Origin: Candidatus Saccharimonadota bacterium
GTDB taxonomy: Archaea; Micrarchaeota; Micrarchaeia; Micrarchaeales; Micrarchaeaceae
Length of the DNA stretch: 32,000 nt
Assembly (NCBI GenBank): GCA_963698035.1
Contig: OY969114.1
Coordinates: 450,001-482,000, forward strand
Direction of reading: 5' to 3'
The translations under genes and the position numbers were made by a program. The notes beneath the pieces were generated by a model. It made no database searches, was not told the origin of the DNA, and saw only the letters and a program-made list of their open reading frames with translations. Numbering within the stretch: position 1 is the first letter of the stretch; each line of letters begins with the position of its first letter. This document shows, piece after piece, positions 1 through 32,000 of the stretch.

Positions 1-83
1 ATTGTAAGTACTCCTGAATCAACCGCCCTACTTATTACAGAGTAATCGTCTATCAGGTCTAAATGGCAGTGCGCGTCCGACAT
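1..83 (-). CDS. TatD-family metal-dependent hydrolase, N-terminal fragment (gene runs off the left edge of the window)
   Basis: Own reverse-complement translation from the ATG at 83 gives MSDAHCHLDLIDDYSVISRAVDSGVLT. The DxHCHLD start followed by A..GV..I is the usual N-terminus of TatD/YcfH-type hydrolases. Only 27 codons are visible. It is too short for the ORF track. Confidence 0.5.
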   Translation of the reverse strand, partial: MSDAHCHLDLIDDYSVISRAVDSGVLT

Positions 84-205
84 CTCAACGAGCTGCTTTG
101 TCTCGTCCCTGTGCTCCACCACCTGCTTTGTTATCAACCGAACCACGACAGATAGGTATTTATATTCTAGAAATAAAAAGGCTCTGATAAGATACAGTGG
201 GGTAC

Positions 206-1324
206 ATGCAGAAAAAGGACCAGTCGCGCACCAACAGAATCCTAATTGGGGTGGTAATCGTCCTGATAGCGATTGCAGTATACCAGGAGATAACGATAAA
301 TTCGCTTTCGCACACAGTAACCCTGTCTAAGCTTACTATAAGTCAACTCCAGAACAAGATATTGAGCCTGAATGCCAGCCTCGCGAACAGCACCCGCACC
401 ACCAAAATAGTTCTCCCATTCTACAATATAACCTTTGCAGAATCATATCCGCCAACGAGCCTGTCGAGCGCCCCGGTAGTTACAGAGCAGCAGCCTTTCG
501 GCAAAAGGCTCACTGGAATAAACGCGCCGCTCAATAGCAGCGAGCTCTCGATAATAAATAATGCCTCAGAGTCGTACTTTGAGACCGCCGGCGAGATGTA
601 CCTCAACGGGACCCTTGTCAACGAGGTCGGGATAGGAGGCTCTCTCCAGCAGGTCAACAACTTCGTGCTGAACGGGAAGCCGTCTGTTATCTACTACGGC
701 AGCATAACCTGCATATTCTGTGGGGAGAACAGGTGGGCGATGGCCCTCGCGCTGGGGAGGTTCGGCAAATTCGGCAACCTCTATTATGGATATAGCAGTT
801 TTGGGGATGGAGATCTGCCAACGCTCTATTGGAGACCAGACCAGTACAGCAACGCGTCCATCAACATAGGCAACTTCTATAATAGCAACTACATAAGCCT
901 CCTCACTTTTGAGGATTCCGGCCCGATAACAGCGGGGTTTGTCCTGCAGACCTTCCCCCAGATACAGGCGGAGCTCAACACTACAGGTAACACCGCCTAC
1001 ATCGATGCGCTTAACTACATACTCGACATAAACAGCTTCTCCGGGACCCCCTACACGATATGGGGCAAATACGTCGTGGGCGGGGCAGATGCGGTCGACT
1101 TCGGCAACACCACGCCAACCTCTGCTTCATTCCCACTCACAAACATGACACACCAGCAGGTGCTCGCCCAGTTCGCCAATCCAAACGACCAGTTCGCATG
1201 GACAGAATATGCCGGCGCTGACATTTACATCGCCCTTACCTGCGCCAGCACGAACAACACCGCGCAGATATGCTCATTGCCTGCAATACAGGGCATAGAG
1301 TCCAAATTGGGCGTTGGGTCATGA
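206..1324 (+). CDS. N-terminally membrane-anchored exported protein with a CxxC motif (DUF929-like thioredoxin-fold candidate)
   Basis: ORF 197..1324, with the first ATG at 206 and AT-rich TATA-like sequence at about 155-180. It has a basic N-terminus and then one hydrophobic helix (ILIGVVIVLIAIAVY). The core KPSVIYYGSITCIFCGENRWAMALALGRFGKFGNL matches my recollection of the DUF929 signature (CxxC followed by RW...AL.RFG.F). About 11 N-x-S/T sequons by my count. Confidence 0.5.
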   Translation: MQKKDQSRTNRILIGVVIVLIAIAVYQEITINSLSHTVTLSKLTISQLQNKILSLNASLANSTRTTKIVLPFYNITFAESYPPTSLSSAPVVTEQQPFGKRLTGINAPLNSSELSIINNASESYFETAGEMYLNGTLVNEVGIGGSLQQVNNFVLNGKPSVIYYGSITCIFCGENRWAMALALGRFGKFGNLYYGYSSFGDGDLPTLYWRPDQYSNASINIGNFYNSNYISLLTFEDSGPITAGFVLQTFPQIQAELNTTGNTAYIDALNYILDINSFSGTPYTIWGKYVVGGADAVDFGNTTPTSASFPLTNMTHQQVLAQFANPNDQFAWTEYAGADIYIALTCASTNNTAQICSLPAIQGIESKLGVGS

Positions 1325-1809
1325 GTTCCACACTCTCCAGGATCGGCAGATCCTTCAGGAGCGTCTACAAGCCCGCGTACATATTCATTAACATAGTTGT
1401 TGCCGCGCTCTACTACCTGCTATTCATATTTCTGATCAGGTACCAGAATTATGGCATACTCATATTCGGTGCGCCTAAGTCGCTCCTCTACGCGCTGGTA
1501 ATAACCTCATCGATAATGTTCACGATTGGCATCTACGCCATGAGAAGGTCATTCAAGAGGAAGACCACTGCATCGGCAAGCGCTGTTGGGACCATCATGA
1601 CACTATTCGCCGGGGTGATAGCAGGATGCGGGTGCTCCGCGCCCCTCATCTACGGGATAACCGTGTTCGGCCTCAGCATCGCGGAGGTCTCGGTCCTGGC
1701 GGCCTTCATAACCCAGTACTCTGCATACATAATCTCGGTGATAATCGCGGTCAACATCCTGCTCATCCTCTATTACTCGCTGAAGATACCAGGCGCAAGG
1801 AAGGGCTAA
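1321..1809 (+). CDS. Small 4-TM membrane protein with intramembrane GCGCS motif, function unknown
   Basis: ORF 1270..1809. The likely start is the ATG at 1321, which overlaps the upstream stop in ATGA (1321-1324), implying translational coupling. There are four hydrophobic segments, and the third carries AGVIAGCGCSAPLIYG. Confidence 0.55.
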   Translation: MSSTLSRIGRSFRSVYKPAYIFINIVVAALYYLLFIFLIRYQNYGILIFGAPKSLLYALVITSSIMFTIGIYAMRRSFKRKTTASASAVGTIMTLFAGVIAGCGCSAPLIYGITVFGLSIAEVSVLAAFITQYSAYIISVIIAVNILLILYYSLKIPGARKG

Positions 1810-1848
1810 GCTTTAATATAGCACCATATTAATTTTAAAGAAGAGCCA

Positions 1849-2883
1849 GTGACCATGATGGTAAGGAAATCCAAGCCGAAGAGGCTGAAGGTCAGCAGAA
1901 AGACGCGCAATGCTCTGCCATCCAAAATTCCATATGCAGAGAGCCGTGAAGGGGCGATGCTCGACTGCATACTCGCGAGCGAGGACAAAGAGAAGGTGAG
2001 CGAGAGCGCCATCGTCCTCCTCTCGCTCCTTTCGAACCTCACGCCCGGCATATCCAGCGTCAGTCGCAAGGCCGGAATGCATGCAGGCAGGCAGCTCTAC
2101 TCGATGTTCAAGGAGCACAGGAGATATCGCCTCTATGAAGAGTCGGCGCCCGACCTTGTCAGATTCTTCGAGCACACCGGGTATCCATGGATCACTTACA
2201 ATGTCTTTCCTGATTATGTATCCATGCAGATGCGGGACAGATCGCACGAATACATAGGCATGAACCTGCACAGCTTCGAGGCAGGCCTTATCTCCGGATT
2301 CCTAGCAGCTGCGAAAAGGCAGCACGTTCCTGTGATTGAGCAGGAGTGCTCCAACAACGGCGCCCCGCAGTGCACCTTCAGCTCAACATATGTAGAGGTA
2401 AGAAAGGGCGACCCAAAGGCTGCAATAGCTAGGTTCATAGAGCACGCCGCGCGCCAGCTTCAGAAAAGGGAAACGCAGATTGAGATGAAGGTCGCCTCAG
2501 AGTACTATGTTCTGCTGTCATCTCCGGTTCTTGAGAGGCAGTATCTGGATCAGATGGTCCACGTTGCGTTATACATCGGCAGTGGGATTGGTGACAGGCT
2601 CTTCCCAGGTGGAAAGGCGGGCACAGGAAGGGCAGCGATAGCCTCGGTGGAAAGGGCGGTCCACCTGCTAAATCTCGGCAAGATAAGTGTTAAAAGCCTT
2701 AAGCCCATAAACATAGCTGTCTCGTTTGACAGCCTCCGTTCTAAAAGCGAGTTTGTGGACCTTTCTATCGCGTTCCTCAACGGGCTTCTGAAGGGCCACG
2801 ATATAGAAAACGCAAAGGTTACAAGGCAAGCAGCGCATGGAGTTTACAGAGTAACCATAACCGGAAAGCAGAAGAAAAGATGA
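1849..2883 (+). CDS. V4R-domain protein (N-terminal V4R with Cys pair plus a second, Cys-less V4R-like half)
   Basis: HSFEAGLISGFLAAAKRQHVPVIEQECSNNGAPQCTFSSTYVEV follows the V4R pattern (aGfl.Ga....v.v.E..C...G...C.F.v). The C-terminal half ends with an analogous IAFLNGLLKGHDIENAKVTRQAAHGVYRVTI that has no cysteines. The N-terminus is basic. Confidence 0.45.
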   Translation: MTMMVRKSKPKRLKVSRKTRNALPSKIPYAESREGAMLDCILASEDKEKVSESAIVLLSLLSNLTPGISSVSRKAGMHAGRQLYSMFKEHRRYRLYEESAPDLVRFFEHTGYPWITYNVFPDYVSMQMRDRSHEYIGMNLHSFEAGLISGFLAAAKRQHVPVIEQECSNNGAPQCTFSSTYVEVRKGDPKAAIARFIEHAARQLQKRETQIEMKVASEYYVLLSSPVLERQYLDQMVHVALYIGSGIGDRLFPGGKAGTGRAAIASVERAVHLLNLGKISVKSLKPINIAVSFDSLRSKSEFVDLSIAFLNGLLKGHDIENAKVTRQAAHGVYRVTITGKQKKR

Positions 2884-2895
2884 AGCGGTGCAATC

Positions 2896-4365
2896 ATGGC
2901 TCTTGAATTCATGGATTCTATTTCGAGGTTCGTTCCGACCATAAAGGGTCCGCGCACCCCTCTCTCCCTCAGGGAGAAGATGTACTGGACAGCCGGAATA
3001 CTCGGAATCTACTTCCTGCTTTACAACACCTATGCGATAGGGGTCAACCAGCAGGCTGTAACGCAGCCGCTGCTCCAGTTGGTCAGCATAATCTTCGCAG
3101 CCAGGATAGGCAGCATAATAACGGTCGGAATTGGGCCCATAGTGCTCTCCAGCATAGTTCTGCAGCTCGTGATAGGCTCTGGAATAGTGAAGATAGAGAT
3201 GGGGGACATGGCGAATAGGGCGCGCTTCCAGACCCTGCAGAAGATAGCTGCGATGGGAATAGCAATAGTCGAATCCGTCATATTCGTGTTCACCGGCTAC
3301 GTGCCAGCATCAAACCCCTCGTTGGTCGGCATTGTAATATTGCAGCTTGCCATTGGTGCAATATCGATAATCTACCTCGACGAGCTTATGACAAAGTACG
3401 GCATAACCTCAGGAATAAACATGTTCATAGCCGCCGGGGTGTCATTCGCAATAGTCGCAGGTACGTTCGGCATACTGATACCGGAGGCGGCGCAGGCAAT
3501 ACAGGCAGGTGGCACGGCCGCATTGCCAAACGCGCTGCTCGCATTCGGACCGTTGATAGCGGCCATACTGGTATTCCTAGTCAGCATCTACGTCTATGAG
3601 ATGAAGATCGAGCTGCCGCTCTCGTTCGAGCAGCTTAGGGGGGTTGGCGGGCGGCTTCCGATACCCTTCCTATACGTGAGTGTATTGCCGGTCATACTCG
3701 CCTCATCACTCGAGCTCAGCCTGACGGTGTGGCTCAGGTTCCTGGCAGGCGTGCAGGGCACACTTGCGAACTTGGCAAAGTTCTTCGCGTTCTACCAGCC
3801 TGTCGGCACAATCGGGGGCGGCACAACCCTTGAGCTCACCGGAGGCCTTGCATACCTCATATCGCCAACATTCCCTCTTCCGTACTCTGCCAACTATGGC
3901 GGAATCGGAGGATACGCCACATACTTCACCTACATACTCACGCACACATCGCAGCTCTTCCTCCCGTGGGGCGGTTTCATGCTAGTGCCCGAGTACATAC
4001 ACGTCCTGACATACACAGTGGTACTGGTCTGCCTCTGCGTTGTCTTCGGCAAGTTTTGGGTTGAGATGACTGGGCAGAGCCCCAAGGCAATATCCGAGCA
4101 GCTGGGCAGCACGGGCTGGCAGATTCCAGGATTCAGGAGGGACCCAAGGATAGTAGAAAGCGTGCTGAACAAGTACATACCGACCATTACCATACTGGGT
4201 AGTATATTCGTTGGCCTGCTCGCGGCAGCCGCGACTCTAGCTGGCGCGATAGGCAGTGGCATGGGCGTGCTGCTGACCGTAGGAATAATCTACATGCTCT
4301 ACAACCAGCTCGAGCGCGAGGGACTCTTCATTACATATCCGATACTGGAGAAGCTTACAAAGTAG
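2896..4365 (+). CDS. secY: Preprotein translocase subunit SecY
   Basis: 489 aa and polytopic. The N-terminus (FVPTIKGPRTPLSLREKMYWTAGILGIYFLL) and the C-terminal part (QIPGFRRDPRIVESVLNKYIPTITILGSIFVGLLA) are typical of archaeal SecY/Sec61alpha. Confidence 0.95.
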   Translation: MALEFMDSISRFVPTIKGPRTPLSLREKMYWTAGILGIYFLLYNTYAIGVNQQAVTQPLLQLVSIIFAARIGSIITVGIGPIVLSSIVLQLVIGSGIVKIEMGDMANRARFQTLQKIAAMGIAIVESVIFVFTGYVPASNPSLVGIVILQLAIGAISIIYLDELMTKYGITSGINMFIAAGVSFAIVAGTFGILIPEAAQAIQAGGTAALPNALLAFGPLIAAILVFLVSIYVYEMKIELPLSFEQLRGVGGRLPIPFLYVSVLPVILASSLELSLTVWLRFLAGVQGTLANLAKFFAFYQPVGTIGGGTTLELTGGLAYLISPTFPLPYSANYGGIGGYATYFTYILTHTSQLFLPWGGFMLVPEYIHVLTYTVVLVCLCVVFGKFWVEMTGQSPKAISEQLGSTGWQIPGFRRDPRIVESVLNKYIPTITILGSIFVGLLAAAATLAGAIGSGMGVLLTVGIIYMLYNQLEREGLFITYPILEKLTK

Positions 4366-4440
4366 TCAGAGCTCGCCGACTCTCCTCTTCTGCGCCCTCT
4401 TCAAGCGCTTCCTGCGTTTCTTCTTCCACTTCCAGCGCAT
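4366..4440 (-). CDS. rpl41e: Ribosomal protein L41e (start uncertain; may extend to about 4470-4479 on a non-ATG start)
   Basis: Own translation from the ATG at 4440 gives [24 protein letters not shown]. This resembles eukaryotic L41 ([21 protein letters not shown]...). The in-frame upstream codons read [12 protein letters not shown], like the N-terminal extension I recall in archaeal L41e. It is too short for the ORF track. A TATA-like TAATATATTTATT lies on the minus strand at about 4508-4520. Confidence 0.6.
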
Positions 4441-4561
4441 TCTCCCCTTCTTCTTCCACTTCCTCGGAATGCTACTCAGATAAACACCATATAAGGGAAT
4501 TAAAAGGAATAAATATATTAAGCTACGCTAGATTAGTTCTTCTGTTCAGGGACTGGTATCT

Positions 4562-5590
4562 ATGCAGAAGGCAATCGGATTCATAACCTTCATAGTGATC
4601 GTGATCATAATGGTCATAATACTCTACATAGAAACAGGATTCAACTTTCTGCCCAAAAGCACGACCATCCCAACTCATCCAGCCAATACGATAAACGGAA
4701 TCATTATCAATTACACCACGACTATGCAGCCTCTCTACCCATGCAATGACTATGTGCTCTTCGCAAACTCGAGCAACACCGTCTACACGGGAAGGTGCCT
4801 GCTCACGTCCAACTCCATAGGCGTCTGGATCGCATCCGGCAACTCTGGAGTTGTAAACCTAAAGATAGTTGGCGCAAACAACAAGACCTACATAAGCAGG
4901 AACATAACATACAGCTGTGCAGCGTTCTTCAAGAACCTCACCGCGCCGCAGCAGATATACAACATAATGTTGACCAGCGGGCCAGGGGGCGGGAGTTGCG
5001 GACCGGCGCTCGTAAAGTTCAACAGTACTGTAATCCCGCCAAAGATGGTCTACGAATTCGTCTACAACGGGAACTTTACTACTAGTGACTTCACAGGCTG
5101 GAACGTAACCGGAGCCGGATTCAGGATAATAAATGTCACCTACGCGGACAATGTCGGCTGCTATCAGGGCGCGCGGTGGAGCAACGTGCCTGGACCCTTC
5201 TTTGCCAGCACCTACACATGCGGCACGCAGGCAAGCCCCGGCAACATAACCTCCAGCGCGTTCACGGTCACAAAGCCGTTCCTCAACTTCAAAATAATAA
5301 GCCCCTCGAACGCAAACCTCTACGTTGAGATACTGTACAACAACAGCACCGCCATCCTTGCAAAGTACAACACCTACAACATCACGGTAAACTCCAGTGC
5401 GTCATCCAACTTCAGGAATGCCACGATACCGATGACCACCCTGGCCGGCAAGACCGTCAGGATAAAGGTAGTGGGCGAGCTTGCCACAAACACGAAGCAG
5501 AGCTTCATATCTGTAGGAGGATTCTACATGTCTACCCGGCCGACACAGAACGGCAACATAAGCAACCTTACGATATACAATACGACTTAA
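4562..5590 (+). CDS. N-terminally anchored exported protein, very rich in N-glycosylation sequons, function unknown
   Basis: 342-aa ORF with a single N-terminal hydrophobic helix (IGFITFIVIVIIMVIILYI). I counted about 18 N-x-S/T sequons, and the sequence looks beta-rich. No catalytic motif recognised. Confidence 0.6.
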   Translation: MQKAIGFITFIVIVIIMVIILYIETGFNFLPKSTTIPTHPANTINGIIINYTTTMQPLYPCNDYVLFANSSNTVYTGRCLLTSNSIGVWIASGNSGVVNLKIVGANNKTYISRNITYSCAAFFKNLTAPQQIYNIMLTSGPGGGSCGPALVKFNSTVIPPKMVYEFVYNGNFTTSDFTGWNVTGAGFRIINVTYADNVGCYQGARWSNVPGPFFASTYTCGTQASPGNITSSAFTVTKPFLNFKIISPSNANLYVEILYNNSTAILAKYNTYNITVNSSASSNFRNATIPMTTLAGKTVRIKVVGELATNTKQSFISVGGFYMSTRPTQNGNISNLTIYNTT

Positions 5591-5593
5591 CTG

Positions 5594-6271
5594 CTATCTT
5601 CTTCTTGCTAACATTATCCCCGTAACGATGAACCAGAGCAGCACAGGAATTACAATCAGGCGCTCCATTCCGCCAAACCCGAATCCCTGACCCGAGTGGA
5701 TCCAAGGCACAAGGAGGCCAAAATCCGGAAGCATGAAGACTATTACTACAAGAAGCGCAATCAATGCGCATATGACGGAAAAGGCGGCGTAGGAGTTGCG
5801 TCTGCTCCGTAGCAAGCCTATAGAAAGGATGAGCAGGCCGAGGCCCGAGCCTACGAAAGCAACCAACGCGAAGAGCGAATGAATCAACAGTATCGTGTCC
5901 TCAGGGACTACCCCAACGCCGGCAGAGGCGAAGAGCGAGACTATTATTATGGTAAAGCCTGCGGAGCGAAATACTCCTTTAGGGAACCATCCCACCACGA
6001 GTAGTAAGCCGGCTACGCCAAGCGCACCGAACAGCACAGCGGAATAATTGAATAGGTACCAGAGATGCGAGATGGGAAAGCTTCCATATCCTGCGCTTCC
6101 AAGATCGCTTATCGGATTTGTTAGCAGATTGTAGCATTGTCCGTTTGTGCATGGGAATGCGAGCTGAACGGCCGCCATGCAGAGTACAAATTGGACAACC
6201 GCTGCAATCAGCAGCCACGCTCCATATTTCACAGAGTCGCTTCCGAAGAGGCTTCCGTCCCCCCTGGCCAT
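5594..6271 (-). CDS. Polytopic membrane protein (DUF998-like)
   Basis: ORF 5594..6274, with a GTG at 6274 and an ATG at 6271. The ATG overlaps the upstream stop (TGATG). About 6 hydrophobic segments. YNLLTNPISDLGSAGYG resembles the n.iSdLG motif I associate with DUF998. Confidence 0.5.
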   Translation of the reverse strand: MARGDGSLFGSDSVKYGAWLLIAAVVQFVLCMAAVQLAFPCTNGQCYNLLTNPISDLGSAGYGSFPISHLWYLFNYSAVLFGALGVAGLLLVVGWFPKGVFRSAGFTIIIVSLFASAGVGVVPEDTILLIHSLFALVAFVGSGLGLLILSIGLLRSRRNSYAAFSVICALIALLVVIVFMLPDFGLLVPWIHSGQGFGFGGMERLIVIPVLLWFIVTGIMLARRR

Positions 6272-6783
6272 CACAATTCCCTTTTCTCCTTCTTCTCCAG
6301 CAGTTTCTTTCCCAGCTCCTCCCTGTTCTGCATCTGCCTCTTTATGACCTCAAGGTCCTCGGGCCTCAGCACCTTCTCGAATATGTACTTCGAATAGTCT
6401 GCGGAGAGCTGCGAGATGTCCAGAAGCAGGGACTGCAGGTCCCATATGTTTATGTGGATGTCTTTCTGCGGCTTTAGTATCTCTATTCCTGCCGGCGAAT
6501 ACTTGAACGATGTGACGAGCAGGCTCTTTATCCCGTTAAACATTACATTGACGGCCGCGCTTGTTATGAAATACTTGTCCTTCTTCAGCGGTTCCTCTAT
6601 CGCCCCGTAGCAATAAATTACGCCGGGCTCCTTCAGCAGCCTCTCGTTTATCAGGTCTACAAGGATCGGCTGCAGCTTGTCCTTCTCCTCGCTCTGCATG
6701 TCAAAGTAGAGCTTTGCCAGTATGCCGCCCTTTGCGATGCTTTCATCAGTGACCTTCTCAAGTTCAGATTTCGCCATGCTCAT
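6271..6783 (-). CDS. Hypothetical cytoplasmic protein with a Lys/Glu-rich C-terminal tail
   Basis: 170-aa ORF. Its ATG overlaps the hisS stop in ATGA, and its own stop overlaps the next gene's start. No motif recognised. The coding call rests on this tight operon packing and an ordinary amino-acid composition. Confidence 0.55.
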   Translation of the reverse strand: MSMAKSELEKVTDESIAKGGILAKLYFDMQSEEKDKLQPILVDLINERLLKEPGVIYCYGAIEEPLKKDKYFITSAAVNVMFNGIKSLLVTSFKYSPAGIEILKPQKDIHINIWDLQSLLLDISQLSADYSKYIFEKVLRPEDLEVIKRQMQNREELGKKLLEKKEKREL

Positions 6784-8051
6784 GCCTTTGTTATTATTTG
6801 AAGTGCTTCCTCCTGACTTACCGCCCTCTCCTCGCCGCTTACAAGGTTTCTGAGCTTAATCTTTTTAGAACCTTGTTCTGCATCCCCGATTATTGCCGCG
6901 TAAGGGAATTTGAGCGAATTGGCGTAAGATAATTGATTCGATATGTTCCTGCTGGACAGGTTGACCTCCACCGCAACACCCTTCTCCCTGAACCAGTTTG
7001 CAACAGAGAGTGCATACTGGTAGTTGGAATTCTTTACGTTTATTACGAAAAGTTTTGCATATGTATACTTTGGCGAGTCTGCAAAATCCATGATATCGAG
7101 TATTGGGTCTATACCCAGGGAGACGCCAACTGCGGGCATCTTCCTGCCGCTGTATGTCTCTATCAGGTTGTCGTACCTGCCTCCTCCCGCTATAGATGCA
7201 CGTATCCTTCCAAGCGTGTCAACAAACTCGAATACCACCCCTGTATAGTAATCCAGCCCCCTTACGATAGAGAAGTCAACCGCAACGTCGCCATTAAGGG
7301 CGTAGAGTCCTATCAGGCCGAGGAGGTTGGCCAGGTCTTCAACCGATTTATCGCTTGTTATGCCCTTTGCGAATGCTATCTTCTCCTCGTTCGTGCCCTT
7401 CATGCTTATCAGATTGTCAATCCTGCTTACCTGTTCTCGCTCCAGCCCGAGCGACAAGAGCAGCTCTACTATCTTGTCGCGCCCGAGTTTCTCAAGCTTG
7501 TCTATTATGCGCATCGTCTCGACGTGCAGCTCGCCCTTCACCCCAAACTTGTCGAGTACGGAGTTCATCATCGCACGGTTGCTTATCCTTATCTTATATT
7601 CTATCCCGAGCTCATCCAGCACCTTGCCAGCGACCGCAATCACCTCCGCATCCGTAGCAGCCGTTTCACCCCCGACTATGTCGACATCCGCCTGCGTGAA
7701 TTCCCGGTACCTGCCTTTCTGCGGCTCGTCTCTTCTCCACGCCCTGCCTATTGCATACCTCCTAAAAGGAAGTGGCAGTTCCTGATGCATTCCCATGTAG
7801 CGCGCAAGCGATACGGTCAAGTCGTACCTGAGGCCGAGCTCATCCCCCTTTATCTCAAATATGAGCTTCGCGTCCTCGCCTATCGCTCCCTTCGCGTTGA
7901 GTATCTTGAGCGACTCGAGCATAGGGGTATCTATCGTAAGGAAGCCGTACCTCTGGAAAACGCTCTCTACCTTCTTGAGGAGCTCGTTTCTGAACAGCGC
8001 AGCATTCGGAAGAAGGTCCCTGACGCCTCTCGGGAATGGTATGTCAGCCAT
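6780..8051 (-). CDS. hisS: Histidyl-tRNA synthetase
   Basis: PRGVRDLLP, RYDLTVSLARY, FRRYAIGRAWRRDEPQKGRYREFTQADVDIVG and GGGRYD are the class II HisRS motifs. Confidence 0.95.
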   Translation of the reverse strand: MADIPFPRGVRDLLPNAALFRNELLKKVESVFQRYGFLTIDTPMLESLKILNAKGAIGEDAKLIFEIKGDELGLRYDLTVSLARYMGMHQELPLPFRRYAIGRAWRRDEPQKGRYREFTQADVDIVGGETAATDAEVIAVAGKVLDELGIEYKIRISNRAMMNSVLDKFGVKGELHVETMRIIDKLEKLGRDKIVELLLSLGLEREQVSRIDNLISMKGTNEEKIAFAKGITSDKSVEDLANLLGLIGLYALNGDVAVDFSIVRGLDYYTGVVFEFVDTLGRIRASIAGGGRYDNLIETYSGRKMPAVGVSLGIDPILDIMDFADSPKYTYAKLFVINVKNSNYQYALSVANWFREKGVAVEVNLSSRNISNQLSYANSLKFPYAAIIGDAEQGSKKIKLRNLVSGEERAVSQEEALQIITKA

Positions 8052-8067
8052 GGTAACAAATCCAAGA

Positions 8068-8388
8068 TCAAAGATTCTTGTCGATCCACTTCTTAAGCGC
8101 CTCCTTTTGCATCGCTCCCACGCCCATCGCCTTGAGCCGACCCTTCACCACAAGGAGAATGCTGGGTATGCTTGTTATGTTGTATCGCTCAGCAATCTTC
8201 TCGTTGCTGTCCGCGTCAACCTTTACGAACGTCACCTTTCCCTCATAATCAGCTGAGACCTCCTCAATAATGGGACTGAGCGCGCGACACGGCCCGCACC
8301 ACGCGGCCCAGACGTCAATAAGCACTGGTATGTTTGATTTCATTACCTTCTCTTCAAAAGTCGCCTCTGTAACATCGGTAACGCTCAT
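8068..8388 (-). CDS. trxA: Thioredoxin
   Basis: 106 aa with the WAAWCGPC active site and a typical thioredoxin length and layout. Confidence 0.93.
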   Translation of the reverse strand: MSVTDVTEATFEEKVMKSNIPVLIDVWAAWCGPCRALSPIIEEVSADYEGKVTFVKVDADSNEKIAERYNITSIPSILLVVKGRLKAMGVGAMQKEALKKWIDKNL

Positions 8389-8484
8389 AGACTCACTCCC
8401 AAAACCACTTTGTTGTTAAAAGGTTAAAAACCCGTATGTTCGGCTGCGCAGCAAACCTTTTTATTGTTTATAACGGTAAATAGT

Positions 8485-8546
8485 ATAATGATGATAATGC
8501 ACTACGCTGAGCTTTTGGCTATGAAGATGATCTTGAGTGCTGAACT
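8485..8546 (+). ncRNA. Candidate C/D box sRNA (2'-O-methylation guide)
   Basis: Element order: C box AUGAUGA 8488-8494; 12-nt guide 8495-8506; D' box CUGA 8507-8510; 10-nt spacer; C' box AUGAAGA 8521-8527 (one mismatch); 12-nt guide 8528-8539; D box CUGA 8540-8543. T/A-rich promoter-like sequence lies at about 8458-8473. I see no convincing terminal stem. Confidence 0.4.
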
Positions 8547-8561
8547 TGAATGAGTGCGTAG

Positions 8562-8774
8562 ATGGCCAAAATACCAAAGGCCGCAATAAAGCGGCTTGTT
8601 AACAGGAACAGTACGGTAAAGCTTACGGACAGGGCTGCGGAGTCAATATCCCTGATACTCGAAAAGAAGGCGAAGAAGATAGCCGCCTATGCAGTATCAG
8701 AAGCAAAGAAAAAGGGCAGGAACACGATATTGAAGGAGGACATAGACCTCTACAGGCTGAAGTTTGGTGACTGA
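8562..8774 (+). CDS. Archaeal histone (histone-fold protein, HMf family-like)
   Basis: 70 aa. IPKAAIKRLVNRNSTVKLTDRAAESISLILEKKAKKIAAYAVSEAKKKGRNTILKEDIDLYRLKF aligns by eye along its whole length with HMfB ([65 protein letters not shown]). Confidence 0.8.
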   Translation: MAKIPKAAIKRLVNRNSTVKLTDRAAESISLILEKKAKKIAAYAVSEAKKKGRNTILKEDIDLYRLKFGD

Positions 8775-9314
8775 TTGGAAGCGGTCGTGTCAAGAGGGAA
8801 GGGCAAGACAAAGATAGAGTACGCCCTCAACGGCAGCAAGCGGCTCGCCCTCTTTGAGGGAATAGGCAGTTGCATATTACAAACAACCTTTGACGAGAGC
8901 GGCAGCATCCTCGACCAGGCGCTGCTGAAGTCTGATGGCAGAAACATGGAGCAGGTCTCTAACGGCTTCCTTGCGAAGCTCGGCGCCTCGAAAGTTGCAG
9001 ATGGCAGCTTCAGCGAGATAAAGCTGCAGAGGCCCTGCCCCAAGTGCGGCAGCACGCCGCTTACCAGATACCTGGACACGAAGCTCTACCCTCTAGAAGT
9101 GCCGGTGATGCCCCTCTATGTCTGCGGAAGCTGCAAGGCGAAGAGCTATTACATGACCGATGATTATCTGAGGAAGCTAGTGCAGTCGAGCAGGGCGCTC
9201 TTCAGCGAGGAGGAGCTCTCCCAGCTGGGCAGGGACGAGAATGCCTTCATAAACGAGCTGAGAGCAAACATAATAAGAATATTTGCCTCCAAAAGGATAA
9301 TGTATGTTAAGTAG
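8775..9314 (+). CDS. Hypothetical protein with central CxxC...CxxC zinc ribbon
   Basis: 179-aa ORF starting on TTG directly after the histone stop; an alternative in-frame GTG lies at 8787. CPKCGS...(30 aa)...CGSCKA forms a 4-Cys ribbon, and the C-terminal third looks helical. Family not recognised. Confidence 0.5.
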   Translation: MEAVVSRGKGKTKIEYALNGSKRLALFEGIGSCILQTTFDESGSILDQALLKSDGRNMEQVSNGFLAKLGASKVADGSFSEIKLQRPCPKCGSTPLTRYLDTKLYPLEVPVMPLYVCGSCKAKSYYMTDDYLRKLVQSSRALFSEEELSQLGRDENAFINELRANIIRIFASKRIMYVK

Positions 9315-9322
9315 GAGATTGT

Positions 9323-9565
9323 ATGGCAATTCTATTATCTGAGCTTTACGGCAAGGAGATCATAACGAACGAGGGCAGGAGGATCGGGATGGTCGAGGAT
9401 GCGATTCTTGACTTCGAGAACGGCAAGGTGGCGAACCTGCTGCTCGTCAAGGCCGAAACGCTCACCAGGAGCGAGAATACCGCCTATGTACTTGCAAAGA
9501 ACAGCGTGAAGTACGAGAGGGTAAAGAGCATAGCAGAGTCGATAATAGTCGGCATACAGAAGTAG
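9323..9565 (+). CDS. PRC-barrel domain protein
   Basis: 80 aa. LSELYGKEIITNEGRRIGMVEDAILDFENGKVANLLLV follows the usual PRC-barrel pattern (L.GK.V....G..iG.V.D...D...G.v..L.v). Confidence 0.7.
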   Translation: MAILLSELYGKEIITNEGRRIGMVEDAILDFENGKVANLLLVKAETLTRSENTAYVLAKNSVKYERVKSIAESIIVGIQK

Positions 9566-9606
9566 TTTGCGTCTGGAATCCCTCAGCTTAGGCAGCAGTC
9601 ACTTCT

Positions 9607-9737
9607 CAATCTGTCGAAACCTCCCTTGAGATGTTCGGCCTGCTCTTCACTATGACCCGAGAGCCGCAATACTGGCATCTGATAAAGCCGTCGAGCTGCT
9701 TTATCTTCTTCCCGCAACCTGTGCATACATATGGCAT
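9607..9737 (-). CDS. rpoP: DNA-directed RNA polymerase subunit P (Rpo12/RpoP), reading frame interrupted by an apparent 1-nt frameshift
   Basis: Own translation from the ATG at 9737 gives MPYVCTGCGKKIKQLDGFIRCQYCGSGS*, stopping at 9651-9653. Shifting back one base after the Ser codon at about 9660 continues as RVIVKSRPNISREVSTD*, with the stop at 9607-9609. The joined 43-aa product matches the RpoP pattern CxxCG...RCxYCGxR[IV]..K.RP. The span is 131 nt, not a multiple of 3. It sits at the expected superoperon position. Confidence 0.6.
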
Positions 9738-9744
9738 AGCATCC

Positions 9745-10104
9745 TCACTTCTTAATTGTCTTCAACCATGATATAAAATCCTTGTGGAGCTGGTAAATCC
9801 CGGTGTCAATCACCCTAATTTTCGCTGTGCCCCCATAGTGCTCGTCGCTAAGCTCCAGGACAGCCTTGTAGTCCTTCATCTCGGTATAATGGACCTCCAT
9901 CCAGTGTATCTTCCCCTCAATGTAGTCCTTGAGCAGGTTATCCATCATTGGCGGCGAGGCAAAGCTGAAGAGTATCCCGTTGCACCAGTAGAGCGGCATC
10001 GTCCCGTTCGGCATCACCCTCTCCCTCAGAAGGTCGTCCATCGATATCTTTGATACGTCGTGCACCACCAGCGTGTGCAACGGCTCATAGATTATCTTTA
10101 CCAT
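9745..10104 (-). CDS. Hypothetical protein (119 aa) between rpl37ae and rpoP
   Basis: ORF packed 4 nt after rpl37ae and 7 nt before rpoP. No motif recognised. It sits where a Brix/Imp4-like gene is found in other archaeal exosome superoperons, but I see no Brix signature. Confidence 0.55.
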   Translation of the reverse strand: MVKIIYEPLHTLVVHDVSKISMDDLLRERVMPNGTMPLYWCNGILFSFASPPMMDNLLKDYIEGKIHWMEVHYTEMKDYKAVLELSDEHYGGTAKIRVIDTGIYQLHKDFISWLKTIKK

Positions 10105-10108
10105 AATA

Positions 10109-10351
10109 TCACTGCTTCTTCGCGTAGTCCTGGATAAGTCTTCGGGCGACCACCCCTGCCTCTGTCGTCATCGTGTAGGCTCCTCCCGCATAGATCGTGC
10201 CGCAGTGCCTGCATCTCCAGACGCTTGTGCCGGTCCTCTTCACGGAATTCCTGCCGCACATTTCGCACTTATAGTGTGCGCTTTTGTCAGCACGCACCGC
10301 CCAGTACCTTTTTCTTATGCTTGCACCGTATCTTACACTGAAGTTGGCCAC
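10109..10351 (-). CDS. rpl37ae: Ribosomal protein L37Ae (eL43)
   Basis: RYGASIRKRYWAVRADKSAHYKCEMCGRNSVKRTGTSVWRCRHCGTIYAGGAY has the typical L37Ae Zn ribbon and flanks. Confidence 0.92.
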   Translation of the reverse strand: MANFSVRYGASIRKRYWAVRADKSAHYKCEMCGRNSVKRTGTSVWRCRHCGTIYAGGAYTMTTEAGVVARRLIQDYAKKQ

Positions 10352-10355
10352 GTTA

Positions 10356-11156
10356 TCATCTAGAAGAGTCTATCAGTTTCTTCAACTCCTTATGCTTTGC
10401 GAGCGACACATCGATCATTCCCTCAATTTCCTTTTGGGATAGGCTGCCTCCAAGGCCTTTCTGCATAGCCCTCACGAAGCTGCCATCTGTAGCGATCGTC
10501 AGCCTCGCGCTTGCAGCAGCCTCCTCGTTGCCATCCGGGTCAAGAATGAGGCTTCCATCTATCTTGGCGAACGTCGCCGATGCCACGATATTATCTATCT
10601 TCAACCCTTTTATTCTTTTCTCCCTCACCACCTTCTCATCCTCGTACTCGGGTACCTTGGTGTTGACAAGGGCGCCCATCGCAGCAAGGCAGCCGGCATC
10701 AAACAGGTTGCCGTCGTAGTTCAGTATGTATATGTCTACATAGACGTTCCATGCCTTGTCATCCGCCACCTTCAGGCTCTCAAGGTCCACGCACCTTCCC
10801 GCGCGTATTCCCCTGTCGACTACCCTCGCTAGCTCTATAGCCTCTGGGCTCGGCGGCCCCGTCTCGTAATCGGGCGATGCAAGCGGAAGCAGCTCTGCAG
10901 ACATCGCCATGGTCCCTTCGTCAGGGGTGTCCTCCATAGGCTCTCCAAGGTCGAGCTTTACCCCCACGAGCACCCTAGTGCCGCCAAGGTCTACCTGCGC
11001 GGATCCTTCCGCATTGGGCAGGAGCCCGGTCTTTATCTTTATCTCCCTGAAGTCTGACAGCCCTCTCGAATCCTCACGCGAATTCTTCGATAGCAGCCCC
11101 CTGATGTAATTGCTCCTTACAATCTCTATTGCGTTCATATCATTCACCACTTTCAT
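10356..11156 (-). CDS. rrp42: Exosome complex subunit Rrp42 (RNase PH-like, non-catalytic)
   Basis: RNase PH fold pattern: REDSRGLSDFREIKIKTGLLPNAEGSAQVDLGGTRVLVGVK. It lies directly after rrp41. The start is either 11156 (17-nt overlap with rrp41) or the in-frame ATG at 11138. Confidence 0.88.
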   Translation of the reverse strand: MKVVNDMNAIEIVRSNYIRGLLSKNSREDSRGLSDFREIKIKTGLLPNAEGSAQVDLGGTRVLVGVKLDLGEPMEDTPDEGTMAMSAELLPLASPDYETGPPSPEAIELARVVDRGIRAGRCVDLESLKVADDKAWNVYVDIYILNYDGNLFDAGCLAAMGALVNTKVPEYEDEKVVREKRIKGLKIDNIVASATFAKIDGSLILDPDGNEEAAASARLTIATDGSFVRAMQKGLGGSLSQKEIEGMIDVSLAKHKELKKLIDSSR

Positions 11157-11889
11157 ACCTGTCTGCGACCTTCTTGTATACCTCCCTCAGCGCATCCCTC
11201 TGCACCTTGCTTATGGTCTTGCCCGCCTCTATTACCATCTGCATCGCCCTTGAGAATTCCTCCTTGCTGTAGCTTCCGTCCATCTGCAGGAGCAGTACGC
11301 TGTTATCCCTCGGCGCTACCGCGACAGGCATGTCGGAATCGGAATAGTTGTCCTCTATCATGTTCATGTCGAGTATCAGCTCCTCGCCCACCTTCCCTAC
11401 CGATACCGCGTAGACGAGGTCCTTCATGTGTATGCCGGCGCTGGCAAGCGCAACAGCCGCTGCAGTTATGCCCGCAGCGCGGGTGCCGCCGTCGCTTTGC
11501 AGTATCTCTATGAAGATGTTTATCTGGCTTCCAGGGAACTCGTTCAGCATTATAACATTCTCGAAGACCTCCTTTACGACCTTCGATATCTCAGTTGCCC
11601 TCCTGTTCGGCCCGCTCCTGTTGTGCTCCGAAAGGGAGGAGAACGGCGCCATCGCATACCTGCACTTGATTATTGCCTTTGACGGGTCAGCCATGTGCTT
11701 CGGCTGAGCCTCGACCGGCCCGTAGACCGCCGCAAGCACCTTGTTGCTGCCCCATTCAAGATAAGCGGATCCATCCGCATTCTTCAGCACCGATGCCTCT
11801 ATCGTGAGCGGCCTGAGCACGTTAGGGCCCCTGCCGTCCAGCCTCTTTCCGTTCACTATCAATTCTGGTTTGTTAGCTTTTGAAGACAT
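11140..11889 (-). CDS. rrp41: Exosome complex exonuclease Rrp41 (RNase PH-like, catalytic)
   Basis: GKRLDGRGPNVLRPLTIEASVLKNADGSAYLEWGSNKVLAAVYGP and ...DGGTRAAGITAA... are Rrp41/RNase PH signatures. Confidence 0.92.
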   Translation of the reverse strand: MSSKANKPELIVNGKRLDGRGPNVLRPLTIEASVLKNADGSAYLEWGSNKVLAAVYGPVEAQPKHMADPSKAIIKCRYAMAPFSSLSEHNRSGPNRRATEISKVVKEVFENVIMLNEFPGSQINIFIEILQSDGGTRAAGITAAAVALASAGIHMKDLVYAVSVGKVGEELILDMNMIEDNYSDSDMPVAVAPRDNSVLLLQMDGSYSKEEFSRAMQMVIEAGKTISKVQRDALREVYKKVADRYESGE

Positions 11890-12497
11890 TATTCCACCGA
11901 TTTCTTTTCTACCATGTTCTTTATCCTTTCAGTAAGCCCCGAAACGTGGGCCTCGCTCTCTATCCTGACCATCGCCTCGATCGCGAGCGGCACGTTGCCG
12001 CCCTTTATCCAGATGAAGCCGTTCTTGCCGACCACTATGCTGGACTTGGTACTATCGCATATCTGCTTTATCATTGTGTTCGCCTTTCCTATGACCCTGG
12101 GTATCTTGGACGGCCTTATCCGCAGGAGCATCCCTCCGTCAAGAAGCCTAGGATAGCTCAGTATTATCGTCTTCCTGTCCTCCACGTCCTTTATGGTTGC
12201 CTCTACCACGTCCCCTATCCTGAAGGAGAACTTCTCGAACTTCCCGCTTATTATGAGGCTCCTTCCGTGGAACATTAGGTCAACCTCGTAGACGCTGCTC
12301 TTCACAGCGCGTATTATCCCCACCACGGTGTCCTCGACGCGTGGCACCCATGCACCCTCCAATGGCACTATCGACCTGGATCCGCTCTCGTACATGCCGA
12401 GCACCATCGAGTAGGTCTTGCCGTTGTCTATGTAGCTGTATGGCCCCCTTACCTGCCCATCAGATACCAGCTCTCCAGGGAAAATTATCTCTTTCAT
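11889..12497 (-). CDS. rrp4: Exosome RNA-binding subunit Rrp4 (S1 + KH)
   Basis: N-terminal PGELVS, an S1-like core (PRVEDTVVGIIRAVKSSVYEVDL), and a KH GxxG segment (KIPRVIGKANTMIKQICDSTKSSIVVGKNGFIWI). It is at the operon position before rrp41. Confidence 0.88.
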   Translation of the reverse strand: MKEIIFPGELVSDGQVRGPYSYIDNGKTYSMVLGMYESGSRSIVPLEGAWVPRVEDTVVGIIRAVKSSVYEVDLMFHGRSLIISGKFEKFSFRIGDVVEATIKDVEDRKTIILSYPRLLDGGMLLRIRPSKIPRVIGKANTMIKQICDSTKSSIVVGKNGFIWIKGGNVPLAIEAMVRIESEAHVSGLTERIKNMVEKKSVE

Positions 12498-12501
12498 AAA
12501 A

Positions 12502-13194
12502 TCAATTTTCTAACACCTTTGTTTCTACTCTGCCTTGCGTCGCCTTGTTGATCCTGTCGAAGAACTCGCCCTGCATTCCAGCCGGAAACTCGACCCGCGC
12601 CTGCAGGCTTCCGTTGCTCAGCCAGCTCTCCGACTTCAGCCCGTACTGCTTGAGTATCCCGTAGCACCTGCCCGCCATCTCCGCAGGTATCGTGACCTCT
12701 ATCTTGGCGGTGGCGAACTTTATCGGCATTATCGAGCTTATTTTCTTCACCACCGCGTCCACCTGCTGCGTCGCGCTCTTGAACGGGTCTACCGTTGCCT
12801 TCGCCTCGCGCATCGCATTCTCTATCCTGAGGGGCGGGTTTGGCGCGTTTGTCCTTGGGTCTATCGAATTTGTCGCTATGATGCCCACTATCTGTTTCCT
12901 CTTCTCTTCGGTGAACCTATTTCTCTGCTCTGTTGTTATCGGAACGTTCCCGTTCTTCAATATGATATCGACAATCTTCGCGAGGTCCTCTGTACCAAAC
13001 ACTTTCTTTATCTTCTCTGCGCTCTGTCTCTCCCCCTTTTTGGCGTCCTTGAAGATCTCGTCTACCTCGATGACCTTCATCGGGTCCGTCGCCCTGCCGT
13101 TTATGTAGTCAAAGGCGAGATCGGAGTCGACAAATATCTCGAATGTCGAATCTCCCTTTTCATACTTGGCTATGACCGTCTTAGAAGAAGTCAT
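12502..13194 (-). CDS. SBDS/Sdo1 family ribosome maturation protein
   Basis: The N-terminus AKYEKGDSTFEIFVDSDLAFDYINGR and the overall 230-aa length fit the SBDS family. Position is conserved between psmA and rrp4. Confidence 0.9.
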   Translation of the reverse strand: MTSSKTVIAKYEKGDSTFEIFVDSDLAFDYINGRATDPMKVIEVDEIFKDAKKGERQSAEKIKKVFGTEDLAKIVDIILKNGNVPITTEQRNRFTEEKRKQIVGIIATNSIDPRTNAPNPPLRIENAMREAKATVDPFKSATQQVDAVVKKISSIMPIKFATAKIEVTIPAEMAGRCYGILKQYGLKSESWLSNGSLQARVEFPAGMQGEFFDRINKATQGRVETKVLEN

Positions 13195-13218
13195 AAGTTA
13201 TCACAATGGCTTAAAGCG

Positions 13219-13917
13219 TCAGAGGTACTTGGCTACCTTGTCCGGAGTGAACATCATGTAACCTTCGCTGCTCTTTATCGTGGCTATGTCTATGTTATCC
13301 TCCTTTATGGACTGCTTCTCCCCGACCTTTTTTATTATTCTTACACATAATGATATCACGTCGTCTATGCTCATATCCTCCTTGTACTCCTTCGCCAGCA
13401 TCTCGTCAGCAACATTCTTGCCCGAGCCGATGGCGTCGGCCTTGTAGCCTGCAACCGTAGCTGCCGGGTCTATCTCATAGAGCCTCGGCTCCCTGTCCAC
13501 TCCCCCTACAAGTATGGATACCGCGTACGGCCTTATGCCTCCATACTGCGTCGCGAGGAGGAGCTCCTCTGAAATGTCACGTGCAATCGTCTCTACCGAT
13601 TCGGTCTCGTTGTATACCATCCTATGGGTCTGCGTCTTTGACCTCATCATATTCACCAGGTGCAGACCGTCTGCGACAATGCCGCTGTAGGTCGCCCCTA
13701 TGTAGGAATCGATCCTGAACACCTTCTGCATGCTCGAGGGCACGGTGAGCGGGGCGGTTATGTTCTTGTGCGCCACGAATACCACGCCCTCCTTTGTGGT
13801 GACGCCGATCGATGTCGCGCCCCGCTTAACCGCCTCTCTTGCATATTCTACCTGGAAGAGACGTCCATCGGGAGCGAACATCACTCCCCTATCATATGCT
13901 TGTATGTTCGGATACAT
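13219..13917 (-). CDS. psmA: Proteasome subunit alpha
   Basis: YDRGVMFAPDGRLFQVEYAREAVKRGATSIGV is the hallmark N-terminus of the proteasome alpha subunit. Confidence 0.95.
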   Translation of the reverse strand: MYPNIQAYDRGVMFAPDGRLFQVEYAREAVKRGATSIGVTTKEGVVFVAHKNITAPLTVPSSMQKVFRIDSYIGATYSGIVADGLHLVNMMRSKTQTHRMVYNETESVETIARDISEELLLATQYGGIRPYAVSILVGGVDREPRLYEIDPAATVAGYKADAIGSGKNVADEMLAKEYKEDMSIDDVISLCVRIIKKVGEKQSIKEDNIDIATIKSSEGYMMFTPDKVAKYL

Positions 13918-14084
13918 TTATACACCAGAAAGATTAAAACTACGAAGCTGTCAGATGCCGATTATGATATCAACAAATCGCAATATTAATTGGGCTATAA
14001 GCTTAATAATGCTTTCTTCACGGCCTTCACGCTGATTTTTTGAGGTGTTTCGTAACGCTCCGCAGCGCGATAATAAAGGCATGA

Positions 14085-14396
14085 TCAGTACTTGAATGAG
14101 GAGAGCGCCTTTATCGTCCCAGAGGTCTTCAGGGTATAGAAATAGCAGTCTTTGCCGTTCATCTTCTTCAGCAGCCCCAGCGCAGCGATGAGCAGCCCGG
14201 ATCCGGCCAGCCCCGCCCTAAGTACGAACCTCCTATCGCTTACGAACTTCACCATCCTAGGATTTACCCTATGATAGGTGGATTCCCCGATAGAGTGAAG
14301 AAGCGCGTTGTAGAGCGCCAGGGAGAAGTCATCCCTCTCTGCCTCGGCTACGCCGATGCCAGATTCCACAAGTATATACCTGCGTTTGTCTCTCAT
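14085..14396 (-). CDS. rnp2: RNase P protein component 2 (Pop5 homolog)
   Basis: MRDKRRYILVE start and C-terminal TLKTSGTIKAL fit Pop5. It has a 4-nt overlap with rnp3 and precedes psmA, as in other archaea. Confidence 0.8.
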   Translation of the reverse strand: MRDKRRYILVESGIGVAEAERDDFSLALYNALLHSIGESTYHRVNPRMVKFVSDRRFVLRAGLAGSGLLIAALGLLKKMNGKDCYFYTLKTSGTIKALSSFKY

Positions 14397-14914
14397 CTTC
14401 CCACCAAAAGCGCCTTGTTCGTCACCCCGACGCTCTCCCTGGCATAGTCCTCATCTGCTCCCACAAGCTTAGCGATCTCGATGATCTGCATGTAAGAGCA
14501 CATCATCGAATCTGAGCGGGCCATGGTAATGAAGCTCACCGGAACCTTCTCCTTCTTTGCATATGAGAAGAGCTTCCCCATCTTGAAAAGCAGCCTCGAC
14601 CTCCTCAGCCCGTAAAGCCGCATGGGGTCAGAGAGCGATATGCAGAGCACGGTGCGATTGTCGGCCATCGTCTGGATAAGCCTTTTGTCGATATTGTAAT
14701 CCGGTATGTAGATGCATGCTACACCGCCCGCAGCTGCGCTTATCAGGCTGCCCGACGGCCCGCTGACTATGCAGCCTCTGTCCTTTATTCCAGAGCGCTC
14801 AAGCTCAACAAACGATATGTCCTCTGGTATAACGCCTATCTTTGCGAAGCCAAGCTTCCTCGCTGCATTATCGTCAGCGCTGCAGCCTTCAAAGACTATG
14901 TCGTAATAGGGCAA
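14393..14914 (-). CDS. rnp3: RNase P protein component 3 (Rpp30 homolog)
   Basis: The ORF is open to 15007, but that extension overlaps the cdc6 3' end and is Arg/Gly-rich. The in-frame TTG at 14914 gives (M)PYYDIVFEG..., resembling the usual Rpp30 N-terminus. The call also rests on position before rnp2. There is no internal ATG near the N-terminus. Confidence 0.7.
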   Translation of the reverse strand: MPYYDIVFEGCSADDNAARKLGFAKIGVIPEDISFVELERSGIKDRGCIVSGPSGSLISAAAGGVACIYIPDYNIDKRLIQTMADNRTVLCISLSDPMRLYGLRRSRLLFKMGKLFSYAKKEKVPVSFITMARSDSMMCSYMQIIEIAKLVGADEDYARESVGVTNKALLVGR

Positions 14915-14922
14915 GCAAGCAC

Positions 14923-16143
14923 CTAGGCTACGGGCTCCTCCTCCTTCTGCTCCTGGACGCCGAATATCTCCTTCTCTATGACGTCGCGCGTCTTCTTTGG
15001 CGGACATAGGAGCTTGACCAGCTTCGTGTGGCCTCGTATCCCCTTCCCGGACTCGAACGCGGCTATGAGCCCCTGCATCTCCAGCTCAGAAAGGTACTTC
15101 CTGTACCACCTCTCGCTCTTCGGCTCCTTCTTCATGCTCTCAGATATGGACTTGTAGCGGTTGTAAATCTCTCCGCTGAACAGGTATGTGTCAACCCCGT
15201 CGGTCAGCTTCTTGTACGTGCCACCACTCTGCGTCAGCAGCGTTATCGAGTAGAGGACGAGCTTCTGATGCTCCGGCAGGGTCGCTATCAGGTCGTATAC
15301 AGCATCGTTCTCGGCTAGCTTCGCGGCGTCCTGCGCCTCCTTCATCGTTATGGAGGAGAGCCCCCTGTCGTCGCCCAGCTCGCCCGCCTTAGAAAGCACC
15401 TTTAGCGAGAATCTTGCGTCACCGCCCTCCTTCGCAGCCTGTGCAGCTATGTAGTGCAGCACATCGTCACTTACGACTCCCTTCTTGAAGCCCACCCCCG
15501 CCCTGTCCTTCAGTATCGCATAGAGCTCCGTCGCGTAATACGGCGAGAAGACGAGCTCGGTCTCGTAGAGCGTCGATAGGCTCCTCGGGTCGAGCTCATC
15601 CTTGAATGATACCTTGTTCGAGATGCCGATCATCGACACCCCTCCCGCTTTTATATCGCTGTTTATCCTTGTGAGCGTGTATATAAGGTCGTCAAGGTCC
15701 TTCACCATGTCTATCTCGTCCAGTACCGCAACGAATATCTTGCTATCCTCCTCTATCCAGTTCCTGAGCCGCTCATACAGGTCAACCGCCCCATACCCTC
15801 TCTTTGCATACGTGGGCAGGTGGTCCCCTATTATCCTCGCCAGCACCTTGAACCTGGAGTTGTATATCCTGCAGTTTATGTAAGAGATACGCGTCTTCGT
15901 GTTCGGAATGTTTCTTATCTCCTCTATCACGTAGTTTACGCAGGATGTCTTTCCGGCCCCCGTCTTCCCGTATATAAAGAGGTTCCTGCCGCGCTCGCCC
16001 TTCAGCGACGGGGCGATGGCGCGCTCTATGTTGTTTATCTCCTTTTCCCTGAAGACCAGTTTTTTCGGGGTATAGTGCGGAGAGAGCACCTCCCTTACCT
16101 GGAATATCTTCGAATCGCCAAGAAGGTCGTTTAACGTCTGCAT
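14923..16143 (-). CDS. cdc6: Orc1/Cdc6 replication initiator (AAA+)
   Basis: Walker A is GKTGAGKTS and Walker B is VAVLDEID. The N-terminal LSPHYTPKKLVFREKEI and a C-terminal winged-helix-like end are also present. The likely start is the ATG at 16143 (MQTLNDLL); the ORF is open to 16158. Confidence 0.93.
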   Translation of the reverse strand: MQTLNDLLGDSKIFQVREVLSPHYTPKKLVFREKEINNIERAIAPSLKGERGRNLFIYGKTGAGKTSCVNYVIEEIRNIPNTKTRISYINCRIYNSRFKVLARIIGDHLPTYAKRGYGAVDLYERLRNWIEEDSKIFVAVLDEIDMVKDLDDLIYTLTRINSDIKAGGVSMIGISNKVSFKDELDPRSLSTLYETELVFSPYYATELYAILKDRAGVGFKKGVVSDDVLHYIAAQAAKEGGDARFSLKVLSKAGELGDDRGLSSITMKEAQDAAKLAENDAVYDLIATLPEHQKLVLYSITLLTQSGGTYKKLTDGVDTYLFSGEIYNRYKSISESMKKEPKSERWYRKYLSELEMQGLIAAFESGKGIRGHTKLVKLLCPPKKTRDVIEKEIFGVQEQKEEEPVA

Positions 16144-16237
16144 TATAGCCCCGCACAAATTAGCGGTTCACTTTCTATTTTGGGTTTAAAAATACTTCCC
16201 TTGTTGTGCAGAGATAAAACTACACCAAAAAGTAAAA

Positions 16238-16555
16238 TCAGATGAGGTGTCTCTCGCGCAGCTTGGTCACGTCAAGGGCGCTATACCTCCAGACTATGTT
16301 CGCCCGCTGATCGCTTTGGACCACCCACGGCTTGATTATTACCACGTCGTTCTCCTTGATCCAGAACCTCCTTCTGAACCTTCCCGGTATGGAGCAGAGC
16401 CGCTGCTTGCCGTCAGCGCAGTCGACCAAGAACTTTGTGGCGCCCGCTATCCTGACAACACTGCCGAGTATCTCCCCCTCCGATTGGTTGGGGAGTTTCA
16501 GCCTGTACTCGATAGGCGCGCCGCGCCTCTCGTCAGTCGTCGGTTTTCTTGGCAT
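16238..16555 (-). CDS. eif1a: Translation initiation factor aIF-1A
   Basis: GEILGSVVRIAGATKFLVDCADGKQRLCSIPGRFRRRFWIKENDVVIIKPW is the typical S1-like aIF-1A core. Confidence 0.92.
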   Translation of the reverse strand: MPRKPTTDERRGAPIEYRLKLPNQSEGEILGSVVRIAGATKFLVDCADGKQRLCSIPGRFRRRFWIKENDVVIIKPWVVQSDQRANIVWRYSALDVTKLRERHLI

Positions 16556-16562
16556 ATGACCA

Positions 16563-16979
16563 CTAGTAATTCTTCACTCCGTATCTTGAGCCGCACGCCT
16601 CGCACACAAGGTAGAACATGCCGCGCCCCGCCCTCTCGAGCTTCGTATCGGGCTTGTGGCATTCCCTGCATATCACGTACACCTCGAAGTAGCGCTGCAT
16701 GCGCTTGTCGAGGTCCGCAGGCTGGAATTTTCCGCTTATCACAAGGCGCTGTTCCTCCACATTGACCGGAACCCCAAGCTCCTTGCTCACGTATCGCGCC
16801 ATCTCCTTCGGGTCCCTCCTTGCTTTGTCTGCGAATGCGTTGAGGTTCCTCAATATCGTCTTGCTGCCCTGCACGAGCGAATCCACCTTGGGTATAACAA
16901 AATCGGAGCTCTCGCTGGCGATGACATGCGCATTAGCGAAAGCGCGGTCAAGCAGTTTCATGTATTCTTCGTCGCTCAA
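16563..16979 (-). CDS. eif2b: Translation initiation factor aIF-2 subunit beta
   Basis: YMKLLDRAF, TILRNLNAFADKARRDPKEMARYVSKELG and the C-terminal Zn ribbon CRECHKPDT...CEACGS fit aIF-2 beta. Confidence 0.92.
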   Translation of the reverse strand: MSDEEYMKLLDRAFANAHVIASESSDFVIPKVDSLVQGSKTILRNLNAFADKARRDPKEMARYVSKELGVPVNVEEQRLVISGKFQPADLDKRMQRYFEVYVICRECHKPDTKLERAGRGMFYLVCEACGSRYGVKNY

Positions 16980-17170
16980 CGCTACACCTTTTGCACTGTA
17001 TATCTGTCGGGCAGATATTTAAAAGGATAAGAGATCAACCGGCGGATTCGATCGATGGCAGAGAAATTATACCGTCAGAGCCTTGCCATGTGATAAAAAT
17101 GGAGGAGTGGGGGAAAGCGTAAATTACTATACTACAACATTAAAGTAAAGTGACCCGTGCAAGCGATGGA

Positions 17171-17704
17171 ATGAAGAACCTAAGTGCGCAATCCGCAATG
17201 GAATATCTCATGACATATGGTTGGGCGATACTTATCATATCTATCGTTCTCGCAGCACTCTTCGCTCTCGGAGTCTTCAGCAGCAGCTCCTTCATAGGCT
17301 CATCATGCATCGCGGCATCCGGATATGAATGCTCAGCCCCGTTATTACTGCATAACGGGTATTTCACCTCTATAGTGGGCCAAGCCACCGGAAATTCGTG
17401 GACTGCAGCAAATATAATATTTGTAGTTTCTGGCAGCTCTGTACCAACAAACCCGATACCCTCTCCTACCTTAAGCTGTGTTGAAGCCCCAGCAGGCGGT
17501 ATTCTCGCAAACGGCGGATCATTTACAACAGCGTATAATGGTGCTTATTATAACGGCGCGTGTTACGGGTTTGGAACACCCCAAGTGCCAGGCGGCATTA
17601 CTATAGGTTCAACTATAGTTGGATCGCTCTGGGCCTCATATAGTATAGGTTCAGCAAGTGGTCTATTTTCACAAATAGCAACAGTAACACTGAAGACCAC
17701 ATAA
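17171..17704 (+). CDS. Class III signal peptide / type IV pilin-like protein, divergent paralog P0
   Basis: Starts at the ATG at 17171 (the ORF track starts at a GTG at 17150). It has a short leader (MKNLSA) and then QSAMEYLMTYGWAILIISIVLAALFALGVF: Q+1 and E+5 followed by a hydrophobic helix. The C-terminus ends IATVTLKTT. It shares the first ~60 aa and the last ~10 aa with the four array genes. Confidence 0.75.
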   Translation: MKNLSAQSAMEYLMTYGWAILIISIVLAALFALGVFSSSSFIGSSCIAASGYECSAPLLLHNGYFTSIVGQATGNSWTAANIIFVVSGSSVPTNPIPSPTLSCVEAPAGGILANGGSFTTAYNGAYYNGACYGFGTPQVPGGITIGSTIVGSLWASYSIGSASGLFSQIATVTLKTT

Positions 17705-17738
17705 CGAACCTATTTATAAGCGTTTTCCAAATACTCTA

Positions 17739-17998
17739 CTGGCAGATAGGCGGGGGGCTAAGGGTCTCCCATCCGCAAATCCCTTTTGGCGGGCCAATGC
17801 CGTCCGAGTGGTATAGGACTATGCAAGACCTGCGCGGAAGCGTTGAGGTCCTGCCCTAGGTGGTAGCCGAGTATGTGAACCAGGCCAGGCCGGAAGGAGC
17901 AACCTTAATCATATGTGGTCTATGCTCTTAGGATACAGGGCTGAGCAAAAGCGCAGACAATCCTGCACGGCTTTATAGTGCAAGGCGGCTTCTGCCAC
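17739..17998 (+). ncRNA. Signal recognition particle RNA (7S/SRP RNA)
   Basis: CCAGGCCAGGCCGGAAGGAGCAACC (about 17880-17905) matches the conserved helix-8 motif (compare E. coli 4.5S CAGGUCAGGUCCGGAAGGAAGCAGCC). The 5' UGGCAGA (17739-17745) pairs with the 3' UCUGCCA (17991-17997). A TTTATAA box lies at 17712-17718, about 25 nt upstream. The ends are approximate. Confidence 0.75.
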
Positions 17999-18030
17999 TA
18001 ATAAAAAGATTATGAAACAAAGGATAATGT

Positions 18031-18116
18031 GCCGGGGTCGCCTAGTGGTAGGGCGGCAGCCTGCTAAGCTGTTTAGTCAGCAATGGCTTCCGCGAGTTCG
18101 AATCTCGCCCCCGGCG
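18031..18116 (+). tRNA. tRNA-Ser (anticodon GCU)
   Basis: Hand-folded cloverleaf: acceptor GCCGGGG/CCCCGGC; D arm GCCT-AGTGGTA-GGGC; anticodon arm GCAGC-CTGCTAA-GCTGT; 19-nt variable arm (AGTC...GGCT stem); T arm GCGAG-TTCGAAT-CTCGC; discriminator G. No encoded CCA. Confidence 0.85.
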
Positions 18117-18165
18117 ATAATGTGTTGAATAAAAGGAAAACCGTTGTGGCAGAAAAAGATAACTA

Positions 18166-18627
18166 TTATTTATCAACCCTTATCTCATGTTCCACGATGT
18201 TTTTATTAGCCTCGTCAAAGTAGAAGTCAGCATCAAACTGCTCACCCTTCAACAAGTGCGGCAGCCAGAACTCGTCATCCTTCCACATATCCTGAACTGG
18301 CAGGGCATCCAGTTCGAACCATTTTACCCCACCCTCTTCGGTATTCTTTAGCTCGCCAGAAAAGTCCTTGGTGGAGAACAGATGCACCATAAAGTCCACT
18401 TCTTGCTTGCCGAAGTTATGGAAGTTCAGGACACCATGATAGAATAAGTTCGTTATCGTCAATCCCGTCTCCTCGAATGTCTCCCTTATCGCGCTCTGCT
18501 CCGGTGTCTCTCCCCCGTCTATCTTCCCCCCAGGACCGTTCCATTTCTCCTTGCTGATCCCCCTCGTGGCTCTTTTGAGCAGGAGCTTTCTGCCATTTAT
18601 TATCTCTACAAGGGTCGCCTCAATCAC
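18166..18627 (-). CDS. Nudix hydrolase
   Basis: Nudix box GPGGKIDGGETPEQSAIRETFEETGL. The GTG start at 18627 directly abuts the gdhA stop (TGAGTG). Confidence 0.88.
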   Translation of the reverse strand: MIEATLVEIINGRKLLLKRATRGISKEKWNGPGGKIDGGETPEQSAIRETFEETGLTITNLFYHGVLNFHNFGKQEVDFMVHLFSTKDFSGELKNTEEGGVKWFELDALPVQDMWKDDEFWLPHLLKGEQFDADFYFDEANKNIVEHEIRVDK

Positions 18628-19899
18628 TCAGTACCAGCCCCGCGCCTTCATCGCCTTGGCAACCCTGTCGACCGCGATTATGTAGGCGGCCATCCTCGGG
18701 TTTATCTTCTGGCCATTCGCTGCATAGGATTTCTGCATTGCAATGGTGTCGTTGAATGATTTTGTTATCTTCTTGTCCAGCTTCGCGTTGAAGAGGTCGA
18801 TGTCCCAGTAATCACCAGTTATATTCTGCACCCATTCATAGTACGATCCTATCACGCCTCCGGAATTGACCAGGAAGTCTGGCAGGTCTAGTATCCCTTT
18901 CTCGAAGAGTATACCTGTCGCCTCCGGCGTCACCGGACCATTCGCCAGCTCCAACAGGAGCTTGCACTTAATTTTGTCGGCGTTGTCCGCCCTTATCTGA
19001 TTCTCTATCGCAGCCGGTATGAGGATGTCGACCTTCAGCTCGAGGAGCTCCTCGTTTGACACCTTCTCGGCCTTCTTGCCCTTGTAGCCCAGCACGCTGC
19101 CTGTCCTTTTCTTCGCCTCGTCCAGCTTTGCAAGGTCCAGGCCGTCGGGGTCATAGATTCCGCCCTCGGAGTCGCTTATCGCCACAACCTTCGCCCCCAG
19201 CATCTCCTTCGATAATGTATAAGCGTACCTTCCCGCATTGCCAAAGCCCTGCACAGCGATTGTTGCCTTCTTGGGGTTAAGCCTGAGCGCCTTCGCCGCC
19301 TCCCTCATCACAAACATGCTGCCCCTGGCGGTCGAGTCCATCCTACCTTCGCTACCCCAGATCTCGACGGGCTTTCCTGTTATCACGCCGAACTGGCTCT
19401 TCCTCACAATGTTTATATACTCATCGAGCATCCAAGCCATTATCTGGGGGGTTGTGTATACATCTGGCGCAGGTATGTCGACCTCTGGGCCGATGTCGGT
19501 GCCAAGCGCCCTCACATATGCCCTGGATAGCGCTTCTATGTCTTTATCATTCATCTTCTTCGTGTCGCATATGATACCCCCCTTGCCTCCACCGAAGGGT
19601 ATGTCTGCTAGCGAGCACTTCCATGTCATCCACGCAGAAAGCGCCTTTACAGTATCGAGACTCTCCTGCGGATGGAACCTTATGCCCCCCTTTGCTGGGC
19701 CCCTAGCATCATTATACCTGACGCGGAAGCCAGTGAAGAGCTGCGTTTTGCCATTGCTCATCTTTACAGGTATGTTCATGACAAGGACGCGCTTCGGCTC
19801 CCTGAGTATAACATGTGCCTGCCTGTCCAGCTTCATTATCTCCGCCGCCTCATCGAGCTGCTCTTGCGCAATCTTGAATGGATTGAGTTCCTCTGCCAC
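18628..19899 (-). CDS. gdhA: Glutamate dehydrogenase
   Basis: GPAKGGIRFHP, PFGGGKGG and the Rossmann GFGNAG are the Glu/Leu/Phe/Val dehydrogenase signatures. 423 aa. Confidence 0.95.
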   Translation of the reverse strand: MAEELNPFKIAQEQLDEAAEIMKLDRQAHVILREPKRVLVMNIPVKMSNGKTQLFTGFRVRYNDARGPAKGGIRFHPQESLDTVKALSAWMTWKCSLADIPFGGGKGGIICDTKKMNDKDIEALSRAYVRALGTDIGPEVDIPAPDVYTTPQIMAWMLDEYINIVRKSQFGVITGKPVEIWGSEGRMDSTARGSMFVMREAAKALRLNPKKATIAVQGFGNAGRYAYTLSKEMLGAKVVAISDSEGGIYDPDGLDLAKLDEAKKRTGSVLGYKGKKAEKVSNEELLELKVDILIPAAIENQIRADNADKIKCKLLLELANGPVTPEATGILFEKGILDLPDFLVNSGGVIGSYYEWVQNITGDYWDIDLFNAKLDKKITKSFNDTIAMQKSYAANGQKINPRMAAYIIAVDRVAKAMKARGWY

Positions 19900-20003
19900 T
19901 TATTCACCCATTGAAATCAGATGCAGAAGATATTATTAAGCTTTTATTCTGCTGCAGAACGCAAGTAAAATAATTGCTATCGCTCCGTCGGCGAAGCGGA
20001 AGG

Positions 20004-20011
20004 TTTTTATA
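20004..20011 (+). promoter_or_regulatory. TATA box of array gene P1
   Basis: TTTTTATA lies about 36 nt before the ATG at 20044. GGTGA (Shine-Dalgarno-like) lies 6-7 nt before the ATG. Confidence 0.5.
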
Positions 20012-20043
20012 CCTGTTCTCTGTTTGATGTAAAGGTGAATTTA

Positions 20044-20583
20044 ATGTTCTCCAAAAGAGGCAACTCCAAAGCCCAGTCAGCAATGGAATATCTGATGACA
20101 TATGGATGGGCAATACTGATTATATCTATCGTTCTCGCAGCGCTCTTCGCTCTCGGAGTCTTCAGCAGCAGCTCCTTCGTAGGCACAACATGCATCGCGG
20201 CATCTGGATACGAATGTGCAACCCCACTACTGCACTCCGGATTGTTCACCGCTACAATAGGCCAAGCCACCGGAACTTCATGGGCAACGACCAATGTAGT
20301 ATTCATTAGTGGAGGCGGTGTACCAAGTTCGCTAGCTAACACCGTGTTTACGGGATCCGTATGTGCTCAAACAGTATCGGGTGGTCTCACAAGCGGGGCG
20401 TCCTTCACATTCACAGTCAATACCATGGCCTCGGGTACAGGTGCGCTATCATGCACCGGAGGTACATTCTTATCTACAATTGGATCGTCTTACACTGGGT
20501 CCCTATGGGCGGAGTATACGTCATCCGGTGTATCGGGTTACCAGTGGTCACAAATTGCTACAGTGACGCTGAAGGCCACATAA
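20044..20583 (+). CDS. Class III signal peptide / type IV pilin-like protein P1
   Basis: MFSKRGNSKA then QSAMEYLMTYGWAILIISIVLAALFALGVF. Conserved Cys pair TTCIAASGYEC, variable middle, conserved end YTGSLWAEYTSSGVSGYQWSQIATVTLKAT. The ATG at 20044 is preferred over the track's GTG at 20035. Confidence 0.8.
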   Translation: MFSKRGNSKAQSAMEYLMTYGWAILIISIVLAALFALGVFSSSSFVGTTCIAASGYECATPLLHSGLFTATIGQATGTSWATTNVVFISGGGVPSSLANTVFTGSVCAQTVSGGLTSGASFTFTVNTMASGTGALSCTGGTFLSTIGSSYTGSLWAEYTSSGVSGYQWSQIATVTLKAT

Positions 20584-20595
20584 ACGGCCTTCCCC

Positions 20596-20609
20596 TTTCT
20601 TTTTATTTT
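20596..20609 (+). terminator. Oligo-T tract after P1 (archaeal-type terminator candidate)
   Basis: TTTCTTTTTATTTT begins 13 nt after the stop codon. The same tract follows every array gene. Confidence 0.4.
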
Positions 20610-20627
20610 AGGAGTAGCGGAGCTGTT

Positions 20628-20721
20628 CTTGCTCCTTTTTCTGTATGCTTCCCTATAATTGTCTATGACCTCAACCTTGTTCGCAAACGGCTCCCCCACC
20701 AGAAGGCTTTTATACCTGTTC
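20628..20721 (-). pseudogene. dph2-derived relic 1 (~94 nt, homologous to dph2 positions 23084-23177)
   Basis: By-eye alignment is about 85% identical with one 1-nt indel. The minus-strand translation LVGEPFANKVEVIDNYREAYRKRS compares with Dph2 LVVEPFANKVEFIDDYREVYRGRS. Confidence 0.65.
20708..20714 (+). promoter_or_regulatory. TATA box of array gene P2 (inside the right end of relic 1)
   Basis: CTTTTATACC lies about 36 nt before the ATG at 20747. The aligned dph2 sequence reads GTTTTGTAGT, which has no TATA. Confidence 0.5.
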
Positions 20722-20746
20722 TCTGTTTGATGTAAAGGTGAATTTG

Positions 20747-21277
20747 ATGTTCTCCAAAAGAGGCAACTCCAAAGCCCAGTCAGCAATGGAATATCTGATG
20801 ACATATGGATGGGCAATACTGATCATATCTATCGTTCTCGCAGCGCTCTTCGCTCTCGGAGTCTTCAGCAGCAGCTCCTTCGTAGGCACAACATGCATCG
20901 CGGCATCTGGATACGAATGTGCAACCCCACTACTGCACATCGGAACATTCACCGCTACAATAGGCCAAGCCACCGGAACTTCATGGACATCGGCCAATAT
21001 AGTACTTGTTACAGGAGGTGCTGTACCAAGTGCCATACCTACTACTGTTTCAGGGAGTTGCTTTGTTAATGCAAATACCCTCACAAGCGGGGCGTCCTTC
21101 ACATTCACAGCCAATAGCATGAGCTTGGGCGGCTCATCCACCTCATGTGGCGGAGGTGCGTTCTCACCTACAATCGGAACGTCTTACACCGGGGCCCTAT
21201 GGGCGGCGTATACGTCATCCGGTGTATCGGGAACCCAGTGGTCAGAGATCGCTACAGTGACGCTGAAGGCCACATAA
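20747..21277 (+). CDS. Class III signal peptide / type IV pilin-like protein P2
   Basis: The first ~57 residues are identical to P1. The middle differs (…HIGTFTATIGQATGTSWTSANIVLVTGGAVPSAIPTTVSGSCFVNANT…). The end is conserved (YTGALWAAYTSSGVSGTQWSEIATVTLKAT). Confidence 0.8.
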   Translation: MFSKRGNSKAQSAMEYLMTYGWAILIISIVLAALFALGVFSSSSFVGTTCIAASGYECATPLLHIGTFTATIGQATGTSWTSANIVLVTGGAVPSAIPTTVSGSCFVNANTLTSGASFTFTANSMSLGGSSTSCGGGAFSPTIGTSYTGALWAAYTSSGVSGTQWSEIATVTLKAT

Positions 21278-21289
21278 ACGGCCTTCCCC

Positions 21290-21303
21290 TTTCTTTTTAT
21301 TTT
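21290..21303 (+). terminator. Oligo-T tract after P2
   Basis: Same TTTCTTTTTATTTT tract as after P1. Confidence 0.4.
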
Positions 21304-21321
21304 AGGAGTAGCGGAGCTGTT

Positions 21322-21415
21322 CTTGCTCCTTTTTCTGTATGCTTCCCTATAATTGTCTATGACCTCAACCTTGTTCGCAAACGGCTCCCCCACCAGAAGG
21401 CTTTTATACCTGTTC
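21322..21415 (-). pseudogene. dph2-derived relic 2
   Basis: Same sequence as relic 1, read directly. Confidence 0.65.
21402..21408 (+). promoter_or_regulatory. TATA box of array gene P3
   Basis: CTTTTATACC lies about 36 nt before the ATG at 21441. Confidence 0.5.
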
Positions 21416-21440
21416 TCTGTTTGATGTAAAGGTGAATTTG

Positions 21441-21989
21441 ATGTTCTCCAAAAGAGGCAACTCCAAAGCCCAGTCAGCAATGGAATATCTGATGACATAT
21501 GGATGGGCAATACTGATTATATCTATCGTTCTCGCAGCGCTCTTCGCTCTCGGAGTCTTCAGCAGCAGCTCCTTCGTAGGCACAACATGCATCGCGGCAT
21601 CTGGATACGAATGTGCAACCCCACTACTGCACTCCGGATTGTTCACCGCTACAATAGGCCAAGCCACCGGAACTTCATGGGCAACGACCAATGTAGTATT
21701 CATTAGTGGAGGCGGTGTACCAAGTGCGTTAACTGCCGCCATGTTTACAGGGGTCGGGACCACATGCGCTCAAACAGTATCAGGCGGTCTCACAAGCGGG
21801 GCGTCCTTCACATTCTCAGTCAATAGCGTAGCCTCGGGTACAGGTACGCCAACATGTCCTGCCGCAAGCGCGTTAGGATCTGCAATTGGAAATTCTTACA
21901 CTGGGTCCCTATGGGCGGAGTATACGTCATCCGGTGTATCGGGTTTCCAGTGGTCACAGATCGCTACAGTGACGCTGAAGTCCACATAA
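21441..21989 (+). CDS. Class III signal peptide / type IV pilin-like protein P3
   Basis: Same N-terminal ~95 aa as P1. The middle differs (ALTAAMFTGVGTTCAQ…GTGTPTCPAASALGSAIGNS). The end is conserved (…FQWSQIATVTLKST). Confidence 0.8.
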   Translation: MFSKRGNSKAQSAMEYLMTYGWAILIISIVLAALFALGVFSSSSFVGTTCIAASGYECATPLLHSGLFTATIGQATGTSWATTNVVFISGGGVPSALTAAMFTGVGTTCAQTVSGGLTSGASFTFSVNSVASGTGTPTCPAASALGSAIGNSYTGSLWAEYTSSGVSGFQWSQIATVTLKST

Positions 21990-22001
21990 ACGGCCTTCCC
22001 C

Positions 22002-22015
22002 TTTCTTTTTATTTT
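22002..22015 (+). terminator. Oligo-T tract after P3
   Basis: Same TTTCTTTTTATTTT tract as after P1. Confidence 0.4.
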
Positions 22016-22033
22016 AGGAGTAGCGGAGCTGTT

Positions 22034-22127
22034 CTTGCTCCTTTTTCTGTATGCTTCCCTATAATTGTCTATGACCTCAACCTTGTTCGCAAACGGCTCC
22101 CCCACCAGAAGGCTTTTATACCTGTTC
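22034..22127 (-). pseudogene. dph2-derived relic 3
   Basis: Same sequence as relics 1 and 2, read directly. Confidence 0.65.
22114..22120 (+). promoter_or_regulatory. TATA box of array gene P4
   Basis: CTTTTATACC lies about 36 nt before the ATG at 22153. Confidence 0.5.
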
Positions 22128-22152
22128 TCTGTTTGATGTAAAGGTGAATTTG

Positions 22153-22701
22153 ATGTTCTCCAAAAGAGGCAACTCCAAAGCCCAGTCAGCAATGGAATAT
22201 CTGATGACATATGGATGGGCAATACTGATTATATCTATCGTTCTCGCAGCGCTCTTCGCTCTCGGAGTCTTCAGCAGCAGCTCCTTCGTAGGCACAACAT
22301 GCATCGCGGCATCTGGATACGAATGTGCAACCCCACTACTGCACTCCGGATTGTTCACCGCTACAATAGGCCAAGCCACCGGAACTTCATGGGCAACGAC
22401 CAATGTAGTATTCATTAGTGGAGGCGGTGTACCAAGTGCGTTAACTGCCGCCATGTTTACAGGGGTCGGGACCACATGCGCTCAAACAGTATCAGGCGGT
22501 CTCACAAGCGGGGCGTCCTTCACATTCTCAGTCAATAGCGTAGCCTCGGGTACAGGTACGCCAACATGTCCTGCCGCAAGCGCGTTAGGATCTGCAATTG
22601 GAAATTCTTACACTGGGTCCCTATGGGCGGAGTATACGTCATCCGGTGTATCGGGTTTCCAGTGGTCACAGATCGCTACAGTGACGCTGAAGTCCACATA
22701 A
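22153..22701 (+). CDS. Class III signal peptide / type IV pilin-like protein P4 (identical to P3)
   Basis: The ORF-track translation is identical to P3, and the nucleotide sequence looks identical on inspection. Confidence 0.8.
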   Translation: MFSKRGNSKAQSAMEYLMTYGWAILIISIVLAALFALGVFSSSSFVGTTCIAASGYECATPLLHSGLFTATIGQATGTSWATTNVVFISGGGVPSALTAAMFTGVGTTCAQTVSGGLTSGASFTFSVNSVASGTGTPTCPAASALGSAIGNSYTGSLWAEYTSSGVSGFQWSQIATVTLKST

Positions 22702-22713
22702 ACGGCCTTCCCC

Positions 22714-22727
22714 TTTCTTTTTATTTT
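22714..22727 (+). terminator. Oligo-T tract after P4
   Basis: Same tract as after P1. The shared 3' flank ends at 22743, 17 nt before the dph2 stop codon. Confidence 0.4.
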
Positions 22728-22759
22728 AGGAGTAGCGGAGCTGATCTTTATATTGCCGA

Positions 22760-23689
22760 CTAGTTCCTTGCCCTCAGCTCTGCGAGTTCCTTCTTCATCT
22801 GCAGGGCCTCCATCAGTTCGTTCGCGCTTAGGAGCGGCTTTCCGATGCGGTCGTAGTCATCGATGGCAATCCTGGGACATGCGGTGTTGACAAAAGCATC
22901 AAACTCCCTCATATTCTGCAATGATGTGAAATCAAAGGTGTTCGCCACGAGTATCTCCGCTTTCAGGCCGCGCCTCTCAATCTTCTCTTTTATTATCTTC
23001 GCCAGCGCCATGTTGTGCTGGCCGTTCTTTGTGCTGAGCATTACGCCAAAACTCTTCGCCTCAAGGGTCGCTATCACCTTACCCCTGCTCCTTCCCCTGT
23101 ATACTTCTCTATAATCGTCTATAAACTCAACCTTGTTCGCAAACGGCTCCACCACCAGGAAGGGTTTTGTAGTGTTCAGCAGCGCGCCCAGCGGATGGAA
23201 CATCCCTCCGCCAAAGTAGACGAATGCGTCCACATCCCTGTCTATGGTCGCTGCGCTGCCGATGTCGCAGCCCAATATCTGCCCGCGCTTCTTTGCGAAT
23301 CCGTAGGGCTTCCCGACCACTACCTTCTTGCCGTGCTTTTCGTAGAAGCCCACCAGCTCATCAAGCTGGTGTATGTGCTGTATTGTTGTAACAATCCCGA
23401 TTGTAGTGTATCCCGAAAGCGGCTCGAGCGACCTGTCGAGTATCTCCAGGGGCGCGTCTATGTTGTATTCAATATACTCGACATCAAAGTCTACCTTCTG
23501 GAACTCTGCATGGCCAAAGTGAATTATCCTGTCGGCATGGATGCTCTTCGCTTCATCGAGTGCAAGGTCGCACGCTCCAAAGGTCGGAGATGCAGATATG
23601 AAGACCTCGTTGCCTTTTGCCTCCAGTGCCTTCGCATACTCCAAGGCGTGCTGCTTTAGCCCTTCAGGAAACTGGAGAAGTAATCGCAT
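22760..23689 (-). CDS. dph2: Diphthamide biosynthesis protein Dph2 (2-(3-amino-3-carboxypropyl)histidine synthase)
   Basis: MRLLLQFPEGLKQHALEYAKALEAKGNEVFISASPTFGACDL, with later GCDIGSA and VNTACPRIA cysteine motifs, is typical of archaeal Dph2. It starts 8 nt after rpl10e. Confidence 0.88.
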   Translation of the reverse strand: MRLLLQFPEGLKQHALEYAKALEAKGNEVFISASPTFGACDLALDEAKSIHADRIIHFGHAEFQKVDFDVEYIEYNIDAPLEILDRSLEPLSGYTTIGIVTTIQHIHQLDELVGFYEKHGKKVVVGKPYGFAKKRGQILGCDIGSAATIDRDVDAFVYFGGGMFHPLGALLNTTKPFLVVEPFANKVEFIDDYREVYRGRSRGKVIATLEAKSFGVMLSTKNGQHNMALAKIIKEKIERRGLKAEILVANTFDFTSLQNMREFDAFVNTACPRIAIDDYDRIGKPLLSANELMEALQMKKELAELRARN

Positions 23690-23696
23690 CCTACCA

Positions 23697-24242
23697 CTAC
23701 GACGCAGCGCTTTTCTGTATCTGCTTTGTATTTATCTTATAGCTTCCTGATAGCTTCGACATAGCCCTCTTCAGTGCATGCTTTGCCACTTTCGCATTCT
23801 GGCCGCCCGTCCTCACCATAAGGATCGGCTGCCCCGGCCTTATCCGCGCAGCTATCGAGACCGGCTTGCCAAACGCATTTACCTTCATTCCCTGCGATAT
23901 CCTGTCGGCGCCCGCCCCCGTTGCCATCTTGTGTTCCCTTATGACGTTGTGAGGGTAGACCTTCACCGTGAACAAGTACTGCCCCGGTATATTCATCTCG
24001 AGGAACTTGTTCGCCACCAGCCTCGCAGCCTCGAGGGAGTTCGACCTGAGCTGTATCGGCACCTCGCTGTTCAGCGTGTATTCAGAGTCGTAGCTCTTGC
24101 TCTCTACGCCCATCTTGAAGACCAGCAGGCTTGTATGCGGAAGAGCCCTTATGTAGTTCTTCCTCGGCCTCCTGAGCGAGTATCTCGCCCATGCCTGCGA
24201 ATTTGGTGTCCTGCATGTTCTTGCAGGCCTAAGTCTTGCCAT
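23697..24242 (-). CDS. rpl10e: Ribosomal protein L10e (uL16)
   Basis: ARLRPARTCRTPNSQAWARYSLRRPRKNYIRALP and the ~180-aa length fit archaeal L10e. Confidence 0.92.
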   Translation of the reverse strand: MARLRPARTCRTPNSQAWARYSLRRPRKNYIRALPHTSLLVFKMGVESKSYDSEYTLNSEVPIQLRSNSLEAARLVANKFLEMNIPGQYLFTVKVYPHNVIREHKMATGAGADRISQGMKVNAFGKPVSIAARIRPGQPILMVRTGGQNAKVAKHALKRAMSKLSGSYKINTKQIQKSAAS

Positions 24243-24379
24243 TCTAAAAACCTTAAACAGAAGAAGCAGCTTCCGTCAGTATTATTCTCCCGAAAAGCTA
24301 TAAAAATGCGATGGTAGGCCCCATCATCCAATTCAATAATCTATTTATAACTTGCCAGAGATATAGCAGCAGTGGTGGA

Positions 24380-25414
24380 ATGGAGCTTGTAGACAGTGCA
24401 TTGAGCATGAACTCGAGCACATCGGATGAATTATTCAAGGCGCGCATAGCGGTATGCGGTGTAGGCGGAGGAGGCAGCAACACCGTGCAGAGGCTCAGCA
24501 GGATGGGGATAAAGGGTGCGAGTCTGATAGCGATAAACACGGACAGGAAGCATCTCAATACGCTAGACCCAAGCATAAGGCGCATACTCATAGGAGAGGC
24601 GCTGACAAGGGGCCTAGGCGCAGGAGGGTTCCCAGAGGTGGCAAACAAAGCCGCCCAGGCTGCAAAGAATGAGCTCGAGAGCGCCCTGCAGGATTACAAT
24701 CTGGTATTTGTCACAGCCGGGATGGGGGGCGGAACCGGAACTGGGGCGTCGCCCGTCGCAGCCGAGATAGCGAAGAAGGGAGGCGCAATCGTCATAGGAA
24801 TAGTCACATTCCCATTCGCGCTTGAGAGGGTGAGAATACAGGTTGCGAAGAAGGGGCTCGAGTCGCTGAGAAACAATATAGACACGCTGATAGTGATCGA
24901 CAACCAGAGGCTCGTCGATCTATATCCCAACGTCGCGATGGAGCAGGCTTTCAAGATCGCGGACGAGGTGACTGCAAGGGCTGTCAGGGGAATAACAGAG
25001 ACGATAAACACGCCGAGCCTGATAAACCTTGATTATGCTGACGTAAGGACTGTTATGGGATCCGGAGGCCTCGCTATGATAAGCGTAGGTGAGGGGACGG
25101 GACCGAATAAGATAGAGGATGTGGTGCGGGACACTCTCAAGAACAAGCTGCTCGACGTCGACTATGAGGGCGCGACCAGCGTGCTCCTCCACATAACCGG
25201 CGGAGAGGACCTGACACTCGGAGAGGCAAACGAGATAGGGACCAAGCTTACCGAGATGACCGCGCCGAACGCCACGGTCGTATGGGGTGCGAGGATTGAC
25301 CCCACATACAACGGAAAGGTGGAGGCGATAGCGATATTCACAGGTGTGAAAAGCGAATCGATAATGGGCACAAATAAGGTAAGCACGAACGATTACGGCA
25401 TCGGAAGCCTATAA
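24380..25414 (+). CDS. ftsZ: Cell division GTPase FtsZ
   Basis: [10 protein letters not shown] and the tubulin signature [12 protein letters not shown]. The ATG at 24380 is preferred because it follows TTTATAA (24344-24350) and GGTGG. The ORF is open from 24311. Confidence 0.93.
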
Positions 25415-27718
25415 TTCGGTAACCACCGTAGAGCCGCCAGCCGCCTTGTCCCTGTCGAATTGGTAGATCTTTGCGGATGCTATCTGCTTCAGGCTGTCGT
25501 CGTGGGTTATTATGAAGACCTGTTCTACCACGCGCGGCAGCGCGTCGCTCAGAACGCTTATCAGTTTCGCTATGCCGTTTGAATCTACGTTGTGGGTCGG
25601 CTCATCTAGTATAAGCCACCGGAGGTTCGGCACGATCACCATGGAGAGCGCTATCCGCATCGCAAGGCACGCTATGCTGCGCTCCCCCCCGCTTGCTGTA
25701 GCGTCGACAGGAACCCATTCTTCAGTCCCACCTATGCTTATGCAGCTCTCGAGAAGGTAATCGTCTGGCCGCGCCTCAAGTCGGAGCCCCGTGTAATCCT
25801 CATACGGGTATATCTCTGGCCAGATGCTCTGCAGCAGGCTGTTTATCGAGCGGATGAGCCGCGTCCTGAGCATCGCCGCGGTCTCGGTGAGAGCGGACTT
25901 GAAAAGGTTTAGGCTCTTTACAAGCGACCTTCTTGACTCAGCTCTCTGCTCAAGCTCCCTTATTCCGTCTATCTGCTTTACAAGGGATGATATCCCGGAG
26001 TCAAGCGTGGCTATCTGCCTGTCGTTCCCTGTGACTACCGCGCCGAGGTTGGCCAGCGTAGCGCTCTCCTTCGCAAGCGAGTCCTGCAGGAAGTCCATCT
26101 CGTCCTGGCTCACCTTTATCGAATCAACTTCAATGCGGCTCTTCTCCGCGAGCTCCGAATATCTTTTTAAATCTGCCTCGTGCTCCAGCCTCTTCTTGAA
26201 GAGCTCCGATGCCGCCCCCAGTTTCTGTATCTTCTCGAGCAGCGATTCACGTTCCGACTTCGCCCTCTTCAACGCATCTGCAAGCTCGGCAGCCTCCTTA
26301 TCCACCGACTTGAGCTTTGCGGAGTTCGCCTTTACCGCATCGTCCATATTCAAGTAGTCCTTCAGCCTGCTGGCGGCGAGCTCCAGAGATGCCCTCTCGT
26401 CATCAAGCCTCTTTATCGCGGATCTCTTCTCCGATATCGCCTTTGAGGATTCGTCTGCAGAGCTCTTCAGGGCCCTCATCTCGCCATCCTTTATCGCCAT
26501 GAGCTTGCTCCGCAGCGCATCATCGAGCTCCCTCTCGCAGACGGGGCACTTTGCAAGGTGCTTTTTCAGCTCCTTCATATATAAGTCGATATCCGAGAGC
26601 CTGCTCCGCGCCTCCGCCTCAATATTTATCAGTTCTGCAAGCGTGGAGTTGTGCTCCTCCAGCGCCCTCTTCAACGATGCAGGGTCTTTCCCCTTCAGCT
26701 GCGCCAGCAGGATGTCTCTTTCCTGGGCTCTCTTCCGGTCATTTGATAGGAGCGCCTCGAGCACGGAGGCCACCTTGAGGAGCTCCTTCTCCCTCCTCTC
26801 TCCCTCTACTATCGCCTCCCTCAGCTGCCTCTCCCCCGCCCCGGAAGATGCGCTCTCATTTTTCAGCCCCGCTGCATCGATGCCCTTCGTAGCAGAATCT
26901 ATCTTCTCGGTCTCTGCCTTCAGAATCTGGAGCTTTCCGCCTATCTCTATTAGCTGCCTGGACAGCTCCTCCTTCCTTCTATAGGCCTTCCTCTGCTCCT
27001 CTATCTTGGAGGTCAGCCCCTTATGCAGCTTGCTCTGTTTTTCGTACTGCGCCTTAAGCCCCTCCTGCGCCTCCACTATCGCTTCCTTCTCTGCAGCGTC
27101 CTTCTCCAGCTGCTTCTTGAGCGACGCGACGTCCATTCCCGACAGCATTTTTTCCCCGTCCGATATCATCGACTTGAGGTTGTTTATTAGGGAGGTGCAG
27201 TTCTCCTCCGCGGTTGAGAAGTGGTCCAGCCCCAGCATTCCGTCGATCTGCTTCTTCCTGTCGCCTTTCGGTATGCTCAGGAAGTAATCAATCCCGTTCT
27301 GCTCCGCATATATCGCCTTAGTGAAGGTGTCATAGTCGACCTTCAGGAGTCCGCATATCTCCTCATTCACGCGCTGCGGCTGCGTCTGCAGGCATTCCCC
27401 ATTCTTCTCCAGCCTGGCCAACGCGCTGCCCGATGAAGAGAATCGCCTTGTTACCGCGTAGCTGTCGCTTCCCATCAGAAAAGAGAGCCTGACCTCCGCC
27501 TCATCCTCTTTCTTTGGTCTGTTCTTTATCGCATTCTCAAGCTTGAGCCTCCTCTGCTTCAGCGCGGGGTAGGTGCCGTAGAGGGCGAAGCAGATTGCAT
27601 CCATCACCGAGCTCTTGCCGGCCCCCATTATACCGATAAGCACGTTCACTCCCTTCCGGAAGGAGAGCTTTGTCTGACTATGCGTCTTCCAGTTGTATAG
27701 TTCTATTCCGCTCAGCAT
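25409..27718 (-). CDS. rad50: Rad50-type SMC-like ATPase with zinc hook
   Basis: Walker A GIMGAGKSS; a long Glu/Lys/Leu-rich coiled-coil middle; central CPVC hook (KCPVCEREL); signature ASGGER; Walker B LILDEPT; ITHD at the C-terminus. Confidence 0.88.
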   Translation of the reverse strand: MLSGIELYNWKTHSQTKLSFRKGVNVLIGIMGAGKSSVMDAICFALYGTYPALKQRRLKLENAIKNRPKKEDEAEVRLSFLMGSDSYAVTRRFSSSGSALARLEKNGECLQTQPQRVNEEICGLLKVDYDTFTKAIYAEQNGIDYFLSIPKGDRKKQIDGMLGLDHFSTAEENCTSLINNLKSMISDGEKMLSGMDVASLKKQLEKDAAEKEAIVEAQEGLKAQYEKQSKLHKGLTSKIEEQRKAYRRKEELSRQLIEIGGKLQILKAETEKIDSATKGIDAAGLKNESASSGAGERQLREAIVEGERREKELLKVASVLEALLSNDRKRAQERDILLAQLKGKDPASLKRALEEHNSTLAELINIEAEARSRLSDIDLYMKELKKHLAKCPVCERELDDALRSKLMAIKDGEMRALKSSADESSKAISEKRSAIKRLDDERASLELAASRLKDYLNMDDAVKANSAKLKSVDKEAAELADALKRAKSERESLLEKIQKLGAASELFKKRLEHEADLKRYSELAEKSRIEVDSIKVSQDEMDFLQDSLAKESATLANLGAVVTGNDRQIATLDSGISSLVKQIDGIRELEQRAESRRSLVKSLNLFKSALTETAAMLRTRLIRSINSLLQSIWPEIYPYEDYTGLRLEARPDDYLLESCISIGGTEEWVPVDATASGGERSIACLAMRIALSMVIVPNLRWLILDEPTHNVDSNGIAKLISVLSDALPRVVEQVFIITHDDSLKQIASAKIYQFDRDKAAGGSTVVTEL

Positions 27719-27783
27719 AAAATCAGGGGAATTATATGTCCTGTTAAAATTATTTAAGGGTTGCGCAGGATATGGATGATAAG

Positions 27784-28032
27784 CTAAATCAGGCTTTCGT
27801 CCTCCACTTCGACTTCCCCGACCAAGTCACTCTTCTTTATCTGCTCCTCAATCTTCGAGGAGCTGTTCTGCGTGTCATCAAAGACGAACCTCGCCTTCAG
27901 CACCTTTATGCCGAATGCAACATCCATGGGCTGCACCGCTACCGGGTCCATTCCCTTTATCACTGCCGCCAATGCCTCTATCGCAACCCCGTCAGCCGGG
28001 TAAATCTTAAAGGTTACAGATGCTCTGGACAT
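27784..28032 (-). CDS. ef1b: Elongation factor aEF-1 beta
   Basis: 82 aa. VTFKIYPADGVAIEALAAVIKGM…VAFGIKVLKARFVFDD…IEEQIKKSDLVGEVEVEDE fits aEF-1beta. The ATG at 28032 overlaps the upstream stop (TGATG). Confidence 0.85.
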   Translation of the reverse strand: MSRASVTFKIYPADGVAIEALAAVIKGMDPVAVQPMDVAFGIKVLKARFVFDDTQNSSSKIEEQIKKSDLVGEVEVEDESLI

Positions 28033-28202
28033 CAAGGACCCTCAAATCCGCACTCTTTGCACTTGTATATGTTGGATATCTCGCGGCAGTGGTAGCACCT
28101 TATTACGGTGCCCTTCCCGCACTTCGGGCACTTGAATTCGGTATACTCGCTCGTAAGCCTGCCGCACGACACGCATTCCTTGCCGGGTAAAATAGGAATC
28201 AA
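28032..28202 (-). CDS. Small double Zn-ribbon protein (COG2888-like, usual neighbour of aEF-1beta)
   Basis: CVSCG…CPKCG…CYHC…CKECG gives four CxxC pairs in about 56 aa. The proposed TTG start at 28202 follows AGAAGGTG and a minus-strand TTTTATAA box at about 28222-28229. The longer track ORF to 28289 overlaps the upstream gene. Confidence 0.7.
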   Translation of the reverse strand: MIPILPGKECVSCGRLTSEYTEFKCPKCGKGTVIRCYHCREISNIYKCKECGFEGP

Positions 28203-28239
28203 AACACCTTCTAGCACTCTCTTATAAAAGCATTTAAGG

Positions 28240-30075
28240 CTATCGCCTGCGCCTTCTTCTTCTTGCGCCTGCCTTTCTCTGCCTTGCATGCTTCGTGATA
28301 TTTGAGAGCTTTAGCAGTATAATGAAGTCCACCGCGAGTATGACAACCACGATAATGAGTATGATGTATACTAGGGCCCGGATGCCGCCCAAATTCGATA
28401 CCGGCTTGGTCGTCTGCGCAATCGTGGTCGTTGTCGGTCCGGGAGCAAGGTTCTTGTATATCACCATGCTGTCGTTGCCCATCTGCTGCGCGAGCACTGC
28501 CGCTGTATAAGCCTGCAATGCATAACCGTGGGCCGTTGTGGCGTTGGACGTCAACTGCGATTCATGTACGAAAAACTCCGCCTCGTTGGAGTACTGAGTT
28601 GCCCATGCCCCGTATGTTGAGTTTACGGCGATAGCGAGCGACATGCTGTTAAGCTGCGAGGTGCTGGCGTTTGCCTCGTAGAGGCCCGAAAGGCCGTCAG
28701 CATACGCGTAATCCGCATCGACTATGGCAAGCGGATAGTTGTATGCGCTGTATGCATTTTCTGCCGTGTCAAGATACATGTTGACGCCATAAGACGACGC
28801 CCTATTTATCCTGGACTGCGCGATGGAGGATAGATTCTGGGATGCAGATGCGCTAGCCCCGCCAACGGATGATGCAGAGCCGTACATGTAGTTGGCTGCA
28901 TGGCACCACCCCTCCGATTCTCCCGCGCCGTAGAGCGATGAGAGAACCTCGTCAGTGTCGAACGAGCTTGAGTTGTAAGCACTTATGGCAGCGGACGACG
29001 TATAAGTCCCCCAGCTCTGCCTTAGCTCTCCCTGTACCACCCACTCACAGTTCTGTGTAGTCAACCGCGGTGGAGCCAGCGCGCTGCAGTAGTTGTAGGT
29101 CTGCTGGAGTGTCGTGAGCCCGCTTGCCACGGTGGCATTGCCGTTTGAGAAGTAGAATGCGTTTATGTAGGTGAGGAAGCTCACGTCGCCAGCGACATAA
29201 AGGTAGCCCTTTGATGCTATGCTCTTGCTCTGGTTGACCTCCTGCTGCATCTGCGCCACAGTAATGGGGTAGAGATTGGACGGGACCACGGATATCTGCG
29301 CGGCAGTCGAGTTTATGGTGTAGTTCGCGAGCCCTGCGAAGGGCGCCATGGAGCATCCGTTGCTGCAGCTGATGTTCGCCTGCAGCACAAGTGGGACCTG
29401 AAGGCTTGTATAAAGCTCGAGCGTAGTCGACTGGCCCGCTATAGATCTCTTGCCGAATGCGTACTGGGCCGCTGCGCTTATGTTTACAACCTGGACCAAC
29501 GGAATTCCGAAACGGCCCTGCACAAGGTAATAGAGCTCGTTCTCCTGGCTGCTCTGCGGAACAGCGGGTACCAAAATAAACTCCATCCCGGCATTCGCAG
29601 CCGCTGCGCTCTTATCGTACACACCTCCTATCGCCCCCACGGCTCCGTTGTTTATAGTTCCTGTTATAGTGAAATTTGGGACCAGCGCAGTCTTCGATAG
29701 TACGGATATAGCAAGTATCGTCATGGCAGCTCCGGCGCTAGGCCCCGACACATTCGCATCCCGCTCGTCTATGTTGTAGACGAAGTTATACTGACTGAAG
29801 TTCTTGCCTAGGAAGCTCGAGGCGTACATTGCGGCCGACTCCGCGGACTGCTGCGTATTGTTCGCAACGTACGCAGGCCCAGTGATGGTGACGGACCCTC
29901 CGCCCTGTGTCACCGTCAGGGATATCCTTGTGAGCTGCCCTGTATTGTTCGCAAGGTTGACCGATGGCGCCAATATTGATGCGCTGCCTACTGCGAACTG
30001 CGCAGCCGTGCACTGCGCCAGGAAGCCCAGAACCATAAGCAGCGGCAGTAGATAGAGTACTCTTGCTCGAAGCAT
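28240..30075 (-). CDS. Exported, C-terminally membrane-anchored Lon-type (S16) Ser-Lys protease domain protein with a large uncharacterised region
   Basis: Signal-peptide-like N-terminus (LYLLPLLMVLGFLAQCTAAQ). VSGPSAGAAMTILAISVL, with IGGVYDKSAAAANAGMEFILVP 42 residues later, mirrors the Lon catalytic Ser and Lys motifs (DGPSAG ... IGGxxEKxxAAxxAG). There is no AAA+ module. About 380 aa of Ala/Ser/Tyr/Asn-rich sequence carries many sequons. The C-terminus is a TM helix plus ARRRRRRR. Confidence 0.7.
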   Translation of the reverse strand: MLRARVLYLLPLLMVLGFLAQCTAAQFAVGSASILAPSVNLANNTGQLTRISLTVTQGGGSVTITGPAYVANNTQQSAESAAMYASSFLGKNFSQYNFVYNIDERDANVSGPSAGAAMTILAISVLSKTALVPNFTITGTINNGAVGAIGGVYDKSAAAANAGMEFILVPAVPQSSQENELYYLVQGRFGIPLVQVVNISAAAQYAFGKRSIAGQSTTLELYTSLQVPLVLQANISCSNGCSMAPFAGLANYTINSTAAQISVVPSNLYPITVAQMQQEVNQSKSIASKGYLYVAGDVSFLTYINAFYFSNGNATVASGLTTLQQTYNYCSALAPPRLTTQNCEWVVQGELRQSWGTYTSSAAISAYNSSSFDTDEVLSSLYGAGESEGWCHAANYMYGSASSVGGASASASQNLSSIAQSRINRASSYGVNMYLDTAENAYSAYNYPLAIVDADYAYADGLSGLYEANASTSQLNSMSLAIAVNSTYGAWATQYSNEAEFFVHESQLTSNATTAHGYALQAYTAAVLAQQMGNDSMVIYKNLAPGPTTTTIAQTTKPVSNLGGIRALVYIILIIVVVILAVDFIILLKLSNITKHARQRKAGARRRRRRR

Positions 30076-30160
30076 TAAACCAGATTAACATCAAGATAAA
30101 TGTATAAAAGGGTTTTGTATCTCCTGTTCATTAGAAAATTGGACTCCCAACTCTTACTGT

Positions 30161-31150
30161 TCATACATGCAGTATACTGAAAAGTATCGCGTATGCAGAC
30201 ATACCTATGGCGATGCCGAAGAGCAGCGGCGGTATCGCTGGAAGCGCCCTTTTGTAGCGCCTGAGTATGTGGGTCGTAAGAAGCAGACCGAATATCGCGC
30301 CGAATATGATGAAGAAGCTCAGCACGAAGTTGAGCGTGACTTCGTACGCAGCTATGGCCACCATCAACGGTATTGCAAAGTCGCCGGTGCCGAGCTCAAC
30401 CCTCGCAACAACCGGCAGCATGCCATTTCTGTAGAGCCGAGAGAGAGTTGGATTTTTTGATATGTCGGGTCCCTCTTTCTTGTAGTCTTCCAGCTCCTTC
30501 TTGCTGAAATCGCTCCTTGGCAGAGCTTCGAACTCGCTTACGCCTACCAGGAAAGCGAGGTTCCTCGACGACATCGCCTTTGCCATGGTAATCATGTGCT
30601 TGGTTACGAAGACGGCTATGAAGTCGTAGGCTGCGAGTATGACCATGAAGATGATGGCCGCAAGGAAGCTGAAGCTTATCCCGAGGATGAGCCCCACCCC
30701 GATGCTTGCTATTATCGCAGTAGCATTCCTAAGCTTGGGCCACTTGTTCTTTGCTAGCACAAGCAGGAGCGCGCCGCCTATGCCGGCCACCAAGTTTGCC
30801 GTTATGCCCGTGCCCGCCAGATTGAACAGTGTAGAGGTGCTGATAGTGCCGAATATTACCAGGAAGACGAAGAATGAGGATATGAACACCACGGCACCTT
30901 CGAGAATCATGAAGAACTTATTTCCCCTGTATATTCTGAATAAGAATATCAGCACGACGCTGAATATCACTATATAAATGATGTAGAAGAGGGCACCTAC
31001 CGCCGACGAGACGACCTGCACGCTCTTGACCTGTTGGTAGGTGGAGCCACTGAAGACCATGCTCGCGAGCAACAGGCCGAAGAACTGCACGATCATGAAC
31101 ATTGCAAGTATCTGCAACAGCTGCCTGTTCTCTATGACCCTAAGAGGCAA
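30161..31150 (-). CDS. Presenilin/signal-peptide-peptidase-like intramembrane aspartyl protease (A22 family homolog)
   Basis: Polytopic, 329 aa. It has a YD motif (LAAYDFIAVF), a GxGD motif (ELGTGDFAIPL) and a PAL-like ALPAIPPL near the C-terminus, in the canonical order. Confidence 0.7.
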   Translation of the reverse strand: MPLRVIENRQLLQILAMFMIVQFFGLLLASMVFSGSTYQQVKSVQVVSSAVGALFYIIYIVIFSVVLIFLFRIYRGNKFFMILEGAVVFISSFFVFLVIFGTISTSTLFNLAGTGITANLVAGIGGALLLVLAKNKWPKLRNATAIIASIGVGLILGISFSFLAAIIFMVILAAYDFIAVFVTKHMITMAKAMSSRNLAFLVGVSEFEALPRSDFSKKELEDYKKEGPDISKNPTLSRLYRNGMLPVVARVELGTGDFAIPLMVAIAAYEVTLNFVLSFFIIFGAIFGLLLTTHILRRYKRALPAIPPLLFGIAIGMSAYAILFSILHV

Positions 31151-31158
31151 CCTTACAC

Positions 31159-32000
31159 CTACTCACTTTCGTGCCTTATGATTTTTATAATGCCAGGTTT
31201 TGGCCTGAATATATCGCCGCTTCTCTCAAGCTCCACTATATACTTATTGACAGTGGCAGCGTCCACTCCCGCTTTCTCGGCCTCCTCCACCAGCCTCTGC
31301 ATCTTCGCGCTGCCTTCGTCCGCCTCGAGCTTCCTTATTATGTTGAGCATCGTGTTTATCTTGTCAACCTTCTCCCTGGGCATGCCGGTTATTATCGCGT
31401 CGATGTCGTACCTGCCTCCACGATCCACAAGAAGCGTCTTAAGCATGAACTCGTTCAGTGATATCGCCACCTCCGCGTCGGCTATCTCCACCACTGACGA
31501 GAGCCTCGACTTGGCGCTCGCCTCAGCCATCCTTATTATTCCCTCTATCTGCCTCGGCGTTATTGGTGTGGCTCCCTGCTTCGCCCCCAGCTTCCTGAGA
31601 TCTATATAGTACTCCTGTATCCTCTTTGACGCCTCGACCATTATCCTCGGGAAAATGTTCTTCCTCGCATATGCTATGTACTTTCTGACGAACTCCCCCT
31701 CGATAGGCGGCCTCTCCACCTGCTCGTACTCCTGCACCTCAGATATCCTTGCCCCCGCAGCCTCGTGCTGCAGCAGTATGTGCCTAGCTATGCTTTTGTC
31801 CAGCTCGCTGTCCATTATGTCCCTTATCGGGAATATGAGGTCGAATCTTGAGAGAAGTGTAGGTGGTATGTCGAACTGCTCAGCAGGATATGCATTCGGG
31901 TCGAACCTTCCGAATTTGGGGTTTGCGGCTGCAAGCACCGCAGACCTCGCGGTGAAGGTCGCAATTATGCCCGCCTTCGCGACGCTGATTGTCTGAGACT
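31159..32000 (-). CDS. mcm: MCM replicative helicase, C-terminal part (5' end lies beyond the right edge)
   Basis: Own translation to the window edge gives …QTISVAKAGIIATFTARSAVLAAANPKFGRFD…PPTLLSRFDLIF…, which contains the MCM sensor and arginine-finger region. The track's M at 31938 is an internal GTG. Confidence 0.92.
   Translation of the reverse strand, partial: SQTISVAKAGIIATFTARSAVLAAANPKFGRFDPNAYPAEQFDIPPTLLSRFDLIFPIRDIMDSELDKSIARHILLQHEAAGARISEVQEYEQVERPPIEGEFVRKYIAYARKNIFPRIMVEASKRIQEYYIDLRKLGAKQGATPITPRQIEGIIRMAEASAKSRLSSVVEIADAEVAISLNEFMLKTLLVDRGGRYDIDAIITGMPREKVDKINTMLNIIRKLEADEGSAKMQRLVEEAEKAGVDAATVNKYIVELERSGDIFRPKPGIIKIIRHESE

Follow-up and report, generated by a model that had tools for sequence, protein, structure and literature searches.

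The four head-to-tail pilin-like genes at 19999-22743 of the window (the whole 32-kb stretch of DNA analysed here) probably represent a lineage-specific tandem amplification of a conserved small Micrarchaeota protein with a class III signal peptide, itself the leading candidate for the type IV pilus subunit of these archaea. The array exemplifies surface-gene evolution of a type already known, not a new system. The features referred to below are as follows.

17171..17704, + strand: diverged fifth paralog G0, 177 aa (P0037), found by motif scan, ~57% identity to G1
18628..19899, − strand: glutamate dehydrogenase (GDH) gene, the conserved left flank (Pfam, synteny)
19999..22743, + strand: whole tandem array of four head-to-tail units (repeat search, alignment)
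20005..20013, 20708-20716, 21402-21410 and 22114-22122, + strand: TATA-box-like TTTTATACC, identical in the four units (read from the sequence)
20044..20583, + strand: pilin-like gene G1, 179 aa (ORF; 100% identical to database gene call P0001)
20284..20489, + strand: variable core, G1 (residues ~81-148, which form beta strands and loops in the globular domain; maximum chi-square clustering, pS/pN)
20987-21183 (G2), 21681-21895 (G3) and 22393-22607 (G4), + strand: equivalent cores (alignment coordinates)
20584..20746, + strand: spacer 1, with a terminator-like hairpin and T-tract, a dph2 relic and the putative promoter of the next unit
20630..20721, + strand: 92-nt relic of an internal part of dph2 (79/93 identical to 23086-23177)
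20747..21277, + strand: pilin-like gene G2, 176 aa (ORF; P0003), the most divergent allele with 77% identity to G1
21278-21440 and 21990-22152, + strand: spacers 2 and 3, 100% identical to spacer 1
21441..21989, + strand: pilin-like gene G3, 182 aa (ORF; P0002; 86% identity to G1)
22153..22701, + strand: pilin-like gene G4, 182 aa (ORF), with DNA identical to G3
22702..22743, + strand: terminal T-rich terminator region, with the array/flank branch point directly after 22743
22760..23689, − strand: intact dph2 (diphthamide synthase), convergent with the array (Pfam PF01866, E 6.6e-68, full length)

The original prediction placed ~700-bp tandem units at 19999-22743, and a repeat search of the window with alignment of the spacers found these limits to be exact. 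The units start at 19999, 20702, 21396 and 22108 (spacings of 703, 694 and 712 nt); the fourth extends over 636+ nt, position 22743 being the final base that it has in common with the internal spacers. TRF reported no array, since its longest period (500) is too short for these units. Four units with four ORFs are indeed present, but no difference separates units 3 and 4 over 636 nt (100% identity), which leaves three distinct alleles, not four. G4 may be an assembly-inflated copy; otherwise it reflects a 712-bp duplication that took place very recently. The motif scan also located G0, which had been overlooked and had no Pfam match.

All four ORFs open at GTG (20035, 20738, 21432 and 22144), nine bases before an ATG (20044, 20747, 21441 and 22153). 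This inner ATG is the likely start codon of each gene; it agrees with database gene calls (P0001, of 179 aa) and with homologues, whose N-termini read MFSK... The TATA-box-like TTTTATACC lies 39 nt upstream of each ATG and would serve as a promoter element, while AAGGTGAATTT occurs in every unit (at 20032, 20735, 21429 and 22141). A T-rich tract directly follows every stop codon; in genes 1 and 2 it is preceded by a hairpin across the stop codon. TATA box, ATG and T-rich tract had been predicted for each unit and are found in all four. The SD-like GGTGA predicted along with them may fall outside the mRNA, whose leader would be very short if transcription begins at the predicted start site.

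A layout of constant ends around a variable core, attributed to gene conversion, had been proposed from the sequence, and both parts of the proposal agree with the distribution of differences among the units. Between units 1 and 2, 79 of 98 differences fall within 20284-20474; between units 1 and 3, 45 of 51 fall within 20329-20489. This clustering is non-random, with 0 of 200 permutations as extreme (maximum chi-square test). Identity is perfect over a block that opens ~10 nt ahead of the stop codon, takes in the whole spacer and includes the initial ~193 nt of the CDS that follows. Near-invariance of both CDS ends thus held at the 5′ end, while the last 95 nt are only ~95% identical among units.

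Synonymous and non-coding divergence shifts abruptly along the unit, as in concerted tandem arrays. For the N-terminal 64 codons of G1-G4, pS is 0-0.02 (residues 1-64 of the proteins are identical), and divergence among the three spacers is 0 (154 nt, 100% identical). For the core, pS is 0.18-0.35 and pN is 0.14-0.34; the resulting pN/pS of ~0.8-1 is as compatible with relaxed constraint or neutral drift as with diversifying selection. Between G0 and the array genes, the N-terminal 60 codons have pS of 0.38 and pN of 0.08. Because pS is close to zero in the N-terminal region and spacers of the array, yet reaches 0.38 in G0 with a nearly unchanged protein, the comparison indicates that gene conversion or unequal crossover, and not selection alone, maintains the constant ends. 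Tandem pairs from five other lineages likewise have less synonymous divergence (pS) at the N-terminus than in mid-gene, and L060 independently displays the same mosaic.

The spacers are more than anonymous DNA: the repeat search revealed in each of them the 92-nt relic that had been overlooked, derived from the dph2 segment 23086-23177, with identical copies at 21324-21415 and 22036-22127. The right end of the relic overlaps the promoter via the microhomology GGAAGG(G/T)TTTT(G/A)TA, and the relic is nearer to dph2 of this genome than to dph2 of any other lineage compared. Relic and both junction sequences are directly visible in the window. We infer that the relic in each spacer is a record of the origin of the array. 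Illegitimate recombination at the 14-nt microhomology would have fused the promoter of the pilin gene with a site inside dph2, which lies downstream; an internal deletion would then have left the 92-nt relic in each spacer. Copy number would subsequently have been altered by unequal homologous crossover, the identity of units 3 and 4 being its newest event. Gene conversion or unequal crossover would keep a ~360-nt block (terminator, relic, promoter, signal peptide, helix and first beta-hairpin) near-identical in all units, and the ~200-nt core (residues ~81-148), with its substitutions and indels, would have an older, separate history.

The array had been described as the only accessory-looking island among core genes, a view that the comparison of related loci does not uphold. 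In 25 further loci of Micrarchaeota-type MAGs a family member is found immediately upstream of dph2 and convergent with it, with GDH on the opposite side in 13 (those also carrying GDH). The position is therefore a conserved core site and only the copy number is lineage-specific: it varies from 1 to 5 across the 25 related loci, with a single copy in most relatives, whereas L006 has five copies, L031 has three and at least seven others have two. The family is unannotated; at 50% identity its members fall into more than 7,000 clusters, and it is named only for Micrarchaeota-type MAGs.

The proteins were predicted to carry class III signal peptides followed by a hydrophobic helix, and alignment and AF2 modelling bear this out, adding a beta domain. 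MFSKRGNSKA↓QSAMEYLMTYGWAILIISIVLAALFALGVF in G1-G4, and its equivalent in G0, has the attributes of such a signal (PMC4371748): a short positive leader, G/A/S at −1, a charged residue at −2 and then a hydrophobic H-domain of ~20-25 residues. In G1 the leader MFSKRGNSKA↓QSAMEYL... is followed by the H-domain and a beta-sandwich. The junction is K-A↓Q with E at +5 and predicted cleavage before Q+1; K/R-G/A↓Q sites are likewise found in the Epd pilins of Methanococcus maripaludis (EpdA-E, EppA-processed; PMC4371748, Table 1). The ~40 N-terminal residues, including E+5, are near-invariant across aligned family members, and the same N-terminal module heads larger proteins with LamG or DUF2341 domains, like modular pilins. 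In the AF2 model (mean pLDDT 85.8), a helix at residues 10-36 precedes ten beta strands forming a sandwich, the helix plus beta-rich globular domain architecture of archaeal type IV pilins; the globular domain modelled alone reached pLDDT 91.3. The sandwich is Ser/Thr-rich and nearly uncharged, and has four Cys.

Searches with these proteins and models gave a divided answer to the expectation of pilin-like matches. For both models the top Foldseek match was the type IV pilin of Pyrobaculum calidifontis (8fk7_A, prob 0.98-0.99), a weak match at E 5.3e-3 and 2.0e-2, TM 0.27-0.42 and sequence identity of 7-10%. No Foldseek match for either model reached E ≤ 0.001, and the remaining matches were generic Ig-like sandwiches. 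The match to this flagellar-like type IV pilus subunit (PDB 8fk7), which has the same N-terminal helix and Ig-like beta-sandwich, thus points to resemblance rather than established homology. Curated profiles gave no support: Pfam, including PF04021 (Class_IIIsignal) and PF07790 (Pilin_N), gave nothing at E ≤ 0.1 (for the N-terminus alone, nothing at E ≤ 10), the NCBIfam search gave no meaningful match, and the PDB sequence-profile search gave an archaellin at E 2.5 only. Judging from sequence and model, the proteins would form pili. A prepilin peptidase of EppA/FlaK type would cut MFSKRGNSKA↓QSAMEYL... before Q+1, the invariant hydrophobic helix would pack inside the filament core and the beta-sandwich would make up the filament surface.

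As predicted, the ORFs of the 32-kb window with a Pfam match include neither a pilus ATPase nor a platform protein nor an A24 peptidase. The sole GxGD protease in the window is of the presenilin/SPP type (PF06550, 30161-31150). Simple motif scans of 79 related loci detected neither an ATPase Walker A motif nor a peptidase GxGD motif. The host is a tiny symbiotic archaeon of the Micrarchaeota. Two type IV pilus systems, one of them of the Methanococci/Thermococci-type group, and one FlaK-like peptidase are encoded by the cultured Micrarchaeon Mia14; its LamG-like proteins are linked to its type IV pilus loci, and it was reported to be without archaellum-related genes (PMC5498576). Thin pili-like filaments were observed on ARM-1, another cultured Micrarchaeon (PMC11329633).

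Among known systems, PilA1-PilA6 of Haloferax volcanii are similar in being small paralogous pilins with a near-identical H-domain and differing C-terminal domains, encoded away from the pilus-biosynthesis genes. The same combination is seen here, with residues 1-64 of G1-G4 identical, C-terminal parts different and machinery unlinked within the 32 kb. Each Haloferax PilA paralog can build a pilus (PMC4371748). The array differs in being strictly head-to-tail, in a signal with K-A↓Q and E+5 instead of D/R-A↓V-S, and in DNA-level identity that reaches the non-coding spacers, a sign of ongoing conversion. The array proteins have no sequence similarity to the Haloferax pilins. Epd pilins are described as encoded together with their machinery. 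They have no detectable sequence or profile similarity to the array proteins, which carry QSAMEYL rather than the QxSxE pattern. The tandem archaellin sets of methanogens and haloarchaea (flaB1-B3 / arlB) are also head-to-tail genes for filament subunits with class III signals and conserved N-termini. Archaellin genes, however, lie in or beside the archaellum operon, and the only archaellin profile match of the array is the one at E 2.5.

That the copy number, especially of the identical units 3 and 4, was inflated or mis-ordered by the assembler is very unlikely. The full array is present on one long contig only, and since the third and fourth units do not differ, the count of four depends on that single assembly. 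Two independent short-read assemblies break at the repeat edges; such breaks also speak for a real repeat in independent read sets. A 1,680-bp ENA contig runs from a GDH fragment through G1 and 203 nt further, crossing the spacer with its relic and reaching the next unit. A Logan contig (1 mismatch in 9,287 nt against the window) has its first base at 22714, inside the array, at a distance from the branch point of exactly 30 nt (k−1, assuming a k-mer of 31). Moreover, a single copy cannot yield three distinct alleles, and assemblers usually collapse identical tandem repeats instead of expanding them. The value of the array might be one of dosage only, with more output of one abundant filament subunit, neutrally drifting cores and isoforms without a role. 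This is conceivable, if on balance doubtful. All copies have the same promoter and terminator, two of the four are identical, the pN/pS of the core is as relaxed constraint predicts and a single copy suffices in most relatives. Yet the diverged multi-copy arrays persist in several lineages (the five-, three- and two-copy sites listed above), which suggests that distinct paralogs are retained; conversion halts before the core in every pair, though flanking identity would favour its spread; and Haloferax paralogs sharing one H-domain differ in adhesion (PMC4371748).

We also consider it unlikely that the proteins are not filament subunits and that the class III-type N-terminus is the secretion signal or membrane anchor of a small surface protein, for example a binding protein or one associated with the S-layer (cf. 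some archaeal substrate-binding proteins). The lack of a pilin profile match, the weak fold match to what is a generic Ig-like sandwich, the presence of the same N-terminus on many large surface proteins and the fact that the genes never adjoin pilus machinery in the loci examined would all fit such a protein. A near-invariant N-terminus with E+5 is, however, typical of an assembly interface and not of a simple anchor; size, helix-plus-sandwich architecture and top structural match all fit archaeal type IV pilins, and the Haloferax adhesion pilins are likewise encoded away from machinery (PMC4371748). Antigenic variation in the manner of Neisseria, with silent donor cassettes copied into one expressed locus, is scarcely credible here. 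In Neisseria pilE/pilS, gene conversion among linked copies reshapes the variable core of a type IV pilin whose ends are constant, and the layout and conversion evidence of the array recall that system. The anatomy of the array contradicts such a reading: Neisseria has one expressed gene and promoterless, 5′-truncated silent cassettes, whereas the array has four complete copies, all full length and alike in promoter-like element, start codon, signal peptide and terminator, and no truncated or promoterless copy.

Under the preferred reading, an amplified set of candidate pilus subunits, the same promoter, start codon and terminator in every copy imply that the cell probably makes three pilin isoforms. 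These would share one assembly interface and differ on the exposed domain, so far as their sequences tell, and the variation may serve surface diversification. Such a set would provide higher dosage of the subunit and may broaden or alter the binding of the filament.

A repeat search of the window places four tandem units (U1–U4), spaced 703, 694 and 712 nt apart, at 19999, 20702, 21396 and 22108, exactly where the original prediction had put them; 22743 is the final base common to unit 4 and the internal spacers. TRF reported no tandem repeat at the array because the unit period exceeds its longest period, 500 nt. Each unit has one plus-strand ORF (182, 179, 185 and 185 aa), and each ORF opens with a GTG nine bases upstream of the ATG that is the likely start codon of the pilin-like gene (G1–G4). 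The ATG starts agree with database gene calls (P0001, the entry for G1, 179 aa) and with the MFSK... N-termini of homologues. The signals common to the units are as follows.

20044, 20747, 21441 and 22153, + strand: likely ATG start codons of G1, G2, G3 and G4
Every unit, + strand, 39 nt 5′ of the ATG: TATA-box-like element, TTTTATACC
Every unit, + strand: element AAGGTGAATTT
Every unit, + strand, 3′ of the stop codon: T-rich tract

Usual archaeal use of this TATA box would put the transcription start only ~10 nt 5′ of the ATG, so that it is uncertain what role the ‘SD-like’ GGTGA plays. Just before the T-rich tract, genes 1 and 2 have a hairpin that spans the stop codon. Hairpins and T-runs were taken from a bacterial-type promoter/terminator scan, no other output of which was used; its sigma-70 promoter matches were discarded, as they lie inside coding sequences and are meaningless for an archaeon. 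Rfam found no known RNA in the spacers, a tRNA-Ser being its sole match. Units 3 and 4 are 100% identical over 636 nt, so the four genes originally counted represent only three alleles.

The array comes from a 776,853-bp contig, and two short-read assemblies made independently for this organism break off at it. One of them, a 1,680-bp ENA contig, contains a fragment of the glutamate dehydrogenase (GDH) gene of the left flank, G1 and then 203 nt more, and thus crosses the spacer, with its dph2 relic (see below), into the next unit. The other, a 16-kb Logan contig, matches window 22714–32000 with one mismatch and starts exactly 30 nt before the point where array and flank diverge, i.e. at k−1 for an assumed k-mer of 31. 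From these two breaks it follows that independent reads contain a real branching repeat. The unit count itself, notably the identical pair 3 and 4, comes from a single assembly. Short-read MAGs can be expected to collapse or break at this dph2-adjacent locus.

A fifth member of the family, G0, overlooked in the original prediction, lies 2.3 kb upstream of the array, with genes for tRNA-Ser, a Nudix protein and GDH in between.

17171–17704, + strand: G0 (database protein P0037), 177 aa, diverged, ~57% identical to G1
18030–18117, + strand: tRNA-Ser(GCT) gene, between G0 and the Nudix gene

Divergence is distributed very unevenly along the unit. We compared synonymous (pS) and non-synonymous (pN) divergence, both as Nei–Gojobori counts.

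Divergence among array genes and between array genes and G0
First 64 codons, among G1–G4: pS 0–0.02, pN 0
N-terminus, 60 aligned codons, G1–G4 versus G0: pS 0.36–0.38, pN 0.08
Residues 65–150, G1/G3: pS 0.175, pN 0.137
Residues 65–150, G1/G2: pS 0.30, pN 0.29
Residues 65–150, G2/G3: pS 0.35, pN 0.34

The three non-coding spacers (154 nt each) are 100% identical. Differences between units are concentrated in the gene middle: 79 of the 98 between U1 and U2 fall inside 20284–20474, 45 of 51 between U1 and U3 inside 20329–20489, and 83 of 97 between U2 and U3 are clustered; such clustering was reached in 0 of 200 permutations in every comparison. A near-identical block of ~360 nt starts ~10 nt before the stop codon, takes in terminator, relic and promoter, and reaches ~193 nt into the following gene. 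G0 provides a built-in control, with nearly the N-terminal protein of the array genes and differences at 38% of synonymous sites, so protein-level selection alone was rejected as the cause of the constant ends, and protein constraint cannot account for the DNA identity in the array. In the core (residues ~81–148) synonymous divergence is as high as non-synonymous, which excludes a young duplication with rapid positive selection acting there. Judged from the sequences, gene conversion together with unequal crossover between units would be the simplest account of the mosaic; the conversion proposed originally is supported by the jump in pS from N-terminus to core, the identical spacers, the permutations and the G0 control. 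The most recent event of this kind would be the 712-bp duplication that produced units 3 and 4. Tandem pairs at five related loci from other genomes (L003, L005, L011, L028 and L031) also have N-terminal pS well below mid-gene pS.

Another lineage (locus L060) carries two 95%-identical copies, 8337–8915 and 10001–10582, 1,664 nt apart, identical over the first 300 nt, promoter included, and different in their middles. The interval includes ~1.1 kb of unrelated DNA, in which a 186-aa ORF is possibly what remains of a mobile element. The pair represents a separate, recent duplication at the corresponding site.

Each array spacer carries a piece of dph2, the diphthamide synthase gene that is intact downstream of the array (22760–23689, − strand).

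20630–20721, + strand, antisense to dph2 mRNA: dph2 relic, 92 nt, with identical copies at 21324 and 22036
Right junction, dph2 side: ...CCAGGAAGGGTTTTGTA...
Right junction, unit 1 upstream region: ...GCGGAAGGTTTTTATACC...
Right junction, spacers: ...CCAGAAGGCTTTTATACC...

The relic matches 23086–23177 within the intact gene at 79 of 93 positions and is nearer to this dph2 than to those of other lineages (at most ~79% identity). At the right junction, dph2, the unit 1 upstream region and the spacers overlap in a 14-nt microhomology (12/14 identical). We take this as the signature of illegitimate recombination, which would have duplicated the pilin gene along with the 3′ portion of dph2. On the left, the terminator region abuts dph2 position 23086 directly, a fusion implying that ~340 nt would have been deleted after the founding duplication. 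Divergence between relic and dph2 (~15%) is on par with synonymous divergence of the gene cores; the founding duplication is thus not recent. The relic is a molecular fossil, a clean record of the birth of a tandem array in an archaeal genome.

Two further observations concern the relic. The left junction (20619–20635, 21313–21329 and 22025–22041, + strand) has a small inverted repeat, GGAGC-N7-GCTCC, and then TTTTT, so that a second terminator-like element may have arisen by accident from the rearrangement. Relic (20630–20721) and dph2 (23086–23177) agree perfectly over 25 nt, CTCAACCTTGTTCGCAAACGGCTCC (a length read by eye from the alignment), on which we base the speculation that read-through pilin transcripts, antisense to dph2 mRNA in the spacer, might pair with it.

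The predicted precursor, MFSKRGNSKA/QSAMEYLMTYGWAILIISIVLAALFALGVF... (slash, predicted cleavage site), begins with a basic leader; K occupies −2, A −1, Q +1 and E +5, and a hydrophobic stretch of ~25 residues comes next. These features agree with the criteria for archaeal prepilin-peptidase substrates, and the Epd pilins of M. maripaludis, which EppA processes, have sites of the type K/R-G/A before Q (PMC4371748). The class III signal-peptide motif described originally is present. The predicted mature proteins contain ~30% Ser+Thr, only 4 charged residues, 4 Cys, no N-X-S/T sequon and almost no tryptic sites. AlphaFold2, with a 118-sequence alignment, modelled a helix (residues 10–36) plus a beta-sandwich at pLDDT 85.8, and the globular domain alone at pLDDT 91.3. 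In Foldseek searches against PDB the type IV pilus subunit of Pyrobaculum calidifontis (8fk7_A) came first both times, as a weak match (E 5.3e-3 and 2.0e-2, TM 0.27–0.42); other matches were generic Ig-like domains. Searches found no Pfam family even at E ≤ 10 and no NCBIfam match, and a PDB profile search gave an archaellin at E 2.5 as its sole match. Of what profile and structure searches were expected to find, a predicted N-terminal helix and a putative peptidase site are there and a match to a curated pilin profile is not. A link to the Micrarchaeota S-layer protein was ruled out, as the latter is a separate 101-kDa protein with S-layer domains.

The family is large. A word-indexed search returned 2,327 matches at E ≤ 1e-3, all nameless or ‘hypothetical’ and none with Pfam domains; named matches were all from Micrarchaeota or ‘Marsarchaeota’ MAGs. 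An exhaustive profile search covering 1.84 billion representatives gave 7,347 matches at E ≤ 1e-3, 3,133 at E ≤ 1e-10 and 258 at E ≤ 1e-30. Among genome representatives, which do not include the source species, the closest match is 58–61% identical. Many matches are proteins of 450–870 aa with the whole pilin module as N-terminal domain, followed by DUF2341, LamG-like or PT-HINT domains; they resemble modular pilins. The LamG-like architecture fits the report of LamG-like proteins linked to type IV pilus loci in the cultured Micrarchaeon Mia14 (PMC5498576). One database protein, P0128 (566 aa), has three copies of the globular domain with Ser/Thr-rich linkers between them and is a within-protein version of the tandem array. 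At locus L058, tandem 394-aa proteins (8607–9791 and 9959–11143) combine the class III N-terminus of the family with a C-terminal PT-HINT/intein-like domain, which suggests a pilin-anchored, polymorphic-toxin-like protein.

For synteny we used the 79 best-matching loci of species-representative genomes, a sample chosen by pilin similarity and hence biased. Of these, 26 also carry dph2, and in 25 of the 26 at least one family gene lies directly upstream of dph2 and convergent with it, contradicting the original view of the array as the only accessory-looking island. GDH is on the opposite side in the 13 loci that have it too; L10e, FtsZ and Rad50 lie beyond the site in many loci, and all twelve best matches are at this site. 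By tblastn the site holds one copy in 16 loci (among them L028, with two by motif scan), two in 7, three in L031 and five in L006; the window has four, plus G0. The five copies of L006 (8065–11140; uncultured Micrarchaeota, 1.05-Mb contig) are in tandem and more diverged, with ~45–70% protein identity in the three pairs compared. Locus L022 (DATLRT010000045.1), labelled ‘Candidatus Acidiferrales bacterium’, has the archaeal GDH/pilin-like/dph2/L10e block typical of Micrarchaeota; the contig is probably mis-binned.

The remaining window consists of archaeal core genes, among them SecY, HisRS, exosome subunits, SBDS, proteasome alpha, Cdc6, eIF1A, eIF2-beta, Rad50 and MCM. As originally stated, none of the genes with a Pfam match in the 32-kb window encodes pilus machinery. 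Walker-A and GxGD motif scans of the 79 related loci found Rad50, Cdc6 and ABC-type ATPases only, and no peptidase candidate. Two other proteins of the window were also noted.

30161–31150, − strand: presenilin/signal-peptide-peptidase-type GxGD intramembrane protease (PF06550), the only GxGD protease in the window
4562–5590, + strand: ORF of 342 aa with an N-terminal hydrophobic segment (MQKAIGFITFIVIVIIMVIILY...), very many N-X-S/T sequons and no Pfam match

The protease presumably has its GxGD catalytic class in common with prepilin peptidases; it was rejected as PibD/FlaK, being of presenilin/SPP type rather than an A24 peptidase. The 342-aa product is probably a heavily glycosylated surface protein. 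For Mia14, a pair of type IV pilus systems and a single FlaK-like peptidase are reported (PMC5498576), and on the Micrarchaeon ARM-1 thin filaments ‘that could represent archaeal pili’ were observed (PMC11329633).

We consider it probable that a conserved candidate pilin gene has been tandemly amplified in this lineage, that conversion would keep the assembly-critical N-terminus and the regulatory DNA uniform across copies, and that the exposed core would differ among three co-expressed isoforms. The strongest competing account is amplification for dosage alone, with the core drifting neutrally, in which core differences would have no adaptive value; core pN/pS near 1 suits it and is equally compatible with the differing isoforms, and we rate it as rather unlikely. 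The pilin assignment itself comes from signal peptide, architecture and context, not from demonstrated homology, and makes these proteins candidates; that they form a non-filament surface protein instead seems to us distinctly improbable. A Neisseria-like system of silent cassettes is contradicted by the anatomy of the array.

Paralogous filament subunits with common N-termini are well known, as is gene conversion among pilin copies, and the array is not a new type of system. Its closest functional analogue is the Haloferax PilA1–6 set, with one common H-domain, different C-terminal domains, no linkage to machinery and differing adhesion (PMC4371748); the closest signal motif is that of Epd pilins and the closest structure the Pyrobaculum pilin. 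Particular to the array are the strict tandem layout, homogenisation at the DNA level including spacers, a founding rearrangement whose record survives, and a chromosomal position conserved across a DPANN phylum.

Micrarchaeota, DPANN archaea of the ARMAN type, need physical contact with a host. As a long shot, the array could be a built-in system of an obligate ectosymbiont for diversifying its host-contact surface, with the homogenised ~360-nt blocks as portable recombination substrates for expressed cassettes. If so, fully expressed pilin ‘cassettes’ could quickly be duplicated, lost, shuffled or swapped between strains, and the filament surface could track changes of the host envelope, an archaeal counterpart, with all copies expressed, of bacterial pilin variation. 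Filaments have been seen on Micrarchaeota, and we know of no subunit assigned to them. The tandem pilin-like genes offer a concrete candidate: a large unannotated family, lacking a Pfam or NCBIfam model, at a conserved site directly upstream of dph2, in a dynamic locus of 1–5 copies with recurrent N-terminal homogenisation. The finding is mainly of value for annotation and because it gives cryo-EM and proteomic work on cultured Micrarchaeota a target.

Follow-up and report, generated by a model that had tools for sequence, protein, structure and literature searches.

A dph2 fragment as the probable duplication scar in a tandem array of pilin-like genes in a Micrarchaeota archaeon

In tandem duplications, the sequence at the join point is repeated in each further unit, since later expansion takes place by homologous unequal exchange. 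Tandem pilin variants are also known from the pilE/pilS type of antigenic variation, which combines silent, promoterless donor cassettes with a single expression locus. For tandem amplifications in bacteria, junctions with microhomology or without homology have been documented (PMC11721125). In ARMAN/Micrarchaeota, pili-like structures are thought to mediate the contact between cell and host (PMC5498576). Here, we describe an array of pilin-like genes in an uncultured DPANN archaeon (Micrarchaeota), in which every junction between two units contains a piece of the neighboring gene dph2. We consider it likely that this piece is a scar without function, left by the event that gave rise to the array. 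All coordinates refer to the window, the 32,000-nt stretch of contig OY969114.1 that was analyzed.

The array consists of four units on the plus strand, with copy number and unit order depending on the assembly. It comprises the pilin-like genes 1 (20044-20583, 179 aa, taken from the ORF list), 2 (20747-21277, 176 aa, with the most divergent variable domain of the array), 3 (21441-21989, 182 aa) and 4 (22153-22701, 182 aa, identical to gene 3). Promoter predictions, ribosome-binding sites, ATG codons and signal peptides are identical in all four copies. An archaeal BRE/TATA promoter is predicted in front of each gene from an A/T-rich element, the adjacent purines, the spacing and the conservation. 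TTTATA is found at -38 from the ATG in all four pilins, similar elements precede other genes of the window at -31 to -39, and homologous TATAs were found in the pilin loci of two relatives (L104 and L072). For pilin 1, the predicted promoter and short leader (19999-20043, plus strand) include BRE-like GGAAGG, the TATA element at 20006-20011 and a Shine-Dalgarno-like GGTGA before the ATG at 20044. The spacers between the genes, counted from stop codon to ATG, cover 20584-20746, 21278-21440 and 21990-22152; they are 163 nt long each and mutually identical. Each begins with the 3' UTR, which for pilin 1 spans 20584-20630 (plus strand), contains an oligo-T terminator-like run (20595-20609) and ends with GGAGCTG+TTCTT, where the fragment joins on the left. 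This UTR recurs unchanged at 21278-21324 and 21990-22036, and the four-unit alignment places the counterpart after unit 4 at 22702-22748. The oligo-T run sits upstream of the dph2 fragment.

The proteins are termed pilin-like here on account of their N-terminus and predicted fold. The gene 1 product has a hydrophobic helix and, as its signal peptide, the class III-like MFSKRGNSKA/QSAMEYL; the stretch MFSKRGNSKA/QSAMEYLMTYGWAILIISIVLAALFAL is invariant in 60 homologues. In the AF2 model, an N-terminal helix at residues 13-36 is followed by a beta-sandwich. The best PDB match in Foldseek was an archaeal type IV pilus of Pyrobaculum (8fk7_A), a weak hit with E = 0.026 and TM 0.30-0.37, and a sequence-profile search of the PDB returned archaeal flagellin alone at E = 2.7, below significance. 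Searches of Pfam and NCBIfam gave no match. In the absence of a significant match in Pfam, NCBIfam and the PDB profiles, we therefore kept the label at "pilin-like". None of the 2301 homologues of the gene 1 protein is annotated, and the family is restricted to Micrarchaeota-like archaea. Among the scanned ORFs of the window, genes for a prepilin peptidase, an assembly ATPase or a platform protein were not seen.

Comparing the spacer with the rest of the window by BLASTN revealed a single significant match: 20630-20714 aligns with 23086-23171 inside dph2 in plus/plus orientation (74/86 identities, 86 %, one 1-nt gap, E = 9e-24), and the runner-up had E = 0.15. This significance-scored alignment bears out the preliminary description, according to which the spacers carry a piece of the neighboring dph2 in direct orientation. 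The identity of about 85 % given there for a span of 94 nt holds for the 86 aligned nucleotides only; ungapped over the full 94 nt, identity drops to 75/94 (80 %). The clear core, unambiguously derived from dph2 23087-23158 according to BLASTN and codon table, is 72 nt long and lies on the minus strand at 20631-20702, with the same sequence at 21325-21396 and 22037-22108. It covers about 24 codons (approximately codons 178-201 of Dph2) and is not a gene. As had been proposed, the fragment still translates like Dph2: its minus strand, antisense to the pilin genes, holds an open 24-codon Dph2-like frame that reads LVGEPFANKVEVIDNYREAYRKRS, where Dph2 has LVVEPFANKVEFIDDYREVYRGRS. It is present in all three junctions between units, and the DNA upstream of unit 1 and downstream of unit 4 is unique. 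The absence of the fragment from unit 1, also part of the first description, was confirmed, as homology to units 2-4 begins only at 19999/20000. The segment 19999-20043 appears to represent the original left end of the unit that was duplicated.

The intact dph2 gene (22760-23689, minus strand, 309 aa) is convergent with the array and contains both the source of the fragment and, at 23160-23171, a promoter-like site. Its product matches Pfam PF01866 (Diphthamide_syn; E = 6.6e-68, profile positions 1-295 of 302), and orthologues are found in more than 100 Micrarchaeota loci. Since the source segment lies within the conserved Diphthamide_syn domain and is kept in all orthologues, the direction of transfer was from dph2 to the spacer. 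A statement that dph2 begins 17 nt past the array had to be corrected: the gene is on the minus strand, and the position 17 nt past the last GGAGCTG (22743) is its stop codon (22760). In contrast, a loss of about 340 nt of dph2 3' sequence was estimated correctly. According to the unit alignment, 338 nt (22749-23086, minus strand), consisting of 11 nt of intergenic DNA and the 3' end of dph2, are missing between pilin 3' UTR and fragment, and their loss may go back to a deletion or to a template skip.

At its right end, the fragment runs into a 12-nt zone, AAGGnTTTTnTA, that is common to dph2 at this place and to the promoter of pilin 1. The parental forms are AAGGTTTTTATA in the pilin promoter (20000-20011) and AAGGGTTTTGTA in dph2 (23160-23171), and AAGGNTTTTNTA as a pattern was counted 7 times in the window, versus 0.02 expected. 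In the junction, the zone reads AAGGCTTTTATA (20703-20714, plus strand; identical copies at 21397-21408 and 22109-22120) and includes both the TATA box and the BRE-like purines belonging to the predicted pilin 2 promoter. The spacer TATA (TTTATA) and the following bases (CCTGTTC...) are identical to unit 1, with one mismatch in CCTGTTC relative to L104, and dph2 has TTTGTAGTGTTC at this place. An origin of the TATA box from dph2 was rejected, because TTTATACC corresponds to unit 1 and to the single-copy locus L104, and dph2 has TTTGTAGT. Of the two explanations offered earlier for this end, microhomology at the join is thus retained, and a TATA lying within dph2-derived sequence is not. Both parental sequences, GGAAGGTTTTTATA of the promoter and GGAAGGGTTTTGTA of dph2, occur in relatives and must therefore predate the junction. 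The left junction shows an overlap of only about 1 nt. The junction product CCAGAAGG has one G fewer than a clean crossover within GGAAGG would yield, and position 20708 is C in the junction, T in the promoter and G in dph2, so that the exact crossover point cannot be fixed.

The un-joined state was found in close relatives. In L104, whose dph2 is 96 % identical at the nucleotide level, the order is gdh, one pilin gene and dph2 without the fragment, a single-copy state read from short-read data, in which assembly could have collapsed a repeat. The pilin promoter of this locus is GCGGAAGGTTTTTATACC, the same promoter as in front of pilin 1, the same pilin UTR as in the array (...GGAGCTGATCTTTATATCGCCGATTAG) runs uninterrupted to the dph2 stop codon, and dph2 reads ...GGAAAGGTTTTGTAGTGTTC at the join site. 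A single pilin copy is likewise present in L072, L105, L106 and L107. A convergent pilin beside dph2 was detected in 74 of 86 loci, with one to five copies. The fragment is confined to this lineage: DNA resembling dph2 was not found outside dph2 in any of 104 related loci, and none of 33 spacers in the arrays of relatives resembled flanking DNA. In the comparison with related genomes that had been suggested, both single pilin genes and arrays were seen next to dph2. With the parental sequences un-joined in L104 and the same junction between all units, the earlier claim that the fragment marks a duplication junction reaching from the pilin promoter into dph2 also held. An exact 24-mer scan of metagenome contigs for a less decayed or longer intermediate found none, and exact look-ups of pilin 3 gave no match.

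The junction is old. Over codons 4-27, fragment and dph2 are distinguished by 10 sites, with 3-4 differences per codon position and 5 amino-acid changes, which is a small sample for a codon-position test (10 differences, 24 codons). In the same stretch of dph2, differences between the window and L071 are mostly at third positions. The even distribution over the three codon positions indicates neutral decay of the fragment. The three copies are identical yet about 14 % diverged from dph2 (the decay itself is put at about 9-14 %), which argues for one old junction that was later copied. An independent junction event for each unit was rejected on the same grounds, and the later junctions are best read as copies made by unequal crossing-over or gene conversion. 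The idea that the relics record the growth of the array consequently applies to the founding event, but not to the later junctions. With three identical copies, there is no variation within the array from which constraint could be read. Given the small size of DPANN genomes, it is somewhat unexpected that a neutral fragment of 72 nt has survived with about 9 % decay; hitch-hiking inside a homogenized block would explain its survival. Units 3 and 4 share 763 perfectly identical nucleotides (21270-22031 = 21982-22743). Among the pilin genes, dS is 0-0.02 in the 5' part (codons 1-64) versus 0.19-0.46 in the variable domain, and dN/dS is about 0.7-1.0.

From these data, we infer the following order and number of events. 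The ancestor would have carried gdh, one pilin gene and dph2, with pilin and dph2 convergent, as close relatives do today. Illegitimate, homology-independent recombination or a replication template switch may then have linked a site inside dph2 (~23158-23171) with the beginning of the pilin promoter (~20000) at a pre-existing 10-of-12 similarity, (G)GAAGGnTTTTnTA. This would have produced a tandem duplication with dph2 3' sequence in its junction. The proximal 338 nt would have been lost in a later deletion or passed over during this complex event itself, so that 72 nt of dph2 remained between pilin terminator and following promoter. The two-step model put forward initially, a duplication followed by the 338-nt deletion, is plausible, and the sequence is explained just as well by one complex event of template switching. 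BRE-like purines, TATA and leader would have been supplied by the pilin side, and the fragment would have decayed neutrally from then on. Unequal homologous crossing-over may have brought the array to four units, and gene conversion would hold the block of pilin 3' end, UTR, fragment, promoter and the 5' 300 nt of the pilin identical as the surface-exposed C-terminal domains diverge.

That the sequences are unrelated, or that array and junction were produced by misassembly of a repeat, is hardly credible. Near-identical repeats are badly handled by assemblers, and short-read contigs break at the edges of the array. However, the E-value given above and the open Dph2-like frame speak against chance similarity, and the exact 163-nt spacer, flanked by the 3' end of one pilin gene and the 5' end of the next, recurs in two independent assemblies from other samples, L108 (ERZ27245846) and L109 (ERZ18629311). 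These were reached by a protein search with the antisense ORF through the fragment, in which only the antisense ORF of unit 1 gave a match. In L108 and L109, the spacer separates other combinations of units, which may reflect path choices of the assembly, given that the identical block exceeds the length of short reads. A third assembly (ERZ1426827) has matching gene geometry, the only aspect compared, and L070, a short-read contig belonging to the same strain, stops exactly 30 nt inside the repeat, which is what a real repeat would cause. The array unit with its dph2 scrap might also stem from a related strain, where it formed or from which it came through recombination or horizontal transfer, so that the fragment would go back to the dph2 of another lineage; we regard this as unlikely. 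In favor of such an import, the fragment is equally near to the dph2 of L071/L104 (85.5 %) and to the resident gene (86 %). It shares one further base with L071/L104 as well as an AAA (Lys) codon, a two-base difference from the resident GGA, and the resident dph2 in its present form was therefore not simply the source allele. Moreover, pilin alleles of close relatives are only about 60 % identical in amino acids where dph2 is 96 % identical in nucleotides. On the other hand, at three sites the fragment agrees with the resident dph2 and not with L104, none of the dph2 genes from 107 loci exceeds 86 % identity to it, and UTR and promoter flanking the junction are those of the resident locus. The mixed site pattern fits an origin near the split of the two lineages.

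A different question is whether the dph2-derived core has been co-opted as a regulatory element, either as upstream promoter context or a binding site that sets pilins 2-4 apart from pilin 1, or as a trans-antisense RNA against dph2 mRNA, carried by read-through transcripts of the pilins. In three of the four promoters, the BRE/TATA directly adjoins the fragment, which follows the pilin terminator in the orientation antisense to dph2 and persists in perfectly homogenized form; its plus-strand RNA would be 86 % complementary to dph2 mRNA, with a perfect stretch of 25 nt. We nevertheless consider such a role quite improbable, as substitutions are even over the codon positions, an oligo-T run precedes the fragment, and pilin 1 and all single-copy relatives have the same promoter without it. 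Nothing similar occurs at the other Micrarchaeota loci compared, and convergent transcription of pilin and dph2 is already present among relatives. A known or structured RNA element was rejected: the spacer had no match in Rfam at E <= 1 and a fold z-score of 0.23. We give similarly little credence to a reading in which the homogenized block is not kept identical by passive gene conversion alone but is a selected module that lets the symbiont change pilin copy number and shuffle variable domains, with the dph2 core acting as promoter context or as a read-through antisense RNA coupling dph2 to pilin expression. The duplication scar, most likely without function, remains our preferred reading.

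The duplication mechanism is textbook, and the array is another instance of a known process and of modest interest in this respect. Read as a scar, the junction would be a dated, base-resolved record of the birth of a surface-protein array in a DPANN archaeon, in which one illegitimate join at promoter-like microhomology in a housekeeping gene was followed by homologous expansion and concerted evolution of the flanks. Given the presumed role of pili-like structures in host contact, fast-evolving pilin arrays with one to five copies beside dph2 are a plausible locus of host adaptation. In practice, the junction sequence can serve as a lineage marker, and such arrays break short-read assemblies and give rise to spurious antisense ORF calls.

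The array proteins share with archaeal type IV pilins a short basic N-terminus, the KA/QSAMEY motif with Glu at +5, and a hydrophobic helix of more than 20 residues followed by a beta-sandwich in the AF2 model. They differ in that Pfam and NCBIfam matches are missing and fold and sequence matches are below significance. Like the Neisseria pilE/pilS cassettes, the locus holds a tandem series of pilin variants, and recombination could be aided by their conserved flanks. In contrast to these cassettes, every copy has its own predicted promoter, ribosome-binding site, start codon and signal peptide, and silent cassettes of this type were rejected, as these promoters and signal peptides are identical in all four copies. 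A recombination-guiding element was not found at the array. As in the concerted evolution of tandem surface-protein or pilin paralogues, an identical N-terminal signal and helix region and identical non-coding flanks go together with a divergent, exposed C-terminal domain. Here, however, the family is unannotated, and gene conversion or unequal exchange is deduced from sequence alone. A close parallel is provided by the scars of RecA-independent tandem duplications, which in bacterial gene amplification are ascribed to template switching or to microhomology-mediated illegitimate recombination, and in which the far end of the duplicated segment is likewise joined to its start at a short imperfect similarity and the junction is reiterated between all units. 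Unlike the scars of transient laboratory amplifications in bacteria, the junction described here has aged (decay of about 9-14 %) and become fixed in the genome of an uncultured DPANN archaeon, has a second breakpoint with 338 nt missing, and arose from a join that fell on promoter-like sequence inside a coding gene.

The dph2-derived stretch lies in a region of Micrarchaeota (DPANN) DNA, an assignment based on the collinearity of the Dph2, GDH, FtsZ and Rad50 genes with Micrarchaeota MAG contigs; the best GTDB match of Dph2 is 76 % identical in amino acids. Four tandem pilin-like genes (20044-20583, 20747-21277, 21441-21989 and 22153-22701, all plus strand) are located between gdh (18628-19899, minus strand) on the left and dph2 (22760-23689, minus strand; PF01866, E = 6.6e-68) on the right. 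As dph2 is convergent, its stop codon adjoins the array, and not its start as the preliminary description had it. A fifth pilin-like paralogue (protein P0030; 17150-17704, plus strand; 55 % identical to pilin 3) is found 2.3 kb upstream of the array, with Nudix and GDH genes in between. A Cdc6/Orc1 gene (14923-16158, minus strand) is divergent from an ORF at 16247-16765, and their intergenic region (feature span 14923-16246) could contain a replication origin.

The array proteins (176-182 aa) all begin with a short basic segment and share the motif KA/QSAMEYLMTYGWAILI as well as a hydrophobic helix. The QSAMEYLMTYGWAILI N-terminus and two cysteines are invariant in the family, whose 2301 homologues are all annotated as 'hypothetical' and which matched no model in Pfam and NCBIfam searches. 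An AlphaFold model (pLDDT 86) combines an N-terminal helix with a beta-sandwich; the PDB entry closest to it in fold is an archaeal type IV pilus from Pyrobaculum, with a score short of significance (E = 0.026). Given the lack of a curated model and the sub-significant fold match, 'pilin-like' is used here as a reasoned label and not as a demonstrated membership.

The three spacers of the array are 163 nt long (stop codon to ATG) and identical to one another. Using BLASTN against the rest of the window, dph2 was the sole significant match (20630-20714 versus 23086-23171; 74/86 identities, one gap, same orientation, E = 9e-24; runner-up E = 0.15), which places the previously noticed similarity on a statistical footing. 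The Dph2-like translation was reproduced as well, on the minus strand (LVGEPFANKVEVIDNYREAYRKRS versus LVVEPFANKVEFIDDYREVYRGRS in Dph2); relative to the pilin genes, the fragment lies in antisense orientation. Since orthologues retain the source segment, which is part of the conserved Diphthamide_syn domain, the spacer derives from dph2 and not the reverse. Codons 4-27 contain 10 differences between fragment and dph2, which affect the three codon positions evenly and replace five amino acids; in the same codons, the functional dph2 of the window and that of the close relative L071 are separated mostly by third-position changes. The even spread indicates that the fragment evolves as non-coding DNA. 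An Rfam search of the spacer gave no match, and its fold showed nothing unusual. Minus-strand ORFs of 92-108 aa (20538-20816, 21184-21510 and 21896-22222) extend through both the fragment and the 5' ends of the pilin genes. An ENA assembly lists one of them as a gene, and the protein database includes the counterpart at unit 1 (19904-20113) as P0122, but all are probably spurious annotations.

Two independent assemblies of different samples (L108, ERZ27245846; L109, ERZ18629311) contain the identical 163 nt with pilin 3' sequence on one side and pilin 5' sequence on the other, and the gene geometry of a third contig (ERZ1426827) matches. One contig assembled from short reads of the same strain stops 30 nt into the repeat; copy number and unit order of the window array depend on the source assembly. 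In L108/L109, the identical spacer joins other unit types (U1-type then U1/U3-type 5' end; U3-type then U2-type 5' end), reflecting either a different unit order or arbitrary path choices of the short-read assembler.

As suggested in the preliminary description, the same locus was compared in related genomes. Micrarchaeaceae share the gene order dph2 - convergent pilin(s) - gdh (dph2 loci L001-L107): pilin genes directly follow dph2 in 74 of the 86 loci with enough flank, 25 of them with 2-5 copies (overall copy number 1-5). These arrays are much more diverged (typically 70-88 % at the nucleotide level) and contain no conserved spacers; dph2-like DNA outside dph2 occurred in 0/104 related loci and resemblance to flanking DNA in 0/33 array spacers. 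The closest relatives for which context exists (L104, L072, L105, L106 and L107) each carry one pilin gene. In both L104 and L071, dph2 is 96 % identical to the window gene in nucleotides, but the adjacent pilin only ~60 % in amino acids, so the pilins change far more rapidly than the genes around them, a contrast suggestive of strong diversifying selection or of allele exchange at this locus.

With the order gdh - one pilin - dph2, L104 (ENA ERZ27315280) holds the un-joined parental sequences, namely the promoter ...GAAGCGGAAGGTTTTTATACCTATTC... and a 3' UTR ...GGAGTAGCGGAGCTGATCTTTATATCGCCGATTAG that continues without interruption to the dph2 stop codon. At the right junction, the dph2 parent in the window reads ...CACCAGGAAGGGTTTTGTAGTGTTC, the unit 1 promoter parent ...GCGGAAGGTTTTTATACCTGTTC and the joined product ...CACCAGAAGGCTTTTATACCTGTTC. 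The pattern AAGGnTTTTnTA is common to all three (chance expectation 0.02 per window) and the junction from the TATA onward is pilin promoter sequence, which together point to a join at a stretch of dph2 that already resembled the promoter. Of the two earlier proposals, microhomology at the junction is thus supported, whereas a TATA within dph2-derived sequence is ruled against, and we assign the box to the pilin promoter. Two further AAGGnTTTTnTA matches occur in the window (9772-9783, minus strand; 30108-30119, plus strand), the latter upstream of Lon, on the opposite strand; AAGGATTTTATA could represent a BRE/TATA consensus characteristic of this genome.

At the left junction, the pilin UTR ...GGAGCTG(A/T)TCTT passes directly into GCTCC... 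(dph2 23087) with ~1 nt overlap, skipping 338 nt (22749-23086), in good agreement with the ~340 bp loss postulated before. This second breakpoint could result from a later deletion, as in that model, or from a second template switch within one complex event, and the sequence fits both alike. A regulatory co-option of the fragment is conceivable but found no support. TTTATA precedes each pilin ATG by 38 nt, with a GGTGA ribosome-binding motif downstream of it; at other genes of the window, TATA-like elements occur at -31 to -39, and in relatives the position of the TATA is retained. This predicted promoter is present without the fragment at pilin 1 and in all single-copy relatives, which argues that the fragment is dispensable.

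At sites where the resident dph2 differs from that of L071/L104, the fragment shares three with each, which would date the founding event roughly to the split of these lineages; ~8 changes in 85 nt are fragment-specific. Units 3 and 4 are perfectly identical over 763 nt, and units 1 and 3 have 2 differences in the first 330 nt, diverging after. Synonymous divergence among the pilins is 0-0.02 in codons 1-64 and 0.19-0.46 in the variable domain (dN/dS 0.74-1.0). In the simplest reading of these patterns, one old illegitimate junction would have founded the array, homologous unequal exchange would later have enlarged it, copying the junction along, and gene conversion would homogenise the flanks while the exposed domains diverge. 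With one old junction copied later, the proposed record of array growth holds for the founding event but not for single growth steps, the three copies being identical yet ~14 % diverged from dph2.

Taken together, comparative sequence analysis identifies the dph2 fragment as the decayed scar of a duplication join point, spread through an array that looks young but was founded long ago. How such scars form is well established for gene amplification in bacteria (PMC11721125). Compared with those junctions, the mechanism appears to be the same, here in an archaeon; the locus is of modest interest as a clean archaeal instance of a known mechanism, for which a relative still shows the parental state.
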